A DNA stretch of 64,000 nucleotides from an uncultured Erysipelotrichaceae bacterium (GTDB lineage: Bacteria; Bacillota_I; Bacilli_A; Erysipelotrichales; Erysipelotrichaceae): contig CAMNFS010000001.1 of NCBI GenBank assembly GCA_946537255.1, positions 31,713 through 95,712 of the forward strand. The letters are read 5' to 3'. Below the pieces are notes generated by a model. It saw only the letters and a program-made list of their open reading frames with translations. It did no database searches and was not told where the DNA came from. Position 1 is the first letter of the stretch; every line of letters starts with the position of its first letter. A program made the translations under genes and the position numbers. Positions 1 to 64,000 of the stretch are shown here, piece after piece.

Positions 1-570
1 CGTTGAATTCTCCTTTGTCATATTCAGATAGACCGGTGTATCAATCAGGCCGACAATCTGAAACTCGGTAATCTTCAGATCCTCCTTCAGATCATTTTCC
101 GGCCGGCTCAGGGTTACTTCCGCGCCGATCGGAAACCCCTGGATCACGTAGGTCCCGGCTTCCGCAAGCGCTTCATTCTCCTTTTCCGGCATTCTTCCTT
201 CCTTCAGAACGAACTGGTTGATGATGCGGTCCTTCCGATAGGAATGGACTCTCGTGATCCGGGTGGCTGTTCCATCAGATGCGTAGGCATCCGTAAATCT
301 GGAAGCCTCCGCAAGCTTCACACAGTCCATTTCATTGACTGCCCTTACATCTTCCTCATCAAATCCATAGTTGGAATAGATCGTGATATCCTTGAGGTTC
401 TGACGATCCATATAATCATTCACAGAGTCTGACATCATCCGTGATATGGAAGACACACCGACAAAAAAAGCCACTCCGATCGCAACAATTGCGGTCAGAG
501 AAAAGAAACGACTGGCAGTCGTCTTGATCAGCCGCAGAGTCAGTTTTAGAAGAGAGCGGTTTTTGAACAC
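1..570 (-). CDS. ABC transporter permease, FtsX/MacB-like (N-terminal part; 3' end runs off the window)
   Basis: The minus-strand frame is open from GTG at 570 to base 1. It is absent from the ORF track because it is open-ended. The translation VFKNRSLLKLTLRLIKTTASRFFSLTAIVAIGVAFFVGVSSISRMMSDSVNDYMD... has a basic N-terminus and one TM helix, then a soluble loop domain, as in FtsX-type permeases. Confidence 0.55.
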   Translation of the reverse strand, partial: MFKNRSLLKLTLRLIKTTASRFFSLTAIVAIGVAFFVGVSSISRMMSDSVNDYMDRQNLKDITIYSNYGFDEEDVRAVNEMDCVKLAEASRFTDAYASDGTATRITRVHSYRKDRIINQFVLKEGRMPEKENEALAEAGTYVIQGFPIGAEVTLSRPENDLKEDLKITEFQIVGLIDTPVYLNMTKENST

Positions 571-620
571 ATGGTCATTTTACATGATTCCGGGATATCA
601 TTGCATAATTCCTGCAGGGC

Positions 621-646
621 AAAAAGAAAAGCCGGCACAGCCGGCA
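621..646 (-). terminator. Rho-independent terminator downstream of rpsO
   Basis: The minus strand reads GCCGGCTGTGCCGGC (GC stem) followed by TTTTCTTTTT, 10 nt after the rpsO stop. Confidence 0.55.
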
Positions 647-655
647 GTTTCCGCT

Positions 656-922
656 TTACTTTCTGAGACCGAGTTTCTTGACAAGATCTCTGTAACGGTT
701 GACATCATTCTTCTTGAGGTACTCCAGCAGATTTCTTCTGCGTCCTACCATCTTGAGAAGACCGCGGTTGGAACTGTAATCCTTCTTGTTGGACTTCATA
801 TGGACCGTAAGACGGTTGATCTGCTCCGTGAGCATCGCAACCTGAACCTCAGCGGAACCGGTGTCGCCTTCCTTGCGGCCGAACTCCTTGATCAGCCGTT
901 CCTTTGTTTCCTTTTCAAGCAT
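656..922 (-). CDS. rpsO: 30S ribosomal protein S15
   Basis: 88 aa. [43 protein letters not shown]...[17 protein letters not shown] is near-canonical S15. SD AAGGAGA lies 8 nt upstream. Confidence 0.97.
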
Positions 923-1043
923 TTTTCATTTCTCCTTTTCTTTCTGAGTCCTTTCCTGCCGAGAAGCCGTTGGAGCAGCGGTCAGCCCAGCACGAAAGCC
1001 TAATTACAATACCACATCCTGCCCGGACTTTACAAGCATTGTT

Positions 1044-1814
1044 TTACAGCAGTCCATAATGACGGAAACAGTCACTCACGCCTTCATCATCCACATCCGA
1101 ACACACGTATTCACTGTGTTTCAGAAGCTCTTCACTGCTGTTCTTCATCGCGCAGCCATGACCTGCATGCAGGATCATCTCCAGATCATTTCCGCCATCC
1201 CCCACTGCCAGCGTGTCCTTTTTTTCAATTCCATAATATGCGAGAAACTGATCCATCCCGGTCACCTTGGTTCCACCCTTTGGCGAGAGGTCAAAGAACG
1301 TATGATACCAGCGGGCACTGTGGCAGTCCGGCAGTTTTTTCATCAGTTCCTTCTCTCTTTCCGCGTCGGCGAATACCATGCACTGATAGACATTCTGATT
1401 CTCGATGCCGGTGATATCTCCCGCCGGAGCGTCATCATTTTTTGTGATCTCATGGATTTCATCCACCAGCGCGTTGCGGAAATTGAATATTCGATAATCC
1501 CTCAGCTGAAAACCGACCGGAACCGGATCCTTTCTGATTTCCTCGAGCAGGATCTGAAGGGATTCTTTCGAAATGGTGTTTTCATAAATCACCTTTTCGC
1601 CGGTAAAGCAGAACTGTCCGTTCAGCGTGATATAGCCGTCAAAGGGAAATCCGTTCAGAACGCCGAGTCCGTCCTTTCCTCTTCCGGTGGCAATGAACAG
1701 ACGGATCCCGTTCTTTTTCAGACGGGAAAGCGAATCAAAAACCGAATCCGCGATCCGGTGCGTCCGAAAGCTGATCAGCGTTCCGTCCATATCCAGAAAA
1801 ACCGCCCGGATCAC
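1044..1814 (-). CDS. Cof-type HAD-IIB family hydrolase
   Basis: HAD motif I FLDMDGTL is at the N-terminus and motif IV GDGGNDLEM is near the C-terminus. Length is 256 aa. There is a 4-nt overlap with hemW. Confidence 0.85.
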   Translation of the reverse strand: MIRAVFLDMDGTLISFRTHRIADSVFDSLSRLKKNGIRLFIATGRGKDGLGVLNGFPFDGYITLNGQFCFTGEKVIYENTISKESLQILLEEIRKDPVPVGFQLRDYRIFNFRNALVDEIHEITKNDDAPAGDITGIENQNVYQCMVFADAEREKELMKKLPDCHSARWYHTFFDLSPKGGTKVTGMDQFLAYYGIEKKDTLAVGDGGNDLEMILHAGHGCAMKNSSEELLKHSEYVCSDVDDEGVSDCFRHYGLL

Positions 1815-2929
1815 AGGTCTGCCTCCTCAAGGATTTCTTCCAGAAGATTATTCATGATCATATATCCTTTCCCGGTACAGAAAACCCGTTCTTCATTCCA
1901 GTCCATCAGTCCTTCCTTCCGGAAGCGTTCCATGCAGGAAGGATATACGGAAACCGGATCCTGATCAAACCGTTCAAGAAACAGCCGGCGGTCCAGTCCC
2001 TCCACAAGCCGCAGTCCCATCATCAATGATTCAAACATCTGTTCCCTTTCAGAAAGGTTCACATCTTTGTGGTAGAGCGGGTCCTGAAGATATCCCTTCA
2101 GGGTTTCTGAGTGCGTGTAGCGGATTCCCTGTTCCATTCCCCAGGCACCATAGCCGATTCCGGCAAAGTCATGGTAGTTCCATACATTGCAGTTATGCAG
2201 GGAAGAATGGCCTTCTCTTTCAAAGCTGGACACCTCATACTGACGGTATCCGCACTGCCTGAGACGTTCCGCGATCCATTCATACATGTCCGCTTCCGTA
2301 TCCTCATCACACGGTTTCAGTCCCTTTTTTCCAAAGACGCTGTTCTCTTCAATTGTCAGAGAGTACAGGGAAAGATGTGTCGGACCATAGGATACTGCCG
2401 TTTCAACCGCCTCCTGAAGTTCCGAAGAAGTCTGGGAAGGAAGAGAATACATCAGATCCAGTGAGATATTGGTAATCCCCGCCTGATGAAAAGAGGCAAA
2501 CAGGCGTTCCATATCCTTTTCCGTATGGTGTCGGTTCATCAGCTTCAGCAATCGCTTTGAGCTGCTTTGAAAGCCGGCGCTGATCCGGTTGACAGAATGT
2601 CGTGCCAGTCTTTCCGCGAGACCCTCACGCACTGTTTCCGGATTGACTTCAGCCGTATATTCCTTTACCTCTTCCGCAAACGGATCGAGAAGCGAAAGCA
2701 GCGTTTCAAGCTGATCGTCATTCAAAGCCGACGGAGTGCCGCCGCCGATATAGATGGTTTCAGGATGAAACACCTCTCTTGCCTGCAGTTCTTTCTCTAC
2801 CGCCTTCAGCCAGGCATCCGCCGCTTCTGATCGATAGACATACCGTCGGAAATCACAGTACGCGCAGATCGTGCGGCAGAACGGCACATGCACATACAGA
2901 GAACGGGGTTTAGCGTCTGTCATTGTCAT
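1811..2929 (-). CDS. hemW: Radical SAM heme chaperone HemW (HemN-like, oxygen-independent coproporphyrinogen oxidase family)
   Basis: It has the CxxxCxxC cluster motif ([11 protein letters not shown]) and is 372 aa. It sits immediately downstream of lepA, the classical Firmicutes lepA-hemW pair. Confidence 0.9.
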
Positions 2930-4721
2930 CCATGGATAAAACCGACATGAAGGCTTCCTGCGGGATTACAACGGATCCTACCGCTTTCATCCGCTTCTTG
3001 CCTTCTTTCTGTTTTTCCAGAAGCTTGCGTTTTCTGGAAATATCACCGCCATAGCACTTGGCCAGGACATTTTTGCGGAGGGATTTGATATTCGTACGGG
3101 CAATGACCTTTCCGCCGATTGCCGCCTGAACCGGGATCTCAAACTGCTGACGGGGAATCAGTTCCTTGAGCCGGATGGTAATTCCGCTTCCCCGCTGATA
3201 GGCTTCCGAACGGTGAATGATGACGGAAAGAGCGTCAACCGTTTCCCCGTTGAGAAGAATGTCCATGCGGACAAGATCTTCCTGCCGATAACCGATCAGT
3301 TCATAGTCGAGACTCGCGTAGCCCTTGGAACAGCTCTTGAGCCGATCGAAAAAGTCATAGATGATTTCTGACAGCGGCATCTCATAGACAAGCATGTTTC
3401 TGCCGGAGTCAATCACATCCATTCCGGAATAGATCCCCCGCTTATTGGCACACAGTTCCATGACCGGGCCGATATAGGCATCTCCGACCATGATCTCCGC
3501 CTTGACATACGGTTCCTCAATATGATCGATTCTTGAGGCATCCGGCATCTTTGCCGGATTGTCAATTTCCAGCATGGTGCCATCCGTCAGATAGACATGA
3601 TAGATGACCGAAGGAGCCGTACAGATCAGATCAAGATCATATTCTCTCTCCAGCCGCTCCTGAATCACATCCATGTGGAGAAGACCAAGAAAACCGCATC
3701 GGAAACCAAAGCCAAGAGCCTGAGAGGTTTCAGGTTCATACTGCAGGGAGGCATCATTGAGCTTGAGCTTGTCGAGCGCTTCATGAAGATCCTCATACTT
3801 TGCGGCATCACTTGGATAGAGGCCGCAGTATACCATCGGATTCATTTTCCGATAACCGGCCAGCGGCTCGTCAGCCGGATTATCTGCGTAGGTAACGGTG
3901 TCACCGACCCTGACATCCTGGATGGACTTGATGGAAGCCGCGAACCAGCCGACATCCCCGCACTGCAGGGTTTTAAGAGGCACCTCCTTCGGATTGCGGA
4001 TTCCCGCTTCCGTGATTTCATATTCCGCACCGGTCGCCATGAAGCGGATGCGGTCTCCGACCGAAATACTGCCTTCCCGGATCCGTACCAGAGCGATGAC
4101 CCCTCGGTAACTGTCATAAAAACTGTCGAACACCAGTGCCTTCAGCGGCTTTTCCGCAGAGCCGGACGGAGCGGGAATCTTCCGTACGATCTGTTCCAGC
4201 ACTTCCTTGACATTCTGACCGGTGCGCGCGGAAATCAGCGGTGCTTCCGAACAGTCAAGACCGATGATGTTTTCTATCTCCTGCTTGACTTCCTCCGGCA
4301 TCGCGTTGGTCATATCCACCTTGTTGATGACGGGAATGATTTCAAGGTCATTATCAATCGCAAGATACGTATTCGCCAGGGTCTGTGCCTGAACCCCCTG
4401 GGTCGCATCAACGACCAGAACTGCGCCTTCACAGGCCGCAAGGGACCGCGAAACTTCATAGGTAAAATCCACGTGACCCGGGGTATCGATCAGATTGAAC
4501 AGATACTCTTCCCCGTCATCCGCCTTATATTTGAGCTGAACCGCGTTCAGCTTGATTGTAATGCCGCGTTCCCGTTCCAGATCCATCTCATCCAGCAGCT
4601 GGGATTTCATGTCACGTTCACTGACGGTTTCCGTCATCTCAAGGATCCGGTCAGCCAGAGTGGACTTGCCATGATCAATATGCGCGATGATGCAGAAATT
4701 CCGAATATGATTCTGATCCAT
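2910..4721 (-). CDS. lepA: Translation elongation factor 4 (LepA)
   Basis: 603 aa. It has G1 [10 protein letters not shown]3 [12 protein letters not shown] and the LepA C-terminal domain (...[23 protein letters not shown]). Confidence 0.98.
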
Positions 4722-4732
4722 TTTGTTTCCTC

Positions 4733-5671
4733 TTATTCAAACTGCCTGCCGACAGTATTCCGGCCAGCGCCATTGAACCATGCCGAAGCAGCCATCCGCT
4801 GTTTCCCCTCCGGCTGTAATTCATATACCTGAAGCACCCCGCCATCTGCGGCAATCTCCAGTGCCCTGCCACTCAGACCCAGTACCGTACCGGGTTCTTT
4901 CTCACAGATGCCTTCCTTTTTCGCGATGCGGCAGAATTTGATGCGTTTTCCTTCCAACAGACCATAGGGCATCGGGTCCTCAATCAGACCGCGGGCATGA
5001 TTATAAAGCACCGTGAGGCTTTCTGACTGAAAGTGCAGCTGTTCCTCGTCTCTTTCAATATTCGGAGCCAGTACCGCAAGGGCATCATCCTGTGCTTCAC
5101 CGGGAAGCTTTCCTTCAAGATACATCGGCAGATACTCATGAATCAGCCGGCGCACATCCGGCTTCAGCTCCTCAAACAGCTGTGTTCCGGTCACATCCGG
5201 ACCGATCGCATGCGGAATTCTGGCATAGACCCTGCCGCTGTCCATCTTTTTTGCCATCTCCATAAGACATACCTCGGTAGAGGGATCCCCGTTCATGATC
5301 GCACGCTGCACCGGGGCACCGCCCCGGTATTTCGGAAGCGGACTTGGATGAATGTTCACACAGCCGTATTTCGGCGCCTTAAGAATCACTTCCGGAATCA
5401 GCTGCCCGTAGGCACAGGTCACGATAAGATCCGGGTGAAGATTCAATATGTCTGACGGTGAGTCTTTCAGCCTGACTGGCTGAAGGACAGGAATATCATG
5501 TGCTTCCGCGTATTCCTTGAGCTTTGTCTTCTGCAGCACACGCTTTCTGCCGACCTCTTTATCCGGCTGCGACACAGCCGCGATTACCTGCCAGTGATCC
5601 GCCAGAAGTGCCTCCAGCGCAGCGATGGAAAAAGCCGGAGTTCCGAAAAAAACAACTCTGCAATCGATCAT
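4733..5671 (-). CDS. fmt: Methionyl-tRNA formyltransferase
   Basis: 312 aa. It has the [11 protein letters not shown]-terminus and the [18 protein letters not shown] formyltransferase signature. Confidence 0.95.
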
Positions 5672-5709
5672 ACAGCCTCCTGCAACGCGACAATTATACC
5701 TGAAACTGA

Positions 5710-5738
5710 TTGCTTTTTAAAATATGCTTTGTTATAAT
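5710..5738 (+). promoter_or_regulatory. Sigma-A type promoter for rpsT
   Basis: TTGCTT (5710-5715), a 17-nt spacer, then an extended -10 TGtTATAAT (TATAAT at 5733-5738). Confidence 0.6.
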
Positions 5739-5769
5739 CCATATGTTTGAAATGAAAAGGAGGTTTCCC

Positions 5770-6036
5770 ATGGCTAATATCAAGTCTCAGAAGAAGCGTG
5801 CTCTGACCAATGTCAAAGCTCAGAGAAACAACATCGCCGCAAGAACTGAAGTCAAGAACGCGATCAAGAACGTTCTGAAAGCCGTAGATGCGAAGGATGC
5901 CGCTGCCGCAAAGGCCGCATTTGACAAAGCGAACTCCGCTCTGGACAAGGCTGTGTCCAACGGAATCAAAAAAGGCAACTACGCTGCCCGTCAGAAGTCC
6001 CGGCTTGCCAAGGCTGTCAATTCCATTCAGGCCTGA
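5770..6036 (+). CDS. rpsT: 30S ribosomal protein S20
   Basis: MANIKSQKKRALTNVKAQRNNIAARTEVKN... is canonical S20. SD AAAGGAGG lies 6-7 nt upstream of ATG 5770. The track ORF begins at an upstream TTG (5710), which I reject. Confidence 0.95.
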   Translation: MANIKSQKKRALTNVKAQRNNIAARTEVKNAIKNVLKAVDAKDAAAAKAAFDKANSALDKAVSNGIKKGNYAARQKSRLAKAVNSIQA

Positions 6037-6037
6037 T

Positions 6038-6066
6038 AATCCTGTGTATCCACGGGATTTTTTTTA
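6038..6066 (+). terminator. Rho-independent terminator after rpsT (lies between convergent rpsT and trmK)
   Basis: AATCCTGTG-tatc-CACGGGATT forms a 9-bp stem with one G.U pair, followed by a T8 run. Confidence 0.7.
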
Positions 6067-6717
6067 TTTCTGCAGAAGCCTCAGGGTCTCTTCGAGAATG
6101 GAAAGCTCCTCTTCCAGCTTTTCGTCCCGTCCCCGCAGGGAAAGAATCTTTCGTTCCTTTTCGATCTGCTTTGAAAGATGTGCCTTGAACGTATCGCGGT
6201 CCAGGATTGCCTCCAGCGGACCCCGGAGGACTTCGGCTTTGCTGTAGGGCGCGTGAAACGACGTATCAAAAACCACTGCCGTATAAAACTTCCTGTCGAA
6301 GATCGACAGTTCTTTTTTTATGGTGTAATGATGACTGGAAATCCATTCTCTCAGCAAAGGCACATCCGAGTTGATCTGTACAATGATATCCGTAAGCAAA
6401 GGAAGGCGTTCAAGTGCCGCGTCCAGAATATCCCGGGCAGTATAAAAGCCCATGCCCGCAATCACCGCAGCAGATGCGTCCATGGGTACATGTTCAAAAC
6501 CGTTGGAAAGTACGGCGGTGATCTGATCCTGGTATCCGGCGGAGGCGATATGTTCCTCTGCCTGTGATAAAGGCCCAGGTGCGACATCGCACGCATAGGC
6601 CTTTTTTACCGTATGATCCTTCACCGCAAGTACCGGCAGATACCCGTGATCCGTTCCGATATCCGCGAGGATACTGTTCTTCGGAATCAGGGTTCTGAGC
6701 GATTCCATGCGCTTCAT
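6064..6717 (-). CDS. trmK: tRNA (adenine22-N1)-methyltransferase TrmK
   Basis: It has the LADIGTDHGYLP SAM-binding motif and overall resembles Bacillus YqfN/TrmK. It lies just downstream of sigA, as in Bacillus. Confidence 0.85.
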   Translation of the reverse strand: MKRMESLRTLIPKNSILADIGTDHGYLPVLAVKDHTVKKAYACDVAPGPLSQAEEHIASAGYQDQITAVLSNGFEHVPMDASAAVIAGMGFYTARDILDAALERLPLLTDIIVQINSDVPLLREWISSHHYTIKKELSIFDRKFYTAVVFDTSFHAPYSKAEVLRGPLEAILDRDTFKAHLSKQIEKERKILSLRGRDEKLEEELSILEETLRLLQK

Positions 6718-6719
6718 GA

Positions 6720-8348
6720 TTATTTGTCGAAGAAATCCTTCAGGCGTTTGGAACGGGTCGGATGCTTGAGCTTGCGAAGCGCCTTGGCTTCAATCTGACG
6801 GATCCGCTCTCTTGTGACATTGAATTCCTTGCCGACTTCTTCGAGGGTTCTCGTCCTTCCGTCATACAGACCGAACCGCAGACGGAGTACCTTTTCCTCC
6901 CGCTCGGTAAGACCGGCGAGCACGTTGTTGATCTCATCCTTGAGCAGCTGGTTGTTTGCGTATTCATCCGGTGAAAGCGCGTCCTTGTCCTCAATGAAGT
7001 CTCCGAGATGCGAGTCATCCTCTTCACCGATCGGTGTCTCAAGGCTGACCGGTTCCAGAGCGATCTTCTGAATCTCACGCACCTTCTCCGGAGAAATGCC
7101 GTCCATCCGGGCACTGATCTCTTCTGCGGAAGGATCACGTCCCAGCTCCTGAACCAGCTGACGCTGAATTCTTGAAAGCTTGTTTATGGTTTCCACCATG
7201 TGGACCGGAATCCGGATGGTTCTGGCCTGATCCGCAATTGCGCGGGTAATCGCCTGACGGATCCACCAGGTCGCGTAAGTGGAAAACTTGAATCCCTTGG
7301 TATAATCAAACTTCTCAACCGCCTTGACAAGGCCCATGTTTCCTTCCTGAATCAGATCCAGAAACAGCATGCCGCGGCCGACATATTTCTTCGCAATACT
7401 GACGACAAGACGGAGGTTGGAAGAAATCAGGATGTTCTTGGCTTCCTCATCCCCTTCCTCAATCCGCTTGGCGATTGCCGGTTCATCTTCCGGCCTCAGA
7501 AGCGGAACCCGTCCGATTTCCTTGAGATACATCTTGACCGGATCATTCAGACTGACCGTACCGGTACGGTTGGAATAGGCGCTGGAGAGAATCTTGTTCA
7601 TCTTCGCAGGTGTTTCCACCTCGGATTCCTTCTCTTCGTCATCGTCATCCCGGCGGCGGTCTTCCTCGACCTCTTCCTCGTCATCGGAATCATCTTCTTC
7701 ATCACTGTCAAGAAGATCCATTTCCTCATCATCCAGCTCTTCGATATCCTCGTCCTCGGATACCGTGATCTTTTCGTCAGAGAACCAGTCCCAGAGGGCA
7801 TCCATGTCATCATCAGACATGTCCAGCCGCTCAAGCGCGGCCATGATATCCTTCTGGAAAATCGCTCCGTCGAGACGGAACACATTGCGGAAGTCCTCTT
7901 TCAGTTCCTCAAGCGACTTGAGTTCCTTCCTTCTTCCTTCATGACGGTAAATATCAATTTCCGTACGCTGGCGGATTTCACCATGGTATTCCGTTTCCTC
8001 AGTGAGAATCTGTACGTCTACTTTGGCCTGAACAAACCCAGCCGGTTCCGTTTCGTCCTGTGCCGCTTCTTCCATTTCCTCAGATGCTTCTTCGACTGCT
8101 TCCTCATTGTTTCCGTTTACCGGTTCCTCATATGGAGACTCCTCCTGCTGAGAGAGTTCCTCCATCTTTCTTACGAGGTTGCTGTCATCATGGCTGATAT
8201 CCTTGAATACAGAAAGAAGATCCTTCCTCTGACGGGTCGTGGAACGGATTGCCTCAAGGTAGCTGCGCGCGTTTCCTGTGTAAACCGGAGATGTTTCCTT
8301 GCTCTTTGTACTTCCTGGTGTTTCATTGTTTCTGGCTGGTTTCTTCAT
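6720..8348 (-). CDS. sigA: Primary RNA polymerase sigma factor SigA/RpoD, with long acidic N-terminal extension
   Basis: Regions 1.2-4 are conserved ([53 protein letters not shown]). SD GGAGGT lies 6 nt before ATG 8348. At 542 aa it is longer than the roughly 370 aa usual in Firmicutes. Confidence 0.95.
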
Positions 8349-10074
8349 TTATGTACCTCCGTAAATCATTCAGGCATTTCCTGTATTCTTCCATCATGAT
8401 CCGTTCCGATTCTATATTCATGGGCATCGCGAGCTGATCTCGGAATGTCTTCGCCTGTACGGACTTGATGGCGATATTCACCTTGCGGATTGCCCCGTCC
8501 AGTGCTTCCTCACTGTAGGGCATCCGGTAAATCCACATATCTGTCAGTTTTGAAATCAGGTTTTTTTCTTCCTGGGTGGATGCTCTGTCCATCAGGTCAG
8601 AGGGATCAATCACATCCCTGGTCCGATAGCTGTCTACAATCAGCATCGCAACCGCCCCTCTTGTGACATCCTGCAGAAAGCCAAGCTTTTCACTGAAGTG
8701 CTGACTGGCCTCCTTGTGTCCCAGCATCATCGCAAGAATCTGTTCCTCCGCGCTTTCCTCGCCCTGCGGCATATTCGCCTGGCGCCGTTCACGGGGGTAG
8801 AAGGTCTGACGCGGCACATAGTCGATATGAAAGCCGCTGATCCGGGAAAGCTCTTCCGTAAAATACCTGCGGTCCATCTCTTCGTCAAGCGTATCGATTT
8901 CTTCTTTTGCCCTGGCGACAAATTCCTTCCGCTCCATGTACGAATCAAAGTTCGTGCGGGCTTTCAGATACGCAAGCACAAATTCCATCCAGGTCAGTTC
9001 CTTCCTCACCATCTGCTTCAGGGCGTCTTCGCCCTGACTGCGGATCAGCTCATCCGGATCAAGCCCGGTAGGATTATCCACAATGGATACAACTGCCCCG
9101 TGCTTACGGGCAAGCCGGCCTGCCTTCATGGTCGCGTTCTGGCCCGGATTGTCTCCGTCGTAGCAGAAGATGATTCTCGGCGCAAGACTTTTCAGAAGTT
9201 CGATCTGTTTTTCCGTGCACGCGGTTCCCAATGTACATACCGCGTTGTCGATCCCGGCTCTTGCAAAGGCAATGACATCCGTTACCCCTTCGCACACGTA
9301 GATCTTGCCTTCTCTTCGGGCAGAGAGAGCTGCCCGATGGGCATTGTATACCACCTCACCCTTATGAAAGAGCGGTGTATCCGTGGTATTGACATATTTG
9401 CTCGGATTTTCCGGATCCAGTGTTCTTGCGGAAAAGCCGATGGGATTTCCCGATTTATCATGAATCGGAAATGTAATCCGGCTGGAAAACACATCACTGA
9501 TTCCCCCGGCGCCGGTCCGCGCCACATTGACAGTGACCATATCCGCGTCCGTGTATCCCTTTGCCCGCAGAAAGCGGGAAAGCCGGTTGTCACCGGGATT
9601 ATAGCCGATTTCAAACTTCTCCCGGATCGCATCGGTCAGCCCTCTGTTTTCCAGATACGTTCTGGCCTGGGAAGCTTCGTCGGAATTCATCTCATAGGAT
9701 GTAAACCGGATCGCATCGGTCAGAAGCCGGTGATAGCCCGCGGTTGTCTCATCCACTTTCGGCGCGGTTTCCGAGGCGTGAACCGAAAGCGGAAAGCCGA
9801 TCAGTCCGGCAACGGTTTCAACCGCTTCCGGAAAGGAAACATTCTCGTAGTTCTGAACAAAGGTGAATACATTCCCGCCGGCTCCGCATACAAAGCATTT
9901 GTAGATCTGAAGCTGCTCATTCAGATTGAGGGAAGGATCATGATCATCATGAAACGGGCAGACGGCTCTGTAATCCCTGCCCCGTTTCTGTACCGGAATA
10001 TACCGGCTGACAATGTCTGAGATGTCCGCCCGGCGGCGCACCTCATCAATTTCTTCCTGGGGAATTCTTGCCAT
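8323..10074 (-). CDS. dnaG: DNA primase
   Basis: It has a CHC2 zinc finger ([11 protein letters not shown]...CFVCG) and TOPRIM motifs (CEGVTDV, YDGDNPG). Length is 583 aa, in dnaG-sigA order. Confidence 0.95.
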
Positions 10075-10089
10075 GTATCACTTCTATTC

Positions 10090-11478
10090 TCAGAAGCGCA
10101 CTGCCTCAGCAATCAGCGCTCTGACCTCTTCCTTGCTCTTGCGCTCCTGTTTCATGGAATCCCGGTAACGGATTGTCACCGATCCATCCTCCAGCGTCTG
10201 ATCATCGACCGTAATGCAGTACGGGGTTCCGATCTCGTCCTGACGGCGGTAGCGTTTGCCGATGGACCCGCTTTCATCGTATTCGGTTGCGAAGTCATAG
10301 GACAGTTCCTTCCGAAGATTCAGTGCCGCTTCCGCATGACGCTTTTTAACCAGCGGCAGCACGGCAACGGTAACCGGTGCGAGAACCGGAGAGAAATGCA
10401 TTACGACGCGGGTATCCGTGGTGCCGTCTTCCTTGACAAGGGTTTCCTCATCATAGGCATCCGTGAAGAACATGAAGAACAGTCTTTCCACACCCACTGC
10501 CGGTTCTACGACATAGGGAATATATTTTTCGTTGGTTACCGGGTCAAGATAGCTCATATCCTTTCCGGATGTATTCTGATGCTGGGTCAGGTCATAATCG
10601 GTACGGTCCGCAATGCCCCAGAGTTCGCCCCATCCCCATGGGAATTTATACTCAATATCCGTAGTGCCTTTGGAATAGAAGGACAGTTCTTCCTTGGTAT
10701 GATCACGGAAACGGAGATTCTCAGGATTTCCGCCGAGAGAAAGAATCCAGTCCATGCAGAATTTACGCCAGTACGGGAACCACTCATCATCTGTCCCGGG
10801 GCGGCAGAAGAATTCCATTTCCATCTGCTCAAACTCACGGGTACGGAAGATGAAGTTGCCCGGTGTGATCTCATTGCGGAAGCTCTTGCCGATCTGACCG
10901 ATTCCAAACGGAAGCTTCTTACGGTAGGCACGGGCGACATTCTTGAAATCAACGAACATGCCCTGAGCAGTCTCCGGTCTCAGATAGATTGTCGACTTTC
11001 CGTCTTCGGTTGTCCCCTGGAAGGTCTTGAACATCAGATTGAACTGACGGATCGGAGTGAAGTCATGACTTCCGCAGTCCGGGCAGGCAATCCCGTTGTC
11101 ACGGATATAGGCTTCCATCTGTTCATTGGACCATCCCTCGCATGTCACCTTTCCTTCGGTCGCCTTTTCAATCAGCTGATCGGCGCGATGACGGGTCTTG
11201 CAGTTGCGGCAGTCCATCAGCGGATCGGAAAATCCCTTCAGATGACCGCTTGCTTCCCAGACTTTCGGGTTCATCAGAATCGCCGCCTGTATTTCTACGT
11301 TGTTGGGATCCTCCTGAATGAATTTCTTCTGCCAGGCACGTTTGATATGGTCTTTTAAAAGAACACCGTAAGGCCCGAAATCCCATGTATTGCTCAGGCC
11401 GCCATAGATTTCAGAACCCTGAAAAACAAAGCCGGTATTCTTGGCATGTGATACAATTTTGTCAAAGGTCTTTTCCAT
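10090..11478 (-). CDS. glyQS: Glycine--tRNA ligase (homodimeric GlyQS type)
   Basis: [38 protein letters not shown]... is a typical class II GlyRS. The track ORF extends to ATG 11505; I prefer ATG 11478 by homolog N-termini, but neither start has a well-spaced SD. Confidence 0.93.
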
Positions 11479-11522
11479 AAAAGTGCGTAATATTCCCTTC
11501 CCCATTTATATACAGTATTGGA

Positions 11523-11551
11523 AGTATAGCACTTTTAAACCCTTCATTCAA
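11523..11551 (-). promoter_or_regulatory. Sigma-A type promoter for glyQS
   Basis: The minus strand reads TTGAAT, a 17-nt spacer, then TATACT. Confidence 0.5.
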
Positions 11552-11552
11552 T

Positions 11553-11601
11553 GCAAAAAAAACCGGTTTTCCACTCCCCGGATCCGCTGTGTGACCGGTT
11601 G
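11553..11601 (-). terminator. Terminator after the histidine-phosphatase gene (hairpin flanked by T-runs on both strands)
   Basis: The minus strand has AACCGGT...ACCGGTT arms with an inner CGGATCCG palindrome, followed by T8. Confidence 0.5.
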
Positions 11602-11619
11602 TTTTTTCTGCTGCAGCGC

Positions 11620-12321
11620 TCAGGAATCCGAATCCCGGCGAATCATTCCATTCAGAATCAGCCCGTCCGGAATCGAACGCAGCTGTTTCAGGATCGATGT
11701 ATCATACCCTTTCAGGTTCAGGATTTCCCATATTCCTTCCCGGCAGATAAAGGTTCCCGCCACGCCAGCCGCGATAACCACTTCTCCCTCTTCATCCAGT
11801 CTCGCCGCTTTCAGAAGCCGCTCATAAGGGATTTTGAACAGTACAGTCAGAAGATCAACGAACAGCTCTCCGCCGCTGACCAAAAGAATGCGGTCCATGT
11901 CGCTGGAATTTTCATAGATCCTCTGAAACGTATTCCGGATCCGGTTCTCGATATCCTCTCTGCTTTCTCCGCCATAAGGACTCCAGTCCCGGCTTCCGGT
12001 CCTGATTTCATGGATCTCGCCTGCATGCGCAGAGATCTCTGCTCCTTCCAGTGAACCGAAGAATACTTCCTTCAAAGACTTGGTGGCCGCCCATGGAATC
12101 TTCCGTTCATCTTTGATCAAATCGAAACTGTCCCGGCATCTTTCATCCGAAGAAAGATAAGCCGAATTAAACGGCACGGAACGAAGATGCCGGGCGGCAC
12201 TGCGCATCTGTTCCCTTCCTCTGTCTGTTAACGGGCTGTCACACCAGCCTTCCATCCGGCCGGCCGCCTGAAACATCGTTTCTCCATGCCGGCAATAATA
12301 AAATGTCACCTGTTTCATCAC
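11620..12321 (-). CDS. Histidine phosphatase (phosphoglycerate mutase) family protein
   Basis: The catalytic RHGET motif is at residues 11-15 (FYYCRHGETMF). Length is 233 aa. Confidence 0.85.
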   Translation of the reverse strand: MMKQVTFYYCRHGETMFQAAGRMEGWCDSPLTDRGREQMRSAARHLRSVPFNSAYLSSDERCRDSFDLIKDERKIPWAATKSLKEVFFGSLEGAEISAHAGEIHEIRTGSRDWSPYGGESREDIENRIRNTFQRIYENSSDMDRILLVSGGELFVDLLTVLFKIPYERLLKAARLDEEGEVVIAAGVAGTFICREGIWEILNLKGYDTSILKQLRSIPDGLILNGMIRRDSDS

Positions 12322-12401
12322 TCAAATCCATCAGAATGCACATAATGCCCTTTCGTACGAATTATAACCGGACTCGCACATTCATGCATGAAATTTTTAA
12401 A

Positions 12402-13151
12402 TCACTGGCGGAACAGACGCTGAAACAGGTTATAACTGCGAACCGGCAGTCCGGTATGAAGACGGATCATTTCAATCAGAATCGAAAGCTCCTGCAGACA
12501 CGTATCCATGCGGTCCGCAAGCAGCGGCATGTGCCGCTGTTCTGCCTTGGAGACAAGACGGAACCGCTGCAGGGAATCGGAAGGAAGCTGTCTGCCAGAA
12601 GATTTCAGTACACACTTCGGACAGAGAAAACCTCCTTCGGATACAGAAACCGCGGAAACCTGTGAACTGCCGCAGAGCACACAGCCATCCACATAAGGCG
12701 CGATCCCTTCCTTCTTCATGAGCTGACTGACGCTGACCGCAAGCACAAGATCCGCCGGACGTTTTTCATTCAGCATCTTCAGCGCTTCAAGATACAGCTC
12801 ATACTGAAACTCGGCCGTATCCCTGTCTGCGTCATCGTTTGCAAACGCATCCAGCAGTTCCGCGAGCACTGCGGCTGCACAGGAGGCGTTGAGATCCTCA
12901 TGAACCCACCGGAACAGTTCAAGCGAAACGGCGGTTTTCAGACGGAAAATATTCCGACCTTCCTTATAGTCAAACTGATATTCATTGCGGGTATACGGCA
13001 GAGTTCCCGCCCGGTTTTTCGAGGTCATCCTGCGGGCTCCCTGCACGATGAAGGAAAGCCGGCCGTACTCTCTGCTCAGAACCGTAAGAATGATCGAATT
13101 CTCCCTGTAATCCAGTTCCTTCAGAACCAGTCCTTCAGTCTTTTCATTCAT
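12402..13151 (-). CDS. recO: DNA repair protein RecO
   Basis: It has an OB-fold N-terminus (EGLVLKELDYRENSIILTVLSREYGRLSFIVQGARR) and a Cys4 motif (CVLCG...CPKC). ATG 13151 overlaps the era stop (ATGAATGA). The track ORF starts further upstream, inside era. Confidence 0.9.
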   Translation of the reverse strand: MNEKTEGLVLKELDYRENSIILTVLSREYGRLSFIVQGARRMTSKNRAGTLPYTRNEYQFDYKEGRNIFRLKTAVSLELFRWVHEDLNASCAAAVLAELLDAFANDDADRDTAEFQYELYLEALKMLNEKRPADLVLAVSVSQLMKKEGIAPYVDGCVLCGSSQVSAVSVSEGGFLCPKCVLKSSGRQLPSDSLQRFRLVSKAEQRHMPLLADRMDTCLQELSILIEMIRLHTGLPVRSYNLFQRLFRQ

Positions 13152-14031
13152 CGATATGTCCATAGCCGTACTGGGTAATACGGCTGTCAATATCCCGCCA
13201 GTCCTTTTCTACCCGTACAAACAGATGCAGGCGGACATGGCAGTCCAGAAACGCTTCGATTTCCTTTCGCGCGGCGATTCCGATCTTTTTGAGCATCATT
13301 CCCTGTCTGCCGATCACAATCGCCTTCTGACCCGGCTTCTCAACCAGAATCATGGCATGGATATCACATCCATCCTTTGTGAATTCCTTGTTTTCGATAA
13401 TGACGGCACTGGCATGAGGGACTTCTTCCTCCGTGCAGTAAAGAATCTTCTCACGGATGATTTCGGCAATGCGGAAATTTTCCGGGCTGTCATTGATCAC
13501 AGTCCTTGGATACATTGCTTCTCCTTCCGGAAGATACGATATGGTAGTGTTCAGAAGATCATCAAAATTCTTCTGTTTCAAAGCGGAGACCGGGAAAAAC
13601 TCCTGAAAGGAAAACCGGGACTGCCAGCTTTCCAGGTTTCTGAGAACCTCTTCCTTGGAAAGACAGTCAATCTTGTTGAATATGAGAAATACCGGAAGCC
13701 CGGCATTTTTTACAATGGTCAGAACATATTCATCTCCGCTTCCGTACGGCTTGGTTCCATCCGTCACCAGATAGATGACATCTACCCCCTGAATCACAGA
13801 GGCCGCTTCCTTGTTCATCCGTGTTTCAAGACGGTGTCTTGCCTTGTGGATCCCGGGTGTATCCGTAAAGACAATCTGGGCATCCTCGGTATTGACGATG
13901 CCGCGGATTTCACTCCGGGTTGTCTGCGGCTTGGGAGAAACAATCGCGATCTTTTCATTGACCAGGGCGTTGATGAGGGTACTCTTGCCGGCATTCGGGC
14001 GTCCGGCCAGGGCCACAAATCCGGATCTCAT
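13144..14031 (-). CDS. era: GTPase Era
   Basis: It has G1 GRPNAGKST, DTPG, NKID and a C-terminal KH domain. Length is 295 aa. Confidence 0.97.
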   Translation of the reverse strand: MRSGFVALAGRPNAGKSTLINALVNEKIAIVSPKPQTTRSEIRGIVNTEDAQIVFTDTPGIHKARHRLETRMNKEAASVIQGVDVIYLVTDGTKPYGSGDEYVLTIVKNAGLPVFLIFNKIDCLSKEEVLRNLESWQSRFSFQEFFPVSALKQKNFDDLLNTTISYLPEGEAMYPRTVINDSPENFRIAEIIREKILYCTEEEVPHASAVIIENKEFTKDGCDIHAMILVEKPGQKAIVIGRQGMMLKKIGIAARKEIEAFLDCHVRLHLFVRVEKDWRDIDSRITQYGYGHIDE

Positions 14032-14426
14032 GCAAGATCCTCCGGTCCAAACCGCATCGGCACAAGTTCATCAATGGTGGTTTCCCTGATCTCCCTGCGG
14101 TTGGCAAGATAAATCGGTGTGTCTCCATGCATCAGCTCACTGATCACCTGACGGCAGATCCCACAGGGTCCGGCAACCGTATTTCCTTCCGTCACAACAG
14201 CAAGCGCGGCGATATCATCCTTCTGATATCCCTGAGCATAGGCGTTATGCAGAGCGCATCGCTCGGCACAGACGCCGGCCGGATAGCTGGCGTTTTCAAT
14301 ATTGCAGCCGGGAATCACGGTACCATCTTTTGTCAGCACCGCCGCTCCGACAGAATAATGAGAATAAGGGACATACGCATGGCGGAGTGCCTGGAAGGCA
14401 TGCTGAATCAGTTCTTCTTTCGTCAT
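14028..14426 (-). CDS. cdd: Cytidine deaminase
   Basis: The zinc ligands are present (CAERCAL ... PCGICRQ). SD GGAGGA lies 6 nt before ATG 14426. There is a 4-nt overlap with era. Confidence 0.92.
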   Translation of the reverse strand: MTKEELIQHAFQALRHAYVPYSHYSVGAAVLTKDGTVIPGCNIENASYPAGVCAERCALHNAYAQGYQKDDIAALAVVTEGNTVAGPCGICRQVISELMHGDTPIYLANRREIRETTIDELVPMRFGPEDLA

Positions 14427-14430
14427 TTTC

Positions 14431-14772
14431 CTATCCTCCGACAATATGGTGAACCAGAATAACAACAGCGGCAGTCAGCGCCGTTATGGATGCCGTCAGA
14501 ACCGCACCTGCCGCGATATCCTTGATCCGCTTGATTTTCGGATCATAGATCCTGCTCAGATAGCTGCCGATGAATTCAATGGCCGTATTGAGCATTTCTG
14601 TGGTAATCACCATCCCGATGCAGAGAATGAAGATCAGCCATTCCGTATAGGAAAGGTGGAGCACGAAACCGGCAATGACCGCCACAGCGCCCAGGATCAT
14701 CTGCAGACGCACGGCTTCATGCATGAATCCTTCCTTCAGCCCATTGAAAGCAGGCCCGAATTTTTTCTTCAT
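14431..14772 (-). CDS. dgkA: Diacylglycerol/undecaprenol kinase DgkA
   Basis: 113 aa with three hydrophobic helices and the TEMLNTAIE motif typical of DgkA. Confidence 0.88.
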   Translation of the reverse strand: MKKKFGPAFNGLKEGFMHEAVRLQMILGAVAVIAGFVLHLSYTEWLIFILCIGMVITTEMLNTAIEFIGSYLSRIYDPKIKRIKDIAAGAVLTASITALTAAVVILVHHIVGG

Positions 14773-15230
14773 GGTCTCTCCCTCCGGATGATCGGATCAA
14801 GAATCGTATCCTGCAGGGCAAACATTTTCTTCTCTTCCTCCTCTGTCATATGATCATAGCCAAGACAGTGCAGAAGACCATGCGTAAACAGAAAAGAGAT
14901 CTCCCGTTCAAAGGAATGCCCGTACTCTTTTGCCTGGCGGGATGCGTAATCGATGTTGATGAAAAGATCGCCAAGATCCTTCATTTCTTCTTCCGTCTCA
15001 AATCCGGTACTTTCATCCCTGGCAGCGAAGCTGATCACATCGGTCGGACGGTCAATGCCGCGATAATCCCGGTTGATTGTGTGAATCGTGCGGGAACGCA
15101 CAAAAGTAACCGAAATGATCTGGTCCTTTGCAAGATCCAGCACTTCTTCCGCCCGTTCCGCGATTTTCTGAAACAGCCCGGTATACTCATCCATATTCCG
15201 GCTGGTTCGGTTATATACTGTAATTTCCAT
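14769..15230 (-). CDS. ybeY: rRNA maturation endoribonuclease YbeY
   Basis: It has DRPTDVISFA and the zinc motif HGLLHCLGYDH. Homolog N-termini match MEITVYN (ATG 15230). The track ORF extends to 15407 without support. Confidence 0.9.
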   Translation of the reverse strand: MEITVYNRTSRNMDEYTGLFQKIAERAEEVLDLAKDQIISVTFVRSRTIHTINRDYRGIDRPTDVISFAARDESTGFETEEEMKDLGDLFINIDYASRQAKEYGHSFEREISFLFTHGLLHCLGYDHMTEEEEKKMFALQDTILDPIIRRERP

Positions 15231-15298
15231 ATCTGCATCCATTATACTGAATTGATCAGATTTCGCTATGAATAAGTCAGAAGATGATCGTTCAGGGA

Positions 15299-15315
15299 TT
15301 TCTTTCTGAAAGAAA
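15299..15315. promoter_or_regulatory. Perfect 17-bp palindrome in the ybeY/MFS divergent region (candidate operator)
   Basis: TTTCTTTC-T-GAAAGAAA has 8-bp perfect arms. It lies 47 nt upstream of the MFS start codon. Confidence 0.3.
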
Positions 15316-15361
15316 CCGTTAAAATGATGATACATCCCTTTAGATTGGCAAGGAGGAGCAA

Positions 15362-16594
15362 ATGAACACAGACCGCGCGAGAAAGATACAGATTCTGAGC
15401 AGTGCAATGATGATTGTCTATTACGTGATCATGGCTGCTTCACTGGGCTATTTCATGGCATATCTGGTCGGGGCAGGCTGTACCCCTGGTTTTGTCGGCA
15501 TCCTGATTGCCGTTTACTCGGCCGGGGCCGCGTTTTTTCAGCCGCTGCTGGGGCGGATCTCCGACTCCTCACCGTTTTTTGACTGGAAAAAACAGCTGTT
15601 CGTACTGGGCGGTTTCGGCATCATTTTCTCCATTCTGATGATCTTTCTGAGGGGAAAAACCGAATCCTGTATCCTGTTTGTCCTGGTTTCTGTGATCGTG
15701 CAGTGCATGGGACCGCTGATTTTCGCGTCCCCGTTCTACTATCAGCGCTATGGCATTGAGGTCAACTTCGGGAAAATCCGGGCATTCGGCTCCCTGTCCT
15801 ATGCCATCGCCGCCTATGTGCTCGGTCAGATGATCAGCGGGATCGGACTTGTCATCATACCGGTCTGCTGTTCCCTGTTCATGTTTCTGATCAGTGTCAT
15901 CTGCATTCTGCTTCCCCGCATGAGCGAACCGCCTCAATCCCTCTCCGCGCTTACCAAGGAACAGCGGCGGGATGCACTGCTTGCCTCCATTGAACATCAA
16001 AAAGCCCGCAGTTCCCTTCCGATCTGGAAAAAGTATCCCAACTTTCCTCTGCTTCTGACAGCGGTATTCTTCATCATGTTTACCTTCAACATGGTCAATG
16101 CCTACCTGCTTCAGATTGTGGAACGTGCGGGCGGAAACAGCGCCATGCTTGGAACCGCGGGTGCCGTCGGAGCGGTCTTTGAAATTCCGATGATTTTCTT
16201 TTTTACAGCCCTTCTGAAACGGTTATCCGTCACCCGTCTTATCATCATCGGAGCTATCGGATTCACTCTCCGGGCAGCACTGTATATTTTTCTTGCCAGT
16301 CCGGCGGGGGTTCTGGGTGTTACGGCAATGTCCTGTGTTTCCTATGCCATCATGGCACCCGCGGTTGTCTATGTGACGGACCGCATGATTCATCCCGAGG
16401 ATGCCATTACCGGACAGGCAATGATGGCTTCGGCTCAGATGGTCTGTTCCATTGTGTCCAATGTGATTTTCGGAGTGATCTACGATTCCTTCGGTCTGGT
16501 TCCGGTGCTGGCTTCTTCTGCTGTCTTTTCATTGATCGGTGTGATTCTCGCCGTGATCGCTGATAAGCGCTGCGGCATGAAGCCCGAAGCCTGA
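15362..16594 (+). CDS. MFS transporter
   Basis: 410 aa with about 12 hydrophobic segments and the MFS loop motif GRISD between TM2 and TM3. SD AAGGAGGA is present. Confidence 0.85.
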   Translation: MNTDRARKIQILSSAMMIVYYVIMAASLGYFMAYLVGAGCTPGFVGILIAVYSAGAAFFQPLLGRISDSSPFFDWKKQLFVLGGFGIIFSILMIFLRGKTESCILFVLVSVIVQCMGPLIFASPFYYQRYGIEVNFGKIRAFGSLSYAIAAYVLGQMISGIGLVIIPVCCSLFMFLISVICILLPRMSEPPQSLSALTKEQRRDALLASIEHQKARSSLPIWKKYPNFPLLLTAVFFIMFTFNMVNAYLLQIVERAGGNSAMLGTAGAVGAVFEIPMIFFFTALLKRLSVTRLIIIGAIGFTLRAALYIFLASPAGVLGVTAMSCVSYAIMAPAVVYVTDRMIHPEDAITGQAMMASAQMVCSIVSNVIFGVIYDSFGLVPVLASSAVFSLIGVILAVIADKRCGMKPEA

Positions 16595-16650
16595 AGGCGC
16601 ACGCGGAAAAAAAGACCCCGCTTTCTGACGGAGTCCATGCTTCAGTTGTT

Positions 16651-16677
16651 TCCGGAAGACATCTTCCGGATTTTTAT
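16651..16677 (+). terminator. Rho-independent terminator after the MFS gene
   Basis: TCCGGAAG-acat-CTTCCGGA (8-bp stem) is followed by TTTTT. It overlaps the phoH stop codon. Confidence 0.75.
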
Positions 16678-17630
16678 TTCTGACTGTATCGCTCAATGAT
16701 CTTCTGGACCAGCGGATGACGGACCACATCATCACTGGTGAGCTCAAGAATGGAAATCTCATCAATGCCGCGGAGGATGGAGGATGCCTGAATAAGACCG
16801 GACTCCTCTCCTTTTTTCAGATCCATCTGGGTAACATCCCCGGTAATGACCATGCGCGAATGAAAGCCAAGCCGGGTCAGAAACATCTTCATCTGGGCAC
16901 CGGTGGTATTCTGAGCCTCATCCAGAATCACAAAGGAATCATCCAGCGTACGGCCGCGCATATAGGCTAACGGAGCAATTTCAATCGTTCCCTTTTCAAT
17001 CAGGGATTCCGTTTTCTCCACCCCCAGCATGTCATGAAGCGCATCATACAGCGGTGTCAGATACGGATCGACCTTTTCCTTCATGTCTCCAGGCAGAAAA
17101 CCGAGATTTTCGCCGGCTTCAACGGCAGGCCGGGTGAGAACAATCCGTTTCACATTGCCCTTTTTAAGTTCAGACACTGCCTTGATCACAGCCAGGAAGG
17201 TCTTTCCGGTACCGGCCGGACCAATCGCAAAAACCACGGAGCTGTTCTCCATTGCCTTGACAAAGTCATACTGCCCCTTTGTCTTTGGAGCAATCGCCTT
17301 GCCGGTCAGCGTACGTCCGATCACCGTCTGAGAATAATCATCAAAATGGATCTTTTCATTTCTTGTGACAAGACGGCAGGCATAGATTACATCCTGCTCG
17401 GATACAACCTGATTCTTCCTTGCCACCTCATATAATGCCGCGAGTACCTCCTGTATCTGCTGATAGGTTTCCTCGCCGCACTCCCGGATCGTAAAGGTAT
17501 TGTCACGGAAAGTAATCTCCTTGCCGAAGCATTCCTCAAGGACAATCAGGTTGCGGTCGGAGGTGCCGGCCATCGACATTGCCTGCAGAGGAGTCATCTC
17601 CTCAAATACAATCGTTCTGGTTTTTTCCAA
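16674..17630 (-). CDS. phoH: PhoH-like ATPase
   Basis: It has Walker A GPAGTGKT and PhoH-family sequence throughout. Length is 318 aa. It uses a TTG start with SD AGGGGGA. Confidence 0.93.
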   Translation of the reverse strand: MEKTRTIVFEEMTPLQAMSMAGTSDRNLIVLEECFGKEITFRDNTFTIRECGEETYQQIQEVLAALYEVARKNQVVSEQDVIYACRLVTRNEKIHFDDYSQTVIGRTLTGKAIAPKTKGQYDFVKAMENSSVVFAIGPAGTGKTFLAVIKAVSELKKGNVKRIVLTRPAVEAGENLGFLPGDMKEKVDPYLTPLYDALHDMLGVEKTESLIEKGTIEIAPLAYMRGRTLDDSFVILDEAQNTTGAQMKMFLTRLGFHSRMVITGDVTQMDLKKGEESGLIQASSILRGIDEISILELTSDDVVRHPLVQKIIERYSQK

Positions 17631-17662
17631 AGGTGTTCCCCCTATTTCAGTTTCTATTGTTT

Positions 17663-17690
17663 ATTCTAGACGATTCCATGCGTAATGCAA
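17663..17690 (-). promoter_or_regulatory. Sigma-A type promoter for phoH
   Basis: The minus strand reads TTGCAT, a 16-nt spacer, then TAGAAT, about 30 nt upstream of the phoH start. Confidence 0.5.
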
Positions 17691-17843
17691 AAGAATAATC
17701 CATGCGCTCTCTGAAAGAGAGACAGTCTTCTGTGTGATGATGGATCTGTTTTCCTTCCTGCTTTTTCTTCATGGAGAAGCGTTAGAAAGGAAACAACAGA
17801 AGGTCCGTCTGTTTATGAATTCCGTCGGTATCTCTGTTTTTTC

Positions 17844-19163
17844 TCAGCAGCTGTGATTCCCTGGAATGCAGTCTTTGAAAACCACATCATGAATGGAATC
17901 AGGCCAGTCTTTTAGCGGCTCTATTCTGATCACTGCATTGTGATCCGGACAGACACAGTGTTCAAAATGGATGTCCTGGAAAACCGGAATATCCTGGGGG
18001 TCAGCGGTTATTCTGACCGGATCGTTCTGATCCATCTGATTATGGACATAATCCATGGACAGAACAATCGCTTCATTGCGGATGTTTACCATATGAATAT
18101 TCCGCATCGTGATATTTTCCACCGTCCCGCCCCGGCCAATGGCACTTTTGAAGCGGATGCCGACATCGGAATCAATGAAGGTACAGTCCCTTACGAGCAC
18201 ATTTCTGATTCCCCGTGACATTTCTGATCCAACTACAAATCCACCATGGCTCTGCCCGACAGAGCAATGATGAATCAGAACATTCTCGCATGGGCCGGAA
18301 ATGGCTCTGGCTTCTTTGTCCTTTCCGGATTTCAGGCAGATTCCATCATCCCCGGTCTCAAGATCGCAATGATGAATGTGCACCCTGCTGCAGGAATCCA
18401 CATCAATTCCGTCACCGTTCTGTGCCCAGTACGGGTTGTGTATTGAAACATGAGCTGCCGTAAAATCCTCACAGAAATACGGATGCAGGTTCCAGGCCGG
18501 AGAATTCCGCAGATGGACTCCCTGGAGAAGAACCTTCTGACAGTGTCGGAAACTGACCATCACCGGACGGTAGAAATCCCAGTATGGCTTTGCGGCCATC
18601 AGCGCCTGTTCATCCGTATCCGACTTCGGAAGAACTTCCCCTGCATAACGACCCTCAAGAATGGATGCCGAAGGCACCCAGATCCCGCCCTCACTGCTTT
18701 CAATCACAGTATCAGAAGAGAGCTTCAGAAGATGATTCCACTGGCGCTCTGTCAGCTTGAACTGTTTGACTGGCCGCCACATATGACCATTGCCGTCAAT
18801 CGTTCCGTTTCCGGTAACTGCGATATTCTCCGCGTGATGGGCATACAGCATGGAAACCGTCCGGATCCGCCGGATCCCTTCAAAGTCCGTAATCACCAGC
18901 GGATACTCTTCCATGTTTTTGGAAAACAGAATCAGGGAATTGTCTGAAAGATGCAGTTCCACATTGGATCGCAGCTCAATCGGTCCGCTCAGCCAGATGC
19001 CATCCGGCACAATGATTCTTCCGCCGTTTTCACTGGCCGCAGCCACCGCTTTCCGGAACGCCTCCGTATTGGAGACGGTTCCTCCGGAAACCGCTCCGAA
19101 GCTTCTCAGATCAAATTCCCGATCGGGTATGCTGGGAAGCTGCACTTCAAATTCATGAAACAT
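17844..19163 (-). CDS. Glycoside hydrolase family 28 (polygalacturonase-like)
   Basis: It has the GH28 motifs NGDGIDVDSC, TGDDGICLKSG, SHGGFVVGSEMS and IRFKS. Length is 439 aa. SD AAGGAGA is present. Confidence 0.85.
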   Translation of the reverse strand: MFHEFEVQLPSIPDREFDLRSFGAVSGGTVSNTEAFRKAVAAASENGGRIIVPDGIWLSGPIELRSNVELHLSDNSLILFSKNMEEYPLVITDFEGIRRIRTVSMLYAHHAENIAVTGNGTIDGNGHMWRPVKQFKLTERQWNHLLKLSSDTVIESSEGGIWVPSASILEGRYAGEVLPKSDTDEQALMAAKPYWDFYRPVMVSFRHCQKVLLQGVHLRNSPAWNLHPYFCEDFTAAHVSIHNPYWAQNGDGIDVDSCSRVHIHHCDLETGDDGICLKSGKDKEARAISGPCENVLIHHCSVGQSHGGFVVGSEMSRGIRNVLVRDCTFIDSDVGIRFKSAIGRGGTVENITMRNIHMVNIRNEAIVLSMDYVHNQMDQNDPVRITADPQDIPVFQDIHFEHCVCPDHNAVIRIEPLKDWPDSIHDVVFKDCIPGNHSC

Positions 19164-19176
19164 CGCGTTATCTCCT

Positions 19177-21276
19177 TTATGATTCCAGCAGCCGGAACCT
19201 GCATTCTCTGTTTTCCGGATTCAGATGAACACGCACGATCTGCTCGCCCCTGTACCGCCATGGCTCCGGCAGAAGGATCTGATACTCTGTGTCAATCGGC
19301 AGAGCCATGTCAAGGACGACATGAAGCATTCCTTCCTCAATCATCAGACAGCGCAGTTCCGCTCCCATTGCATAATGCCCGCTGGAAGCGACAACAACCG
19401 GTCGGTCCTCCATCCGCTCCACCTTGATCACTTCCGCCCCATGCGGCGGGATGGTTCCAAACCGGACCGTTTCATTTGCTTCCACATGAAGCTGGAAAAG
19501 ACCGGAATAGAATCCGCAGACAGCGTATTTTCCTTCCTCAAGAGAAAGCATGGAAAGATCGAGTTCCGCTGCCTTTTCATCTGTATCAGACCAGTTAATC
19601 AGACAGACACAATGCACATCGGACTTACGAATCCACACATCCATCATGAAAGGAAACCGCTCTTTCGAAAACCAGTTCAAGGGTCTCACCGTTCGATCCA
19701 AAACCGGCAGAATATGCCGGATTTCCAGCAGCCGGCTGTCACTGATCCGATCGAGCGGTTCGGTCTGGCACATGATCCCGCCGCCGGCAAACTGATTGAC
19801 CAGTTCTGTTCTGACCTCATCGTCATTCAGAAGTCCAAGAGTCAGTCTGAGATTTCTTTCCATAACCGGGTTTCTGCGTATCATCAGCGCGTCGGGATCA
19901 TTGGCCCACCATGCATTCATATACCAGCGGTACATACTCTGGCGGATCGTATACGGGGCGGTCTTCCCGCCTTTGTTAATGGAGGAACTCCACATGGAAA
20001 GCACATCCGCTCCGGTTCTCTGCGCGTCCACAAGACCGATCACCGGATCATAAAGCCCGCCGCACATCAGGAAAAAAGCTTCCTCCCCCATTCCTTCACG
20101 AATCGCGGAAACAGCCCGGAAGTATGCCTGAGCCAGCGTGACCGTCGGATCATGATACAGTGCGTTTTCAAAAATCACCGGAGCTCTTGTAAAGTCAAGC
20201 TTGTGATATGCATAGCCCCATTCACTGGTAAATCGATGATAGAGCTTTCGGAAATAGTCATCCACCGTCGGATCCGTAATATCAAAAACATAGTAGACCG
20301 TGTCATTCATTGCGAAAAGACAGGGCTTTCCTTGTCTGTCCTTCAGTATCCATTCCGGGTGGGTTTTCCAGATGGATGCGGATGAATGAGCCACAAACGG
20401 ACTGGACCAGATGCCTGGAATCAGTCCGGCTTCCCGAATCTCTTCCGCGATCTGTTTCATGGTAATTGGAAACCGATCATTCGGTTCATATTCTCCAAGC
20501 GTGACTTCCCATCCCTCATCCACCTGGAACACTTCATATGGAAGATTTCTTGCGCGGATGATGGACAGACAGGTTCTGACATCTTCATACGAAACCGTAA
20601 GGCCGTAGTAATACCATGTGCAGAAAACAACAGGATGACGGCGGTTTCTTGCGCCATAGCGTAACGCTCTTCGCTCTGCGAATTCATTCACTTCCCTTTC
20701 CGCATCATAAACAGCCGCGATCCGGATGGATTCCGTAGAAACGGTCTGATGAGGATCAAGCCGGATTCCAAACAGGGTTTCCGAATGAAGAGAGGAAATC
20801 TCAGCATCCCCGTTCAAAGAGATGCAGGTCTGTACCAGCTGATCCCGGCAGCTCAGAAAGGTGATGGCAAGGATTCTGCCGCCTTCACCCTGAATCAGAG
20901 TCAGATGATCACTGATGACCTGTCTGTTTTCATTCCGTTCCACGTCATCTCCGGATTCCGTGACCGTAAGCGATACATCCTCCAGCCGCTCATCTTCAGA
21001 ACCGCTTTCAAATACACCGGGCATGTCATTTTTATGACGGCCGCTTCGGAACACCTTATACGGCGGCATTCCGATCGCAAAGTCTTCGAGAGTGGATGTT
21101 TCAAACAGAACCGCCTTCTTCAGAAAAACCGGCTGTTCCCCGTTGTTTGTGATTTCGGCGTGATATTCCACGAAATGATCTCCTGTCCTTTCAATAACAG
21201 TCCTGGTTTCAATGATCGTTTCAGGCGCTGCTTCATCCCCAGATTCCGCAACCGCATACGCTTTGAATTCCGGCAT
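19177..21276 (-). CDS. GH36-like alpha-galactosidase family glycosidase
   Basis: It has a TIM-barrel core with FQVDEGWE, a YHKLDF nucleophile region and MCGGLYD, arranged as in GH36. ATG 21276 (MPEFKAY) has SD AAAGGAGAG. The track start at 21300 has none. Confidence 0.65.
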   Translation of the reverse strand: MPEFKAYAVAESGDEAAPETIIETRTVIERTGDHFVEYHAEITNNGEQPVFLKKAVLFETSTLEDFAIGMPPYKVFRSGRHKNDMPGVFESGSEDERLEDVSLTVTESGDDVERNENRQVISDHLTLIQGEGGRILAITFLSCRDQLVQTCISLNGDAEISSLHSETLFGIRLDPHQTVSTESIRIAAVYDAEREVNEFAERRALRYGARNRRHPVVFCTWYYYGLTVSYEDVRTCLSIIRARNLPYEVFQVDEGWEVTLGEYEPNDRFPITMKQIAEEIREAGLIPGIWSSPFVAHSSASIWKTHPEWILKDRQGKPCLFAMNDTVYYVFDITDPTVDDYFRKLYHRFTSEWGYAYHKLDFTRAPVIFENALYHDPTVTLAQAYFRAVSAIREGMGEEAFFLMCGGLYDPVIGLVDAQRTGADVLSMWSSSINKGGKTAPYTIRQSMYRWYMNAWWANDPDALMIRRNPVMERNLRLTLGLLNDDEVRTELVNQFAGGGIMCQTEPLDRISDSRLLEIRHILPVLDRTVRPLNWFSKERFPFMMDVWIRKSDVHCVCLINWSDTDEKAAELDLSMLSLEEGKYAVCGFYSGLFQLHVEANETVRFGTIPPHGAEVIKVERMEDRPVVVASSGHYAMGAELRCLMIEEGMLHVVLDMALPIDTEYQILLPEPWRYRGEQIVRVHLNPENRECRFRLLES

Positions 21277-21340
21277 GCATTCTCTCCTTTCCACTTTCAT
21301 TCCTGCATGTATTATAGGAAATCATTGCCATTTCAAAATG

Positions 21341-21371
21341 CAAAAAAAATGGCAGCACTTCCGCGGCCATT
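21341..21371 (-). terminator. Terminator after the pentapeptide-repeat gene
   Basis: The minus strand has AATGGC...GCCATT arms followed by T8, directly after the stop codon. Confidence 0.5.
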
Positions 21372-22001
21372 TCAGTCCTTTATCAAAACCCCCAGCAGCC
21401 CTGCCAGCATCAATGCCTGCACGGAAGTGACCGTCACTCCTTTGATGTGATCCGGATCAAGAACAATTCCCTGGATCTCATCACTGGAAAAGTCCAGACC
21501 GTTCAGATCGGTCTTAAAGAAATCAGCCTTGGTCAGATCACAGTGTTCCAGCAGCAGCTTCTGATGTTTCAAGGAAGAAAAGGAGGCTTCCGCAAGCTGC
21601 GTATTCCGGATCGCAGCATGTTTCATAACAGAAGCATTCCAGTTGGACAGCAAGGCGGCACTGTCAATGACTTCAAAATCCTGCATGGCGCTTTCCGAAA
21701 AATCACAGCCGATCAGACGGCACTTTTCAAAACGGACCCGCCGGAAGGAGGAACGGAAAAGAACCGCGTTGGAAAGATCACAGTGTTCAAACAGCACGTC
21801 CATGAAATCAGAACGGGTGCCGTTTCCCCTCAGCTCACATCCCTCCAGATGGCATTCCCGGATCTGCATGGATTCCGAAAGATCAAGCGGAAGGTCTTGC
21901 AGTTTCAGTCCCGTACAGTCTAACGGCAGACCTTTTCCCTCATATGATTCTGTTGGCCTGATCAACGGCGGCTGAATTTTATTTTTTGAGGATGTCTTCA
22001 T
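21372..22001 (-). CDS. Pentapeptide-repeat protein (Qnr/MfpA-like size and architecture)
   Basis: It has about 25 consecutive pentapeptide repeats with a central F/L (DLSNA VLFRS SFRRV RFEKC RLIGC DFSES ...). SD GGGAGA lies 4 nt before ATG 22001. It overlaps the kinase gene by 23 nt. Confidence 0.85.
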   Translation of the reverse strand: MKTSSKNKIQPPLIRPTESYEGKGLPLDCTGLKLQDLPLDLSESMQIRECHLEGCELRGNGTRSDFMDVLFEHCDLSNAVLFRSSFRRVRFEKCRLIGCDFSESAMQDFEVIDSAALLSNWNASVMKHAAIRNTQLAEASFSSLKHQKLLLEHCDLTKADFFKTDLNGLDFSSDEIQGIVLDPDHIKGVTVTSVQALMLAGLLGVLIKD

Positions 22002-22920
22002 ATTTCTCCCTGCTGAGAACCGCTCCGGTAACAGATACCACTCCGGCAGCAATCCGATTCGCCCATTTCATGGCGTATTCAAGATCCTTTCCCCGCATGA
22101 GGCAGGACATGATGGTTCCAATGTGACTGTCGCCCGCCCCGGTGCCATCCACGGCCTCGAGCTCATATGCCGGTTCATAACAGCAGCGGATTCCATCAAA
22201 CGCGGCGGCACCGTTCTTCCCGTCTGTCACGATGGCGGTATTTCCGGTACGCTGAAACAGTTTCTCTGCCAGCGCGGAAAGTTCAGCTTTATCGGTCTTC
22301 TTCATCATTCCCCGATCCTGAAGGTACCATTCCGCTTCACGGCGGTTGACATGAACAATCGGATGACAGTCCATAATCGTCTCCATGCGGTCCTTCTGTA
22401 TGTGCATGATCCTGGCACTTGGCGCAAAGAAGATATTCATATGGCTCTGGTTCTTCAGAAAGCGGACAATATGAACACCTGTCGGTTCCTCTATTTCAAG
22501 ACCGCACACATAGACATCGGTATAGGCATCGGAATCAATGGCATCAAACCATTCCGGTTCAAACCGGTATTCGGCCCCATGAACCGCGAGAAAGGTACGG
22601 TTGCCGTCCTTATCCACGATACAGTAACAGCATCCGTTGTCCTCATTGCTGGAAAGCAGCGGTTCAATTCCCTGACCTGCCAGCGCATTCCTTACAAAAG
22701 TACCGTAGATTCCATTTCCGACAGGCGAAAACAGAGTATACGGCACATGTGTCAGTTCAAGCATATGAGAAACATTGTAACAGCATCCGCCCAGGGAAAT
22801 GGTCTGTCCCAGCGGATTGACATCTTCTTCAAGGGACGGCAGATGATCCACGCGGATCAGTATATCGGCCACCGTCGAACCGATCATCAGTGCTTTTCTC
22901 ATGGGTTCATTGTACGCCAT
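21979..22920 (-). CDS. PfkB-family carbohydrate/nucleoside kinase
   Basis: It has the ribokinase-like N-terminal GG region (ISLGGCCYNV) and the C-terminal anion-hole motif DGTGAGDSH. Length is 313 aa. Confidence 0.85.
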   Translation of the reverse strand: MAYNEPMRKALMIGSTVADILIRVDHLPSLEEDVNPLGQTISLGGCCYNVSHMLELTHVPYTLFSPVGNGIYGTFVRNALAGQGIEPLLSSNEDNGCCYCIVDKDGNRTFLAVHGAEYRFEPEWFDAIDSDAYTDVYVCGLEIEEPTGVHIVRFLKNQSHMNIFFAPSARIMHIQKDRMETIMDCHPIVHVNRREAEWYLQDRGMMKKTDKAELSALAEKLFQRTGNTAIVTDGKNGAAAFDGIRCCYEPAYELEAVDGTGAGDSHIGTIMSCLMRGKDLEYAMKWANRIAAGVVSVTGAVLSREKYEDILKK

Positions 22921-22936
22921 GAAAAAGAAAATACAC

Positions 22937-23479
22937 TCAATGATTCAGAATCTTTTCCGCCTGTTCCTTCAGACCGAAGCGATAGATCAGAAGCACACCC
23001 GCGACAGAACCGAGTCCGGCCTGCAGAATCTGAAACGGCAGCTTGAGCGATGCGGCTTCCGGAGTCGCATAGATAAATGCTCTTCCAAGTGTATAGCCGA
23101 CCACATTGATCACCGCTCCGATGGCGGCTGCCAGAAACGCGGAGCCAATGGAATCCTTCCGGAATACTTTCCCGACAAGCAGAGAAATCACTGCGGCCTG
23201 CAGCCCATGCGTCACAAGCGAAACAAACATCGGGGTCGGATAGAAGAACAGATCGCCCAGAAATGCGCCGATCCCTCCGACAATGAAGGCATCTCTTGGC
23301 CCAAGGATCAAAGCCGCCGCAACAATAATGACATCATTGAGATAGATGTGGCCGCCGGGAACCGGAATCCCGAAACTGGAAAGCGCGATATTCATTCCGG
23401 TCAGAATTGCCGTAAGGGCGATTCGTTTGACGGTACTGCTCCCGGCAGTATGAGTGGATGCGGTTCTCTGTACTGTCAT
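22937..23479 (-). CDS. ECF-transporter S-component-like membrane protein (substrate unknown)
   Basis: 180 aa with 5-6 hydrophobic helices and an S-component-like sequence (IALSSFGIPVPGGHIYLNDVIIVAAALILGP...GDLFFYP). I recognise no specific subfamily. Confidence 0.6.
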   Translation of the reverse strand: MTVQRTASTHTAGSSTVKRIALTAILTGMNIALSSFGIPVPGGHIYLNDVIIVAAALILGPRDAFIVGGIGAFLGDLFFYPTPMFVSLVTHGLQAAVISLLVGKVFRKDSIGSAFLAAAIGAVINVVGYTLGRAFIYATPEAASLKLPFQILQAGLGSVAGVLLIYRFGLKEQAEKILNH

Positions 23480-23700
23480 GACTTTTTTACCGGCAGATTA
23501 ACTCACAGGACTGCCCTTGCAAGGATCTGCCATTCTCCTTTCATTTATGATTCAGTGCATGGATCAGAATCTTTCCGCTGTCCGAAGCACTGCTTTCTCT
23601 GATACCAGGTTTGCTCATGCGAGCGGACTGCTTTTGATATAAGGACTGTTTCAGCGAAGAGACCGTCCATCAGCCGGTTACGTATCAGAATCCTCCTTTT

Positions 23701-23713
23701 AGGGATTATCCCT
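23701..23713. promoter_or_regulatory. 13-bp perfect palindrome in the divergent ECF-S / MocR intergenic region (candidate operator)
   Basis: AGGGAT-T-ATCCCT lies 60 nt upstream of the MocR-like gene start. Confidence 0.3.
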
Positions 23714-23773
23714 ATGATAGACGCATCGTGGTATTATTTTAAGTACCAGAAGGGAGGTTTTTAATAAGACCAG

Positions 23774-24859
23774 ATGAAAAACAACAAGCCAGCGTATCTG
23801 ATACTCTACGAGCAGCTGCGTACTGCCATCATCGACGGTGTGTTTCCATACGAAACCCGTCTGCCTTCCAAACGGACTCTCGCTTCCGAATTTGATCTGT
23901 CTCTGATTACCGTAGAGCACGCCCTGGCTCTTCTGGAAGAAGAAGGATATATCGAACCAAAGGAGCGATCGGGAAGTTTTGTAAGCTATCGAAGAGAAGA
24001 TGTTCTGCCGGTCAACGAGGAACACTTTCTGAATCCGGTGGAATATACCGCTCCGAAGTCTTCCTTTCCCTATTCCGTGATTTCCCGCACAATCCGCAGA
24101 GTTCTTTCCGATTATCAGGAGGAGATTCTGAAAAAAAGTCCCCCCTGCGGACTCCTGATGCTGCAGGAAGCCATCGCTTCCTATCTGTTTACCTCCCGCG
24201 GCATCTCGGTATCCCCCCGGCAGATCATTATCGGAAGCGGCGCCGAATATCTTTACGGACTGATTGTTCAGACGCTCGGACGGAATCTGACCTATGGAAT
24301 TGAAAATCCTTCCTATCAGATGATCCGCAGAATCTATGAAGCAAATGATGTGAAAATCGATCTTCTGAAACTTGGAAACAACGGAATTCTGAGCGGTGAA
24401 CTGAAGCGGACCCGGGCCGATGTTCTTCATATTACGCCCTTCCGCAGCTTTCCAACCGGCATCAGTGCGGATGCCTCCAAGCGGCGGGAATATATTGCCT
24501 GGGCCAGAAAACGGAAGGCCATGATCATTGAAGATGACTATGACAGTGAGTTTACGCTTTCCGGCAAACCGGCGGATACCCTGCTGGCTCTTTCAAACGG
24601 GGACTGTGTCATCTACCTGAGCACCTTTTCCACCACGATCGCCCCTTCCATCCGCATTGGATACATGATTCTGCCAGTGCATCTTCTGTCCGCGTTCGAA
24701 GAAAAAGCAGGATTCTACTCCTGCACGGTTTCAACTTTTTCCCAGCTGATCCTGTATGAACTGATTTCCAGCGGTGATTACGCAAGAAACGTCAACCGCA
24801 TGCGGCGGGAAAGACGGCGGAACGCTTCATCCCGTCAGAACAGAGAAAGCTGTTCATAG
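23774..24859 (+). CDS. MocR/GabR-type GntR-family regulator (wHTH + aminotransferase-like domain), lysine-less and C-terminally truncated
   Basis: The N-terminal GntR wHTH is present (LPSKRTLASEFDLSLITVEHALALLEEEGYI). The AAT-fold core includes IIEDDYDSEFT. The FSK lysine motif reads TFSTTIAPSIRIGYM. The ORF stops about 100 aa short of GabR-length homologs and overlaps the convergent gene by 25 nt. Confidence 0.8.
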   Translation: MKNNKPAYLILYEQLRTAIIDGVFPYETRLPSKRTLASEFDLSLITVEHALALLEEEGYIEPKERSGSFVSYRREDVLPVNEEHFLNPVEYTAPKSSFPYSVISRTIRRVLSDYQEEILKKSPPCGLLMLQEAIASYLFTSRGISVSPRQIIIGSGAEYLYGLIVQTLGRNLTYGIENPSYQMIRRIYEANDVKIDLLKLGNNGILSGELKRTRADVLHITPFRSFPTGISADASKRREYIAWARKRKAMIIEDDYDSEFTLSGKPADTLLALSNGDCVIYLSTFSTTIAPSIRIGYMILPVHLLSAFEEKAGFYSCTVSTFSQLILYELISSGDYARNVNRMRRERRRNASSRQNRESCS

Positions 24860-25707
24860 GGCTGAGGAAACTCACCGAGAAAACGGAATACCTCCTGCGG
24901 TGTATGAAGAATGTCATTTGCCTGGCAGAATCTGTGAAAGAAAGCCATCAAGGCTTCATTGTCCGGACTGATCAGTTCATAGGAATTTCCATACGTTCGA
25001 ATATAGTTCTCCTTCATTCCGGGAAACAGACGGTCCAGGGCGGCATAATAGTATTCCCTGCAGCCTTCCCGCAGCGTCATTCCCATATTGAAGCACATGA
25101 TTCCCTTTACTCCCGTTTCAGCACATGCCTGAAGCAGCGCTTCGATGTTTTCACTTGTATCCGTGATAAACGGAAGAATCGGTGTCATCCAGACAACGGT
25201 CGGTATTCCCCGGTCCTTCATGATCCGCAGCACTTCAATGCGGCGGCTGGTCGGACATACACCTGGTTCTGTTTTTTTCGCTAGACGATCATCAGAGGCA
25301 GTCAGCGTGATCTGAACAACACACCGGGTTTTCCGATGAATCTCCTCAAGAAGATCAAGATCCTCAAGGATCCTGTCTGACTTGGTCAGTACCGTCGCTC
25401 CGAAGCCATGATTCCTTATCACCTGAAGACACCTTCTTGTAAGACGCAGATCCGTTTCACACGGCAAATAAGGATCCGACATGGAGCCGGTACCGATCAT
25501 GCATTTTTTCTTCCGTCCCGCCAGTTCTCTCTCCAAAAGCTGCGGGGCGTTCTCCTTGACCTCAATATCCTCAAAGGCATGCGAAAACCGATAGCAGGCA
25601 CTGCGGCTGTCACAGTAAATACAGCCATGCGCGCATCCCCGGTAAACATTCATTCCCAGAAACCCGCTTCTTCCGTTCAGAATTCCTTTCGCCTTTACAA
25701 AATGCAT
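24835..25707 (-). CDS. SPL-family (spore-photoproduct-lyase-like, COG1533-type) radical SAM protein
   Basis: It has the CAHGCIYC cluster motif preceded by VYRGC, and its length and sequence layout match SPL-like radical SAM proteins. I prefer the start MHFVKAKGIL (25707). Confidence 0.75.
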   Translation of the reverse strand: MHFVKAKGILNGRSGFLGMNVYRGCAHGCIYCDSRSACYRFSHAFEDIEVKENAPQLLERELAGRKKKCMIGTGSMSDPYLPCETDLRLTRRCLQVIRNHGFGATVLTKSDRILEDLDLLEEIHRKTRCVVQITLTASDDRLAKKTEPGVCPTSRRIEVLRIMKDRGIPTVVWMTPILPFITDTSENIEALLQACAETGVKGIMCFNMGMTLREGCREYYYAALDRLFPGMKENYIRTYGNSYELISPDNEALMAFFHRFCQANDILHTPQEVFRFLGEFPQPYEQLSLF

Positions 25708-25848
25708 GTTCAAAACTCCGTTTCCTGACGTTTGGCTTTTGTTTCTTTTATTCATCTTACCAAAGATTTCCGTAACGATCCGATACAAGAAAAATGCTTT
25801 TCAGTATTTCATATTTTGATATACTATCCGAGGGTATGGAGGTGAAAT

Positions 25849-27336
25849 ATGACAGCGATCGCATTTGATTCTGATCAGTATCTGGCTCTTCAAAGAGACA
25901 AGATTCTCGAACGCATCAGCATGTTCGAAGGAAAACTGTATCTTGAATTCGGCGGCAAGATGTTTGAAGACTATCACGCGGCCCGGGTGCTTCCCGGTTA
26001 TGAGCCGAACAATAAGATCCGTCTTCTGACAGAGCTCAGGGATAAAGTCGAAATCATTATCTGTATTAACGCAAACAATATCGAGCACACAAAGATGCGC
26101 GGCGACAACGGCATTTCCTATGATCAGGAACTGCTTCGGATTGTGGATGCCCTGAAGGCTCTCAATCTGTATGTCGGCTCTGTTGTCATTACGCAGTATG
26201 CGCATCAGCCCGCCGCGGACGCGTTCCGCCGGCAGCTGAAGGCTGAGGGAATCCGTTCCTATCTTCACTACCCGATTCCAGGATATCCCACCAACGTCGA
26301 TTACATCGTAAGCCCGGAGGGACTTGGAAAAAACGATCACATCAAGACTACCCGTCAGCTGGTCGTTGTAACAGCACCCGGCCCCGGTTCCGGAAAAATG
26401 GCCACCTGCATCTCACAGCTCTACAACGACAGTGTCAAGGGCATCCGCTCCGGATACGCGAAGTTCGAGACCTTCCCGGTCTGGAATCTGCCGCTGAACC
26501 ATCCGGTCAATCTCGCCTATGAAGCAGCCACCGCGGATCTCAACGATGTCAATATGATTGATCCGTTCCATCTTGATGCCTATGGCGTCACCGCGATCAA
26601 CTATAACCGGGACGTTGAAATCTTCCCGGTGCTCAACCGCCTGTTCGAAGCCATTCAGAATGAATCTCCGTACAAGTCTCCGACTGATATGGGCGTCAAT
26701 ATGCTCGGCTACTGCATCATTGACGATGAAGCGGCCAAGGAGGCCTCCAAGCAGGAGATTATCCGACGGTATTACCGCACCGTCGTCGAGGCAAAGCGGG
26801 AAGAGGCAAGCATTGACGCAGTGGAAAAAATCCAGGTTCTCATGAACAAGGCGGACATTTCTCCGGAAGACAGGAAATGCGTCGTTGTCGCAAGAAAAAA
26901 AGCGGAGGAAACCGGCGCACCCGCCATGGCGATTGAGCTGCCCAACGGCAAGATCATTACCGGCAAGACCTCCTCTCTGTTCGGTCCAAGCAGCGCTGCC
27001 ATCATCAACGCCATTAAATCCATGGCCGGCATCTCCAAGAACAAGCATCTGATTGAGCCTGCCTATGTCAAACCGATTCAGGATCTCAAGATCAAGAATC
27101 TCGGAAATCATAACCCGAGACTTCATACCGACGAACTTCTGATTGCGCTTGCGATTGTGGCAAAGACCAATGAAACCTGTGCCCTGGCCATGAAGCAGCT
27201 GAATTCTCTGCGCGGTTCGGAAGCGCACAGCACCGTCATTCTGCCGGCTGAGGATGCCAACATGTATCGCAAGCTCGGCATCAATGTGACCTTTGATCCG
27301 CATTACCAGTTCAAAAAGCTGTATCATCCAAAATAA
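25849..27336 (+). CDS. DUF1846 / UPF0371 family protein
   Basis: 495 aa. The N-terminus [18 protein letters not shown]...[25 protein letters not shown] matches the UPF0371 family conserved in Firmicutes. SD GGAGGTG is present. Confidence 0.8.
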
Positions 27337-27341
27337 AACAC

Positions 27342-27366
27342 AGGCCTCCGCATCGGAGGCCTTTTC
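27342..27366 (+). terminator. Bidirectional terminator between convergent genes
   Basis: AGGCCTCCG-cat-CGGAGGCCT (9-bp stem) is followed by TTTT. Confidence 0.75.
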
Positions 27367-28450
27367 ATTCAATATCGTTCAGGCTGTCAATCACCTTCTT
27401 GAGTTCAAGCGGAACCCGCTTGCTGCCCTGCATGGACCGCACGCCGAATGCCCGGAGTACCTTCATGGTCAACAGCTCCGGCGGATAGATCTTCAGAACT
27501 TTCAGCTTCATGAGTCTGTTCATGTGAATATGCCGGTCGCTGTAGTGATTTGGAATATCTGTTTCCACCACCTCTGTCTTGTAGAGAATTGCCGAATACG
27601 GCGCGGCTGTATAGATATAAACGGTATCTCCGACTGCCGCCCGCACCGACTGTTTCCATTCCGAGATGTGATTCAGCCGGAAGTGCTTCGTCAGATCATA
27701 GTATTTCGGATTGGCCGGAACGATCCATTCGTTGTGGGCCTTGGGTGCGCCGTTTCCATTGACCAATTCACGGCTTTTATTTAAAAGCGCGAAAAGCCTT
27801 CGGTCACTGACGGTATCATCCAGGATGATGCTCACCCAGTTTTTTCGGTTCATATGCCAGCATGGATAGATGCCTGGTTCGCATACCAGTTTTTCAATTT
27901 CTGATTCCGGTTGCTTGAGATTGACGATCTCACACCGGTCCTGCCGCGTTTCATCCAGCTTCCCGCAGTCAATCCGCATGACAAGCGCATACCACTTCTG
28001 ATTGGACGGAGCCCGGTAGGTCACACTGGAAGGATCCTTCTGAAAAGGATGATCATACGGATCCCCGAAGGTTTTCATAAGGTATTCATGCATGCGGCAG
28101 GCCTGATCGCCGACGTAAAGCCGGTCAATGAAGCAGTGATCCTTGATCGAGATCAGAAGATCATAGTATTCCTGACGGATCGTGGAAACAAACGCGCTGG
28201 TCTGGCTTGCGACCCGAAGCGGAAGGTATTCCTCCCCCATTTCCACTTCATGGACAGTGCCGCTGACTTTTCCGCTCTTGTCCACGGAAACAAATGCCTG
28301 AAACTCCCCGTCATGGAAAAAACAGGACCACACATACCGGCCGTTTTCTTCCTGAAAGCCGAAATCCTTCAGGCGCTTAAAATCCGGCAGGCTTCGTTCA
28401 AACACCAGTGTTTCAATATCTCTTGGAATTGCGTCCAGCTGCTCGTTCAT
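27365..28450 (-). CDS. Three-module protein: N-terminal unknown domain + MmcQ/YjbR DNA-binding domain + C-terminal PUA-like (EVE-type) domain
   Basis: The middle region (DHPFQKDPSSVTYRAP..KWYALVM...IYPCWHMNRKNWVSIILDD) fits the YjbR family. The C-terminal region (WIVPANPKYYDL...EWKQSVRAAVGDTVYIYTAAPYSAILYKTEVVE) resembles EVE/PUA-like proteins. That assignment is from memory only. Confidence 0.6.
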   Translation of the reverse strand: MNEQLDAIPRDIETLVFERSLPDFKRLKDFGFQEENGRYVWSCFFHDGEFQAFVSVDKSGKVSGTVHEVEMGEEYLPLRVASQTSAFVSTIRQEYYDLLISIKDHCFIDRLYVGDQACRMHEYLMKTFGDPYDHPFQKDPSSVTYRAPSNQKWYALVMRIDCGKLDETRQDRCEIVNLKQPESEIEKLVCEPGIYPCWHMNRKNWVSIILDDTVSDRRLFALLNKSRELVNGNGAPKAHNEWIVPANPKYYDLTKHFRLNHISEWKQSVRAAVGDTVYIYTAAPYSAILYKTEVVETDIPNHYSDRHIHMNRLMKLKVLKIYPPELLTMKVLRAFGVRSMQGSKRVPLELKKVIDSLNDIE

Positions 28451-28460
28451 AGTATTTCCC

Positions 28461-28982
28461 TCAGTCAAGATACAGTACAACCCGGCCGGCTTCCCTGCTC
28501 TTTTTCAGATCAATCACCCGCTGATTCTCAGAACCCCGGAACTTCAGTGAAATATTCCGCAGCTCCTGACGGAACGGTCCATCAACAAGCACATCAATAT
28601 ATGAAAGCATTTCATCCGTATCTTCGGTATACCGCTTCCCGCCTTTCACAAGATCCCGATCATAGACAAACCCCGTATAGCTCCAGATATCCTTGTCCGG
28701 GAATACCCTGCGGACCTTCCTTAAAAGCTTTACAAGTTCCTTCTGATTGGCCGGTTCAAAGGGCTCGCCGCCCAGCAGTGTGAGTCCCTGAATATACTCC
28801 TTATCCAGGGCTTCAAGAATCTGTTTTTCCGTTTCTTCCGTATATTCCTGTCCGTAATGAAAATCCCATGTCTCGGGCTGAAAACATCCCGGGCAGGCAT
28901 TGGTGCAGCCGCTGACAAACAGGGTGACTCTTACCCCTTCTCCATCAGCGATATCATAAGTTTTCAGTGTGCCGTAATACAT
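28461..28982 (-). CDS. nrdG: Anaerobic ribonucleoside-triphosphate reductase activating protein
   Basis: 173 aa. It has DIADGEGVRVTLFVSGCTNACPGCFQPETW (radical SAM cluster), typical of NrdG. Confidence 0.92.
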   Translation of the reverse strand: MYYGTLKTYDIADGEGVRVTLFVSGCTNACPGCFQPETWDFHYGQEYTEETEKQILEALDKEYIQGLTLLGGEPFEPANQKELVKLLRKVRRVFPDKDIWSYTGFVYDRDLVKGGKRYTEDTDEMLSYIDVLVDGPFRQELRNISLKFRGSENQRVIDLKKSREAGRVVLYLD

Positions 28983-29067
28983 TCGTATCCTCTTTCTCTG
29001 ATCATCCTATCAGAAACGCGCAGGATGCGTATCCAATTCCATGAAAAAAGTGCCGAAGCACCCTCTT

Positions 29068-30483
29068 TCATTCCTTTCCATTCCAGCAATAGGTACAGAC
29101 CTCATCCTCAGTAAGACCGGTTGCCCGGATCATATCATCCAGGCGGTTGAACGCAAGCGAGGAGAAGTTCATCTCTTTCCGCATCAGATCAACCATCTTG
29201 TGATACCGGTCGGAATCCGGATTGGCATAGTCATCGAGAATGACGCGTTCCACATCCTGTCCTTCCTCACGGGCAATGATGCGGCGGGCGATCAGCTCCA
29301 TATCATTGGTGGATCGGGAGAAGTTGATATACTTGCAGCCAAAGAGAATCGGCGGACAGGCCGGGCGTACGTGGACCTCCCGGGCACCGCTTTCATACAG
29401 GAATTCTGTTGTCTCCCGCAGCTGGGTACCACGGACAATGGAATCATCGATCAGCAGCATCCGTTTGTTCTGAATCAGCTCCGCAACCGGAATCAGCTTC
29501 ATTTTCGCGATCAGATCCCGTTTGGACTGCATGGTCGGCATGAACGAACGGGGCCAGGTCGGAGTATATTTGATAAACGGACGGGAATAAGGAATATGGC
29601 TTTCATTTGAATAGCCGATGGCGTGGGCAATACCGCTGTCCGGTACACCCGCCACAATATCAAGATCCTCTGAGGTCAGAGAATCCCTCTGAGCCATGAA
29701 TTTTCCGCAGTCATACCGCATCTTTTCAACTGTTGTACCTTCATACCGGCTGGGCGGATAGCCATAATAGGTCCAAAGAAAGGTACAGATTTTCTTCTTG
29801 CTTCCAGGCTTGGAAAGAACCGTGCAGGAATCCGGCGTGATAATGACAATCTCTCCGGGGCCGAGTTCTTTATATGCACTGTAGCCGAGCTTCTCATACG
29901 CAAAGGATTCAAAGCTTGCGCAGTATCCCTCCGGCTTGACGCCGATATGAATCGGGGTTCTTCCAAGCGCGTCCCTAGCGCAGTAGATTCCCTTTTCACT
30001 CAGCATCATGATGGACATCGAACCATCAATCATCTTCTGGGCGAAACGGATTCCTTCAATGATGTTGTCCTTTTGATTGATCAAAGCGGCGACCATTTCT
30101 GTTTTGTTGATTTCGCCGCCGGACATTTCAAGAAAGTGACTGTTGGCATTGCTGAAGATTTCATCCACGATCTGATCCGTATTGTTGATCTTTCCAATGG
30201 TCACAATTGCGTAGGTACCATGATGCGAACGGACCAGCAGCGGCTGAGGATCATAGTCGGAAATACAGCCGATGCCCATATTCCCCTTCATCTCAACCAC
30301 ATCGTAAGTGAATTTGGTGCGGAACGGTGCGTTTTCGATATTATGAATCGCGCGATTGAAACCGTCTTCCCCAAACACGGCCATGCCGGCACGGCGTGTA
30401 CCGAGATGAGAATGATAGTCTGTTCCGTAAAACAGATCGAACATGCAGTCTTCCTTCAAAGCAGCCGCAAAGAATCCACCCAT
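29068..30483 (-). CDS. Amidophosphoribosyltransferase (PurF) paralog lacking the N-terminal Cys nucleophile
   Basis: The PRTase motif LLIDDSIVRGTQ is present, as are candidate Fe-S ligand positions (CTFLW.., PPILFGCKY, CTYCWNG). The N-terminus is MGGFF, where PurF has M-C-G. A strong SD AAGGAGA lies 7 nt before the ATG. Confidence 0.85.
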   Translation of the reverse strand: MGGFFAAALKEDCMFDLFYGTDYHSHLGTRRAGMAVFGEDGFNRAIHNIENAPFRTKFTYDVVEMKGNMGIGCISDYDPQPLLVRSHHGTYAIVTIGKINNTDQIVDEIFSNANSHFLEMSGGEINKTEMVAALINQKDNIIEGIRFAQKMIDGSMSIMMLSEKGIYCARDALGRTPIHIGVKPEGYCASFESFAYEKLGYSAYKELGPGEIVIITPDSCTVLSKPGSKKKICTFLWTYYGYPPSRYEGTTVEKMRYDCGKFMAQRDSLTSEDLDIVAGVPDSGIAHAIGYSNESHIPYSRPFIKYTPTWPRSFMPTMQSKRDLIAKMKLIPVAELIQNKRMLLIDDSIVRGTQLRETTEFLYESGAREVHVRPACPPILFGCKYINFSRSTNDMELIARRIIAREEGQDVERVILDDYANPDSDRYHKMVDLMRKEMNFSSLAFNRLDDMIRATGLTEDEVCTYCWNGKE

Positions 30484-30509
30484 ATATCGTCTCCTTCTTA
30501 ACGGGGGAG

Positions 30510-30520
30510 ATTATACCACA
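30510..30520 (-). promoter_or_regulatory. Extended -10 promoter element upstream of the purF-like gene
   Basis: The minus strand reads TGgTATAAT about 27 nt upstream of the ATG. No clear -35 lies at standard spacing. Confidence 0.4.
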
Positions 30521-30716
30521 AAAAAAGAGAACCACAGATGTCAACCTGTAAAGGGTTCTGGATTTTATGAATCCGATCACTGTTTCTGCCTGCTTTCTAC
30601 CCTGGCATTCATACCTGCATTCTGATCTTCCGTCTTTTCTGAAAGCGTGATAAGAAACGACAGAACCCAGTTCTGTCAGAGCACGGTTATTGTCATTTAT
30701 CTGTGGTTTCAGCCGT

Positions 30717-31577
30717 TCAGCGCTCTTTTCCATAGAAGAACAGGCCAAGCATGCCCGGCCCCACATGCGCACCGGAAAACGGCTCATGCGGACAGACAAC
30801 AATTTCCGCATCCGGTGTTATTTCAAGAATCATTGCCTTCAGATGTTCCGCATCTTCCAGGCAGTCCCCATGAGAAATAAAAACCCGATGATATTCCGAC
30901 AGATGTTTCTCTTTGTATTTTTCCGCAAGCATGTGAACTGCCTTTTTCCGTCCATGGCAGTTTGCGCAGGAAACAATATGACCGTCAAAGTCCCCGTAAA
31001 GGATCGGTTTGATATTGAGAGCCGTGCCGACCAAAGCCGCTGTCCCGCTGAGGCGTCCGGTTCTTCTGAGAAAATTCAGATCATCAACCGTAAAATACTG
31101 GCAGCAGTACGGCACAAGCGCATCCAGTATTCTGGACGCTTCGCGGCAGGATTCCCCGTTTCTGCTCAGTTCAGCTGCTTTCAGCGCAAGCATCCCGCTG
31201 CCGAATCCGCATCCATGTGAGTCAACAATATGAACCAGGCGGTCCGGATACTCCTCCATCAAAGAAGCAGCCGCGGTCTGTGCGGCGCTGAAGGTGCCGC
31301 TGATGAGAGAACTCATCGCGATATAGACGATATCTGTACCTTCCTTCACAACCGGTTCAAAATGAGACAGAAACAGGCCCGTGTTCAGAAGACTGGTCTT
31401 TACCTCGGTTCCCTTCCTCAGCTTTTCATAATATTCATGGGGATCGAAATGATCGATGTCGCCATAATAAACACAGGGTTTCCCATCCACTGTATACTCA
31501 CTCGGAAGCAGTCTGATCCCATCCAGAAGACTTCCGGGAAGATTCGCTGTGCCATCCGCAAATACCGCAAAACTCAT
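30717..31577 (-). CDS. DegV family fatty-acid-binding protein
   Basis: 286 aa. The sequence is DegV-like throughout (VFADGTANLP...KTSLLNTG...YIAMSSLISGTF...). Confidence 0.9.
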   Translation of the reverse strand: MSFAVFADGTANLPGSLLDGIRLLPSEYTVDGKPCVYYGDIDHFDPHEYYEKLRKGTEVKTSLLNTGLFLSHFEPVVKEGTDIVYIAMSSLISGTFSAAQTAAASLMEEYPDRLVHIVDSHGCGFGSGMLALKAAELSRNGESCREASRILDALVPYCCQYFTVDDLNFLRRTGRLSGTAALVGTALNIKPILYGDFDGHIVSCANCHGRKKAVHMLAEKYKEKHLSEYHRVFISHGDCLEDAEHLKAMILEITPDAEIVVCPHEPFSGAHVGPGMLGLFFYGKER

Positions 31578-31665
31578 CCTTACACTCCTTCAATCTCATT
31601 CATCATTCAACGAAAAACCAGATTGATCTGTGCATCTTCAGATCCAACCGAGGTTCTTTTCTTCT

Positions 31666-32034
31666 TCACTTTTCCTCCAGGCGTACCATGATGACTTCCC
31701 CATCATGAATCCCGGAATTCCCAAAAGTAGTATTGTAATTGAGCTCCGTGATTCCATCTTCATGAAACAGCAGAATCCGGTACCAGCGTGCCTCGGCCTG
31801 TTCCGCAATCGCATTGCGGCAGTCCTCGATTCTGTATCCCGGCGCCGCGCTCACAACCGATTTCCTTTTATTCAGAAGGTTCAGATAGACCAGTCTGAAA
31901 CAGATCCGATCCGGCTGATTCAGGATATCCGCAGGAATCTCAGCATTCCCGTCATCAATGATTTCAATCCATTTTTCACTCATGTTCCAGCCCAGGACAT
32001 GCCTGTCCTCCTTGTTTTTCATCATATCACGCAT
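31666..32034 (-). CDS. Hypothetical protein (start uncertain)
   Basis: The ORF is 122 aa with plausible composition and no family I recognise. The only strong SD (AAGGAGGA) lies inside the ORF, so the true start is unclear. Confidence 0.45.
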   Translation of the reverse strand: MRDMMKNKEDRHVLGWNMSEKWIEIIDDGNAEIPADILNQPDRICFRLVYLNLLNKRKSVVSAAPGYRIEDCRNAIAEQAEARWYRILLFHEDGITELNYNTTFGNSGIHDGEVIMVRLEEK

Positions 32035-32179
32035 GAGCTGGCATAAACGAAAACTTCAAAACTAAAAAACAGTCCATGGGAAAAGCAGTGGTTATAACGT
32101 ATATAAAACGAATGGAAAAACAGGTTATTCAGGTTGTATCTCTTGAACCTGCAGAGCCGAATACAAAGGAGAAAGGAAC

Positions 32180-32458
32180 ATGAAAGATCGGAAGAATACA
32201 GTACTGCTTGAGGATGATCAGCTCGACGTTGTCTTTGGAGGTGTTTCTCCAGCCAGTTTTGAACTGCTGGCCCTGCAGGCGGCGGGCCTTGAGATAAAAG
32301 GATCGGTTTTCCGCAATAAAGGCGTGGTCCTGGCTTCCAGCGGTGAAAGCCTCTCAGCGGAAGAAGCGGATGCGGCAAGACAGTATTTCCTGAAGAAAGG
32401 TCATCCCGCGGCCAGCCGGAAGGATCTGCAGTTCTTTCAGACATCCGCATCTGAGTAA
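32180..32458 (+). CDS. Small secreted-peptide precursor with double-glycine (class II bacteriocin-type) leader
   Basis: The leader MKDRKNTVLLEDDQLDVVFGG|VSPASF... fits the LSxxELxxIxGG consensus, with hydrophobic residues at -4, -7 and -12. SD AAGGAGAAAGG lies 4 nt upstream. The predicted core is 71 aa. Confidence 0.6.
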   Translation: MKDRKNTVLLEDDQLDVVFGGVSPASFELLALQAAGLEIKGSVFRNKGVVLASSGESLSAEEADAARQYFLKKGHPAASRKDLQFFQTSASE

Positions 32459-32576
32459 CTGATTCATTGCCCTGTATCAATAACAAATCGCTTGTACCCT
32501 TTTACTGCCGGAAGAATTTTTTTCCGGAAATAAGAAAGACCCTCAGAGACTGAGAGTCTTTCAGAGTTCGAGCTCA

Positions 32577-34778
32577 TTACAGATGAAGCACACGCTCCTT
32601 GATTTCCTGCGTGCGTCCCTGATTCCAGAACTGGGTTCCGATATACCCACAGGTCCTTCTGGCAACATTCATCGTATTCTGATCGGTGTTGCCGCAGTTC
32701 GGGCACTTCCAGATCAGCTTGTGATTTTCATCTTCCTTGATTTCTATTTCGCCGTCATATCCGCATTTCTGACAATAGTCGCTCTTGGTGTTGAGCTCTG
32801 CATACATGATCGTATTGTAGATATGCTTCATGACCGCAAGAACTGCCGGAATGTTGTTCTGCATGTTCGGGACTTCCACATACGAGATGGCTCCGCCCGG
32901 GGAAAGCTTCTGGAACGCGCTTTCCTGAGTCAGTTTGTCAAAGGCATTGATTTCCTCTGCCACATGAATGTGATAGCTGTTGGTAATATAGTTCCTGTCT
33001 GTGACATGCGGAATGACTCCGAAGCGCTCCTGCAGGCACTTGGCAAACTTGTAGGTCGTGCTTTCCATCGGGGTTCCATAGACTGAAAAGTCAATATTGC
33101 TTTCCTTTTTCCACTTCAAGCATGCGTCATTCATATGCTGCATGACGGCAAGACCGAACTTTCTTCCCTCTTCACTGGTATGCGATTTGCCAGTCATGTA
33201 ATAGACGCATTCGGACAGTCCGCCATAGCCAAGGCTGATGGTGGAATATCCATCATAAAGAAGCTTGTCAATGACCTCGCCTTTTTCCAGTCTTGCCAGC
33301 GCTCCATACTGCCAGAGAATCGGCGCGACGTCACTCGGTGTACCCTTGAGCCGATTATGGCGGATCATCAGTGCTCTGTGGCAGAGTTCAAGACGCTCAT
33401 CAAAAATCTTCCAGAAACTCTCCATATCCTTTTTCGAGGAACAGGCAATGTCCACAAGGTTCAGGGTGACAACCCCCTGATTGAAGCGGCCATAATAGCG
33501 ATGTACTCCCTCATGGTAATCCTTTGCCTTGGCAATATTGGCTACGCCGGCATCGGTAAAGCGGTCCGGTGTCAGGAAGGAACGGCAGCCCATGCAAGGA
33601 TAGACATCTCCCTTGAGTTCCTTCATCATCTTTGCGGAAATATAGTCCGGTACCATCCGCTTCGCGGTGCATTCCGCAGCGAGTTTCGTCAGATAATAGT
33701 ATTTGCTGTCTTCATGGATATTGTCTTCATCCAGGGCATAGATCAGCTTCGGGAACGCCGGCGTGATATAAACGCCCTTTTCATTTTTGACGCCGAGAAT
33801 CCGCTGCTTCAGCATCTCCTCAATGATGATGGCAAGGTCATCTCTGACCTGGCCTTCCTCCACTTCGTCCAGATACATGAACACGGTCACAAACGGAGCC
33901 TGACCATTGGTAGTCATCAGGGTAATAATCTGATACTGCATGGTCTGTACACCGGTCTTGATTTCCTTGCGGACCCGTTCTTCCGCGATCATATTGATCC
34001 GGTCATTATCCACTTCAATCCCTGCGGCGGCAAGTTCCTCCGCTACTGCCTGACGGTGCTTTTTCCGGGAGACTTCGACAAACGGCGCAAGATGAGCCAG
34101 CGTAATGGTCTGGCCGCCATACTGGTTGGAAGCGACCTGGGCAATAATCTGCGTCGCGATATTGCATGCGGTGGCAAAGCTGTGCGGCTTTTCAATCGCG
34201 GTCTCACTGATCACCGTTCCGTTCTGCAGCATGTCCTCAAGATTGACCAGGCAGCAGTTATGCATCGGCTGAGCAAAATAATCGGCATCATGAAAATGAA
34301 TGATTCCTTTCTCATGGGCATCGATAATATCCGGCGGAAGCAGGAAGCGTCTGGTGATATCCTTGGAGACCTCTCCTGCCATATAGTCCCGCTGGGTGCT
34401 GTTGACAGTCGGATTCTTATTGGAGTTTTCCTGCTTGGCCTCTTCGTTATAACGGCCGATCAGGGAAAGAATCTGTTTGTCAGTAGTATTTGCCTTGCGT
34501 ACCAGAGCTCTTTCATACCGGTAGGTAATATAGTTATGGGCGAGCTGGAAGGCTTTTTCAGCCATAACCTCGGTTTCAACCATATCCTGAATCTCTTCGA
34601 CCGCAAGACTTCTCTTCAGTTTCTCACAGGCTTCCACAACCCGGTCCGTGATCAGACGGATCTGTTCTTCGGAAATCTGGCTGGTTTCTACGGTAGCGGC
34701 ATTTGCCTTGCGCACGGCATTTTCAATCTTGGAGGCGTCAAATGTGACTTCTTCTCCGCTGCGCTTGATTACGTTCAT
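32577..34778 (-). CDS. nrdD: Anaerobic ribonucleoside-triphosphate reductase (class III), with N-terminal ATP-cone
   Basis: 733 aa. It has an ATP-cone (MNVIKRSGEEVTFDASKIENAV), a C-terminal Zn ribbon (CQKCGYDGE...CPNCG) and the glycyl radical motif RRTCGYIG. Confidence 0.97.
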   Translation of the reverse strand: MNVIKRSGEEVTFDASKIENAVRKANAATVETSQISEEQIRLITDRVVEACEKLKRSLAVEEIQDMVETEVMAEKAFQLAHNYITYRYERALVRKANTTDKQILSLIGRYNEEAKQENSNKNPTVNSTQRDYMAGEVSKDITRRFLLPPDIIDAHEKGIIHFHDADYFAQPMHNCCLVNLEDMLQNGTVISETAIEKPHSFATACNIATQIIAQVASNQYGGQTITLAHLAPFVEVSRKKHRQAVAEELAAAGIEVDNDRINMIAEERVRKEIKTGVQTMQYQIITLMTTNGQAPFVTVFMYLDEVEEGQVRDDLAIIIEEMLKQRILGVKNEKGVYITPAFPKLIYALDEDNIHEDSKYYYLTKLAAECTAKRMVPDYISAKMMKELKGDVYPCMGCRSFLTPDRFTDAGVANIAKAKDYHEGVHRYYGRFNQGVVTLNLVDIACSSKKDMESFWKIFDERLELCHRALMIRHNRLKGTPSDVAPILWQYGALARLEKGEVIDKLLYDGYSTISLGYGGLSECVYYMTGKSHTSEEGRKFGLAVMQHMNDACLKWKKESNIDFSVYGTPMESTTYKFAKCLQERFGVIPHVTDRNYITNSYHIHVAEEINAFDKLTQESAFQKLSPGGAISYVEVPNMQNNIPAVLAVMKHIYNTIMYAELNTKSDYCQKCGYDGEIEIKEDENHKLIWKCPNCGNTDQNTMNVARRTCGYIGTQFWNQGRTQEIKERVLHL

Positions 34779-34804
34779 AGTGTTCTCCCCTTTTTATTCA
34801 AATA

Positions 34805-34826
34805 AATAGTTGCATTTCCAACTATT
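34805..34826. promoter_or_regulatory. Palindrome between nrdD promoter and SD (candidate operator)
   Basis: AATAGTTG-N6-CAACTATT has 8-bp perfect arms. It lies 17 nt downstream of the -10 hexamer. Confidence 0.35.
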
Positions 34827-34842
34827 CTCGTTCAGCAAGATG

Positions 34843-34871
34843 ATTATAGGCAACCCCACCATCGTTTGCAA
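34843..34871 (-). promoter_or_regulatory. Sigma-A type promoter for nrdD
   Basis: The minus strand reads TTGCAA, a 17-nt spacer, then TATAAT. Confidence 0.6.
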
Positions 34872-35070
34872 GCGAAATAACCTGTCTTCCGCAATTCTTT
34901 TTTCATTAAAGATGCTCCGATTGAAAAACTGTTCATGAAGAGAATTCGGACAGGGATCCTATACCCTTTTATAGATCCCGAAAATCATGATATTCATGAC
35001 TTCTGAGCGATACCTTTGGAGCGAGTGAAAAAATGAAAGCGAATGGCTGTTTCCGGTATCATTCCGCATA

Positions 35071-35097
35071 TGAAAACCGGAAGAAATCCTTCCGGTC
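35071..35097 (-). terminator. Terminator after the 255-aa membrane protein gene
   Basis: The minus strand reads ACCGGAAG-gattt-CTTCCGGT followed by TTT. Confidence 0.6.
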
Positions 35098-35130
35098 AGA
35101 CGGTATTCAATGGATCAGATCTTTCTTTTT

Positions 35131-35898
35131 TCAGTAATAATAAGTCGCCACATATTCCACCCCCTCTTCGGGAACAAGGGAGAAGGAAAGTTCGAAATCA
35201 TTATCTCTTGGGTAAGGTGTGACGGGATCAAAATGAAACGGGTTATCATAATACCGGTCAATCGCCTCATTCAGCTCCTTCTCGGAGTAATACAGATGGC
35301 GGCCGTCATGATACAGTTCAAAATGCAGAAATATCTTATCCCGTTCCGGATCACACTGGCCTGTCTGCACATACTCCCGGTCAAAATCCGCAAGCAGGAT
35401 CGACTCCCGCACATGGAGCGCATCACTGTAATCCACCGAATAGTTGTCGATATAGTTCTGATAATACGTCACGGAAGTGATATGTACATCTCCATAGGCA
35501 TCCAGGACATCCTGCCAAGTGGAGCCTTCGCCGATACCGCGGTTGGTGATCATGCCGTTACCGTCCCATGAATGCATGGGCTTCAGATGCATGGAGCGGA
35601 CCTTCTGGGCCGGCTGGCCGGTTGTTTTGTCCACAAGAATATAATCCTCCGGGGCCAGGTATCCTTCCATGGTACGGTTTTCAAGGAACAGCGTGTTTTC
35701 GTTGCGGAAGGATACACCCGCAAGCATGGAAATCATACAGGCTGTCACCCCTCCGAGAATCATAAGAAACTTTTTCAGTCCCACATCCGCAGAGGCTGCC
35801 ACTTTCTGGCTCTGCTGGCTGAACTGCTTCTTTTTTTCTTCCCAGTCCTGTGAAAACGGATTCTTCTGTTCCGGTTTTTTCTGACTCTGTACAGGCAT
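35131..35898 (-). CDS. Hypothetical membrane-anchored protein
   Basis: 255 aa. It has a charged N-terminus, one TM helix (FLMILGGVTACMISMLAGV) and a roughly 190-aa extracytoplasmic domain rich in Y/D. I recognise no family. Confidence 0.55.
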   Translation of the reverse strand: MPVQSQKKPEQKNPFSQDWEEKKKQFSQQSQKVAASADVGLKKFLMILGGVTACMISMLAGVSFRNENTLFLENRTMEGYLAPEDYILVDKTTGQPAQKVRSMHLKPMHSWDGNGMITNRGIGEGSTWQDVLDAYGDVHITSVTYYQNYIDNYSVDYSDALHVRESILLADFDREYVQTGQCDPERDKIFLHFELYHDGRHLYYSEKELNEAIDRYYDNPFHFDPVTPYPRDNDFELSFSLVPEEGVEYVATYYY

Positions 35899-35965
35899 AA
35901 AAATACTTTAGCAAAGGAAACAGAAGCGGGCAACTCTTTCTCTTTCTGAGGGAATCAAACAGCCG

Positions 35966-36006
35966 CAAAAAAAAGCATCTTCCTTCATGATTTCAGGAAA
36001 ATGCTT
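35966..36006 (-). terminator. Rho-independent terminator after fucO
   Basis: The minus strand has AGCATTTTCCT...AGGAAGATGCT, an 11-bp stem with one mismatch, followed by T8. Confidence 0.75.
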
Positions 36007-36015
36007 TGAATGAAT

Positions 36016-37164
36016 TTACATCAGGCTGAGGTAGAGTTCCTTGATGATTTCAGGAGATACCGGTCTCGGATTGCCCGGTGTGCAGGCATCCTTGAAGGCA
36101 TCGGCGGAAAGCTGATCCACATCCTCCATCGGGACAACTCCCTTGAGGGACATGACAATTCCAACGTCCTCACCAAGCTTCTTCACAGCCGCGACAGCTG
36201 CAGCTCTTGCCTCTTCAATCGGCATGGTGTAAGCACCTTCGACATCAAACGCTGCCGCGATATCACGGTACTTCTCACCGGTTACCGGCGCGTTGAATGC
36301 CATGACGGTCGGAAGCAGAGTCGCGCAGGCCTTGCCATGCGGCATGTTGTAGTACGCGCTGAGCGTATGCGCCATGGAATGGTCCACGCCAAGGCCGACA
36401 TTGGAGAATCCCATACCGGCAATATACTGGGCCAGAGCCATCGCTTCACGTCCTGCCGGCTCATTGGCAACAGCCGAACGGAGATTCTTGGCAATCAGCT
36501 GGATCGCCTTGATATGGAACATATCAGAAAGCTCCCAGGCACCGGCTGTGATATAGCCTTCAATTGCGTGTGTCAGAGCATCCATACCGGTCGCGGCAGT
36601 CAGGCCCTTCGGCATGGAACTCATCATCTCCGGATCAACAAATGCGATCACCGGAATATCATGGGGATCAACGCAGACAAACTTCCGCTTGTTCTGAACA
36701 TCCGTAATGACATAGTTGATGGTAACTTCCGCAGCGGTTCCGGCTGTGGTCGGAACGGCAAGAATGGGAACACTCGGATGCTTGGTCGGCGCAACGCCTT
36801 CCAGACTTCTGACATCCGCGAATTCCGGATTGGCAATGATAATGCCGATTGCCTTGGAAGTATCCATGGAAGATCCGCCGCCGATCGCGACAATCGCATC
36901 CGCGCCGCTTGCCTTGAATTCTTCCACACCTGCCTGAACATTCTCAATTGTCGGATTCGGCTGAATGTTGGAATAGAGTGTGAAAGGAATATCCGCATCC
37001 TTGAGAAGATCCGTTACCTTTGCCGTGACACCGAAGTTCACAAGATCCGGGTCACTCGCGACAAAGACTTTCCTAAATCCACGGTTCTTAATCTCCGGTA
37101 CGATTTCTCTGATCGCGCCGGCACCATGATAGGATGTCTCATTCAATACAAACCGATTTGCCAT
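36016..37164 (-). CDS. fucO: Lactaldehyde reductase / L-1,2-propanediol oxidoreductase (iron-containing ADH)
   Basis: 382 aa. It is collinear with E. coli FucO as I recall it (MANRFVLNETSYHGAGA..., NPEFADVRSLEG, VPILAVPTTAGTAAEVTINYVITD, KFVCVDPHDIP, DALTHAIEGYIT). Confidence 0.88.
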   Translation of the reverse strand: MANRFVLNETSYHGAGAIREIVPEIKNRGFRKVFVASDPDLVNFGVTAKVTDLLKDADIPFTLYSNIQPNPTIENVQAGVEEFKASGADAIVAIGGGSSMDTSKAIGIIIANPEFADVRSLEGVAPTKHPSVPILAVPTTAGTAAEVTINYVITDVQNKRKFVCVDPHDIPVIAFVDPEMMSSMPKGLTAATGMDALTHAIEGYITAGAWELSDMFHIKAIQLIAKNLRSAVANEPAGREAMALAQYIAGMGFSNVGLGVDHSMAHTLSAYYNMPHGKACATLLPTVMAFNAPVTGEKYRDIAAAFDVEGAYTMPIEEARAAAVAAVKKLGEDVGIVMSLKGVVPMEDVDQLSADAFKDACTPGNPRPVSPEIIKELYLSLM

Positions 37165-37200
37165 TTTTATCCTCCTTCTTTCTTTATGAAACAGCAGTTA

Positions 37201-38277
37201 TCAGTCTCCGAAGCTGACGCCCATCAGCTTCGCTTCTTTGATAATCCGGGCATTGGGATCGACGGTCTTCAGCTTACCGGCAACTTCGGAAAGAGGCACC
37301 TTAACCATTTCACGGTTCTTGTATCCGACCATGAAGCCGTATTCTCCCTTGAGAATCAGACTTGCGGCTTCCGCTCCAAGACGGCTTGCGAACACCCGGT
37401 CATAGGCAACCGGCGCTCCGCCTCTCTGCACATGGCCAGGAACCGTAACACGTACTTCTCTTCCGGTCTCTCTGAAGATCTGATCCGCGAGTTCATAGGT
37501 GACAGACGGGAATTTGCTGTTGGCAAGCTTCTTCTTGTATTCCTTCTTGGAAAGCTTTGCATCCTCTTTGGAAATCGCACCTTCCGCTACGGCAATAATC
37601 GTGAAGCGGTGGCCTTCCCGGTCTCTTTTCTCAATGACATCCACAACCTTCTTGATGTCATACGGAATTTCCGGAAGAAGAATGATATCCGCACCGCCGG
37701 CAAGACCCGCGTTCAGCGGCAGCCATCCGACCTTGTGGCCCATGACTTCTACGATAAATACACGTCCATGGCTTGATGCGGTGGTATGAATCTCGTCAAT
37801 CGCGCGGGTCGCGATGTCAACTGCGGACTGAAAACCGAAGGTCATGTCCGTTCCCCAGAGATCGTTGTCAATGGTCTTCGGGAGCGTAACCACATTGAGG
37901 CCTTCTTCGCTCAGAAGATTCGCGGTTTTATGGCTTCCGTTTCCGCCGAGCATGACAAGGCAGTTCAGCTGAAGTTTATAATAGGTCTGCTTCATGGCCG
38001 CAACCTTGTCGAGCCCTTTTTCATCCGGCTCCCGGATTGTCTTGAACGGGCACCTGCTGGTTCCCAGTATCGTTCCGCCTACTGTGAGAATATTCGAGAA
38101 ATCCGCTTCGGTAAGGATACGGAATTTCCCATAGATCAGGCCTTTATACCCGTCTTCGAATCCATAGAACTCCACTGGTTCCTTTGAATTCTTTGTGACC
38201 GTTTTAAAAACACCGCGCATTGCCGCATTCAGTGCCTGGCAGTCACCGCCGCTCGTAAGCATTCCAATTCTAAGCAT
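37201..38277 (-). CDS. pfkA: ATP-dependent 6-phosphofructokinase
   Basis: It has MLTSGGDCQALNAA, GGNGSH (Gly at the ATP/PPi discriminator position) and TIDND. Length is 358 aa. Confidence 0.9.
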   Translation of the reverse strand: MLRIGMLTSGGDCQALNAAMRGVFKTVTKNSKEPVEFYGFEDGYKGLIYGKFRILTEADFSNILTVGGTILGTSRCPFKTIREPDEKGLDKVAAMKQTYYKLQLNCLVMLGGNGSHKTANLLSEEGLNVVTLPKTIDNDLWGTDMTFGFQSAVDIATRAIDEIHTTASSHGRVFIVEVMGHKVGWLPLNAGLAGGADIILLPEIPYDIKKVVDVIEKRDREGHRFTIIAVAEGAISKEDAKLSKKEYKKKLANSKFPSVTYELADQIFRETGREVRVTVPGHVQRGGAPVAYDRVFASRLGAEAASLILKGEYGFMVGYKNREMVKVPLSEVAGKLKTVDPNARIIKEAKLMGVSFGD

Positions 38278-38412
38278 TATTCTCTGTCCTCCTTGACAGT
38301 TAAGGTAAAGGGGATTCCCTTAATATTATTAAAGAACAAAGCAATCCTTCATTCAAGAAAAAAGTATCCTGAATTGACCGTTAATCATGAAACAGTTAGA
38401 ATAATCAAATAT

Positions 38413-39090
38413 ATGGAATGGTCAGAGCAGAAAGAAGAGAAGCAGGAAAGACACAGAAGCGTAATCGAGTGGTTTGACTCCCACCCGGTATTTGTGTCCC
38501 TTTTTTTCTGGGCCACCTACCTTCTGCTGTTTTTTGCGGTCGAACATGTCGGCCGCAGCAGTCACATCATGGTTCATTCCCGTCTGGACGATCTGATCCC
38601 TTTTGTCAAATATGCGGCGCCGTTCTATTACATCTGGTTCGCGGCTCTTCTGATCACCTTTCTGGTGTTTCTGTTTCACGAAAGCAGAACGCTTTACTGG
38701 AAGCTTTTTACATCGATGGTTCTCTGCACCATGTTATCGATCCTTCTGTATTTTCTCATCCCCAACGGAGTGAATCTTCGCCCTTCTTCCATCAGCGGCA
38801 GTGACCTGTTCTCCTGGATGGTGCGGATGATCTGGAAGGCAGATAATCCCTACAACGTCTGTCCAAGTCTGCATGTCTCCACTTCCCTGATCCTCGATCT
38901 TCTATGGCAGGAATCCTCTCTTCTTAAAACACCGGCTGAAAAAGCCGGGATTCATCTGACAGACGGTCTGATCATGCTTTCAACCGTCCTTCTCAAACAG
39001 CACTCCGTGATTGATGTCGGGGCTGGTATTCTCTTTGGCTGGCTGATGTACCGCCTTGGATCCTTTCTGACGGAACGATTCTACTGCTGA
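38413..39090 (+). CDS. PAP2-superfamily membrane phosphatase/transferase
   Basis: It is a multi-TM protein with PAP2 C2/C3 motifs (CPSLHV ... KQHSVIDV). I prefer ATG 38413 over the upstream TTG in the track. Confidence 0.78.
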   Translation: MEWSEQKEEKQERHRSVIEWFDSHPVFVSLFFWATYLLLFFAVEHVGRSSHIMVHSRLDDLIPFVKYAAPFYYIWFAALLITFLVFLFHESRTLYWKLFTSMVLCTMLSILLYFLIPNGVNLRPSSISGSDLFSWMVRMIWKADNPYNVCPSLHVSTSLILDLLWQESSLLKTPAEKAGIHLTDGLIMLSTVLLKQHSVIDVGAGILFGWLMYRLGSFLTERFYC

Positions 39091-39158
39091 ATCTGTTTTC
39101 CCTTTCACGAAGTCAGAAATCAACCCAATCATGTAATAACCATATATAATAAACTTGT

Positions 39159-41333
39159 ATGAAATTTTTCTCGGGGAAGATCAGTAAATTTTCTAAAAAA
39201 TTCAGGAATATCGCGTTTTTTATCGTGATCGCTCTGTGCATCAATCTGATCTGCAACCGGATTGCGGTTTTTCTGAATCTGCCCATCTATCTGGACGCGG
39301 TCGGAACCATTCTTATTTCGGTTGTAAGCGGCCCTGTGCCGGGCGTGATTGTCGGTTTTCTGACCAATTTCATCAATGCCGTGAATGATATCAATAATGC
39401 CTATTACGGCGTCATCAATGTCATCATTGCGATTACAGCCTGGTACTATTCCACCATCAACTGCTACAGAACTCTGCCGAAGGCGATTCTGACCGCCCTG
39501 CCAATGGCGCTCATCGCCGGCACCTACAGTGCCTTTCTGACATTCTGTCTCAACGGCTTCGGGTATGCGGATGAAATCTCCACAGCGGCAGGCACTGGTT
39601 TTTTTGCGCAGAATCACCTTCTGGATTTCTCCAGTTCCCTGTTTCATGAGCTGACTGTGGATCTTGGCGACAAGCTGATCAGCGTCATTCTGGTTTTCTT
39701 CCTGATGAAGCTGATCTCCGCCCGCTGGAAGGAAGAACTGAAGTTCTACGACTGGAAACAGAAGCCGCTCTCTGAGCAGGAAATGAAGGACGCGGAACAA
39801 ACCATCCGGGCCGGCAGTTCCCTTCGCTCCAAGGTTGTTCATCTGATCATTATTGCGATGCTGTTTGTCGCCGCCATCACCATCGGCATCTCCTACCGTC
39901 TGTATGAGCGGGCAAGTTATTCGGAACATATTACGCTCGGCAAAGGTGCCGCAACGCTGATCTCCACCATTGTGGATGGAGACCGGGTGGATGAATTCAT
40001 ACAGTTCGGGGAATACGCCCCCGGATACCGTTATACCAAGCAGCAGCTGGAAAGCATCCGGACGACCAATGACAATATTCTCTATGTCTATGTATACAAG
40101 ATCGATCCGGATGGATGTCATGTCGTATTCGATCTCGATACGCCCGACACACCCGGCGGAAAACCCGGTGATCTTGTGGAGTTTGATGAGGCATTTGTTC
40201 CCTATCTCAACGATCTGTTCGAAGGAAAGGAAATCGACCCGATTGAGTCCAACGAATCCTTCGGATGGCTGCTCACGGTATACAAGCCGATCCGCAATTC
40301 CCAGGGAAAGACAACCGCCTACGCATGTATTGATATTTCGATGGATGAGGTTACCGCAAATGAAGTCAGTTTCTTCGCGAAGGTTCTCTCCCTGTTCCTT
40401 GGCTTCTTCATCATGATCATCACCATCGGGATTACTCTTTCGGAATTCCATCTGATTCTGCCATTGAACACCATGGCAACTTCCGCGCACTCCTTCGCCT
40501 ACAATAATGAAGAAGAGCGTAAGAAAACCGTCAATAACTTCCGCAGTCTGGATATCAGCACCGAGGATGAAATCCAGAACCTGTATACCGCCTTTTCCCT
40601 GACGATTGAAGATACGGTCCGTTATATCGCCAATGTTGAGCGTACAACCAGTGAACTCAACAGGATGCAGAACGGGCTCATCATGGTGCTGGCGGACATG
40701 GTGGAAAGCCGGGATGAGTGTACCGGTGATCATGTCAGAAAGACCGCCCAGTACTGCCGGATCATCCTTGATCAGCTCAAGAAAAACGGCTGGTATACGG
40801 ATCAGCTCTCGGACGCGTTTATCGAGGACGTCGTGAATTCCGCTCCGCTCCACGATGTCGGAAAAATCAAGGTCAGCGATACCATCCTCAACAAGCCGGG
40901 CAAGCTCACGGATGAAGAGTTTGAAATCATGAAAACACATACCACTGCCGGCAAGGAAATCATCCGGCAGGCCATGGCAATGGTCAGCACGGACAGCGGT
41001 TATCTCAGGGAAGCGATGAATCTTGCGGCCTATCATCATGAGAAATGGAACGGCAAGGGATATCCAAACGGTCTTTCCGGTGAAGAGATTCCTCTTTCCG
41101 CAAGAGTCATGGCGGTCGCGGATGTATTCGATGCCCTCGTTTCCGAACGCAGCTACAAGAAACCATTCAGCTTCGAGCAGGCATGTGACATTATCAAAAA
41201 GGATGCCGGAACGCATTTCGATCCGAAGATTGCGGAAGCGTTCCTGCAGGTCAAGGACAAAGCCCGCAGGATTGCCGAGGCAAATCTTGGAACCTCCCTG
41301 CCAAGTGAATATCAGATCGACGAAAAAGCCTGA
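39159..41333 (+). CDS. HD-GYP domain c-di-GMP phosphodiesterase with polytopic membrane and extracytoplasmic sensor modules
   Basis: The C-terminal HD-GYP motifs are present (HDVGK ... HHEKWNGKGYPNGL). About 6 N-terminal TM helices are followed by a roughly 190-aa loop domain and a further TM. Length is 724 aa. Confidence 0.9.
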   Translation: MKFFSGKISKFSKKFRNIAFFIVIALCINLICNRIAVFLNLPIYLDAVGTILISVVSGPVPGVIVGFLTNFINAVNDINNAYYGVINVIIAITAWYYSTINCYRTLPKAILTALPMALIAGTYSAFLTFCLNGFGYADEISTAAGTGFFAQNHLLDFSSSLFHELTVDLGDKLISVILVFFLMKLISARWKEELKFYDWKQKPLSEQEMKDAEQTIRAGSSLRSKVVHLIIIAMLFVAAITIGISYRLYERASYSEHITLGKGAATLISTIVDGDRVDEFIQFGEYAPGYRYTKQQLESIRTTNDNILYVYVYKIDPDGCHVVFDLDTPDTPGGKPGDLVEFDEAFVPYLNDLFEGKEIDPIESNESFGWLLTVYKPIRNSQGKTTAYACIDISMDEVTANEVSFFAKVLSLFLGFFIMIITIGITLSEFHLILPLNTMATSAHSFAYNNEEERKKTVNNFRSLDISTEDEIQNLYTAFSLTIEDTVRYIANVERTTSELNRMQNGLIMVLADMVESRDECTGDHVRKTAQYCRIILDQLKKNGWYTDQLSDAFIEDVVNSAPLHDVGKIKVSDTILNKPGKLTDEEFEIMKTHTTAGKEIIRQAMAMVSTDSGYLREAMNLAAYHHEKWNGKGYPNGLSGEEIPLSARVMAVADVFDALVSERSYKKPFSFEQACDIIKKDAGTHFDPKIAEAFLQVKDKARRIAEANLGTSLPSEYQIDEKA

Positions 41334-41350
41334 GAATTCTCAGGCTTTGT

Positions 41351-42064
41351 TTATCCGTTGTTCTGTTCAGGGGCAGAAGCTGCCTCTTTTTTCTTCTTCC
41401 GCTTCTTCCTTCTTCTGCGCTTGTCCACTTCATCCAGTGCCCCGTCATACGCTAACAGCAGCACCGTGGAAATCCAGACTCCGCCGAGAATATCAGTGAA
41501 CCAGTGCACACCGGAGAACAGTCTTGAAAGCACCGAAGCCACCAGAAGAACACCTGTCACAATACTCAGAATCCGGCACATCTTCCGATCCTTTACATAC
41601 CGCTGAATCAGCAGGAAGAAGCTTCCGTTGAACACCATTCCGAGCATCGTATGGCTGGAAGGAAACGAGGCTTCCACATGTTCCTCGCCCGGCATGATCA
41701 CCGGACGGTAGTTGATGATGACCACCTCAAACAGGATATAGATCACAATCACCGCAAAATAGAGTACATAGGTTGCCAGCAGCGCATGATCCACCTTCAT
41801 GATATGACGCTTCCTGACAATCATATACACCCCATACAGAGCCATCAGTACGGCTCCAAGGATGGAAACATAGCCGAACAGCTTGGAAATGGTATACCAG
41901 GTATTATTGAATCCAAGCATATTGTGAATCGCGCCGTTTACCGTCGCAAATCCGACACTGGTATCCTCCGGGCCGATCGGGGCAACATCGAATGTCTTCA
42001 GAAGAATAATGAATACAATCCAGAGGGCAAAGATAATTCCCGATCCCAAAAACTTTCTGCTCAT
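41351..42064 (-). CDS. PAP2 family phosphatase with polybasic C-terminal tail
   Basis: It has the PAP2 motifs SFPSSHT and SRLFSGVHWFTDILGG, and the tail DKRRRRKKRKKKKE. I prefer the start MSRKFLG (42064). Confidence 0.78.
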   Translation of the reverse strand: MSRKFLGSGIIFALWIVFIILLKTFDVAPIGPEDTSVGFATVNGAIHNMLGFNNTWYTISKLFGYVSILGAVLMALYGVYMIVRKRHIMKVDHALLATYVLYFAVIVIYILFEVVIINYRPVIMPGEEHVEASFPSSHTMLGMVFNGSFFLLIQRYVKDRKMCRILSIVTGVLLVASVLSRLFSGVHWFTDILGGVWISTVLLLAYDGALDEVDKRRRRKKRKKKKEAASAPEQNNG

Positions 42065-42177
42065 ACAACTCCCTTCTTTACCGGTATTCATTGTAACCGC
42101 AGACGATCTCCTGCTCAAGCAGAAGATCAACGCATTGTTTCACGGCTTCCGCGCAGAAAGAAAAACAGCTGATTCCT

Positions 42178-43144
42178 TCAAAGGAATACCTCAAGCTGTT
42201 TCATTGCCATTGTGGCATACGCCCCCATCGGCAGAAAGAAGGAAACGGTCAGCACGGCTTTTCCTGGATGGAACACATCTTCCTCACAGCCAAGAAAATT
42301 GATGTTCGTCGTTACCAGAAGCTTGCGCGGTACCTCCTGTTCAAGCGTATGAACCCGGAATGAACCGATCCTTTCCTCCGGAAAATCCTCCTGCAGAAGC
42401 GCTGCCATAGTCTTTTTTTCCTTCATCTTCTATAGGTATGATGGGCCCGTTCTGTTGCAGAATATTCCCGAGCCGCTGGTTGAAGTCTGCGGCGTAAAGC
42501 GCGGAATCATAGAATCCCCTTACCCGGGCATCAATCTGATCGAAAAACTTCTCATAATCTCCGTCAAACGGAAGAACTGCTTCTCTGGTTCCTGATTCCA
42601 GAAGATATTCATACGCCTTCCGATAGTCTTTATGGAAAAGTGCTTCACCGATCAGATGAGTCTGTTTCTTGTATCCGGATTTGCCAACCCGCTGCTTGTC
42701 AAAGTAGTTCGGGAAAACAAGCGTGTAGATCTGCTTATGGAGTCAGCTTTCCGCCTTTGCCCGATCCAACCCCCGCAGACGCAGCCGGAAGACATTCCCT
42801 TCCAGCCGGGCCGGCTTCAAAGGCTCCTTGATATAGCCAAGAAATGTCAGATGGATGAAACGGTCCGCTTCGGTGTGTTCCAAATTGAACGCGTCGATCC
42901 GCTTCAGATTGTCCCGGTACTGTACCGGGATACTGACCTTCTGGGAGGTGATGCCGTCACTGTCCTTCAGTCCGGCCCTTCCATCTGGCTGATACCAAAC
43001 CAGGATTCCGCTGTCTTCATGGCATCGAAGGTAGAGAATCCTTTCTTTTCAAGTCCCAGAAGGATAATCCTCTGCCGTGTGTTCTGTTACAAGCACCTCC
43101 TGAACAATGAAATCCTCCGGAATGTACTTAATGATGATTCTGAA
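42178..43144 (-). pseudogene. truD: tRNA pseudouridine(13) synthase TruD, disrupted
   Basis: Minus-strand translation across three frames gives IIKYIPEDFIVQEVL, ILLGLEKKGFSTFDAMKTAESWFGISQMEG, AGLKDSDGITSQKVSI, VFPNYFDKQRVG and SFFLPMGAYATMAMKQL. There is no ATG, at least 3 frameshifts, and an in-frame TGA at 42743-42745. Only an 82-aa tail ORF survives. Confidence 0.75.
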
Positions 43145-46100
43145 TTACCCTTCCTGATCGGACCTGTTTCTCTCTGCAAGAGAGGCAATGGTAGCATACA
43201 GTTTATCCGGCTCAACCGGTTTGGAAAGATGGGCGTTCATACCCGCCTCCAGGGATCTTTCCACATCCTCATCAAACACGTTGGCGGTCATGGCAATAAT
43301 CGGAATGGTCTTTGCGTCAGGCCGTTCCAGAGCCCGGATTGCCCTGGTAGCAGAAAGACCGTCCATCACCGGCATCCTGACATCCATGAGAATGACGTTA
43401 TAATAACCGGCCGGCTTTTTGGAAAACATCTGTACGGCAATCTGTCCGTTCTCCGCGTGTTCCGTTTCAATATCTTCAAGCGAAAGCAGATCTTCCAGAA
43501 TTTCCGCGTTCTGTTCGACATCCTCTGCCATCAGCACTCTGAGTCCGGCAAGATCCGTTCCGCTTTCCTTTGTATCCGCGGTGTCGGTCTCGATGATTCC
43601 CTTCTTCTTCTGCAGGACATGCTGAATCTCCCGCATCAGGGTATCAGTAAACAGCGGCTTCGCCAGAATACCGTCAACCCCTTCCATTTTCGCTTCGTTC
43701 TCAATGACATTCCAGCTGTATCCCGTCAGCATGATCACAGCCGGATCATTCCCGGCGCAGGCGCGGATGGCTCTTGTCACATCCAGTCCATCCTTTTCCG
43801 GCATCCTGTAATCGGTGAGGATCAGCTGATATGGATGATCCGTATCCGCGGCGGCCTTGATCCTTTCAACTGCCCGATTCGGATTCTGTTCGGTATCCGC
43901 TTCAATGCCAAGGCTCTTCAGCACGACCTGAGCGTGCTCTCGCGCAATCTCATCATCATCGATGACAATCGCCCGAAGATTCTCCGGCAGTACGATACCG
44001 TTTTCTGCCTGGTAGGTACGGTCACTTTCCTTGAGGGCAACCGTCACAGTGAAGGTCGTTCCGACTCCTTTTTCACTTTCTACGGAAATAGTCCCGTTCA
44101 TCATTTCCACAAAGTTCTTTGTGATCGCCATGCCAAGACCGCTTCCTCCATACTTGTTGGTAGAAGTCGCGTCCTCCTGGGAAAAGGCCTCGAAAATCTT
44201 CGGAATAAATTCCTTGTCCATGCCGATTCCTGTATCCGCCATCCGAAACCGCATGGTTCCCAATCCATCCTGACTGCTGATCTGCTCCACGGTAAGCGTG
44301 ACCAGTCCCGGTGCCTCGGTGAATTTGACGGAGTTGCCCAGGATATTGATCAGCACCTGCTTCAGCTTCATGTCATCTCCGCAGTAGTAGTCACAGACAT
44401 GGCCGATGATATTGCATTCATAGTGCAGTCCCTTATCCTGACACTGCCCGTTGATCATGATATTGATCTGATCCAGAAACTCCCGGAAGGAGAATTCCTC
44501 ATTCTTCAGAACCATCCGTCCGGATTCAATCCGGCTCATATCCAGAATGTCATTGATCAAGCCAAGCAGATGCTTCGCGCTGGCTCCGATCTTTTCCAGA
44601 TGTTCCCTTGTGCGCGGCGACAGATCCGGATCTCTCAGGGCTATGTTGTCCAGGCCGATGATCGCGTTCATCGGGGTTCTGATCTCATGGCTCATATTGG
44701 AAAGAAAGCTGGTCTTGGCCCGGCTGCTCTCTTCCGCCAGAGCCTTTTCAATCTCGGTCTGCTTTTCCCGCTTCTGCATCTGATTGTAGATATCAAACAG
44801 CAGTGCCAGAGCTATGACAACCAGGGCGGTCTGAATCAGTACACTGATCCCCAGCGTACGATTGATTTCACTCAGAACATCCCGGAGATACATGACCGCA
44901 GGTCTTGTCGCGGTACTTGTCACATCAATTCCTGCCGCTTCCAGCTGGCCGGTATAGTATTCCTGAATCGGGGTTACAGAACTTTCCACAGCCGACTCCG
45001 CCGTCTGACGCATCCAGACACTGGAGGTAAAGATAATCAGGCCAAGCAGAACCACCCAGGCAACAATCGAATGCCCAAGCCGCCTCTGCTTGTCGTTATG
45101 CATGATATGGCGGAACAGGAAAAGTCCGAGAATTCCCCACGCCGCAAGAATCAGATAGGATTCCGTGGAAAGCGTTTTGACGGAAATGATATTCGGAACC
45201 AGAAATTCCAGAGCGAAAAGAATCGAGAAAAACTGGCCGGCAAATCCGCAGACAGAGGCGGTGCTGTTCTTTTCCTTTCTGGCAAGACGATAGGTGCAGG
45301 CACTGGCAAACGCGTACGCAATCGTCGCTCCGACCGTGGTGACATCTACAATCCAGCTGATCGCGGTGCGTCCGAAAAAAGGAAGAATCACAGAAATGCC
45401 GAGAATCAGAAAGATTGCCTTGCGGGGAACAAAATGCTCATCCAGTTCACCGATCCACTCCGGCAGCATCCCATCCATGGACAGTGTCGCAAGCAGCCGG
45501 CTCAGGGCAATGTAATTGCCGATAAGACCGGTGAAAATCGCGCAGAGCGCAATCACTCCAAGCAGGATCGGGCCAGCGCTTCCCATAGCGGTCTGTACCG
45601 CGTAGAAGGTCGGAACAGATGCTGTACCGCTGTACTGATCCAGATGAAAGATATAATCCATCCACGATCCGCAGCCCTCCGGGAAAGCGGTCGCCGCCAG
45701 TAGAGAAAGCAGAATATAGGCAATCGCCCCGGTGATTACCGCGGCAGAAAGAATTCCGAATGATTTCTTCAGGGGAAAAGCCGCTTCACTGGAAGAATGC
45801 GAAATGGATTCAAATCCGACAAAGGCCCAGGGAGCCAGGGCAAAAACCGTAAAGATCCCTTCCCCGGCGGAATGTCCCGGTACAAAGGCCGGCTGAAATC
45901 CATTGACAGCACCGGGATTTCCAAGCGCGCCGACAAAGCAGACAATGATGCCGAAGAAAAGAAAAACCGCCATGATCACCTGAATCCGTTCAGAGATCTT
46001 TCGGTGAAGGCAGAACAGCGCAGAAACAACCAGGGAAACAACAGCCAGCAGGATTTCTCCCATGTATACATGAAAACCGGCAATCACATAATGAAAGCCA

Positions 46101-46492
46101 AACTGAAAGACATTGCCGAGCACCGCCCTGGCTATGAGCGGAAGCGCTGTTGCATTCGCCCAGATAATCGCGATATATGTCAGAGTCAGAAACCACGCAA
46201 TCAGGAATCCATGGTCATATCCGAACACATTCTTGGTATAGGTATAGGTTCCTCCCCCGTCCTGAAAGCGGTTCATCAGGAAATGAAAATTGACCGCCAG
46301 CACCAGCATGACCAGTGCTCCCAGAGTAATTCCGATCAGCGTTCCGATCGGCCCGGCAACCGGCAGGAAGGTCGTTCCGGGCATCACAAAAGATCCCCAT
46401 CCGACACTGCACCCAAAGGCAAGCGCCCATGCGCCCGGTACAGTTAAATAGGCAAACTCCCGACGAAGTCCCGGCCCGTTATTCTGACTCAT
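43145..46492 (-). CDS. Hybrid sensor histidine kinase with N-terminal APC-superfamily amino-acid-permease domain and two receiver domains
   Basis: About 470 N-terminal aa have APC hallmarks (GSFVMPG...[38 protein letters not shown]) and at least 12 TM helices. The kinase core has the H-box [19 protein letters not shown] and GGSGLGM. There are two REC domains ([11 protein letters not shown]; [11 protein letters not shown]). SD GGGGAGAAAG lies before ATG 46492. Confidence 0.9.
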
Positions 46493-46526
46493 AAGAAAAC
46501 TTTCTCCCCTGACATGCCTTCCGTAC

Positions 46527-46895
46527 TTATGCTCCTTCGTACTGACGGATTCCATCCACTGCTTTCTGATACAGTTTCTCTATTTCCGCAAGCTTCTCAC
46601 GGACCATTTCATCACTCATGGAGCGGGCATTGCCAGGCCGGTATTCCTCAGCAATTTCCGAAGCCGCATCGGCGATTTTCACAAGACCCAGATTGGCACA
46701 GACTCCCTTCGCTGCATGAGCGGTTTCAAACAGCTGTGTGGGATCCATGGTTTTTCCCGCTTCCAGAAGAGAGGCAACCACCCCGTTTTTCACAAGTTTG
46801 CGGATATGCTTGTCAATCAGTTTTTCCACCATGAGCACATGGATGGCCCGTTCATAATCGCCGTCGATCAGCTGATACAGTTCCTGAAGTGTCAT
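46527..46895 (-). CDS. Stand-alone Hpt (histidine phosphotransfer) protein
   Basis: 122 aa, helical, with the Hpt motif [13 protein letters not shown]. Its ATG overlaps the upstream stop codon (ATGA). Confidence 0.85.
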
Positions 46896-48598
46896 ATGGT
46901 TCTTTCCTTTCTCGCAATCCCGATTTCCTTTTCAATCAGTTCCTCCATCTGTTCCGGAGGCACCGGTTTTGAAAAGTAAAACCCCTGCACAATATCACAG
47001 CCGCTGTCCTTCAGCAGCGTCAGCTGGCCCTTCGTCTCAACGCCTTCCGCAACTACCTTCAGACTCAGATTGGAGGCAATGTCGAGAATCAGTTTCACCA
47101 GTCGGAAACTCGTCTGGCTTGACTCAATATGCCGGACAAACTTCATATCCATTTTAAGCACATCCAAGGGCATTTCGGAAAGCATGTTCAGGGAAGAATA
47201 TCCGGATCCGAAATCATCCATTTCAATATCAAAACCAAGATCACGGAGTTTTCCAAGCACCTCCATGACATGTTTCGCGTTTTCCGTATAGGCACTTTCC
47301 GTCAGTTCCAGTTTCAGCTCCCGGTATTCGAGCTGATTCTCCTTGATCAAAAGATCCAGACGTTCCACAAGATTCTTGTCATAGAAATCCGCCCGGGAAA
47401 GGTTGATCGAGACCGGAAGGGAAAACTGAAACTTCTTTTTCCACGCCGCGATCTGGCGGGAAGCGCATTCCCATACATAGTGATCAACGACCGAAATCAG
47501 ACCGTTCCCTTCAAACAGCGGAATGAACTGACCGGGTGAAATCATGCCGAGTTCCGGATGTTTCCAGCGGATCAGAGCCTCCGCGCTGGAAAGTCTCGGA
47601 GGATCGCACTGAATGTCATATTTGGGCTGATAGTATACCGTAAACTGCTTTTCATCCACCGCGGCCCGAAGATCATTGAGGAGTCTTTGATTCAGCAGTT
47701 CCCGCCGCCGCAGCTCTTCATCATAAATCATCAGCGGATTCTGAAAATTGCCCCGCACCAGGTTGCAGGCGGCTTTGGCCCTGTCAAACATCACGACCGG
47801 CTCCACATCCTCGCCTGCAGGGTTGACACCCATGCGGAGATGCACGCTGACATCCGGTGAAAACGCGTTGATTTCCTCCTGAAACTGGTGCAGCAGCGCC
47901 TGATAGTCTTCCTGCGGCTGACAGTAGATTTCAAAGCGGTCCGCTTCCGCCCGGCAGGCAATTCCCTTCTGACTTTTCAGGAAATCCTGAATGATGGATC
48001 CAAGCATCCGCAGCACCCGGTCTCCGAATTCCCGGCCATGCAGGGCATTGACGGAATGAAACTGCTCCACATTCAGAACCAGCGCATCCATGCCCTTATC
48101 CGAACGGTAGCGGTAAAGCTGTTCCACATATTCGAAAAAGAAACTGCGGGTAAGAAGTCCCGTAAGCCGGTCATGCTCAGCAGCGTTGATCAGCTGTCTG
48201 CCTTCACTCAGTTCAATGATTCTTGCGACCCGGGCAAGAATGACTTCATGCATGTCAAACGGCTTGGTAATGAAATCCGCCGCGCCCATCTGCAGCGCCT
48301 TGAGCTCCGCATTCTTTTCAGCGGTAAGAACGATAAACGGAATCTGCCGCATCTGCTCATCCTTTTTCGCTCTTTCCAGAACTTCAAAGCCGTTGAGCTT
48401 CGGCATGATAAGATCGAGAAGAACAATCGAAAGATCATTCAGGCGTGCTTCAATCACCTGCATCGCCTCTTCGCCATCACACGCGTAAAGCACATCATAA
48501 TCATCTTCCAGGATAATACCGAGTGCATCACGGTTGATTTCCTGATCATCCACGACCAGTACCGTTCTGTGACGGGGAATGAATTTACTGTCTATCAT
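46892..48598 (-). CDS. Response regulator REC-GGDEF(degenerate)-EAL, predicted c-di-GMP phosphodiesterase
   Basis: The REC domain is present (VLVVDDQ...LLDLIMP...TKP). The GGDEF site reads RAEADRF. The EAL motifs are intact (EALIRW, ELTES, DDFGSGYSSL, LKMDMKFV, AEGVET, QGFYFSKP). I prefer the start MIDSKF at 48598. Confidence 0.9.
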   Translation of the reverse strand: MIDSKFIPRHRTVLVVDDQEINRDALGIILEDDYDVLYACDGEEAMQVIEARLNDLSIVLLDLIMPKLNGFEVLERAKKDEQMRQIPFIVLTAEKNAELKALQMGAADFITKPFDMHEVILARVARIIELSEGRQLINAAEHDRLTGLLTRSFFFEYVEQLYRYRSDKGMDALVLNVEQFHSVNALHGREFGDRVLRMLGSIIQDFLKSQKGIACRAEADRFEIYCQPQEDYQALLHQFQEEINAFSPDVSVHLRMGVNPAGEDVEPVVMFDRAKAACNLVRGNFQNPLMIYDEELRRRELLNQRLLNDLRAAVDEKQFTVYYQPKYDIQCDPPRLSSAEALIRWKHPELGMISPGQFIPLFEGNGLISVVDHYVWECASRQIAAWKKKFQFSLPVSINLSRADFYDKNLVERLDLLIKENQLEYRELKLELTESAYTENAKHVMEVLGKLRDLGFDIEMDDFGSGYSSLNMLSEMPLDVLKMDMKFVRHIESSQTSFRLVKLILDIASNLSLKVVAEGVETKGQLTLLKDSGCDIVQGFYFSKPVPPEQMEELIEKEIGIARKERTI

Positions 48599-48620
48599 AA
48601 TCCTTCTGTTCCTTTCCAGA

Positions 48621-50108
48621 TCACGATGGCTGAAGCCACTTTCGAATCGTCGCATACAGGAGTTCAGCGTCCGCCGGCTTGCCCAGATGTTCATTCATGC
48701 CGGCTTCCTTTGTCTGTTTTTTATCACTTTCAAAGGAATTGGCAGTCAGGGCAATAATCGGCACAGTTTTCGCATCAGGCCGGTCCAGTGCCCGGATCCT
48801 GCGGGTTGCCTCAAGGCCGTCCATAACCGGCATGCGAAGATCCATCAGAATCACATCGTAGTAGCCAACGGAAGAATTCCGGAACATCTCAACCGCAATC
48901 TGTCCGTTTTCCGCGTGTTCGCTCTCAGCGTCTTCCAGTTCCAGAAGATCCGCTACGATTTCCGCGTTTTCTTTTACATCCTCTGCAATCAGAATCCGGC
49001 GTCCGGCAAGGCTCACTTCCATCACAGGCTCCGGTATCCGCTCTATTTTAATTCTTTTTACAGGAACTGTCACAGCGAACTCGGTACCCTCATTTTTCCT
49101 GCTGGAAACTTCAATGGTACCTCCCATCCGCTCCACCATGTTTTTGGAAACGGCAAGGCTCAGACCACTGCCTCCATAGCGATCCGTCGCGCTGTCATCC
49201 TCACGGGCAAAAGGATCATAGATATGGGGAAGAAACTCAGGATCAATTCCGATTCCATTGTCACTGATGACAAATTTCAGCACTGCCTGATCATCCGTGC
49301 AGCTGTCACATGAAGCGGTAAAGCGAACCATTCCGCCAGGTGGTGTATATTTCACCGCGTTATCAAGAATGGATAAGAGCACCTGCTTCAGCTGAATCTC
49401 ATCCCCGAGGTATTCTCCTTCCGCATCCGGTTCCAGTCTGCTTTCATAATGGACCCCTTTTTCCTCACTGACTGTATTCGTGATGACATTGACCTGATCC
49501 ACTGCATCCTTCAGCTGAAAGGACTCGCTTCGACCCGACGGTTCCTCGGCATTGAGCTCGTTCATTTTCAGAATATTATCGATAAGTCCGACCATGTGTC
49601 TGGCACTGTGGCCGATCTTTTCCAGGGCCTCCTGTGTTTCCGGAGGGTTTTCCGGGTTTTTAAGAGCCAGACCGTCAAGCCCCAGAATCACATTCATCGG
49701 GGTCCGCATTTCATGACTCATGGTCGCAAGAAACCGTTCCTTGGTTTTCCGCGACTGTTCCGAAGCCATCAGTTCCGCCTCCAGACGCTCATTTTCCATG
49801 ATGTGCTTGGTCACTTCGTCGAGCATCCGGTACATGACAAAAACAAAGATGCTTCCGCCGAAGAGAATCCCGGCAACGATGAGATCAGGATGTCCGAACA
49901 GCCCGACCAAGATATAACCGATGAGAAAAAGAATCAGAAGAATAATCGGCAGACGCAGGATCCGCTCCATTTTCTGCTGTTCTTTATTTTTCTGAACCAC
50001 CTTTGAAAAACGCATGAATCCCCAGATGTTGTAAACCATCAGAACCGAACCGGCAAATATCATTGCCATAACAAGAACTTTCAAAGGATTGTCCTCCTTT
50101 TCGATCAT
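48621..50108 (-). CDS. Hybrid sensor histidine kinase (3-TM membrane sensor, HisKA-HATPase-REC)
   Basis: It has three N-terminal TM helices with minimal loops, the H-box SHEMRTPMNVILG, DNGIGI, GGSGLSL, and a C-terminal REC (LMDLRMPVMDG). Confidence 0.9.
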   Translation of the reverse strand: MIEKEDNPLKVLVMAMIFAGSVLMVYNIWGFMRFSKVVQKNKEQQKMERILRLPIILLILFLIGYILVGLFGHPDLIVAGILFGGSIFVFVMYRMLDEVTKHIMENERLEAELMASEQSRKTKERFLATMSHEMRTPMNVILGLDGLALKNPENPPETQEALEKIGHSARHMVGLIDNILKMNELNAEEPSGRSESFQLKDAVDQVNVITNTVSEEKGVHYESRLEPDAEGEYLGDEIQLKQVLLSILDNAVKYTPPGGMVRFTASCDSCTDDQAVLKFVISDNGIGIDPEFLPHIYDPFAREDDSATDRYGGSGLSLAVSKNMVERMGGTIEVSSRKNEGTEFAVTVPVKRIKIERIPEPVMEVSLAGRRILIAEDVKENAEIVADLLELEDAESEHAENGQIAVEMFRNSSVGYYDVILMDLRMPVMDGLEATRRIRALDRPDAKTVPIIALTANSFESDKKQTKEAGMNEHLGKPADAELLYATIRKWLQPS

Positions 50109-50234
50109 CAGAAACGATTTGCTGCCTGAGAATGAATATGCCTGATATCTTTATTATACTTGACCTTTTGACAGCGTACAGGCACAATTCCTGACAGTCA
50201 TCCGGAAATAAAAGAAAAAGGATCCCGGAAGAAT

Positions 50235-51143
50235 TTACTTCTTATAGGATCCAATACTGTTTTTCCCGCTTTTCTTGACGGAATAGAGCGCTTGGTCCGC
50301 CTTTTCCACAAGGCCGGAGATATCCAGAACATCATTGACCTCATGGATATCGGCAAAACCAATGCTTACCGTGATATCACAGCCGAGCTTTTTTCCTTCC
50401 GCTCCGATTCTTCCAGCCAGATGCTTTAAGCGGTTGTACACCCGCTGTCTTGATCCGGGAAGAATCCCAACAAATTCATCTCCGCCCCAGCGGCAGACCT
50501 GATGTTCATACCGCACCGCCGCAACCAGGCACTCCGCTACCATCTGAAGGACCTGATCGCCGGTATTATGTCCCTTCTCATCATTGATGGCCTTGAAGTT
50601 ATCCACATCCAGAATAAAGAGAGAAGCCTCCTGATAGTCCCGCTTCATATAGTGCTGATGCCACCAGAGGATAAAACTTTCCCGGTTATAGAGGCCGGTG
50701 AGGCGGTCACGGCTTGCCTGCTGAAGCTCACGCCACAGTCTTGTCCGCATCAAAGAGTCGGCATATACCAGCATGACACAGTCCGCTTCATCCTCTCCGG
50801 CGGCCGGAATCATCAGTTCATCTCCATCCCTGAGACTTACCTTCTCATCAGGCTGAAGAAACCGCCCTTCAAACTGAATGCCGTTGGTTGTCGAAGACGC
50901 GGTGAAAACGGTTTTTTTCTCATCTGTGTCAAAGCATCCGTGATTTCTGGATACGAAGCGGTTGACAACGGTAATCTGTGGATTATCCGCACTTCCGGCC
51001 CGGCCGAAAACCTGATGCCCCTTCAATGGAAATTCCGTGATGTTTCTTCCGCTGCATATGAAAAGCACCGGATCACACGCTTCATACAGTTTCCGGGCAT
51101 TTTCATCCCACTTCACATTCAGAACGGTTGTGGTTTCCTCCAT
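50235..51143 (-). CDS. FHA-domain diguanylate cyclase (FHA-GGDEF)
   Basis: It has an FHA core (VFGRAGSADNPQITVVNRFVSRNHGCF...NGIQFEG) and an active-looking GGDEF (RWGGDEFVGI, DVDNFKAINDEKGH). SD AAGGAG lies 6 nt before ATG 51143. Confidence 0.85.
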   Translation of the reverse strand: MEETTTVLNVKWDENARKLYEACDPVLFICSGRNITEFPLKGHQVFGRAGSADNPQITVVNRFVSRNHGCFDTDEKKTVFTASSTTNGIQFEGRFLQPDEKVSLRDGDELMIPAAGEDEADCVMLVYADSLMRTRLWRELQQASRDRLTGLYNRESFILWWHQHYMKRDYQEASLFILDVDNFKAINDEKGHNTGDQVLQMVAECLVAAVRYEHQVCRWGGDEFVGILPGSRQRVYNRLKHLAGRIGAEGKKLGCDITVSIGFADIHEVNDVLDISGLVEKADQALYSVKKSGKNSIGSYKK

Positions 51144-51328
51144 CAAAGACTCCTTATTCCAGTGAATGCCAGACCTTTGTGATTCTCTGCATTCCTTTTG
51201 TTTTCTTTTTAGGATTTGAATTATATCATCCCACCACATGATTTTCCGCCAAGAATTTGTATTATTGCGGAAAAGAGTACTTTTCTTTTCGCTTCTGCTG
51301 TTCTTTCCCGCAGAAGCTGACCGGCTTC

Positions 51329-51958
51329 CTATTTCCGGTAATACCCGCAGTCACAGTACGGTCCGCCTTCCGCCAGGGTATGTTCCCGCACAAATCTCGA
51401 AGCTCCGCCGGCCTCGCTCATGGTGTAATCCAGCCGGCACATGGCCGGAATCAGATCAGACAGTCCATACTCCTTCATGAGCGTACAGATGCCGCACTGA
51501 GTAAACCTTGCCTCATACCCGCGGTTATCGGGATATGGAAGGTATTCCATATTCCAGGAATAGGGATTCCGGTCCCCGGCCCGAAAGGCAGCGGTCTTCT
51601 GCATGGATTTCTGATCAGCATCGGTAAATTTGTTTTTCCCGCTGAGACGGCAGAACAGCTTCATCGGCTCTGTCATCATCGCGCTGCGATAATATTCCGT
51701 AAGTTCTCCGACTTCCGGCCGCTTCGGCATGGACAGCACAAATGCCGTCAGCATCGCGCAGCTGACGATATTCATCAGAAACCGGTCCTTTTTTTCAAAT
51801 TCCGGAAGTTTCCGAATGATTGTCCGATACCGCTGAAAAGCCTTCGCCGTAATTCCATCCGCAGTGTCTGCGTCATAGCCAAGATCCCTGATCAGTCTGT
51901 TACGAAACGATCTTTGAAACAGCATCCACATGCCCATCGGCATTCCTGCATATCGCAT
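51329..51958 (-). CDS. L-2-amino-thiazoline-4-carboxylic acid hydrolase-like family protein
   Basis: The C-terminal Cys-rich signature (FTQCGICTLMKEYGL..AMCRLDY...TLAEGGPYCDCGY) matches my recollection of the ATC-hydrolase (PF14196) family. Confidence 0.6.
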   Translation of the reverse strand: MRYAGMPMGMWMLFQRSFRNRLIRDLGYDADTADGITAKAFQRYRTIIRKLPEFEKKDRFLMNIVSCAMLTAFVLSMPKRPEVGELTEYYRSAMMTEPMKLFCRLSGKNKFTDADQKSMQKTAAFRAGDRNPYSWNMEYLPYPDNRGYEARFTQCGICTLMKEYGLSDLIPAMCRLDYTMSEAGGASRFVREHTLAEGGPYCDCGYYRK

Positions 51959-51979
51959 GGTTTTTTCTTCCCTTCTGTC

Positions 51980-52660
51980 CTATTTCCTGCACACAAAACT
52001 TGCGATCCCTTCCGTACGGGTTACCCGGACTTCCCGATACATCCGCGACAGCCGGCGCTTCAGACTGATTTCCGTTTCATAGGGCGGTGTAAAATAGCCC
52101 GCCGGTTCATAAAAGGTACGGACCATGAAATCCGTTCTCGTACATCCTCCCTGAATATAGAAACAGCCGCAGAATATCCCGTCCTTTTTCAGCACCCGGA
52201 AGGTTTCCCGCCAGGCCGCTTCCTTATCCGCGAAGGCATGAAACCCATTCAGAGAAAGCACAAGATCAAAGCTTTCATCCGCAAACGTGAGTGCCCCTGC
52301 ATCTCCCTTCACAAAGCGGATATTTGTAATACCCGCGGCCCGGGCTTTCTGACAGGCACTGTCCATCATCCGTTCGGAACTGTCCAGACAGGTAATCTCT
52401 GCCTTTGGAATCGACTGATATACCGGCATGGTCAGAACCCCGGTTCCAACCGGTACCTCAAGAAGCCTTCCGGAAAAATCCTCCGGAATACCCGAAAGCG
52501 CCGCTTCAAAACTGCTCAGGGTCTTTTCCTGGTCCATATTCCAGACCATTCTGCAGATGGCTTTGCCGGAAAGAGTCGAGCATGTCATCATTCCATCATA
52601 GAAATCCGCGTTTTTCCCGGTCATCCGGTACGCGTTCCGGATCTGTTCCTTTCTGTCCAT
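51980..52660 (-). CDS. Class I SAM-dependent methyltransferase
   Basis: It has motif I LLEVPVGTGVL and a post-I acidic residue. Length is 226 aa. Confidence 0.85.
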   Translation of the reverse strand: MDRKEQIRNAYRMTGKNADFYDGMMTCSTLSGKAICRMVWNMDQEKTLSSFEAALSGIPEDFSGRLLEVPVGTGVLTMPVYQSIPKAEITCLDSSERMMDSACQKARAAGITNIRFVKGDAGALTFADESFDLVLSLNGFHAFADKEAAWRETFRVLKKDGIFCGCFYIQGGCTRTDFMVRTFYEPAGYFTPPYETEISLKRRLSRMYREVRVTRTEGIASFVCRK

Positions 52661-52663
52661 TTC

Positions 52664-53584
52664 CTACCACTCCCTGATCGCGCGTTTCAGCTGATCCTCA
52701 ATATCCTTTCTTGCGGCCGTGCATTCCTTCGGGTACTGCCGGGCGGCTCTGAAACAAAGTCCCACCACCAGCTCCGATCCGATCGGCAGAATCTGTTTCA
52801 GCATGGATTGCGGAAATACAAAGTGCGTTCCATGTTCATAGGTCAGGGCATGAAAACTGCAGGTATGCGGATGTTCAGAAAGCCGCTTCTGCATTCTGTG
52901 GATATACCGGCATGTATCCCAGAGCGTATCATCCTCAGCACCGATGCAGAAGACCTGTCCCTGAATCCTCTCAACCCCGATCTTCTCTTCTTCCTTCAGC
53001 GGATGAAGCCGTTCGGATTCATCAAACATCTTCCGGGCTGCCGCAAGATTCCTTTCCTCCTTCGCTTCCGCTTCCAGATGGTTCCAGTAATCCGGATGGC
53101 GGTAGGCATACGGAAGATACGGCAGCGCTTTTCCTTTCCATGTCAGAGTGGATTCCCCGTCCGCCGGCCGTTCCCTCGCTCCATCCTTTCCATCCCGTAA
53201 GAAGCCTTCCATGACAAAATCGGAAGGAGACATGGCCATCGTCATTGTCAGTTCCGGAAGATAGGAAGCGGCAGTAAGCGCGATCATCGCCGTCGTGGAT
53301 GCGCCGATGATCCCGGTCTTTGTGCAGCTGACAGACTTCAGAAACCCAATTGCTTTTTCAATCCGCTCCAATGGATAGCTGTGGTATGCATAGGTCTTTT
53401 CCCCGGCAGACATGGCCAGAACATGACAGCCAAGTGCATGCAGGAATCGCACGCCGGTTTTTACGAGAAGATCATCCGAACTGTCCCCGAGCATCAGAAT
53501 CATTCCTTTATGACTTAAGACAGGACAGGGATAATACACGCCATAGAATCCCTGTTCCTTCACACTGCACTTTCGACTCTTCAC
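52664..53584 (-). CDS. Alpha/beta hydrolase (BAAT/acyl-CoA thioesterase C-terminal-like)
   Basis: It has a nucleophile elbow-like GIIGASTTA and alpha/beta-hydrolase length and pattern. The family assignment is tentative. Confidence 0.6.
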   Translation of the reverse strand: MKSRKCSVKEQGFYGVYYPCPVLSHKGMILMLGDSSDDLLVKTGVRFLHALGCHVLAMSAGEKTYAYHSYPLERIEKAIGFLKSVSCTKTGIIGASTTAMIALTAASYLPELTMTMAMSPSDFVMEGFLRDGKDGARERPADGESTLTWKGKALPYLPYAYRHPDYWNHLEAEAKEERNLAAARKMFDESERLHPLKEEEKIGVERIQGQVFCIGAEDDTLWDTCRYIHRMQKRLSEHPHTCSFHALTYEHGTHFVFPQSMLKQILPIGSELVVGLCFRAARQYPKECTAARKDIEDQLKRAIREW

Positions 53585-53711
53585 AATTCCCTCCTGTTAG
53601 TTATGTTTAACTACTACATTATATCCGATCCTCCGGAACCCTGCTTCTTTTCTTCCTTCTGAAAAGCTTTCTGCTGAAAGAAGCGTCTTTTTATTTCAGA
53701 TCGTTCCGAAT

Positions 53712-53746
53712 GAAAAAAGCAGGCCGATCCTTTTGGAATGCCTGCT
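53712..53746 (-). terminator. Terminator after the DUF3990 gene
   Basis: The minus strand has AGCAGGC...GCCTGCT arms followed by T6. Confidence 0.65.
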
Positions 53747-53757
53747 CCATTTCCGTT

Positions 53758-54285
53758 TCATTCCTCACTGATCTCCATCATCACGGCCGAAAACTCGTTC
53801 TGATAGGCTTCTTCCTCTTTCCGCCTGCTTGTTTCATCCAGACGATTGATCTTCTTAGACCCAAGAAAGTGAAGCTGAGCGGCTGCTCTTTCGGTTTTGA
53901 CAGCAGCCTGAATATATTCCGGTCCGATCCGAAGAAGCTTCAGCGCCTCTTCTTCGTTCAGAAACCCGCTGCTGATGATGCCCATGGTATCGAAAATCGT
54001 ATCGTTGGCAATCGGGCCGATGATCACATCCGCATCCAGCGTATCCATCCGGCGGCGGTTCATAAACAGATACCGGTACCATTCCAAAGATCTTTCAAAG
54101 CGATGAATTCTGAGTCCGGTTTCATCCAGTTCATAGGTATTTACGATGGCATCCTTGCCGGCCCAGCGGAGGGTGAACTCCCTGTCCGGAGTCAGGTAGA
54201 ACCCCTGTCCGAAATCGGCATTCTTCCGTCCGTAATGAATATCCGGTTTTTCAATGATCCGATCGCTTGTATGATACAGCTTCAT
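53758..54285 (-). CDS. DUF3990 family protein
   Basis: MKLYHTSDRIIEKPD...ADFGQGFYLTPDREFTLRWA...IIGPIANDTIF matches the DUF3990 pattern as I recall it. Confidence 0.65.
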   Translation of the reverse strand: MKLYHTSDRIIEKPDIHYGRKNADFGQGFYLTPDREFTLRWAGKDAIVNTYELDETGLRIHRFERSLEWYRYLFMNRRRMDTLDADVIIGPIANDTIFDTMGIISSGFLNEEEALKLLRIGPEYIQAAVKTERAAAQLHFLGSKKINRLDETSRRKEEEAYQNEFSAVMMEISEE

Positions 54286-54351
54286 CTTTTTTTCTCTCTT
54301 CCTCATCATAACAGACAGAAAGAGAAGACCCATGTCACCTGCCCGAAAAGA

Positions 54352-55392
54352 TCAGTTCCCCAGAATCACTGTATAAAACAGAACCAATACGGTGATCCAT
54401 CCGGTCAGAAACAGAAAGGCGTGTTTCTTTTCGGCGTGGATGGCAATGAACTCCCGGATCAGAGCGCTGGGCCAGTAGTAGAACGCAACCGGGCTTCCGA
54501 TTCCGGTGCATTTGAGTCCGACCTGTTTGGCATAGCGAAGAGCCCGGTACACATGATAGTTGCTGGTGACAAGGGCGGTATATTTTCTGCCTTCCCTGCT
54601 TTCAATAATCTGCTTGGAATACTGAAGATTCTCCAGAGTGGTACTGGATCTGTCTTCCGGAATGATATCTTTTTCCGGAATTCCCTGTTCCATCAGATAC
54701 CGCTTCATGGCCTCCGCCTCGGAACAGTTTTCATCCTCACCCTTTCCTCCGGATGGAATCAGAATCGGAGGAGTGGGATCCCTTCGGTAGACTTCGATCG
54801 CCTTGTCCACCCTGTCCTTCAGAAGCCTTGTGAGTTCCTCTCCATGAAGCAGACCTGCCCCATGGATGATGACATAGTCAAAATCCTTCTTTCTCGGGAT
54901 AATCTGGAGAAACAGCGTATAGATCATGAAAATCAGAAAGGTCATCGATCCATAGATAATCGTGATGCTCAGAAACGATCCGGCAATAAATGGGAAGGAA
55001 TGGAGAAACTTCTGGGTCGCTTCCCGGCTGAAATTCGTTGAGATTCCAATGATGAGGGAGACAAACGATATCTCTCCGATCAGAATCACAATTCCCAGCA
55101 CCAGAGACAGAAGATGCGGAAGACTGTGCCCTTCCTTCCGAATCATGACAATTCCGTTATGAATAAGAAAAAACGGTGTGACAAGAAGACCGATCATGAC
55201 AAGATTCATGATCCAGACAGCCACTTGCTTGGAATATGGGCCGGCAAGATTGAGCAGAAACGGAATCAGGGCAACCAGCGCAATAAAAAGAAGATTGCAG
55301 TTGCGGTATCTGCTTCTGTCACGGTTGAATGAATAGACAAATAGCAGCCAGCAGATCAGAAAGACGGAACCGGTTATCAGAACTGCAGACAT
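54352..55392 (-). CDS. YdcF/DUF218 family membrane protein
   Basis: Multi-TM N-terminus followed by a DUF218 core (VIIHGAGL...ILIPSGGKG..SEAEAMKRYL...TSNYHVYRA). SD CAGGAGGA precedes ATG 55392. Confidence 0.8.
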   Translation of the reverse strand: MSAVLITGSVFLICWLLFVYSFNRDRSRYRNCNLLFIALVALIPFLLNLAGPYSKQVAVWIMNLVMIGLLVTPFFLIHNGIVMIRKEGHSLPHLLSLVLGIVILIGEISFVSLIIGISTNFSREATQKFLHSFPFIAGSFLSITIIYGSMTFLIFMIYTLFLQIIPRKKDFDYVIIHGAGLLHGEELTRLLKDRVDKAIEVYRRDPTPPILIPSGGKGEDENCSEAEAMKRYLMEQGIPEKDIIPEDRSSTTLENLQYSKQIIESREGRKYTALVTSNYHVYRALRYAKQVGLKCTGIGSPVAFYYWPSALIREFIAIHAEKKHAFLFLTGWITVLVLFYTVILGN

Positions 55393-55504
55393 ACAATTTC
55401 CTCCTGTCTGTTTCAGGTTTCCAAAGCCTTTTGAAAACAATCCTCTGAAAGATCATTCTAGAAGATTCCAAGCCAGTCGGCAAATCAGCAATCCATTTGC
55501 TTTC

Positions 55505-56224
55505 TTACTTTTTATTCAGGAAAACAGACTGGATGATAAGATCCGTGGTTTTCTGAATCTGTTCATCCCCCGTGATCTTCGGTGTTCCATCTCCCATCTG
55601 CGTCCCATAACAGCCAAACTGCGCGTGGTTTCCACCCTCAATCACAAATTCCTTTGTGTTTTCCGGAAGATGAGAATGATTTGCGGCATAGCTTCTCTGA
55701 TTCAGAATCCGATCTTCCGATCCATAGATCACAATCGTGTTCAATGACTCCGGCAGACTGCGTATGCTGTAACTTGCCAGCAGAATCAGACCGTCAAGAT
55801 CATCCGCATGCTTTCCCGCATATTCCGAAGCGATCACTCCGCCAAGAGAATGGCCGCCGATAACCCACGAGGAATAGGAATGTCCTCTGCGGATCCGATC
55901 CGCCGCGTCCATATCGAAAATGGCAAGCCGAAGCGGCATCCTGACCAGAAAGACATCCATGCCCTTTTCCGCAAGACGCTTTAGAAACGGCGCATACGCG
56001 GTCTCCTCTACCTTTCCCCCGGGATAAAAGATGAGTGCCGCTGTTTCCGAAGGACCGTCAAAAAACCATCCGTCTCCCGTTTTTGATACCTGTATCTGAT
56101 CACTGGACGACAGAGCCGCGATCGCTTCCGGGGCAGCGTGATAATATGTTTCAACATAGATCATAGCCGCCAAGAGAACAACCAGAACGATCCCCACAGC
56201 TATCATCCGTTTTCCATGCTTCAT
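55505..56224 (-). CDS. Membrane-anchored alpha/beta hydrolase
   Basis: It has an N-terminal TM helix and the nucleophile elbow GGHSLGG. SD GAGGA precedes ATG 56224. Confidence 0.8.
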   Translation of the reverse strand: MKHGKRMIAVGIVLVVLLAAMIYVETYYHAAPEAIAALSSSDQIQVSKTGDGWFFDGPSETAALIFYPGGKVEETAYAPFLKRLAEKGMDVFLVRMPLRLAIFDMDAADRIRRGHSYSSWVIGGHSLGGVIASEYAGKHADDLDGLILLASYSIRSLPESLNTIVIYGSEDRILNQRSYAANHSHLPENTKEFVIEGGNHAQFGCYGTQMGDGTPKITGDEQIQKTTDLIIQSVFLNKK

Positions 56225-56356
56225 GAAAATCCTCAATTCCTTTGTGCTGTACTTCTTTGACAGTTCCAAGCCGCCTTGATTTTTCTCCGGTTCAGAACCT
56301 CTTTTTTTCTTCAGTAAAGAAACAGCCGGATTTCAGCTGTTTCTGAGGGTTCAGGT

Positions 56357-56779
56357 TTAATTTCCGTCGTAAAACTCGGTTGTGGTTTCATTTGCCTGTA
56401 TCAGAACAGAACTCTGATGGAAGGTATTGATCATATCCCTGCAGGCCGCATGAACCGCATCCATGTCCGTATCACTCAGATAAATCACGAGCGTATATTC
56501 CTGATAGGTAGTATCTCCGTCAACCCATCCGCCTCTGGCGTCAGAAATGGTATATCCTCCGAAATGCTGGATCAGAATCTTTTCCAGTTCCTTTTCTGCC
56601 GTTTCCGGCGGAAAAACCGGCTGATTGCTATCCTTGTCGTTTGTGCCAAGATACAGTACGTACTGTACATCCTTCTTTGCGGATGAAGAAGGAATCAGTG
56701 TTCTGGCAAGACTGATCAAAGACATGCAGAGTGAGAGTGCCGCAAGAACAGCAGTAATGATTCCGGTTTTCTTTTCCAT
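56357..56779 (-). CDS. Hypothetical membrane-anchored/secreted protein
   Basis: It has an N-terminal hydrophobic helix (GIITAVLAALSLCMSLISL) and a roughly 110-aa soluble domain. SD GGAGGA lies 4 nt before ATG 56779. I recognise no family. Confidence 0.55.
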   Translation of the reverse strand: MEKKTGIITAVLAALSLCMSLISLARTLIPSSSAKKDVQYVLYLGTNDKDSNQPVFPPETAEKELEKILIQHFGGYTISDARGGWVDGDTTYQEYTLVIYLSDTDMDAVHAACRDMINTFHQSSVLIQANETTTEFYDGN

Positions 56780-56995
56780 GGTTTCCTCCAGTATCCCTGC
56801 ATGAAACAGCAGTTTCTGCAGTGACACTATTATATATCCTGCGGAAAGAGAGAGTCATGATAAAACCACAGTCAAAGGTTACATCTGTTGTTTCAGCTCA
56901 TTCCGCCTGCTCTTTCACTCCGGGATTCCTGTGTCAGATGCCTTTGTTTTGAAGAAAAGCACATCTTCATTCTGACTCGAATATCAGGGGAAACA

Positions 56996-57030
56996 GGAAA
57001 AAGCGGCACCCTTTGGAAAGGGTCAGCCGC
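56996..57030 (-). terminator. Rho-independent terminator after the AraC/GyrI gene
   Basis: The minus strand reads GCGGC-TG-ACCCTTT-cc-AAAGGGT-GCCGC followed by TTTTT. Confidence 0.8.
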
Positions 57031-57873
57031 TCATGGCTGCGCCAGTTTCCGGATCGGAACCCAGATATAGCTGAGATAGTCTTCCGGATTTTCTGCCGGA
57101 GGTCCATAAACCTCCAGGGAGTAATTGCCGGCCAGTTCATACCCCCGAAGTGACGGCAGCCATTCCGTCCATATTTCCGTATTCACTTTCTGAAGGCTTT
57201 CGGGAAGCGGACCCCGGCAGGTAAACTGAGCCCAGAGTCCTCCCGGAATGACGGTTGTATCACATCCTTCGGGAATCTCCTGCCAGGGAACATAAAGATC
57301 TGCGATCCAATAGTCAAAGTCCGTTCCATCCGCATCCATACAGACACCGAACATGCCCTTCATCCCCTTCGGGTCAAAAGCCCATTCGTTCCAGAATTCC
57401 GGGATTTTTTCATATCCGGTATCCGTGTGAAAAGTACGTCTGATTCCAAAAACCGTAAATGGTGCCTTTTCTGTCATTCTGTAATCCAGCATAATTCCTC
57501 CTTCCATCGTGATTCTGATATGCATCGGGGCAAACGAGCGCAGGCTGGCCCCGGGCTTTTTCGCGGCGGATGGTGAAATCCCATGAAATCTGTGAAATGC
57601 TCTGGCAAAGCTGTCCGCAGAATCATATCCGTATTTCAGCGCCGTCTCCATCACGGAGCTCTGTCGGCCTGAGAGTTCCTGAGCTGCTTCGCTCATCCGC
57701 CGCAAACGGATATACTCCCCCACGCTCATTCCGCATAGAGCCGTGAAGATCCGCTGATAGTAAAAGGGAGATAACGCAGCTTCTGAAGCGATCGCTTCCA
57801 TTTCAAGAGGTCCGTCCAGATGATCTTCAATGTACTCAAGCGAAGCCTGAAAGGCATCCATCCAGTTCTTCAT
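57031..57873 (-). CDS. AraC-family transcriptional regulator with GyrI-like effector-binding domain
   Basis: It has an N-terminal AraC HTH (SPFYYQRIF...YGYDSADSFARAFHRFHGISP) and a C-terminal GyrI-like domain. SD AGGAGGG precedes ATG 57873. The track ORF extends spuriously into the upstream gene. Confidence 0.88.
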   Translation of the reverse strand: MKNWMDAFQASLEYIEDHLDGPLEMEAIASEAALSPFYYQRIFTALCGMSVGEYIRLRRMSEAAQELSGRQSSVMETALKYGYDSADSFARAFHRFHGISPSAAKKPGASLRSFAPMHIRITMEGGIMLDYRMTEKAPFTVFGIRRTFHTDTGYEKIPEFWNEWAFDPKGMKGMFGVCMDADGTDFDYWIADLYVPWQEIPEGCDTTVIPGGLWAQFTCRGPLPESLQKVNTEIWTEWLPSLRGYELAGNYSLEVYGPPAENPEDYLSYIWVPIRKLAQP

Positions 57874-57988
57874 GTTTTCACCCTCCTGTCTGTCTCCGAT
57901 TTCAGAATACCGGAAACCCGGACGGCTGACCCGACATTCCATGCTTTCTTTTTCCGTATGGAAAAACCGGAATAATCCTCCTTCTCCC

Positions 57989-59155
57989 TCAGGATAAGGA
58001 AGATCCAATCTCCTCAAGAAAAGCTCTTGCTTCAGTAGCCCCGCCGCAGGCATGAAAGGAATCACTGATCTTTTCGGCCGCATTCTTGAAGGAAGGATCA
58101 GAAAGAACGCGTCTGACGGCCTCAAGGATCGCGGGTTCCGTTTCCTCCGACAGCTGTATGCCTGCCCCAAGCTCTCTGACCCGCCGCGCGACCGCGCTCT
58201 GTTCCTTTGTCTGCGGCACCATGACAAGCGGCACGGAGAAATACAGTGCCTCCGAGACGGAATTCATTCCGCAGTGGGTAATGAACGCGTCCGCAATGGA
58301 AAGCACCGCCATCTGATCCACATAATCATGGACTTCCGTATTGTCCGGGATATCGTCATACTGTTCCGCTTTTTCTCCCAGCGATACGATAACCTGCCAT
58401 CCGGTATCCGCAAGCGCATGCATGCAGGCCTTCATCAGGCTTTGGTTGACATTGACCGTTCCAAGAGAAACAAAAATGGTTTTTTCCGCGGTCTTTGGGT
58501 ATGGTTCTGTGATCGGACGGATGGACGGGCCGATAAAGCGGTATCGGTCGGAAAAGGTCTCTGCACAGGGCTGAAAATACGCGGAGGTATAGACGATCGT
58601 ATCGGTTTGATTGTCGTTCTGAAGAATATCCAGAACCCCTTTCACTGGATAGCCTTTCTCCCTGAGACGGTGCATCTGCGCATTCATCTTCGGCATCTGA
58701 AACAGCATCTTCGCTAGATCACAGAGACTCCCGCCCATATACCTTGAGGAATAGCGGTTAAAGGCAAAGGTTGTCGTTGAGGACACATAGGGAATCCCAT
58801 GTTTCAGGGCAGCCAGTTTTCCCCAGTACGCAACGGAATCAGAAACGATGAGATCCGGCTGAAGCTCCTTCAGTTTCAGAGAAATCCAGTCATCCATGGC
58901 AAGGGTGGAAGATACAACCAGGGTAACTGCGTAAACCGGATCCTTGCCTACCCGGTCGGAATTACCCTGATCTTCCATCACCGCTTCATTGTCATCACAG
59001 CGGATGAAAACAGCTCCTGCTTTTTCGATTTCCTTTCGAAACTTCTCAAAGGAGAAATAAAAGACTTCATGACCATGATCAATCAGTTCTTTTACAACAG
59101 AAAGCGTCGGATTGGTATGTCCGTGCGCCGGAATACAGAACCACGCGATTTTCAC
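57989..59155 (-). CDS. MGT-family (macrolide-type) UDP-glycosyltransferase, GT1
   Basis: It has the MKIAWFCIPAHGHTNPTL N-terminus and a C-terminal UDP-sugar motif (FITHCGMNSVSEALYFSVPLVMVPQ..EQ). Length is 388 aa. Confidence 0.88.
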   Translation of the reverse strand: MKIAWFCIPAHGHTNPTLSVVKELIDHGHEVFYFSFEKFRKEIEKAGAVFIRCDDNEAVMEDQGNSDRVGKDPVYAVTLVVSSTLAMDDWISLKLKELQPDLIVSDSVAYWGKLAALKHGIPYVSSTTTFAFNRYSSRYMGGSLCDLAKMLFQMPKMNAQMHRLREKGYPVKGVLDILQNDNQTDTIVYTSAYFQPCAETFSDRYRFIGPSIRPITEPYPKTAEKTIFVSLGTVNVNQSLMKACMHALADTGWQVIVSLGEKAEQYDDIPDNTEVHDYVDQMAVLSIADAFITHCGMNSVSEALYFSVPLVMVPQTKEQSAVARRVRELGAGIQLSEETEPAILEAVRRVLSDPSFKNAAEKISDSFHACGGATEARAFLEEIGSSLS

Positions 59156-59373
59156 GATTGATCTTCCTCCCCGCCTTCCGAAAACACCTCTTCAAACAGT
59201 CTGGAAAAAGATCCCTTCGGGGGAATCGCTATCCCTCTTTCGATATCTCCAAGCAGCAGCAGCGTATCACCGGGCCGGATTCCAAAAACCTCCCTGGCCT
59301 GTTTGGGAATCACAATCTGTCCCTTTTCGCCGACAGTAGCGGTCCATGCGTATTTCCCTTCTGGTTTCTTCAT
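59152..59373 (-). CDS. AbrB/MazE/SpoVT-type DNA-binding domain protein
   Basis: It has a swapped-hairpin domain (TVGEKGQIVIPKQAREVFGIRPGDTLLLLGD). SD AAAGGAGA is present. There is a 4-nt overlap with the glycosyltransferase gene. Confidence 0.8.
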   Translation of the reverse strand: MKKPEGKYAWTATVGEKGQIVIPKQAREVFGIRPGDTLLLLGDIERGIAIPPKGSFSRLFEEVFSEGGEEDQS

Positions 59374-59450
59374 GATTTGTCTCCTTTTGGTATGATTTGT
59401 ATAACGAATCATACCATATTCGCAAAATAAAAGAGAAAACCGTTTCAGGA

Positions 59451-59999
59451 TCATTCTCCCTTACGGTTTTCCCAGTCTTCCTTTGTCATCATACTGACGT
59501 GACCAATGCGGTATTCCTGCATCAGAGGAACTTCCACCCGTTCGGATTTCCACTGATAGCGGAATCCGCTTTTTTCCTGAACCCGCCGGGATCTTTCATT
59601 CCCTTCATAATAGCCGACCCATACTTTCCGCATGCCAAGATCTTCAAACGCATGGCGCAGAATCTCACGCACCGCTTCCGTCATCAGTCCCTGACCCCAG
59701 TACGGCTTTGCCAGCCAGTACCCAAGTTCACACTCATCCTCACGGTCCGTCATGTCCGTATGCCCTCTCAGCTTCAGTTCCACTGCCCCGATGGCCCGGT
59801 TGTCTTCTTTCAGAGAAAGCGCGTAGGCTTCCGGACCATTGAATACATTCTGTATGACGGCCCGGCTTTCTTCCACACTCTGATGAGGAGGCCAGCCGGC
59901 GATCGGTCCGACATCCGGATCTTTCGCCCAGGTGTACAGATCTTCTGCATCAGTAAGTTTCCACCTGCGAAGAATCAGCCGCTTTGTTTCCATGATCAT
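59451..59999 (-). CDS. GNAT family N-acetyltransferase (RimJ/RimL-like)
   Basis: It has the ETKRLILRRW..DAEDLY N-terminus typical of the RimJ/RimL group, and an acetyl-CoA motif region (WGQGLMTEAV). Confidence 0.88.
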   Translation of the reverse strand: MIMETKRLILRRWKLTDAEDLYTWAKDPDVGPIAGWPPHQSVEESRAVIQNVFNGPEAYALSLKEDNRAIGAVELKLRGHTDMTDREDECELGYWLAKPYWGQGLMTEAVREILRHAFEDLGMRKVWVGYYEGNERSRRVQEKSGFRYQWKSERVEVPLMQEYRIGHVSMMTKEDWENRKGE

Positions 60000-60076
60000 G
60001 AACCCACTCCTTCTCTTGTTCCAGTTTCATAAAACAGAAGGAACTGTCCTGTCTGAGTGAACCCGGAATACGCTTT

Positions 60077-61513
60077 TCATGCCTGTTTCTGTTTTCTGAG
60101 ATAGATGGAAAGAAAGTATCCAAACGCCGCCGCGGCCGCAATCAATCCAATCGCATAGGAGATGGACTGGGCAAGTTTCAGTCCTTCCTTTGCCATCAGA
60201 ATATAGGTAACGGAAACAGCTGTCATGAAGGACGCGGGCAGCGCGGTCAGAAACGGAGCGTACTTTCCCTTTCCATTCTTGAGAAGATAGGCGGTAATCG
60301 TCCAGAGCGCGACCATTGCCAGGGTCTGGTTGCTCCAGGAGAAATAACGCCAGACGGTTTCAAAGCCCCGGTTGTCAACCATCGCAAACCAGGTCAGAAA
60401 CCCGCCGATGACCAGCAGCGGGATCGTAATGATCAGACGGTTGAAGATTGTCTTCTGATCCAGATGAAATATTTCCGCAAGAATCAGTCTGGCACTTCGG
60501 AATGCCGTATCACCGGAGGTGATCGGGCAGATAATAACACCCGCTACCGCAAGGATTCCGCCAATGGGGCCAAGCACACCTGTGGAAATATCATAGACCA
60601 CATTGGAGGCACCGTTTCCCAGGGCCTGATTCAGAAGCTGTGTGCTTCCATAAAACGCTGCGCCTGCCGATGCCCAGATCAGGGCAATGACCGCCTCACT
60701 GATCATGGCGCCGTAGAAGACCGTTCTTCCCTGCTTCTCCGACGTCAGACATTTTGCGATCATCGGCGACTGCGTCGCATGAAATCCGGAAATTGCGCCG
60801 CAGGCGACCGTGATGAACATATAAGGCCATACCGGAAGACCATCCGGATGCAGATTGGCAAGCGTGAGTTCCGGAATCGCATACCTTCCTCCGGAGAACA
60901 CAATCCCACCGATCACGGTAATTGCCATGACAATCAGAAGAACACCGAACGCCGGATACAGTCTTCCGATGATCTGATCAATCGGAAGAAGGGTCGCAAG
61001 CAGATAGTAAATCAGGATAACAACAGCCCAGAAAGTTCCATTCAGTGCGTTCGGAGTCAGTTTCGCCAGCAATGCGGCCGGGCTTGTCACAAATACGGTT
61101 CCGCAGAGCACCAGAAGTACGACCGAAAAGACCCGCATGATCATTTTCGGAACATTTCCAAGATAGACACCGGAAAGCTCAGCAATAGAGGCGCCGTCAT
61201 GCCGCATGCTGACCATTCCGCACATGTAATCATGCACCGCCCCGCCAAGGATTGATCCAAAAACAATCCAGAGAAACACGATGGGTCCGAAAGCAGCTCC
61301 CATCAGGGCTCCGAAGATCGGTCCGGTACCTGCGATATTGAGCAGCTGCACCAGAAAGGACTTCCATTCAGGCATCGGCACAAAGTCAACTCCATCCGTT
61401 CTGGTAACAGCCGGAGTCGACCGGTCATCAGGACCAAATACATTCTCAACAAATTTTCCATAAAGCAGATAACCTGCGGCCAGTGCCGCAAGCGATACCA
61501 CCAATGAAATCAT
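60077..61513 (-). CDS. cstA: Carbon starvation protein CstA (peptide/pyruvate transporter family)
   Basis: It is about 478 aa and polytopic, with CstA-like sequence (FGHHFAAIAG-type region: LLNIAGTGPIFGALMGAAFGP). SD AAGGGGG precedes ATG 61513. Confidence 0.88.
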   Translation of the reverse strand: MISLVVSLAALAAGYLLYGKFVENVFGPDDRSTPAVTRTDGVDFVPMPEWKSFLVQLLNIAGTGPIFGALMGAAFGPIVFLWIVFGSILGGAVHDYMCGMVSMRHDGASIAELSGVYLGNVPKMIMRVFSVVLLVLCGTVFVTSPAALLAKLTPNALNGTFWAVVILIYYLLATLLPIDQIIGRLYPAFGVLLIVMAITVIGGIVFSGGRYAIPELTLANLHPDGLPVWPYMFITVACGAISGFHATQSPMIAKCLTSEKQGRTVFYGAMISEAVIALIWASAGAAFYGSTQLLNQALGNGASNVVYDISTGVLGPIGGILAVAGVIICPITSGDTAFRSARLILAEIFHLDQKTIFNRLIITIPLLVIGGFLTWFAMVDNRGFETVWRYFSWSNQTLAMVALWTITAYLLKNGKGKYAPFLTALPASFMTAVSVTYILMAKEGLKLAQSISYAIGLIAAAAAFGYFLSIYLRKQKQA

Positions 61514-61780
61514 ATGAACCCCCTTTTTTGTTACTCTGATTCTCCCAGATATCATTCTGTAATTCCAGATCAATCTTTGAAAAAATCGTGGAATCCGAAT
61601 GAAATGGAACCTGTTTTTCTTCCTGAATTCATAAGCCGCATCCCCTGTGTCAGTCTTCCATGCTCTTTCAATGGGCTTGTTTCAATCTGAACTTGAAATA
61701 AAAACATTCTTTTCAAGTCCTGACCGCTAAAATAAGACCGACGGTTTTCCTAAAATAAACGCGTGGAAAGGAGAACCGGG

Positions 61781-62044
61781 ATGAAAACAGTCTATTACCT
61801 CATCAGAAAAAGCATCGTCGGAAAAGAGGAAAACGGGACTTTCTGGCTTTTTCAGAATGGCGCCTGGGTGATTGACCGAAAGATGGTCATCATGGACTGT
61901 CTTTTCGGATATGATCCATCTGAAGGACCCGACTCCCCCTACGCAATGGGAAACACGGATATCATGGAGGAGATCGAAAAGATATCAGAAGAAGATGCAG
62001 TCCATGCGGTTTCAGAACAGAAAAAGAGGAGGAAACGGAAATGA
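61781..62044 (+). CDS. Hypothetical small protein with polybasic tail
   Basis: 87 aa. SD GGAAAGGAGA lies 7 nt before ATG 61781. Its stop overlaps the next gene's start (ATGA). I recognise no family. Confidence 0.5.
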   Translation: MKTVYYLIRKSIVGKEENGTFWLFQNGAWVIDRKMVIMDCLFGYDPSEGPDSPYAMGNTDIMEEIEKISEEDAVHAVSEQKKRRKRK

Positions 62045-62865
62045 AGCTTGGCAGAAACATCCGCCTTCGGCGGGAAGAAATGAACATGACCCAGGAGGAA
62101 CTGGCAGAAAAGATGAATGTTTCCTTTCAGGCAGTCTCGGCCTGGGAGCGTGATGTTTATCTGCCGGAAACAGAAAACCTGTTTCGTCTTTCAGAAATTC
62201 TCCGCACCACGGCAGATGCGCTGGCGGATGAGCAAAGAACGCAGTTTCAGTATCAGAAAACAGTGTTTGATCCGGAGCGGATGAAAACCTATATCAAAAC
62301 CACGGCCCGGGCGCATGGAATGACGGATACCCTGAAAGCAATGGACTTCGCTTCTGAAAAGCATGCGGGCATGACCAGAAAGAATTCCGATATTCCTTAT
62401 ATCTATCATCCGATGACAGTTGCCTGCCATGCCCTGGCCATGGGACTTTACGAAGATGATATTGCGGCGGCATGTCTGCTTCACGATACGGTCGAGGACT
62501 GCGGTGTCAGGCCGGAAGAGCTGCCGGTAAACAAGCGTGTTCAGAATCTCGTAGTGCTTCTTACAAAAAACCGGAAGCCGATGGAAAGCAGGGAACAGGC
62601 AATTCAGAGGTATTACGAAGCAATTCAGAGCGATCCAGCCGCATGTCTTGTGAAATGCATTGACCGCTGCAACAACCTCACGACAATGTCCTGGGGATTT
62701 GATCGAAGCGGAAAACTGCATTACATCGAAGAGACCGAGCAGTATTATCCCACTCTGCTTCGCATCATTAAGAAAGAACCCCGCTTCTTCAGCGCAGCCT
62801 GGCTTCTGAAATATCAGATCGAAAGCATGCTGGATATCTACAAACACCTGATGGAACAGCGCTGA
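62041..62865 (+). CDS. XRE-family HTH fused to RelA/SpoT-type HD (small-alarmone-hydrolase-like) domain
   Basis: It has an N-terminal HTH_3 (LRREEMNMTQEELAEKMNVSFQAVSAWERD) and an HD domain with YIYHPMTVACHAL and LLHDTVEDC, as in SpoT/Mesh1 hydrolases. Confidence 0.82.
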   Translation: MKLGRNIRLRREEMNMTQEELAEKMNVSFQAVSAWERDVYLPETENLFRLSEILRTTADALADEQRTQFQYQKTVFDPERMKTYIKTTARAHGMTDTLKAMDFASEKHAGMTRKNSDIPYIYHPMTVACHALAMGLYEDDIAAACLLHDTVEDCGVRPEELPVNKRVQNLVVLLTKNRKPMESREQAIQRYYEAIQSDPAACLVKCIDRCNNLTTMSWGFDRSGKLHYIEETEQYYPTLLRIIKKEPRFFSAAWLLKYQIESMLDIYKHLMEQR

Positions 62866-63232
62866 CCATTCGGAAAATCAGGTAAAAAAAATGTCAGATC
62901 CGGATCAAGGTTCCTGTCCGTCTTCATTCCGGAAGGGATGAATAACCGCACGCAGAGAATACATGATTGACAGTTTCTGCCTTTTCATAAGCATGTAAAA
63001 CCCGTATAAAGAAGCACCGCAAACTGTTTCAGGGCAGTTTCCTCCGGAAATCTTTGCGCACTTCCCTGCGGGCATACGGCAAGGTCAAAGCGAGTCTCCA
63101 GTTCCCCGGCATGCCTGCGCTCGTCCATACCAGGATTCTCTGATAAAAGGTATTTTCCCTTCTTCCTGATCCGAAAGATCCATATATCGTTAAGTCATAT
63201 CCGGAATATGGATCACATGCGTTTTTTCACTT

Positions 63233-64000
63233 TCAAAGAGTATTCCAAAGCCGCGGCTTCAGAGCATCCGCAACCGCCTGCACATCAGGGCCGATGATCA
63301 CCTGAACATAATTTCCGCCCGTTTTCATAACTGCAGCCGCGCCGGCCTTTTTCAGCATGGTTTCATCAACAGAACTGACATCCTTCACTTCCACACGCAG
63401 TCTTGTGGCGCAGTTTTCAAGATGTACGATGTTCTTTCGATCACCAAGTCCCTGCAGAATGGCATCCACATGACAGCCTGCCACGATTTCATCCTTCGCA
63501 CTCTCTTTGAAACCATTGGCAGAAACAGACAGTGCATCCGCATCCGTTTCCTCTGCTTCCCTTCCGACAACCGGCAGATGGAAGCGCTGAATCAGGAATC
63601 GAAAGACCAGATAGAACACAGCAAAAGCCGAAAGACCCAGCGGAAGTATCAGCCATGTCATGGACGCGGCAGGAAGAGAAGCGGAAAACAGAAGATCCGT
63701 CACTCCAGCCGAAAATGAAAACCCTGCCCGGAACCCGGTCAAAGCAGTCACAAAGGAAAAAAGGCCATAGAGGAAAGCATAAATCAGATAAAGTCCGGGA
63801 GAAATGAACATGAACGCAAACTCAAACGGTTCCGTGATACCGCAGACAAAAGAACATAGTGCCGCTGATCCAAGAATTCCCGCAGCTGCTCGACGGCGGG
63901 AACTCTCTGCACAATGCAGCATTGCCAGCGCAGCCCCGGGAACCCCGAACATCATGCAGGGAAAAAACCCAGACATATACATGCCAAGGGACCATCCGAC
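63233..64000 (-). CDS. PTS glucose-glucoside superfamily EIICB component (C-terminal part; 5' end beyond window)
   Basis: The frame is open to base 64000. It carries the EIIC C-terminal helices (GITEPFEFAFMFISP) and an EIIB domain with the phospho-Cys motif ENCATRLRV. Confidence 0.85.
   Translation of the reverse strand, partial: VGWSLGMYMSGFFPCMMFGVPGAALAMLHCAESSRRRAAAGILGSAALCSFVCGITEPFEFAFMFISPGLYLIYAFLYGLFSFVTALTGFRAGFSFSAGVTDLLFSASLPAASMTWLILPLGLSAFAVFYLVFRFLIQRFHLPVVGREAEETDADALSVSANGFKESAKDEIVAGCHVDAILQGLGDRKNIVHLENCATRLRVEVKDVSSVDETMLKKAGAAAVMKTGGNYVQVIIGPDVQAVADALKPRLWNTL

Follow-up and report, generated by a model that had tools for sequence, protein, structure and literature searches.

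The window, that is, the whole 64-kb stretch of DNA that was analysed, carries on its minus strand a gene for a homologue of the amidophosphoribosyltransferase PurF that has no N-terminal cysteine, here called F'. DegV is encoded upstream, an NrdG-type activase downstream and NrdD further upstream, in agreement with the earlier note, which had placed the gene between degV and nrdG. The features that define the gene and its expression signals are as follows.

29068..30483, minus strand: coding sequence of the Cys-less PurF homologue F', 471 amino acids plus stop (ORF list and translation)
30478..30480, minus strand: codon 2, GGT, encoding Gly2 at the position of the PurF catalytic Cys1 (sequence)
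30490..30496, minus strand: ribosome-binding site AAGGAGA, 6 nt 5' of the ATG (sequence)
30510..30518, minus strand: extended -10 element TGgTATAAT (sequence)
30658..30678, minus strand: terminator-like hairpin 3' of degV, which parts degV from the F' transcription unit

The hairpin after degV together with the extended -10 element indicates that F' has its own transcription start. The element went unlisted in a consensus promoter scan, as it lacks a -35 box at 16-18 nt. It would give a leader of about 25 nt, which is insufficient for a riboswitch, and a search of the 64-kb window with Rfam returned no riboswitch match; no purine, ZTP or PRPP riboswitch was found upstream of F' here, or in the long gaps that precede the gene at 16 related loci. 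The nrdG gene starts 85 nt past the F' stop codon, with no terminator-like site found between the two. A functional link of F' to nrdD and nrdG was considered; the arrangement is absent in other genomes and hence is treated as coincidence. The window contains no pur genes, nor did a second PurF turn up in it or among the first 83 loci collected. Pieces of the gene are present in three sheep-gut metatranscriptome assemblies, which is weak evidence that it is expressed. Sheep gut is also the source of the window's organism.

The protein begins MGGFF (N-terminus MGGFFAAALKEDC), and the two observations that first drew attention to it, a start codon preceded by AAGGAGA and a glycine in place of the catalytic Cys1, both hold. 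It is imperative in such a case that codon 2 be read correctly, since a single G-to-T change would turn it into a cysteine codon. The region 30380-30548 shows zero differences from Logan contigs of four independent sheep-gut metagenomes, all of which have GGT and not TGT at codon 2; as the codon is identical in four independent assemblies, it is not an assembly error. There is no in-frame extension upstream of the ATG. The 120 nearest relatives in the database share 72-100% identity with F'; 117 of them start MGG(F/Y)F, MSGYF or MSGFF, the remaining three have other or extended predicted N-termini, and none starts M-C. In full-length relatives down to 32% identity, position 2 is G, S, T, A, K or D, and across 263 family members the Cys1 column contains G (219), S (33), T (3), A (3), K (1) and D (1), with no Cys at all. 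Gly2 is genuine, and F' is a real conserved gene. The concern that a single base might separate this protein from an ordinary PurF is moot, the family being an old separate clade and not a recent point mutant.

Domains and active sites of F'

The residues of F' were compared in an alignment of 263 family members with the canonical PurF proteins of E. coli, B. subtilis, Ruminococcus albus and Saprospira. The features within the coding sequence are:

29794..30483, minus strand: N-terminal Ntn-type (class II amidotransferase-like) domain, residues 1-230, with the glutaminase residues absent (Pfam, AF2, alignment)
30250..30267, minus strand: residues 73-78 (CISDYD), the site of an 8-residue deletion (alignments with the four canonical PurFs)
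29071..29793, minus strand: type I phosphoribosyltransferase (PRTase) domain, residues 231-471 (alignment to PDB PurF chains, AF2)
29785..29787, minus strand: Cys233 codon, putative [4Fe-4S] ligand 1 (Cys in 263/263 members and in all four canonical references)
29494..29571, minus strand: flexible catalytic loop K305-L330 (KYTPTWPRSFMPTMQSKRDLIAKMKL), with K305 and R312 equivalent to E. coli K326 and R332
29422..29448, minus strand: PRPP-binding loop D346-Q354, DDSIVRGTQ (sequence, alignment)
29335..29337, minus strand: Cys383 codon, putative [4Fe-4S] ligand 2 (Cys in 262/263)
29086..29097, minus strand: Cys463-x-x-Cys466 (CTYC), putative [4Fe-4S] ligands 3 and 4 (each Cys in 260/263)

The predicted fold is that of PurF, with an Ntn sandwich and a type I PRTase as two domains. 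The AF2 model (pLDDT 80.6, pTM 0.82) has its best match in B. subtilis PurF 1ao0 (TM 0.79/0.81), the next PDB matches are all PurF, and the best matches span TM 0.75-0.81. By sequence, too, the closest solved structure is B. subtilis PurF (6e-45, about 31% identity). Model confidence is low in the flexible loop K305-L330, as expected of a mobile loop, and high (pLDDT about 89-93) in helices 394-438, which contain a family-specific helical insertion of some 30 residues (about 400-430) in the PRTase domain. Pfam GATase_7 matches residues 76-186 only (1.8e-7, 31.6 bits against a cutoff of 25), the GATase_4 and GATase_6 matches of canonical copies are absent from F', PF00156 (Pribosyltran) scores 15.9 bits, below its cutoff of 26.3, with the PRTase motif and fold present, and the purF equivalog TIGR01134 gives 175 bits, below its cutoff of 350.

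In the N-terminal domain it is not only the nucleophile that has changed. The equivalent of E. coli R26 is L in 241 and M in 17 of the 263 members (L27 in the window protein), the 8-residue deletion removes the R73/Y74/T76 glutamine loop and leaves a family-invariant S75-D76 there instead, the equivalent of N101 is V or I across the family (I96 here), and that of D127 is variable (K127 here). There is also no propeptide: F' begins directly with MGGFF, where canonical copies in the same operons of relatives begin ..HEEC/GVFG. By alignment, the entire glutamine site is gone family-wide. Because Cys1 and every other PurF glutamine-site residue have been lost throughout the family, F', as judged from its residues, cannot act as a glutamine amidotransferase, and the suggestion in the earlier note that the protein does not use glutamine is borne out across the 263 members.

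The PRTase domain presents the opposite picture, and here again the first reading of the sequence, that the PRPP motif and Fe-S-like cysteines are kept, has stood up: LLIDDSIVRGTQ, CTFLW, GCKY and CTYCWNG are all found in the F' translation. In the flexible loop the K is present in 262 and the R in 261 of the 263 members, the D/D/S/R/G/T positions of the PRPP loop are 95-100% conserved, and the same range applies to the full set of equivalents of K326, R332, D366, D367, S368, R371, G372 and T373 together with GVPDSG. The last residue of the PRPP loop differs, being Gln in the family (Q354, in 262/263) and Thr in canonical PurF. Four cysteines (C233, C383, C463 and C466) occupy the positions of the B. 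subtilis [4Fe-4S] ligands and are conserved in about 99% or more of members; the second is Cys in Fe-S-type canonical PurFs and Asn in E. coli PurF, which has no cluster. A retained, putative Fe-S site fits strict anaerobes. To these shared residues the family adds invariants of its own, namely D22-Y23-H24, S75-D76, W237, Y306-T307-P308, W310 and Q354. Because the PRTase residues and Fe-S cysteines are kept at about 95-100%, a pseudoenzyme is unlikely.

Family and genomic context of relatives

More than 8000 homologues of F' were found. In a neighbour-joining tree, a long branch leads to a single clade that contains 39 of 41 sampled F' sequences and stands apart from canonical PurF, even from the canonical copies of the same genomes; the other two, P0222 and P0230, diverge at the base of this clade and retain Cys or QHRG. 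On this tree F' is monophyletic and an old offshoot within the PurF family. Its members come from Erysipelotrichaceae, Lachnospiraceae, Oscillospiraceae, Peptoclostridium, Bacteroidales and at least one archaeon, in which the gene adjoins PolD genes. Pattern-limited scans of species-representative genomes with three seeds recovered 419 species with the window protein (including Solobacterium, Bulleidia and many rumen and gut Lachnospiraceae), at least 595 with P0271 (Oscillospiraceae, Butyricicoccaceae) and at least 589 with a Bacteroides member (Bacteroides, Phocaeicola, Parabacteroides, Prevotellaceae). Further members occur in Peptoclostridium acidaminophilum, in Muribaculaceae and in a bacterium with multihaem cytochromes, and the hosts found are all anaerobes living in gut, rumen or mud. 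NCBIfam has no model specific to the family, and PGAP names its members 'amidophosphoribosyltransferase' or 'hypothetical protein'. In the literature searched, a bacterial PurF without the cysteine is nowhere characterised, and the one related item is a proposal for an archaeal PurF'; papers on the Fibro-purF RNA and on Coaux-Seq contained nothing that bears on F'. F' has the predicted fold and likely the product of PurF, and lacks the glutaminase features that define it.

The most informative context is that of the Oscillospiraceae and Butyricicoccaceae. The P0271 operon reads purE-purC-F'-purM-purN-purO-purH-purD-purL, with the start of F' overlapping the purC stop; P0121, the 90%-identity cluster representative of P0271, is 55% identical to the window protein. 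Among the best 80 of the at least 595 loci recovered with the P0271 seed, one per species, F' lies inside a pur operon at the purF position in 75. It is the sole PurF-type gene of the operon in 63 of these, and in the other 12 a canonical purF, with the ..HEEC/GVFG propeptide and LQHRGQE, accompanies it in tandem. Agathobaculum has the two genes as F-F', Intestinimonas and Flavonifractor have them as F'-F, and one further case reads E-F'-C-F. A reverse scan seeded with the canonical purF of a sister genus gave, in the best 80 of the matches listed, 67 loci with purE-purC-purF-purM... and no F', and 10 with both genes. The occurrence of F, F plus F', or F' alone at one position in relatives is the pattern expected of an enzyme takeover. 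Only four assemblies, of the tandem type, are common to the F' and canonical lists among the matches listed, and no canonical purF from Lawsonibacter or Pseudoflavonifractor was found among those matches, which is suggestive only. PLSDB searches with the B. subtilis, Saprospira, R. albus and Bacteroides queries returned no second PurF from the same strains, the genomes there being incomplete. Seed sequences and new F' hosts also came out of the PLSDB searches.

Other branches show looser arrangements. A member with Lys at position 2, 39% identical, has purN and then purD directly downstream, and in a Muribaculaceae member the gene follows purL at a distance of 133 nt. Within the window's subfamily the gene is mostly standalone, with neighbours that differ between genomes: clustering of the ORFs in the best 80 loci of the matches listed gave no shared conserved neighbour, the commonest being a Cu-ATPase, an FprA-like protein, RlmH, PPK2, GatC, UvrD, CysE and TpiA. 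Even so, purE is directly upstream of F' in two Acetatifactor loci, and five other loci have purC, purD or purL at a distance of a few kb; for purL this distance is about 3 kb, in three loci. Context alone says little within this subfamily. The remark in the earlier note that the gene is not in a pur operon is therefore right for the window and wrong for the family, given the 75 Oscillospiraceae loci and the subfamily members near purE or purL. In Bacteroidales, pepT is downstream of F' in 54 and pepT-gcvT in 50 of 80 loci (the best 80 of at least 589), and pepT is downstream in Peptoclostridium too; none of the 83 Erysipelotrichaceae and Lachnospiraceae loci shows this linkage.

Proposed function and alternatives

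It is fairly probable, judging from residues and operon position, that F' takes the role of PurF as a PRPP amidotransferase independent of glutamine and probably dependent on ammonia. The reaction would be PRPP + NH3 -> 5-phosphoribosylamine + PPi, with the NH3 drawn from the medium or cytoplasm and not from glutamine, and F' would catalyse the opening step of de novo purine synthesis, whether alone or as an ammonia-using isozyme. The remodelled N-terminal domain, with S75-D76 and D22-Y23-H24, might serve as an ammonia entry or as structural support, and the window orthologue would presumably perform the same job as its operon-embedded relatives. Ammonia-rich gut and rumen habitats could make such a reaction workable for strict anaerobes, and the use of ammonia would save the ATP otherwise spent on making glutamine. 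Of the two possibilities that the earlier note had raised, ammonia dependence appears the best reading, the glutamine site being lost and the PRTase residues kept, and a different or regulatory role is the less favoured one, since relatives that share 55% identity stand at the purF position in 75 of the best 80 loci and alone there in 63. A role as PurF is supported because relatives occupy the purF position in pur operons.

Several findings count against that role. In the window F' has no pur neighbours, its subfamily is mostly standalone, and the window and the 16 related loci have no purine, ZTP or PRPP riboswitch. The conserved neighbours in Bacteroidales are pepT and gcvT rather than pur genes. 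The 12 tandem operons show that F' is not always a replacement for PurF and would suit a partner subunit too, and the conservation of the N-terminal domain, with its new invariant residues, exceeds the needs of a vestigial domain.

Some of these findings would be accommodated if F' were a PRPP-dependent transferase with another nucleophile, either a non-ammonia amine or nitrogen delivered by a separate glutaminase or partner, and with a product that may or may not enter purine synthesis. The new invariants D22, Y23, H24, S75 and D76 line the former glutamine site, the PRPP loop has exchanged Thr for Gln, and the window gene is unlinked to pur genes; the Bacteroidales neighbours (pepT in 54/80 and gcvT in 50/80 of the best 80 loci) and pepT in Peptoclostridium point the same way. 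We regard this as unlikely all the same. The positions purC-F'-purM and F'-purN-purD are exactly where phosphoribosylamine is needed, and the pur operons hold no extra glutaminase gene. GcvT releases ammonia and one-carbon units, peptides supply glycine, and the pepT-gcvT neighbourhood would also suit purine synthesis.

PurF is a dimer or tetramer, and F' might instead be a partner of canonical PurF, non-catalytic or regulatory, that forms mixed oligomers and tunes activity or feedback inhibition. It would then truly be a paralog, a term of the earlier note that presupposes a canonical purF alongside it in the genome, and would depend on that copy. The genes are indeed side by side in 12 of the best 80 F'-seeded and 10 of the best 80 canonical-seeded loci, these tandem pairs mirror the purF-purF' pairs of Crenarchaeota, and the N-terminal domain is strongly conserved without its glutaminase residues. 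PRTase catalytic residues conserved at about 99% would, however, be unusual in a pseudoenzyme, and F' is the only PurF-type gene in 63 of the 80 operons (the best 80 of at least 595). Among the matches listed, moreover, canonical copies occur in tandem-type assemblies only, which is suggestive only. Such a partnership is improbable, slightly more so than the use of another nucleophile.

That F' is an ordinary glutamine-dependent PurF with a miscalled start or an error in codon 2, or else a decaying pseudogene, has next to no probability and is refuted by the data: one G-to-T change would indeed yield Cys and PGAP labels most members 'amidophosphoribosyltransferase', but the codon is the same in four independent assemblies, none of 263 relatives has Cys there, the ribosome-binding site is 6 nt from an ATG with no upstream in-frame extension, R26, the R73/Y74 loop, N101 and D127 are absent too, and 72-90% conservation between bacterial families excludes decay.

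The preferred reading, that of an ammonia-dependent PurF, has consequences for a step that textbooks present as glutamine-dependent, namely the first committed step of purine synthesis. If F' works as proposed, a large share of gut and rumen anaerobes would carry out this step on free ammonia. This would mean that their purine supply is tied directly to ammonia availability, that ATP for glutamine synthesis is spared, that metabolic models and annotation need correction, and that glutamine-analogue inhibitors would miss the enzyme. The archaeal proposal of 2011 becomes testable in genetically tractable organisms, for example Bacteroides. It is possible, and we put it forward tentatively, that an ancient branch of PurF abandoned glutamine altogether, became the sole enzyme for the step in many of the anaerobes that dominate gut and rumen (Bacteroidales, Oscillospiraceae, Lachnospiraceae and Erysipelotrichaceae) and had its former glutaminase domain rebuilt as an ammonia entry or sensing module.

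Comparison with known systems

The closest known system is the B. subtilis-type PurF (EC 2.4.2.14; PDB 1AO0/1GPH), with which F' shares the predicted two-domain fold (TM about 0.8, about 31% identity), the PRPP loop, the flexible loop, GVPDSG, the four cysteines at [4Fe-4S] positions and, in relatives, the position in the operon. F' differs in having no propeptide, Cys1, R26, R73/Y74 loop, N101 or D127, in the Gln that replaces Thr in the PRPP loop and in the helical insertion of about 30 residues in its C-terminal domain.

Class II amidotransferase homologues without the cysteine exist elsewhere, beta-lactam synthetase and CarA among the relatives of AsnB being examples, and AsnA and AsnB are ammonia- and glutamine-dependent enzymes for one step. 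Beta-lactam synthetase is among the distant fold matches of the F' model. These cases illustrate an Ntn scaffold that outlasts its nucleophile, or paired isozymes; their synthase domains and reactions are other ones, and the likeness is one of analogy only.

A laboratory precedent for the mode of action proposed for F' is provided by E. coli PurF with Cys1 replaced, which, according to the account of Mei and Zalkin (1989) given in PMC3261824, loses the use of glutamine and keeps the formation of phosphoribosylamine from ammonia. Those mutants are point changes in a full glutaminase domain, whereas F' is a natural lineage under selection in which the glutamine site has been remodelled. In nature the nearest counterpart is the crenarchaeal PurF', which lacks the N-terminal Cys, is encoded beside purF and other pur genes and was proposed to be ammonia-dependent (Brown et al., 2011; PMC3261824). 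The tandem F plus F' operons of Oscillospiraceae resemble these in layout; in contrast to the crenarchaeal pairs, the bacterial F' is often the sole PurF-type gene in its operon.

Flank and promoter-proximal sequence of the PurF-like gene

In the window, the PurF-like gene lies between the genes for NrdD and its activase, in a region (28461-34778) that also holds degV and a stretch, at about 31600-32500, in which no Pfam match was found.

28461-28982: nrdG, encoding the activase of NrdD
32577-34778: nrdD

The PurF-like gene and nrdG may be co-transcribed, because 85 nt separate the stop codon of the former from the start of the latter and this gap holds no terminator-like site. On the other side of the gene, contigs from four sheep-gut metagenomes agree with the window through 30548 and resume at window 30551, which suggests a 2-nt (GT) difference at 30549-30550, just upstream of the PurF-like promoter; the mismatch could instead be an alignment end effect.

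Neighbours and naming of the Bacteroidales genes

Among the 80 best Bacteroidales loci (L258-L337, drawn from at least 589 species), the Cys-less PurF gene is followed by pepT in 54, and by pepT-gcvT in 50. Two other Bacteroidales regions with this gene and pepT are as follows.

L086, 9001-12904
L087, 6001-9783

Peptoclostridium acidaminophilum (L085) has the same order, Cys-less PurF gene then pepT. Ammonia and one-carbon units are released by GcvT, a fact that could be meaningful or incidental. Naming of the orthologues is inconsistent: that of Parabacteroides distasonis (L087, 6001-7407) is a 'hypothetical protein' in RefSeq, and its 83%-identical counterpart in Bacteroides finegoldii is an 'amidophosphoribosyltransferase'.

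Copy number and pur gene context in Clostridia

The canonical purF of Ruminococcus albus 7 stands alone on the 352-kb replicon pRUMAL02 (L089, 7712-11368), apart from other pur genes and adjoining an ammonium transporter gene; a standalone purF is therefore not unusual among Clostridia. Lachnospiraceae bacterium NE2001 carries the Cys-less gene on two scaffolds (L040, L044) that share their upstream neighbours; the second copy either arose by recent duplication or is an assembly duplicate. Oscillospiraceae pur operons (L090-L093, L096-L175) have a PF07826 (archaeal PurO-type) IMP cyclohydrolase gene adjoining that of an AICARFT-only PurH, with a divergent pyr operon upstream.

Base and reach of the Cys-less family

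Two proteins that branch basal to the Cys-less clade retain canonical PurF marks, P0222 carrying NCGIVG and LQHRGQQ, and P0230 carrying LQHRG without the Cys; both are possible transitional forms from PurF to the Cys-less family. A 40%-identical member is encoded on an archaeal contig (L256, 8001-9386), immediately 3' of both DNA polymerase D subunit genes and close to a Cdc6/Orc1 gene, and with it the family covers both prokaryotic domains.

Follow-up and report, generated by a model that had tools for sequence, protein, structure and literature searches.

Double-glycine leaders end in Gly-Gly or, uncommonly, with Gly-Ala or Gly-Ser. The PCAT1 substrate CtA of Clostridium (Acetivibrio) thermocellum is made up of a 24-residue leader and a 66-residue cargo, and the leader consensus given in the same study is L(-12)xxxE(-8)L(-7)xxxxG(-2)G(-1), with the residue at position -4 giving specificity (PMC6959990). 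Elsewhere the consensus is written as I/L/V(-12), E(-8), L(-7) and V(-4) followed by GG (PMC12184118). As applied here, the consensus also admits M at -7 and I at -4. The pneumococcal peptide BriC leaves the cell through ComAB, whose genes lie at another place (PMC7595303).

We analysed a 92-codon gene, referred to here as orf92, in a stretch of 64,000 nucleotides (the window) from an uncultured Erysipelotrichaceae bacterium. The orf92 protein begins with MKDRKNTVLLEDDQLDVVFGG, after which it continues with VSPASF. At 21 residues the presumed leader fits the double-glycine format, i.e. a leader of about 15-30 residues that ends in Gly-Gly, and the residues at the consensus positions are L(-12), Q(-8), L(-7), V(-4), G(-2) and G(-1); the sequence-only reading of this DNA had pointed to hydrophobic residues at -12, -7 and -4 ahead of the GG, and these are present as L, L and V. 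Our analysis nevertheless suggests that orf92 is probably an intracellular, lineage-specific small protein that carries the GG motif by chance. The features of the locus are collected in Table 1.

Table 1. Coordinates of orf92 and of the features around it in the window
Feature	Position	Strand	Description
nrdG	28461..28982	-	NrdD activase; TIGR02491
GATase/PRTase-like 471-aa protein	29068..30483	-	family search
DegV	30717..31577	-	family search
122-aa ORFan	31666..32034	-	divergent neighbour of orf92; codon score 0.33; AF2 pLDDT 44
Divergent intergenic region	32035..32179	.	145 bp, common to orf92 and the 122-aa ORFan; weak promoter-like elements only
Shine-Dalgarno AAAGGAG	32165..32171	+	8 nt 5' of the orf92 ATG; from sequence
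orf92	32180..32458	+	ORFan protein-coding gene; 92 aa, 9.9 kDa, pI 5.4; ORF list
Leader-like N-terminal 21 codons, MKDRKNTVLLEDDQLDVVFGG	32180..32242	+	GG at residues 20-21 (32237-32242)
Eroded remnant of the orf92 intrinsic terminator, window strain	32508..32527	+	allele alignment
nrdD intrinsic terminator	32534..32562	-	convergent with orf92; folds at -19 kcal/mol; terminator scan
nrdD	32577..34778	-	class III anaerobic ribonucleotide reductase; PF13597, ATP-cone and Gly_radical domains; NF006732, 942 bits

A species-restricted gene in a variable interval

orf92 is an ORFan restricted to one uncultured rumen Erysipelotrichaceae species. The exact protein is found on 19 contigs, all of them from sheep or cattle rumen metagenomes, and one variant with 98% identity differs by R4Q and A31S and keeps the GG. 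A word-indexed search of 5.8 billion proteins returned only a 98% twin, and a metagenome scan returned one identical copy and nothing else; no match was found among the GTDB species representatives, nothing in plasmids and phages (tblastn), nothing meaningful in PHROGs or PADLOC, and no detectable similarity to any chain among the PDB sequences. By tblastn, 80 related nrdD loci, including those of the closest Erysipelotrichaceae, contain no homolog of orf92, of the 122-aa ORFan or of a 255-aa gene on the far side of nrdD. The gene had been described as an orphan, and the description is borne out: only copies with 98-100% identity are known. An AF2 model of orf92 (pLDDT 44) is uninformative and has no confident fold. 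The NrdD protein of the same locus is at most 83% identical to that of any species representative, its best matches being those of rumen Erysipelotrichaceae MAGs (Galactobacillus sp., RUG12927, RUG12781 and Solobacterium sp.), followed by Catenisphaera and Absicoccus.

The convergent neighbour of orf92 is nrdD, 118 nt away. nrdG lies 3.2 kb from orf92 on the other side, and the 122-aa ORFan, DegV and the GATase/PRTase-like protein stand between the two. The placement of orf92 between nrdD and nrdG in the sequence-only reading thus holds loosely: orf92 is part of a 3.6-kb block that parts nrdD from nrdG (28461-34778), but nrdG is 3.2 kb off and the interval contains four genes. The same reading took orf92 to be the sole plus-strand gene in a run of minus-strand genes, and we find this to be so, the run extending from about 27365 to 38277. 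In the related genera represented by loci L013, L014 and L021, nrdG directly follows nrdD; in Catenisphaera and Absicoccus (L016 and L017) the two genes are parted by different, unrelated inserts, for example by a hybrid-cluster-protein-like gene in L016. The nrdD-nrdG interval is evolutionarily variable.

The 122-aa protein has no match in Pfam, NCBIfam, PHROGs or PADLOC, and in the search of 5.8 billion proteins it matched only itself. Together with the 255-aa gene (35131-35898, minus strand) it flanks the nrdD/orf92 pair; both are ORFans with gene-like codon usage, and neither has a Pfam, PHROG or PADLOC match or a tblastn match in the closest genera. Because both flanking genes are ORFans as well, nrdD lies within a small island of species-specific genes.

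Two further observations concern more distant parts of the window. A 1136-aa protein (43145-46555, minus strand) joins an APC-type amino-acid permease domain (PF13520/PF00324, residues ~40-454) to HisKA, HATPase_c and two receiver domains, an architecture that makes it a hybrid histidine kinase with a transporter-like sensor; next come a REC-GGDEF-EAL protein (46892-48694) and another hybrid kinase (48621-50108). A 73-aa MazE/AbrB-type antitoxin-like gene (~59153-59374, minus strand; from L093 7113-7334) overlaps the start of a UDP-glycosyltransferase gene (57989-59155), and no obvious toxin partner was noted for it.

The leader-like N-terminus and the search for an exporter

A loose pattern for the leader motif ([LIVMF]x4[LIVMF]x2[LIVMF]xGG, with its end at residue 12-32) is found in 2 of 912 non-overlapping ORFs and in 3 of 2394 ORFs when all ATG-ORFs are counted, across about 1 Mb of Firmicute loci; this is a frequency of 0.1-0.2%, and about 0.1 chance matches are expected per 64-kb window. 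The window contains another protein that satisfies the same loose expression: a 439-aa protein (17844-19163, minus strand) begins with MFHEFEVQLPSIPDREFDLRSFGAVSGG, then TVSNTEAF, and has F(-12), F(-7) and V(-4) ahead of its GG. What comes after the GG resembles the conserved N-terminus of pectate-lyase-fold (GH28-like) enzymes; the 439-aa protein is a second, local instance of a chance motif match.

We scored positions -15 to -1 against two leader profiles: one was built from 14 classical leaders, and a second, independent one used 13 GG peptides of pneumococcus whose sequences are printed in the PMC7595303 supplement, which confirmed the two leaders common to both sets. orf92 scores 4.3 bits on the classical profile and 2.9 bits on the pneumococcal profile, and with either profile it ranks 2nd of 3,089 background N-termini; the resemblance is therefore real. 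Authentic leaders, however, score higher: 26 of them reach 5-37 bits when left out or cross-scored, and 11.5-23 bits when cross-scored between sets, with MAM of Faecalibacterium, a Clostridia species, at 23 bits and E. coli CvaC at 15.8 bits. orf92 does not have the overall profile similarity of these leaders, and its deficit is explained by Gln at -8 and by hydrophobic residues (L-13, V-5 and F-3) where true leaders are polar. Four hydrophobic residues occupy the normally polar positions -14, -13, -5 and -3 in orf92, as against 0-3 in the 26 authentic leaders, and the residue pattern of the amphipathic two-turn helix (-10 to -4, polar residues off-face) that docks on C39 domains is not present.

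The N-terminus had been called a good match to the PCAT-type leader; with 2.9-4.3 bits as against 5-37 bits, Gln(-8) and hydrophobic off-face residues, this is not supported. Nor did the HMM search for GG-leader models that had been proposed as a check bring up anything above threshold: its only match was NF038167 (CTB-family bacteriocin, leader part), below the cutoff, at 12.6-14 bits for a cutoff of 32 bits (E 0.04-0.12), and Pfam and the remaining NCBIfam models gave no match at E<=10. The leader resemblance of orf92 is a borderline match, and coincidence is a likelier source of it than a secretion signal.

The predicted 71-aa core is Cys-free, has a pI of 6.8, a net charge of about 0 and a GRAVY of -0.14, and contains no TM segment, in agreement with the earlier description of this part as hydrophilic, Cys-free and not bacteriocin-like. 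Class II bacteriocins are characterized by mature peptides that are cationic, hydrophobic or amphiphilic and by an immunity gene next to them, and the core does not fit this description; the neighbours of orf92 are nrdD and the soluble 122-aa ORFan. We detected no Sec, Tat, lipoprotein or TM signal in orf92. Searches for a transporter were likewise negative: six-frame scans of the 64-kb window revealed no ABC signature, Walker A or C39 motif; a Pfam scan of the large ORFs of the window returned housekeeping and signalling proteins and no PCAT domains; and neither PF03412 nor an ABC exporter is found among the called genes ~10 kb past the right end of the window and ~7 kb past its left end. No PCAT is encoded within about 40 kb on either side of orf92, and no paralogous GG peptides occur in the window. 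The earlier statement that the window holds no C39 exporter, immunity gene or modification gene is supported, none of these lying near orf92.

Other secreted or modified classes were considered from the sequence and set aside. A type IV pilin leader is unlikely, since no hydrophobic stretch follows the Gly (the maximum 19-residue hydropathy is 1.36) and position +5 is not Glu. The lack of Trp in orf92 speaks against a WXG100 protein, and no T7SS genes were found among the window genes that were scanned. A Cys-based RiPP precursor is improbable in the absence of any Cys, and nrdG is plainly the NrdD activase.

The reading that we prefer is that of an intracellular protein. orf92 would be a monocistronic small-protein gene of one uncultured rumen Erysipelotrichaceae species; it would be transcribed divergently from the adjoining 122-aa ORFan and translated from its strong Shine-Dalgarno sequence, and in many strains its transcript would end at its own terminator, a hairpin with a U tract. 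The product would be a 9.9-kDa, mildly acidic, soluble protein that most likely stays cytoplasmic. Judged by its residue pattern, the segment TVLLE-DDQ-LDVVF-GG may better be read as a hydrophobic beta-hairpin with a Gly-Gly turn, within a small alpha/beta fold, than as an amphipathic cleavable leader; on the hairpin reading the PCAT-leader resemblance would be a chance match at a few consensus positions. Beyond the residue pattern, the hairpin draws on the low-confidence AF2 model (pLDDT 44) and on a similarity to FG-GAP-like repeats that is non-significant. Several points speak against an intracellular protein: the combination of L(-12), L(-7), V(-4), GG, a length of 21 residues and a charged MKDRKN start beats all but one of 3,088 N-termini; authentic non-bacteriocin cargos of like size exist (CtA and MAM); and some GG peptides are encoded apart from their PCAT, as is BriC, which leaves through ComAB.

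The same points lend some weight to export, an explanation that we regard as unlikely. If orf92 were a true double-glycine precursor, a PCAT encoded elsewhere would bind L(-12), L(-7) and V(-4), cut after Gly21 and export the 71-aa cargo, which would be neutral and probably unstructured, and a signal, an envelope protein or an effector rather than a pore-forming bacteriocin. The consensus positions, the 21-residue leader and the charged N-terminus are consistent with export, as are the rank of 2 in 3,089 against the leader profiles, the weak match to the leader part of NF038167 (E 0.04-0.12), and a size and cargo character like those of CtA (24 + 66 residues, unstructured; PMC6959990). orf92 has no Sec signal and would hence need a dedicated route; BriC-type GG peptides leave via PCATs encoded elsewhere (PMC7595303); and a strain- or species-specific, fast-evolving small gene suits a secreted peptide. 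However, the profile score of orf92 is 6-20 bits under those of nearly all authentic leaders, phylogenetically distant ones included, Gln stands at -8, and four hydrophobic residues (-14, -13, -5 and -3) disrupt the amphipathic pattern. Moreover, the ~40 kb to each side of orf92 contain no PCAT, immunity, accessory or regulator gene; the window encodes no paralogous GG peptides, no homologs exist that would show conservation of the site, and the neutral, hydrophilic core is unlike a bacteriocin. It is because of the borderline score, the spoiled amphipathicity, the lack of a partner gene within ~40 kb and the un-bacteriocin-like cargo that we give export a low probability.

Coding, translation and transcription signals of orf92

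orf92 is very probably a genuine gene, as indicated by its codon usage, its Shine-Dalgarno sequence and a terminator that is intact in some strains. The 92-aa frame at its coordinates, the strong Shine-Dalgarno sequence (AAAGGAG) and the start MKDRKNTVLLEDDQLDVVFGG followed by VS, all described in the sequence-only reading, were verified. The ATG is the first start codon past an in-frame stop, and the N-terminus is therefore well defined. The codon-usage score of 0.358 bits/codon is at the 30th percentile for 92-codon windows taken from true genes in the window, and 98.7% of off-frame windows score lower; shuffled versions of orf92 that stay open score -0.33 +/- 0.13, and 0 of 2000 attain the observed value (z ~ +5.5). 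Of the two other frames at this place, the antisense 154-aa ORF that overlaps orf92 is non-coding by its codon score of -0.20, and an upstream 35-aa ORF (32076..32183, plus strand) is probably spurious (codon score 0.08, no Shine-Dalgarno sequence). Gene callers predict this 35-aa ORF in all metagenome records, and its TGA overlaps the orf92 ATG (ATGA).

A strict consensus scan of the region upstream of orf92 found no consensus sigma-70 promoter; a relaxed scan finds -10-like elements on both strands, TATAAA at 32102-32107 (plus) and TATAAC at 32096-32091 (minus). The 145-bp intergenic region is the same in all strain copies save for a 3-nt variant at 32061-32063. An Rfam scan of 27-37 kb returned nothing.

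Downstream, the strains differ. The intact orf92 terminator of other strains, CTGCCGGAAG-AATTC-CTTCCGGCAG-TTTTTT, stands 45 nt past the stop codon and folds at -21.2 kcal/mol (z -6.0), followed by U6; this canonical plus-strand terminator is intact in 5 of 11 strain copies (named alleles L003, L004, L005 and L009), whereas the allele of the window strain is partly deleted, lacks a U tract and has a folding energy of -12.2 kcal/mol. In strains with an eroded plus-strand terminator, such as that of the window, transcripts of orf92 could read through, antisense, into the 3' end of nrdD. The 70-bp spacer between the convergent stops of orf92 and nrdD (32506-32572) is hypervariable among copies that are otherwise 99-100% identical: clustered substitutions and indels distinguish at least 5 alleles, and through this variation the hairpin of the orf92 terminator is gained or lost; in L003 the loop and stem of the nrdD terminator are rewritten as well.

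These signals also bear on the possibility that orf92 is weakly or not at all transcribed or translated, a young, possibly de novo or decaying frame that has no selected function and whose identity among strains is due solely to very recent divergence. Only 2 synonymous and 2 nonsynonymous SNPs are found among 12 strain copies, so that selection on orf92 is not measurable, and because all copies are at least 98% identical, purifying selection cannot be demonstrated. The lack of a consensus sigma-70 promoter, the erosion of the terminator in the window strain, the lack of a homolog in the collections searched and the lack of a confident AF2 fold would all be consistent with a frame devoid of function. 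On the other hand, codon usage is typical of expressed genes and lies 5.5 SD over that of shuffled open frames, the Shine-Dalgarno sequence is strong and well spaced, several strains maintain an intact, dedicated terminator, and without orf92 a gap of 540 bp would stand empty in a compact genome. We consider a frame without function to be quite improbable.

Least credible, and close to dismissed, is the idea that an FG-GAP/integrin-alpha-type beta-propeller repeat has left a degenerate remnant at residues 15-56, with VVFGG as the "FG" strand-turn: an exhaustive HMMER search of 1.84 billion representatives did return three actinobacterial-looking FG-GAP-type repeat proteins of 595-734 aa (E 4e-8 to 1e-5), each of which matches orf92 residues 14-56 four to six times, but no single repeat scores higher than 13.6 bits (independent E 7e3 for the library), summing over 4-6 near-identical repeats produces the whole-protein E-values, the matching proteins number three only, the Ca-binding DxNGDG motif is missing, Pfam gives no match, and the one copy in orf92 is a lone blade, which cannot build a propeller. 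As evidence of homology we rejected these matches, which are non-significant per repeat and owe their E-values to the summing of copies. In the three proteins (P0002-P0004) values of 1e-5 to 4e-8 arise purely from adding 4-6 copies of one weak match of 8-13 bits, a case which illustrates that per-domain scores need checking when matches are repeat proteins.

Significance and comparison with known systems

If orf92 is intracellular, as we favour, it is an ordinary lineage-specific small gene, and its value lies mainly in the caution it offers. Four or five double-glycine consensus positions recur by chance about once per 500-1000 ORFs, which is why calls based only on the motif, with neither a transporter nor conserved homologs behind them, cannot be relied on; chance matches are well told apart when full profiles of authentic leaders are used for scoring. 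Were export true, orf92 would represent a new PCAT cargo, an orphan and not a bacteriocin, from a rumen lineage that has been little studied, a secreted signal or effector with no relatives, and leader specificity would be broader than the consensus: C39 domains would tolerate Gln(-8) and a far more hydrophobic leader.

Among the described systems, CtA resembles orf92 in being a precursor of ~90 aa with a hydrophilic, unstructured, non-bacteriocin cargo (21 + 71 residues in orf92) and in its recognition via L(-12), L(-7), position -4 and GG, to which L(-12), L(-7), V(-4) and GG of orf92 correspond. The two differ in that CtA is encoded with its PCAT and has Glu(-8), whereas orf92 has no transporter within ~40 kb; the leader of orf92 also scores far under authentic ones, and orf92 has no similarity to a PDB chain. 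MAM of Faecalibacterium (PMC12184118) shares with orf92 a 21-residue leader that ends in GG, a non-bacteriocin cargo and a gut anaerobe of the Firmicutes as its host. However, on the pneumococcal profile the leader of MAM reaches 23 bits as compared to 2.9 bits for orf92, a PCAT gene adjoins the MAM gene in most Faecalibacterium species and does not adjoin orf92, and MAM has many homologs with a conserved leader whereas orf92 has none.

BriC, like orf92, is a small stand-alone gene, and its 21-residue leader, MTGTNTFTVLSTEDLEQTSGG, has an orf92-like layout (TVL..., an acidic run, L(-7) and GG); yet BriC reaches 21 bits on the profile built without it, and orf92 is borderline. For the pneumococcal GG peptides in general, the PCATs in the genome are known, and the mature peptides, at ~40 aa, are shorter than the orf92 core. 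Class II bacteriocins of the pediocin, lactococcin and sakacin types have the N-terminal double-glycine leader format in common with orf92, but their mature peptides are cationic, hydrophobic or amphiphilic, are usually 25-60 aa in length and are accompanied by adjacent immunity and transporter genes; the core of orf92, by contrast, is neutral (pI 6.8), hydrophilic and 71 aa long, with no such neighbours. Lineage-restricted ORFan small proteins are a description rather than a functional family, and orf92 has a leader-like motif besides; with these proteins it shares its occurrence in one species only, the lack of a domain match and of a confident fold, its position in a variable block, and the company of 122-aa and 255-aa neighbours that are ORFans too.

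Follow-up and report, generated by a model that had tools for sequence, protein, structure and literature searches.

A predicted sensor kinase family with an APC-type permease domain as its membrane part, found in rumen and gut bacteria

The characterised bacterial proteins in which a transporter fold is fused to a signalling enzyme are few, namely CbrA/CrbS and the Amt sensors, and how a transport fold communicates with a kinase is still an open question. In CbrA and CrbS of Pseudomonas and Vibrio, a complete LeuT-fold secondary-transporter domain of the SLC5/SSS type with 13 TM helices lies N-terminal to a histidine kinase and serves nutrient-linked signalling. CbrA, which a 2026 preprint termed a "rare" transporter-kinase fusion, has STAC and PAS domains in the cytoplasm as its couplers and takes part in carbon catabolite control by way of the response regulator CbrB. 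The Amt sensors use a transporter fold as receptor for both types of output, a histidine kinase in Ks-Amt5 and, with a HAMP coupler, a GGDEF domain in Sd-Amt1, which gives a link to c-di-GMP; unlike the protein described here, they employ the trimeric channel-like Amt fold, unrelated to APC, and their ligand is ammonium. A transporter can also give a kinase its sensory input as a separate protein, as in DcuS-DctA and BceS-BceAB, where the partners belong to other families and no covalent fusion exists. Ssy1, the SPS sensor of yeast, is a member of the APC family that is not known to transport. [quoted passage not shown] Compared with these systems, the protein encoded at the present locus appears to be of one kind with the already known transporter-derived sensors (CbrA, Amt), and what seems new is the APC fold in that role.

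The gene, hereafter the APC-kinase gene, was found in the window (the whole 64,000-nucleotide stretch of DNA analysed), and its coordinates are collected with those of its parts and neighbours in Table 1. The minus-strand ORF counted from its first ATG spans 43145..46555 and encodes 1136 aa, but the start at 46492 is the better one, since it is preceded by a ribosome-binding site (AGGGGAG), lies 32 nt beyond the Hpt stop codon on its upstream side and agrees with homologue lengths of ~1100–1120 aa. The original prediction of an APC-type core and a hybrid kinase with two receivers within one 1115-aa ORF was confirmed by the Pfam domains, every one of which exceeds its gathering score, and the peptide strings that it quoted are all present in the translation. 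AA_permease_2 (PF13520) matches residues 19–433 (E 5e-22, 78.8 bits against a cut-off of 27), widening to residues 19–454 and profile positions 4–421 of 427 in a separate scan of the N-terminal part, and AA_permease (PF00324) reaches 60.8 bits against 24.6, so that the N-terminal region does belong to a transporter family as had been proposed. The signalling half gave matches to HisKA (residues 592–658, E 1e-18), HATPase_c (E 3e-27) and two Response_reg domains (E 3.5e-40).

Table 1. Positions in the window of the APC-kinase gene, of its predicted protein regions and of the neighbouring cassette genes
Feature	Coordinates	Strand	Residues or length	Motifs and remarks	Basis
APC-permease-fused hybrid histidine kinase gene	43145..46492	-	1115 aa	stop codon included	ORF and translation, Pfam
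Predicted 12-TM APC/SLC7-fold core	45095..46456	-	residues 13–466		Pfam PF13520/PF00324, PDB profile, Foldseek, pLDDT ~85–93
Predicted connector	44792..45073	-	residues 474–567	TM13, outward helical hairpin, TM14	hydropathy, AlphaFold2 helices 477–520 and 530–619
Cytoplasmic signalling helix and HisKA/DHp	44519..44791	-	residues 568–658	phospho-accepting His602	Pfam HisKA, AlphaFold2
HATPase_c catalytic domain	44033..44380	-	residues 705–820	N, G1 (DTGIGM), F and G2 (GGSGLGM) boxes	Pfam, motif positions, Foldseek
Receiver 1 (REC1)	43613..43981	-	residues 838–960	D845/D846, D894, T923, K945	Pfam, conserved residues
Receiver 2 (REC2)	43187..43543	-	residues 984–1102	E990/D991, D1037, T1069, K1091	Pfam, conserved residues
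Stand-alone Hpt phosphotransfer protein	46527..46895	-	122 aa	AHAAKG	Pfam Hpt, 29 bits against a cut-off of 24.6
Response regulator, REC-degenerate GGDEF-EAL	46892..48598	-	568 aa from MIDSKF	ORF reaches 48694	Pfam
Companion hybrid kinase	48621..50108	-	495 aa	3 TM helices, HisKA, HATPase_c, REC	Pfam

By sequence, the score above the curated Pfam threshold across the whole 12-TM core marks the N-terminal part as a putative APC family permease (TC 2.A.3); it fits AA_permease models and not SSF, which places the protein outside the SLC5/STAC kinases and sets its APC/SLC7-like membrane part of 12+2 TM helices apart from that of CbrA/CrbS. A profile built from 17 relatives of the permease part matched CAT1 (E 1e-17), CAT4 and GkApcT (aligned across residues 8–462) in the PDB, where a single-sequence query gave nothing at E up to 0.01. 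Structure comparison of the modelled core (Foldseek target TM-scores of 0.80 for AdiC 5j4n, 0.79 for GkApcT 6f34 and 0.76 for BasC) likewise points to a LeuT/APC fold with its 5+5 inverted repeat. The core thus resembles CAT1, CAT4, GkApcT, BcaP and AdiC, its best sequence matches, in fold (target TM-score about 0.8), in the G-x-G of TM1 and in the (F/Y)xGF(D/E) of TM6, but its identity to the CAT-type transporters and AdiC is only ~16–18% and it lies below all subfamily cut-offs. In fact, no curated APC subfamily cut-off of NCBIfam was reached, the best being BcaP at 63.7 bits against 690, with TIGR00909 (56.9 against 556.8) and TIGR00905 (48.1 against 409) both far short. Further differences from the CAT-type transporters and GkApcT are the added connector and signalling domains, a Trp in place of Thr/Ser/Ala in the TM1 motif, an Asn at the position of the GkApcT selectivity residue M321, and the absence of the E115/K191 proton-coupling pair of GkApcT, with Thr/Val/Ala at the E115 position and the TM5 lysine missing.

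Behind the core, hydropathy and AlphaFold2 place TM13 at ~474–495 and TM14 at ~545–567, with an outward-facing helical hairpin of ~50 residues between them. Accordingly, of the helices counted in the original prediction the twelve of the core stood, and the three extra ones were reduced to two; the AlphaFold model and the topology give an APC fold with a predicted total of 14 TM helices (12 core + 2), a number consistent with the demand that the kinase be cytoplasmic. The model, a monomer with a pTM of 0.57, shows one unbroken predicted helix from residue 530 to 619, running through TM14 into HisKA. No HAMP, PAS or STAC match was obtained in the protein, and nothing significant was found in Pfam between residues 465 and 591. 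Whereas CbrA relies on STAC and PAS, neither of which was detected here, TM14 is predicted to go straight into the DHp.

The cytoplasmic half carries the H-box, the ATP-binding boxes and the receiver residues expected of a hybrid sensor histidine kinase of the HisKA class, as which we classify it by sequence. His602 is invariant, the canonical residues of both receivers are conserved (the REC1 set in 12/12 orthologues), and H602, GNSVKF, DTGIGM, IFEAFSQ, GGSGLGM, D894 and D1037 are all kept in the same twelve. Foldseek matched the kinase domain to ShkA, GacS and HK853. The best structural match of the cytoplasmic half is ShkA of Caulobacter (E 4e-21), which has the same domain order, DHp-CA-REC1-REC2, but no membrane input. 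Moreover, REC1 of ShkA is a pseudo-receiver without the beta1 acidic pair, for which c-di-GMP competes with a DDR linker motif, whereas REC1 of the APC-kinase keeps D845-D846-D847, D894, T923 and K945, and its inter-receiver linker has no DDR motif. A ShkA-like c-di-GMP feedback through REC1 was considered, and the intact acidic pocket and the missing DDR rule against it.

The APC-kinase gene is the last of a cassette in which the companion 3-TM hybrid kinase is followed by the REC-GGDEF*-EAL regulator (the asterisk denoting degeneracy) and the Hpt gene, with spacings of 22 nt, a 4-nt overlap and 32 nt. This operon context (Hpt, REC-GGDEF*-EAL, second kinase) was absent from the original prediction, as was the use of the permease clade as diguanylate cyclase input. 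Hpt lies immediately upstream of the APC-kinase in 74/78 genome loci, the regulator is present upstream in 55/66 and the companion kinase in 45/58. Promoter and terminator scans returned counts no higher than in shuffled sequence and do not define the ends of the operon. The co-encoded hybrid kinase, Hpt with a conserved His and terminal receiver would together make up the gene set of a His-Asp-His-Asp phosphorelay, different from CbrA in leading through Hpt to a REC-EAL regulator. The companion kinase is 38% identical to residues 551–961 of the APC-kinase, and its receiver is 69% identical to REC2 and only 34% to REC1; REC2 is the probable donor to Hpt. In the regulator, the active GGDEF motif is absent, EADRF standing in its place, and the Pfam GGDEF match is partial (1–111 of 161). 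The EAL domain is matched over its full length (E 8e-66) with the EAL, N, ExxE, DDFGSGYSS, KxD, EGVE and QG motifs intact, as in a c-di-GMP phosphodiesterase, which this terminal regulator is therein predicted to be. Adjustment of c-di-GMP is thus the most likely output of the relay, judging from these genes; as 11/66 loci lack the regulator upstream, some lineages may have a different output.

The window is metagenome-assembled sequence, and some relatives exist as split or decayed genes, from which one could imagine that an assembly chimera or a frameshift had joined a separate permease and kinase gene. We regard this as so improbable as to be negligible; the reading frame is continuous, over 120 protein clusters, drawn from independent assemblies of ENA, NCBI, JGI and Logan, share the same full-length architecture at 65–70% identity, and at least 592 species-representative genomes encode the fusion, the isolates Ruminococcus albus AR67, Eubacterium ruminantium FB3002 and Ruminococcaceae FB2012 among them. 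The junction itself, from TM12 to TM14, is conserved. A chimeric assembly is ruled out for practical purposes by the independent clusters and the isolate genomes, and the survey establishes a real conserved gene, shared by mostly rumen fibre-degrading Clostridia. The fusion is not rare; hundreds of species from the rumen and gut carry it. In databases, such fusions already bear the label "amino acid permease". With regard to the literature, and in line with the original prediction, a search of openly accessible full texts turned up no account of an APC-fused kinase or cyclase.

The permease module, TM13-hairpin-TM14 included, is not confined to this type of output; its fusion partners comprise plain, hybrid and PAS-kinases as well as kinase-Hpt, GGDEF and GGDEF-EAL outputs, and the G-W-G motif in TM1 marks a distinctive permease clade that these fusions share. 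When six unfused relatives were examined, four adjoined kinase or GGDEF genes, a split version of the cassette similar to DcuS-DctA and BceS-BceAB. Five of six contexts examined held no neighbouring transport or catabolic gene, the exception being one that adjoins TrkH/TrkA. Close "stand-alone" relatives were considered as free transporters and set aside, most of them being contig-end fragments or ending at a stop in or just after TM13 that is followed by kinase or GGDEF fragments. True stand-alone relatives of 12 TM helices bearing this signature occur only at ~35–44% identity.

Known APC transporters bind the amino-acid backbone with two unwound motifs, G-x-G in TM1 and G-F-E in TM6. Here, G31-W32-G33 of TM1 aligns with GkApcT G42-T43-G44 and, within the TM6 motif P221-W-A-F-V-G-F-E228, the stretch A223-F-V-G-F-E228 aligns with GkApcT A232-Y-I-G-F-D237; the TM1 G-x-G and TM6 GFE residues are invariant or almost so in 27 fused relatives. 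The bulky Trp is invariant where known transporters carry Ser, Thr or Ala, and could either shape the pocket or plug it. Invariant polar residues of the core are D93, H94, N113, E146, N326, R375 and D383. Among kinase-fused and GGDEF-fused relatives, columns conserved at 90% or more make up 9/24 in TM1, 16/34 in TM3, 7/24 in TM6, 9/37 in TM8 and 14/31 in TM10 and are scarce in TM4, TM5, TM7 and TM11, a pattern focused on the helices lining the substrate site. Conservation is lowest in the outward hairpin (38% in orthologues, 17–19% against other fusions), and APC cores of proteins whose outputs are unrelated still share 50% identity.

These figures bear on the idea that the APC core is a mere membrane anchor or dimerisation scaffold, with sensing left to TM13-hairpin-TM14, to the companion 3-TM kinase or to a cytoplasmic input to REC1. 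The connector does look like the two TM helices and small outer domain of a classic kinase sensor, the companion resembles the same kinase minus its APC part, and REC1 is an additional receiver; we nonetheless hold this to be very unlikely, as the hairpin is the region that varies most, the invariants of the core sit on pocket-lining helices, its identity persists despite unrelated outputs, and a plain anchor would not be repeatedly recruited to differing ones. A ligand that is neither an amino acid nor an amine, such as K+ (as for the APC-superfamily K+ transporter KimA), another solute or ion, or another rumen metabolite, appears unlikely too, if less so. The domain is outside every defined amino-acid subfamily, it combines the unusual G-W-G motif with many invariant polar residues, and one stand-alone relative adjoins TrkH/TrkA; against this, its nearest neighbours in sequence and in structure are without exception carriers of amino acids (CAT1/4, GkApcT, BcaP, xCT, LAT, BasC, AdiC), KimA is missing from the profile matches at E up to 1, and the domain retains the backbone-binding TM1/TM6 motifs by which alpha-amino acids are typically recognised. 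KimA-like K+ sensing, prompted by the TrkH/TrkA neighbour, was rejected, with no sequence support in the profile search.

The reading that we favour, and consider reasonably probable, is that of a 14-TM sensor kinase in which a transporter-derived APC/SLC7-fold ligand receptor feeds a His-Asp-His-Asp relay ending at a c-di-GMP phosphodiesterase. A small extracellular solute, most likely an amino acid or related amine (the substrate class being a family-level guess), would bind in a conserved central pocket between TM1, TM3, TM6 and TM8, and the ensuing conformational shift of the permease core would reposition TM13 and TM14. As the TM14 helix is predicted to be continuous into the DHp, autophosphorylation of His602 in a dimer would be altered. 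The phosphoryl group would then pass to a receiver Asp, probably D1037 of REC2, on to the His of the adjacent Hpt, and end at the REC-GGDEF*-EAL regulator, where c-di-GMP would be hydrolysed by the intact EAL; the second small membrane hybrid kinase of the operon would feed the same Hpt. We infer this direction of phosphate flow solely from gene order.

The APC core may or may not have retained transport activity. A bifunctional transceptor, whose APC domain actively transports and whose transport cycle or flux rather than mere binding sets the kinase activity, as proposed for CbrA, has some appeal; the core is complete with all 12 helices and nearly the full Pfam profile, its TM1 and TM6 binding motifs are kept, 12-TM stand-alone relatives bear the same signature, and CbrA is one protein with both transport and signalling. 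We judge it somewhat doubtful all the same, because the proton-coupling pair of GkApcT is absent, the clade is tied to signalling genes even when unfused and mostly without an adjoining transport or catabolic gene, and Ks-Amt5, Sd-Amt1 and Ssy1 are described as receptors. Returning to the receptor reading, a broader and more tentative proposal is that the G-W-G clade is a dedicated prokaryotic receptor module, perhaps non-transporting and a bacterial counterpart of Ssy1, in which the state of the LeuT-fold core would be passed through TM13-hairpin-TM14, with no HAMP, PAS or STAC, to interchangeable kinase or cyclase outputs, letting many anaerobes of the rumen and gut tune c-di-GMP, and hence attachment or biofilm, to a nutrient. 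Lateral transfer may have carried the cassette from one phylum to another.

The APC-kinase family adds APC/SLC7 as a third transporter fold to such fusions, and its direct single-helix coupling into a kinase or cyclase suits structural and mechanistic study. Moreover, a large family appears to be wired to c-di-GMP, the messenger of attachment and biofilm. The identity of the ligand could reveal a nutrient cue for the colonisation of surfaces in the rumen, and cultured hosts exist in R. albus AR67, E. ruminantium FB3002 and Ruminococcaceae FB2012.

The original prediction began the permease-kinase ORF at window position 46492, and this ATG (1115 aa) is more credible than the first ATG of the minus-strand frame (43145..46555, 1136 aa in our ORF call and translation), since an AGGGGAG ribosome-binding site lies in front of it, it stands 32 nt past the stop codon of Hpt, the next gene upstream, and the resulting length fits the homologues (~1100-1120 aa). 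The predicted APC permease, HisKA, HATPase_c and two receivers were all recovered by Pfam over the curated cut-offs, and every peptide that had been quoted is found in the translation. Among orthologues of this protein, called here APC-kinase, His602 and the phospho-residues of the first and second receivers (REC1 and REC2) are invariant. Two long shadow ORFs, one antisense to APC-kinase (42632-45703 (+), 1023 aa) and one antisense to a neighbouring HD-GYP-type gene (39129-41216 (-), 695 aa, without a Pfam match), probably do not code for protein and reflect codon bias.

Searching with the whole protein gave more than 120 clusters at 65-70% identity, ~1100 aa long and with the same four Pfam families, drawn from independent ENA, NCBI, JGI and Logan assemblies, and at least 592 genomes matched when each species was represented by a single genome. 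The permease/kinase junction region is likewise conserved among the relatives. Together these rule out an assembly artefact, and the survey across genomes proposed with the original prediction thus finds the fusion real, conserved and widespread. Among the matching genomes listed, most are rumen/gut MAGs of Clostridia (Lachnospiraceae, Ruminococcaceae, Oscillospiraceae, Christensenellales); other carriers are Erysipelotrichaceae, Coriobacteriaceae, Atopobiaceae and Anaerolineae (Flexilinea, Leptolinea), and cultured ones include Ruminococcaceae bacterium FB2012, Ruminococcus albus AR67 and Eubacterium ruminantium FB3002. The cassette of companion kinase, REC-GGDEF-EAL regulator, Hpt and APC-kinase occurs at ~59-67% identity in eight relatives' loci (L013, L014, L030, L041, L045, L052, L054, L075) from MAGs labelled Coriobacteriaceae/Atopobiaceae (Actinomycetota) or Flexilinea/Leptolinea (Chloroflexota), as well as in Bacillota, a distribution that suggests either lateral transfer in the rumen or misbinned MAGs.

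Features of APC-kinase, its cassette and unfused relatives (window positions, residues of APC-kinase, or positions in the relatives' loci)
Feature	Position	Strand	Remarks
APC-kinase	43145-46492	(-)	1115 aa
Hpt protein	46527-46895	(-)	motif AHAAKG
REC-GGDEF-EAL regulator	46892-48598	(-)	EADRF in GGDEF place (degenerate); EAL catalytic motifs intact
Companion hybrid kinase	48621-50108	(-)	495 aa, three TM helices
AA_permease_2	residues 19-433 (19-454, N-terminal part scanned alone)		Pfam
HisKA	residues 592-658		Pfam
HATPase_c	residues 705-820		Pfam
Two receiver domains	C-terminal to kinase core		Pfam
Permease core TM1-12	residues ~13-466		hydropathy
TM13	residues ~474-495		hydropathy
Acidic segment	between TM13 and TM14		~50 residues; hydropathy/sequence
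TM14	residues ~545-567		hydropathy
Split cassette	L091 3309-8893		full; REC-GGDEF-EAL / Hpt / APC / kinase-REC
Gene pair	L094 4587-7434		GGDEF / APC
Gene pair	L086 6957-10432		APC / GGDEF; Desulfovibrio
Gene group	L084 6001-11123		APC / HisKA fragment / EAL fragment / Hpt / HD-GYP; HisKA and EAL truncated

A profile of the relatives matched the solved SLC7-type carriers CAT1 (E 1e-17), CAT4 and GkApcT, the last aligned across almost its full length, followed by xCT, LAT1/2, y+LAT, BasC and AdiC, and Foldseek with the membrane half of the model gave target TM-scores of 0.80 for AdiC, 0.79 for GkApcT and 0.76 for BasC. On these matches, the modelled permease part is a genuine APC-fold domain, and it falls under the cut-off of every curated APC subfamily (best BcaP, 63.7 bits versus 690). 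GkApcT G42-T43-G44 in TM1 corresponds to G31-W32-G33, the Trp being nearly invariant in this G-W-G clade; the TM6 motif A-Y-I-G-F-D is kept as A-F-V-G-F-E, F231 becomes W222 and the selectivity position M321 becomes N326. The proton-coupling pair E115/K191 is absent, with Thr/Val/Ala instead and no TM5 lysine. When 27 fused relatives are compared, alignment columns with at least 90% conservation are concentrated in TM1, TM3, TM6, TM8 and TM10, with few in TM4, TM5, TM7 and TM11. The former group lines the substrate site in the APC fold, and this clustering argues that the putative pocket is under selection; it does not fit a core serving only as an anchor.

Three further TM helices had been predicted after the core; hydropathy gives two, TM13 and TM14, and hence 14 hydrophobic segments rather than 15. 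The placement of Lys/Arg-rich stretches beside the N-terminus, in the TM12-TM13 loop and after TM14 is consistent with both the N- and the C-terminus lying inside and the kinase being cytoplasmic. In the AlphaFold2 model (mean pLDDT 81.3; core 85-93), TM13 forms a helix at 477-520 followed by a short turn, and one unbroken helix, 530-619, takes in the outer arm of the hairpin and TM14, then the linker on the cytoplasmic side and the first helix of the DHp. Pfam detected no HAMP, PAS or STAC domain between permease and kinase. The model also places a small beta-hairpin in the outer TM3-TM4 loop (residues 134-143, window 46064-46093), with Y135 and G139 invariant and Y143, G145 and E146 near-invariant; this hairpin may act as the pocket's lid or gate.

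TM13, hairpin and TM14 are common to kinase-fused and GGDEF-fused relatives. A permease-only search found the same clade, at 45-67% identity, joined to hybrid kinases, plain kinases (~795 aa), kinase-REC-Hpt, PAS-kinase-REC-REC, GGDEF (~740 aa, many clusters) and GGDEF-REC-GGDEF-EAL. An exhaustive representative search gave 370 clusters (50% identity level, E up to 1e-30), the top 150 being mostly 700-1440 aa. Close relatives that seemed to stand alone proved to be fragments or decayed genes; genuine 470-505-aa proteins with the G-W-G signature occur at 35-44% identity. Signalling genes directly adjoin the unfused permease in four of six contexts examined (L084, L086, L091, L094), which are split or decayed forms of the fused system with the permease as its own gene. 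These neighbours and the varied signalling fusions make the whole clade look dedicated to signalling. The only one of the six with adjoining transport genes, L089 (7001-10575, Lachnospiraceae), has a 500-aa stand-alone G-W-G-type permease directly upstream of the potassium-uptake genes TrkH/TrkA and of Ppx/Ppk, which weakly hints at the possibility of a ligand other than an amino acid.

The companion kinase ends 22 nt before the regulator, which overlaps Hpt by 4 nt. Over 80 species-level genome loci, Hpt lies directly upstream of APC-kinase in 74/78, the regulator upstream in 55/66 and the companion kinase in 45/58, with all three present in 44/58; the genes flanking the cassette vary from locus to locus. 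The companion aligns with APC-kinase residues 551-961, TM14 included, at 38% identity, and, judged by sequence, resembles APC-kinase with the permease module removed. Its receiver is 69% identical to REC2 (34% to REC1), which suggests that both kinases pass phosphate to the same Hpt via similar receivers. An FHA-GGDEF gene (50235-51239 (-)) precedes the companion by 126 nt; in none of the 80 loci is it conserved next to the cassette, and it was probably added locally. At 39159-41333 (+), a 724-aa membrane protein (multi-TM N-terminus, ~170-aa outer domain, C-terminal HD_5) is a candidate HD-GYP-type c-di-GMP phosphodiesterase, given HDVGK and HHEKWNGKGYP in its HD_5 domain; HD_5 genes also adjoin cassette relatives in L043, L084 and L094. 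In one related genome, L002 (2170-4994), genes for a GGDEF protein and for one with a TIR_2 domain are found upstream, separated from the cassette by one unannotated 388-aa gene.

By concept, APC-kinase belongs with the transporter-derived sensors and is not a new category. These include CbrA/CrbS (SLC5-STAC-PAS-kinase), Ks-Amt5 (Amt-kinase) and Sd-Amt1 (Amt-HAMP-GGDEF). Membership of the SLC5/STAC family is ruled out by the different transporter family and the lack of STAC. A 2026 preprint still terms CbrA a rare transporter-kinase fusion, and TCDB lists an MFS-sensor kinase family. No description of APC-fused kinases or cyclases was found in the openly accessible full-text literature, in agreement with the original prediction, under which no characterised APC-fused kinase was known, and databases label the homologues simply "amino acid permease". 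The closest structural match to the cytoplasmic half by Foldseek is ShkA, whose pseudo-receiver and DDR features are absent from APC-kinase.

From the observed parts and their conservation we infer a phosphate flow, and its sign, in which the ligand state of the APC core would act through TM14 and the DHp on phosphorylation of His602, from which phosphate would pass to the Asp of REC2, the Hpt His and the REC of the EAL regulator, leading to c-di-GMP hydrolysis. APC-kinase is most likely a transporter-derived receptor feeding a c-di-GMP-degrading phosphorelay.

Follow-up and report, generated by a model that had tools for sequence, protein, structure and literature searches.

A conserved four-gene cassette of rumen bacteria predicted to link two hybrid kinases, one fused to an APC permease, through a stand-alone Hpt to a c-di-GMP phosphodiesterase

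Do two hybrid histidine kinases, a small Hpt protein and a REC-GGDEF-EAL protein encoded side by side in an uncultured Erysipelotrichaceae bacterium form one signalling chain, and what would such a chain sense? The question arises from a stretch of 64,000 nucleotides, analysed as a whole (the window), in which a preliminary description had noted four tightly packed genes on one strand. The minus-strand open reading frames, with Pfam matches all above gathering score, bear this out (Table 1), and the junctions were read in the DNA. The HK1 stop codon TGA (48623-48621) is followed by 22 nt and then by the PDE start codon ATG at 48598; the PDE stop and the Hpt start share an ATGA overlap; 34 nt lie between the Hpt stop TAA (46529-46527) and the HK2 ATG at 46492, which is preceded by a GGGGAG ribosome-binding site. 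The range originally assigned to the cassette, 46527-50108, was too narrow and left out HK2, the fourth gene. For HK1, a TTG at 50084 may serve as an alternative start. Two longer reading frames were rejected: a 600-aa PDE frame (start 48694) begins inside HK1 and differs from the gene calls of sister contigs (568 aa), and orthologue N-termini agree with the HK2 start at 46492 instead of with a 1136-aa frame. With dozens of genomes keeping it, the arrangement is far from what chance would give; the four genes are genuinely present and intact, and rumen bacteria conserve them as one unit.

Table 1. Features of the cassette and its upstream region (positions in the window)
Feature	Position	Strand	Length	Domains or remark
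HK1	50108-48621	minus	495 aa	3-TM HisKA-HATPase-REC
REC-GGDEF*-EAL protein (PDE; asterisk, degenerate motif)	48598-46892	minus	568 aa	predicted c-di-GMP phosphodiesterase
Stand-alone Hpt	46895-46527	minus	122 aa	PF01627
HK2	46492-43145	minus	1115 aa	APC-permease-fused hybrid kinase, two receivers
Region 5' of HK1	50109..50234	minus	126 nt	intergenic

A TATAAT box upstream of HK1 had been placed at 50148-50153 and read as a dedicated operon promoter. Its true position on the minus strand is 50158-50153, 5 nt away, and a dedicated promoter there is doubtful: the hexamer stands alone, with neither a usable -35 hexamer nor a TG extension, and is absent from the list of the promoter scan. No intrinsic terminator was found in the intergenic region 5' of HK1, and the promoter scan and terminator search defined neither a promoter nor a terminator for the four-gene cassette.

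The small protein between PDE and HK2 had been described as an Hpt with an HAAKG motif, its ATG overlapping the PDE stop, and both Pfam and the DNA junction agree. It scores 29.0 bits against PF01627 (gathering score 24.6), and the phospho-accepting His60 of the motif is invariant together with K63 and G64 in 19 homologues. The AF2 model (pLDDT 96.5) is a helical bundle with the phospho-His in HxxKG on an exposed helix; the top 16 Foldseek matches in the PDB are all Hpt proteins (HptB 7c1i, 3myf, ArcB and BarA among them), with TM-scores of 0.75-0.79 for such proteins, including 7c1i and 3myf. PF01627 was precomputed for nearly all of the 120 homologues listed. Judging by its motif and modelled fold, the protein is a stand-alone histidine phosphotransfer protein with predicted transfer activity. 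The accompanying remark that Hpt relays are rare in Firmicutes stands for the literature, in that a 2015 census put hybrid kinases at <1% of the two-component proteins of this group (PMC4558063), but not for nature, where the family counts >900 homologues and at least 236 stretches of species-representative genomes carry a member.

Both kinases carry the residues of hybrid kinases, i.e. the H-box histidine, the N, G1 and G2 boxes and the receiver Asp/Thr/Lys, and the H-box, the N and G boxes and the receiver triad are conserved in 49 sequences for HK1 and 40 for HK2. HK1 (HisKA 54, HATPase_c 98.7 and Response_reg 82.8 bits in Pfam) has its acceptor residues at His132 and Asp423. As had been proposed, its sensor consists of three N-terminal hydrophobic helices, which are joined by hardly any loops in the sequence; it is minimal and sequence-conserved, and the TM1 motif GSxLMVYNIYGF is kept among 49 orthologues. 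In HK2 (AA_permease_2 78.7, HisKA 67, HATPase_c 95.6 and two Response_reg domains with 137 bits together) the order is a 12-TM APC/LeuT-fold permease, two extra TM helices, HisKA, HATPase_c, REC1 and REC2, with acceptors at His602, Asp894 and Asp1037. The Pfam domains and the junction reading agree with the earlier placement of an APC-fused hybrid kinase directly 3' of Hpt.

The output protein PDE matches Response_reg (75.2 bits), GGDEF (53.6) and EAL (222.2) in Pfam. Its receiver would be phosphorylated at Asp62. The GGDEF motif is degenerate, C-R-A-E-A-D-R-F, with EADRF at residues 218-222, and follows E[AGS]D[RQEH]F in PDE and 47 orthologues alike; five residues upstream, SQKG stands where the RxxD of an I-site is expected. 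Thus neither the GG(D/E)EF nor the RxxD of an active diguanylate cyclase is present, and this half of the protein is predicted to be unable to make c-di-GMP. Lying between REC and EAL, it probably works as a lever or senses nucleotides. The active EAL set (EAL Glu, Arg, Asn, ExxE, the DDFG(T/S)GYSS loop 6, KxD, EGVE and QG) is complete in the form EALIRW, N, ELTES, DDFGSGYSS, KMDMKF, AEGVET and QGFYFSKP. Motif reading thus sustains the earlier view of a degenerate GGDEF next to an intact EAL. That PDE lacks catalysis and serves as a c-di-GMP receptor or scaffold, as LapD and FimX do, appears very improbable. The degenerate GGDEF half, matched by Pfam over profile positions 1-111 of 161 only, and a weak match to the NCBIfam LapD model (111 bits, cut-off 1020) would suit such a role, but 48 sequences retain the D/T/K residues of the receiver along with every EAL catalytic motif, and the best NCBIfam matches, though all below their cut-offs, are the active phosphodiesterases DibA, PRK10060, DosP and PvrR. 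PDE is predicted to be a c-di-GMP phosphodiesterase and to receive the phosphate at the end of the relay. It was not assigned as a PvrR/RocR-type orthologue (NCBIfam NF052596): it scores 199 bits against an equivalog cut-off of 580 and has the inserted degenerate GGDEF.

The preliminary description had proposed that both kinases feed the Hpt, which in turn feeds the REC of the EAL protein. Intact motifs, gene linkage and receiver likeness support this order, from which we infer the route and direction of phosphotransfer. HK1 and HK2 would autophosphorylate on the H-box histidine and pass the phosphate to their own C-terminal receivers, Asp423 in HK1 and the REC2 Asp1037 in HK2. Since neither kinase carries an Hpt domain, both terminal receivers would be read by the single Hpt at His60. 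The Hpt would then phosphorylate Asp62 of PDE, by which the EAL activity would be changed, most likely raised, and c-di-GMP lowered. The flow may be reversed by ligand, with a kinase acting as phosphatase, as in other many-to-one relays. REC1 of HK2 is, in the proposed model, an optional accessory receiver, modulator or phosphate sink; APC-kinases with a single REC retain the REC2 type.

A partner common to both kinases fits the identities of their receivers: identity is 69% between the HK1 REC and HK2 REC2, but 45% between the kinase cores and 23-34% in other REC pairs. Across hosts, conservation within the cassette peaks in the phosphotransfer modules (median identity 91.5% for the HK2 DHp, 77% for REC2, 70% for the PDE REC and 67.5% for the HK1 REC, as compared with 46-58% for other segments). 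Within the 64-kb window, no further REC, HK, Hpt, GGDEF or EAL gene was found save an upstream FHA-GGDEF, which leaves the PDE REC as the sole receiver there outside a kinase. The four genes probably make up one branched multistep phosphorelay which sets c-di-GMP phosphodiesterase activity.

Conservation was followed in 80 Hpt-anchored loci of species-representative genomes and in a PDE-anchored metagenome scan (orthologues with EAL at least 62% identical and room downstream, n=15). The PDE-Hpt-APC-kinase order occurs in 45 of the 80 loci and all four genes in 37. The most constant pair is Hpt-APC-kinase (71/80), which in 22 loci stands without PDE, mostly in a second variant with SBP-PAS-GGDEF and PAS-HK-REC-REC proteins; cassettes of this variant have no stand-alone receiver or separate response regulator. 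These three facts, together with HK1 lying immediately 5' of PDE as in classical kinase-regulator pairs, could also indicate two neighbouring systems, in which Hpt and the APC-kinase address a regulator elsewhere, and HK1 and PDE are a separate pair working by direct DHp-to-REC transfer or with PDE on a side branch or serving as phosphate sink. We regard this division as unlikely. Hpt directly follows PDE in 15/15 orthologues of the metagenome scan, and in one contig the two are fused in frame. The APC-kinase is missing 3' of Hpt in five loci (L004, L037, L038, L052 and L063), and in four of these kinase-PDE-Hpt remains, a relay complete in its smallest form, while L052 shows PDE-Hpt only. In loci L008, L019, L042, L051 and L071, which lack PDE, HK1 adjoins Hpt. 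The likeness of the HK1 receiver to HK2 REC2 speaks against the division as well, and a hybrid kinase normally reaches an external receiver through an Hpt. In the 22 genomes lacking PDE, the Hpt needs another target, and therefore it might have one here too.

The cassette is carried by ruminant-gut MAGs of 40-65% GC whose labels are Clostridia, Erysipelotrichia, Coriobacteriia and Chloroflexota. Between MAGs that bear the labels of several phyla, the cassette proteins keep 60-90% identity, a sign that selection on them is strong in the ruminant gut. In variant loci, neighbouring genes encode SBP_bac_3 (amino-acid-binding) or APC domains fused to GGDEF or EAL, pointing to a common theme of amino-acid input and c-di-GMP output.

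What HK2 senses can be approached through its permease. The profile matches of the APC domain (AA_permease / AA_permease_2, 78.7 and 60.8 bits) both exceed the cut-offs, and the AF2 model (pLDDT 83.8, pTM 0.84) has the LeuT fold with its 5+5 inverted repeat. Foldseek matches BasC, AdiC, GkApcT and y+LAT1 at target TM-scores of 0.76-0.81, with just 15-20% identity to solved transporters; a sequence search of the PDB with this domain gave no match. The motifs VGWGSFVMP of TM1, with the unwound GxG, and PWAxVGFES of TM6 are invariant in 44 homologues; from AdiC and ApcT, we take them to be substrate-binding-site motifs. HK2 likely responds to an amino acid or a similar solute, which its APC domain would bind and perhaps also transport. 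HK2 was rejected as an SLC5-STAC sensor kinase of the CbrA/CrbS kind: Pfam finds AA_permease and not SSF/SLC5 and no STAC domain in HK2, and the link is formed by the two extra TM helices. The APC sensor domain has >2,500 homologues; among the 120 that score best, almost every one is a kinase fusion, and where NCBI gives a name it is simply 'amino acid permease'.

A further possibility, to which we give little weight, is that the APC domain is mainly a working transporter (a transceptor whose transport is the signal) with kinase, Hpt and PDE reporting or regulating flux, or that the kinases are mainly phosphatases which drain PDE via Hpt in the presence of ligand. The ligand-induced phosphatase mode of LuxN and LuxQ is a precedent for the latter. 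The former is favoured by the 12-helix APC core with two extra TM helices in the model, by the invariant GxG of TM1 and W-x-x-x-G-F-E-S of TM6, and by CbrA, a kinase that also transports (PMC13488458, PMC7096432). Both versions are a refinement and not a contradiction of the branched relay onto PDE. On the preferred reading, the cassette is most likely a nutrient-sensing relay lowering c-di-GMP.

The wiring itself, with many hybrid kinases, one Hpt and a REC-EAL output, is already known from the HptB, Roc/Pvr and VieSA systems of Proteobacteria. In the Vibrio relay LuxN/LuxQ/CqsS-LuxU-LuxO, hybrid kinases switched by ligand between kinase and phosphatase likewise converge many-to-one on a single small Hpt; its output is a sigma-54 activator, whereas that of the cassette is a c-di-GMP enzyme. 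The NCBIfam LuxQ model matches both cassette kinases (301 and 237 bits), far below its cut-off of 1200. Precedents for the individual steps exist in HptB (PMC5085249), Roc/Pvr (PMC12051241, PMC3842833), VieSA (PMC4352251) and RavR (PMC6707612). In Pseudomonas aeruginosa, hybrid kinases such as SagS act through the stand-alone HptB on HsbR/HsbA, intersecting with the cyclase HsbD (PMC5085249, PMC8543379). As proposed for the cassette, Hpt-less hybrid kinases converge on one small Hpt with c-di-GMP coupling, and HptB (7c1i) is both the top structural match and the sole Hpt sequence match of the cassette Hpt, at just 21% identity and a sequence E-value of 0.015. The HptB network differs in its output, a REC-PP2C partner-switch protein instead of a REC-GGDEF*-EAL enzyme, in its unrelated sensors and in its proteobacterial rather than Bacillota host.

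RocS1/RocR, PvrS/PvrR and VieS/VieA share with the proposed route of the cassette a His-Asp-His-Asp relay onto an EAL-fused receiver (PMC12051241, PMC3842833, PMC4352251), and in Roc, too, more than one kinase feeds the branch. Their Hpt lies inside an unorthodox kinase, whereas it is a gene of its own in the cassette, and RocR, PvrR and VieA are REC-EAL proteins (VieA with an HTH) without the degenerate GGDEF of PDE. By description, RavR and PdeR of Xanthomonas are REC-GGDEF-EAL proteins like PDE; in the parts of the source consulted, RavR is a GGDEF-EAL response regulator phosphorylated by RavS, its EAL degrades c-di-GMP, and those parts mention neither a stand-alone Hpt nor a transporter-type sensor, both of which the cassette has (PMC6707612). 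A complete transporter fold as N-terminal sensor links HK2 to CbrA, which senses and transports histidine, to CrbS and to the Amt-fused kinase of Kuenenia (PMC13488458, PMC7096432, PMC5764959). The transporter family is APC/AA_permease in HK2, SLC5 in CbrA/CrbS (SLC5-STAC-kinases) and Amt in Kuenenia; HK2 further differs by its two-TM-helix link, by being a hybrid with two receivers and by its proposed output, c-di-GMP turnover via Hpt rather than a transcription factor.

Fusions of a transporter with a kinase are still considered rare; a 2026 paper speaks of CbrA as a 'rare transceptor' (PMC13488458). The searched literature yielded no paper on AA_permease-kinase fusions and no description of the APC-transporter sensor or of the cross-phylum rumen cassette, while the relay logic has good proteobacterial precedents. 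As a tentative extension, which we consider less likely than not, the complete LeuT-fold permease with its kept binding site would drive HK2 and make it the founder of an uncharacterised prokaryotic family of APC-type amino-acid 'transceptors'. HK2 and its dedicated Hpt would then be a rumen-restricted module, spread by horizontal exchange, that couples amino-acid availability to c-di-GMP turnover under the labels of at least three phyla, with swappable outputs, a phosphodiesterase in the window and cyclase-rich variants elsewhere.

In strictly anaerobic gut and rumen bacteria, the choice between attached and free-living life is poorly understood and c-di-GMP signalling is nearly unexplored. 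The cassette offers a defined circuit whose plausible input is a nutrient (an amino acid or a similar solute) and whose predicted output is c-di-GMP hydrolysis. Finding a ligand for the APC sensor domain would extend the known sensor classes by one and close a widespread annotation gap.

The preliminary description had two hybrid kinases, HK1 with a three-helix membrane sensor and HK2 fused to an amino acid permease (an APC-kinase), signalling through a stand-alone phosphotransfer protein (Hpt) to the receiver of a REC-GGDEF-EAL response regulator, a predicted c-di-GMP phosphodiesterase (PDE). Open reading frames and Pfam confirm the four-gene cassette of this proposal: four co-oriented genes with the domains described occupy 50108 to 43145 of the minus strand, although the range first given for the cassette leaves out HK2. 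The junctions are also as described, with the PDE stop and the Hpt start overlapping in ATGA and 34 nt between the Hpt stop and the HK2 start. This 34-nt gap contains the ribosome-binding site GGGGAG; the gap between the HK1 stop and the PDE start is 22 nt.

Cassette genes and neighbouring c-di-GMP genes in the window
Feature	Coordinates	Strand	Length (aa)	Domains and motifs
HK1	50108-48621	-	495	HisKA, HATPase_c, receiver (Pfam, above gathering score)
PDE	48598-46892	-	568	REC-GGDEF-EAL (Pfam, above gathering score)
Hpt	46895-46527	-	122	HAAKG; 29.0 bits against a cut-off of 24.6 (Pfam)
HK2	46492-43145	-	1115	AA_permease, HisKA, HATPase_c, two receivers (Pfam, above gathering score)
FHA-GGDEF cyclase	51239-50235	-	334	intact motif RWGGDEF; directly upstream of HK1
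HD-GYP membrane protein	39159-41333	+	724	intact HDVGK ... HHEKWNGKGYP; Pfam HD_5, 114 bits

Longer open reading frames for PDE (600 aa) and HK2 (1136 aa) were dropped for ATG 48598 and ATG 46492, because ribosome-binding sites and the N-termini of orthologues speak for the shorter versions. Public gene calls have PDE at 568 aa, but HK2 as the 1136-aa frame. HK1 may start at TTG 50084 instead of ATG 50108 (minus strand): AAGGAGG lies 7 nt upstream of this TTG, at which the N-termini of HK1 orthologues align. The HK1 N-terminus, as read from the sequence, consists of three hydrophobic helices close together with hardly any extracellular loop.

The TATAAT box reported ahead of HK1 is present, but at 50158-50153 rather than 50148-50153. 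Its reading as a dedicated operon promoter is weak, as it lacks a -35 partner and the promoter scan did not pick it, finding no convincing sigma-70 promoter there. No intrinsic terminator was found before HK1 or after HK2 by terminator scan and folding of both flanks. Rfam gave zero matches over the whole window at gathering thresholds, so that a c-di-GMP riboswitch, like any other known RNA element, plays no part.

The window is part of the chromosome of an anaerobe, as its genes for LepA, DnaG-RpoD, a class II aminoacyl-tRNA synthetase and the anaerobic ribonucleotide reductase NrdD show. LepA clusters at 90% identity or more with proteins of Solobacterium sp. MAGs, which places the host in the Erysipelotrichaceae (Bacillota), and the label "Firmicutes" was thus right. 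The cassette is found in identical copy on metagenome contigs only (ENA, JGI). Besides the cassette, the 64-kb window holds no REC, kinase, Hpt, GGDEF or EAL gene except the upstream FHA-GGDEF. The latter is separated from HK1 by 126 nt without a terminator. It was rejected as a cassette member: a relative is adjacent in none of 80 genome loci, and it adjoins the cassette in same-species contigs only. HD-GYP brings the c-di-GMP enzyme genes within about 12 kb to three, the others being FHA-GGDEF and REC-GGDEF-EAL. A minus-strand frame at 39129-41216 (695 aa) has no Pfam match and is spurious, the real gene there being the plus-strand HD-GYP. Just downstream of HK2, remnants of the pseudouridine synthase TruD lie in short frames (42130-43145, minus strand). 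Gene calls on sister contigs likewise give TruD fragments of 122-136 aa, and TruD therefore appears to be a pseudogene common to the population.

The Hpt family comprises more than 900 homologues, and the best-scoring 120, near-identical copies aside, are 66-75% identical and 121-127 aa long. H60, K63 and G64 are invariant. Besides H60 of HAxKG there is a second invariant histidine, H30, in the invariant DKHIRK (window 46806-46808). An Hpt-anchored scan with one genome per species returned 236 stretches with relatives, the best 80 loci of which were examined by mapping the domain segments of the window onto all their ORFs. The order PDE-Hpt-APC-kinase was found in 45 of these 80 and all four genes in 37. 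APC-kinase was undetected in 9 of the 80 although there is room downstream. In five loci (L004, L037, L038, L052 and L063) none follows Hpt; four of them keep kinase-PDE-Hpt, and L052 has PDE-Hpt only. Kinase-PDE-Hpt without APC-kinase is still a complete relay.

PDE is absent from 22 of the 80 loci, most of which belong to a second variant with Hpt, a one-receiver APC-kinase, SBP_bac_3-PAS-GGDEF and PAS-kinase-REC-REC; no stand-alone receiver was found near these second-variant genes. The main rival to the proposed relay, an arrangement in which Hpt and APC-kinase mainly serve another, unlinked regulator, PDE being a branch, is rather unlikely. In a PDE-anchored scan of metagenome contigs, independent of the Hpt-anchored one and counting as orthologues those with EAL at least 62% identical, Hpt directly follows PDE in all 15 orthologues with room downstream. 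More distant REC-GGDEF-EAL paralogues (44-59%) usually have no Hpt directly downstream. On a single metagenome contig (L162, 5971-8073) REC-GGDEF-EAL and Hpt share one in-frame ORF of 700 aa in place of the ATGA overlap of the window; this is a Rosetta-stone fusion of natural origin or else results from an assembly error of 1 nt.

In the PDE of the window only positions 1-111 of the 161 in the GGDEF profile are matched, with the active-site motif EADRF, and all EAL catalytic motifs are present. Across 48 PDE sequences the receiver keeps its DD/D/T/K residues and EAL all its motifs, and GGDEF is degenerate in every one (E[AGS]D[RQEH]F); a degenerate cyclase half is therefore a property of the family. 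From these motifs PDE is predicted to be built for hydrolysing, not making, c-di-GMP. That the enzyme is catalytically dead is unlikely because its EAL motifs are intact. HK1 (49 sequences) and HK2 (40 sequences) conserve the H-box, the ATP-binding boxes and all receiver aspartates, and TM1 of HK1 carries a conserved GSxLMVYNIYGF. Operation of the kinases in phosphatase rather than kinase mode is a minor alternative.

Clues to the wiring come from the receivers. The HK1 receiver and REC2, one of the two receivers of HK2, are 69% identical, the kinase cores 45% and all other receiver pairs 23-34%. One-receiver APC-kinases retain the REC2 type (consensus of 44 homologues). Two-receiver APC-kinases tend to go with PDE (31 against 6), the figures for PDE-less loci being 9 against 13; these are raw counts uncorrected for phylogeny and contig truncation. 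Across hosts, no other segments are as well conserved as the phosphotransfer modules. Median pairwise identity is 91.5% for the dimerisation domain (DHp) of HK2, 77% for its REC2, 70% for the PDE receiver and 67.5% for the HK1 receiver, followed by the APC domain (65%), HK2 REC1 (58%), the catalytic (CA) domain of HK1 (50%) and TM13-14 of HK2 (46%). Conservation of the HK2 DHp domain (residues 590-660, window 44513-44725; an all-pairs median over 40 genomes with MAG labels of several phyla) far exceeds that of the sensor and REC1 and is unusually high for such a domain.

The receiver and conservation patterns fit, rather than prove, a wiring of two kinases, one Hpt and PDE as acceptor. The two kinases would present near-identical receivers to the single Hpt, and the PDE receiver would be the acceptor. 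The phosphorelay of the preliminary description is the best-supported reading and a reasonably probable one.

The AlphaFold2 model of Hpt is very confident (pLDDT 96.5), and its best 16 fold matches in the PDB are all Hpt proteins or domains, among them HptB, Shewanella 3myf (TM 0.75-0.79), ArcB, BarA, Chaetomium HPt, AHP1 and Ypd1. When the PDB was searched with a profile of the Hpt family, HptB (E = 0.015) was the only relevant match, and spurious designer PPR repeats ranked on top. For the APC domain, a PDB sequence search found no match up to E 0.001 and fold comparison alone worked. The HK2 sensor (pLDDT 83.8, pTM 0.84) is modelled as a complete APC/LeuT-fold transporter; its best matches, at 15-20% identity, are BasC, AdiC, GkApcT and y+LAT1 (TM-scores of 0.76-0.81, normalised to the target). 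Two further TM helices in the model flank a short low-confidence segment, probably extracellular, and lead to the DHp domain.

TM1 (VGWGSFVMP) and TM6 (PWAxVGFES) are invariant in 44 APC-domain homologues. These stretches, which we take from AdiC and ApcT to be the unwound substrate-binding segments of APC transporters, argue by their invariance that a putative ligand site is retained in HK2. Transport rather than binding as the signal is a minor alternative. Homologues of the sensor domain number more than 2,500, and the best-scoring 120 are nearly all kinase fusions; where NCBI names the best-scoring ones, it is only as "amino acid permease", and JGI uses "histidine kinase/L-asparagine transporter-like permease". 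In related loci a like APC domain is fused directly to GGDEF, REC-GGDEF-EAL or GGDEF-REC-GGDEF-EAL, and amino-acid-binding SBP_bac_3 is fused to PAS-GGDEF (such APC or SBP fusions lie at L001 13791-17810, L077 13275-16679 and in downstream genes of L007, L011 and L013). The APC and SBP_bac_3 fusions form a wider "nutrient sensor to c-di-GMP" set clustered around Hpt.

Almost all of the 80 genome loci come from ruminant-gut MAGs, whose records label them Lachnospiraceae, Ruminococcaceae/Oscillospiraceae, Christensenellales, Solobacterium, Coriobacteriaceae/Atopobiaceae/Eggerthellaceae and Flexilinea. Among them, cultured Hungate isolates carrying the Hpt and APC-kinase module include Lachnospiraceae bacterium AC2029 (L008), AC2031 (L077), NE2001 (L066) and LC2019 (L072), whereas none of the 80 loci with the full PDE version comes from a cultured isolate. 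GC content of the cassette ranges from 40% to 65% and stays within a few percent of that of its flanks. Pairwise identities (medians of 68% for PDE and 65% for HK2) form a star-like pattern without a phylum-level break, and between the Flexilinea PDE and Ruminococcaceae copies identity is 78%. PDE and HK2 of the window are nearest to "Clostridiales" copies (69%), not to other Solobacterium MAGs. Two of the latter (L037 and L038) have, unlike the window, kinase-PDE-Hpt without APC-kinase; together with the closeness to "Clostridiales" this suggests independent acquisitions within the genus-level group. The distribution, with taxa taken from MAG labels, is best explained by repeated horizontal exchange in the rumen, then amelioration under strong purifying selection.

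Each element of the relay logic is already established in Proteobacteria. Many hybrid kinases there converge on one stand-alone Hpt, HptB (PMC5085249, PMC8543379), and relays end on the REC-EAL enzymes RocR, PvrR and VieA (PMC12051241, PMC3842833, PMC4352251). The response regulator RavR combines GGDEF and EAL domains, of which EAL degrades c-di-GMP (PMC6707612). Transporter-fused kinases are known as CbrA/CrbS and Amt-kinase (PMC13488458, PMC7096432, PMC5764959). Hybrid kinases made up less than 1% of Firmicutes two-component proteins in a 2015 census (PMC4558063).

None of the known comparison systems is an orthologue of the cassette. All four proteins stay below the cut-offs of the NCBIfam models, which leaves them without a named equivalog; Hpt has no match at all, and the PvrR model scores 199 against a cut-off of 580. 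Unlike the RocR, PvrR and VieA relays, the window cassette has Hpt as a separate gene and a regulator that carries a degenerate GGDEF; the HK2 transporter is of APC type without a STAC domain. The literature searched yielded nothing relevant on AA_permease-kinase fusions or on the cassette in rumen bacteria. Neither the APC-type sensor nor the cross-phylum, rumen-restricted cassette is described there, and the circuit itself is of ordinary design.
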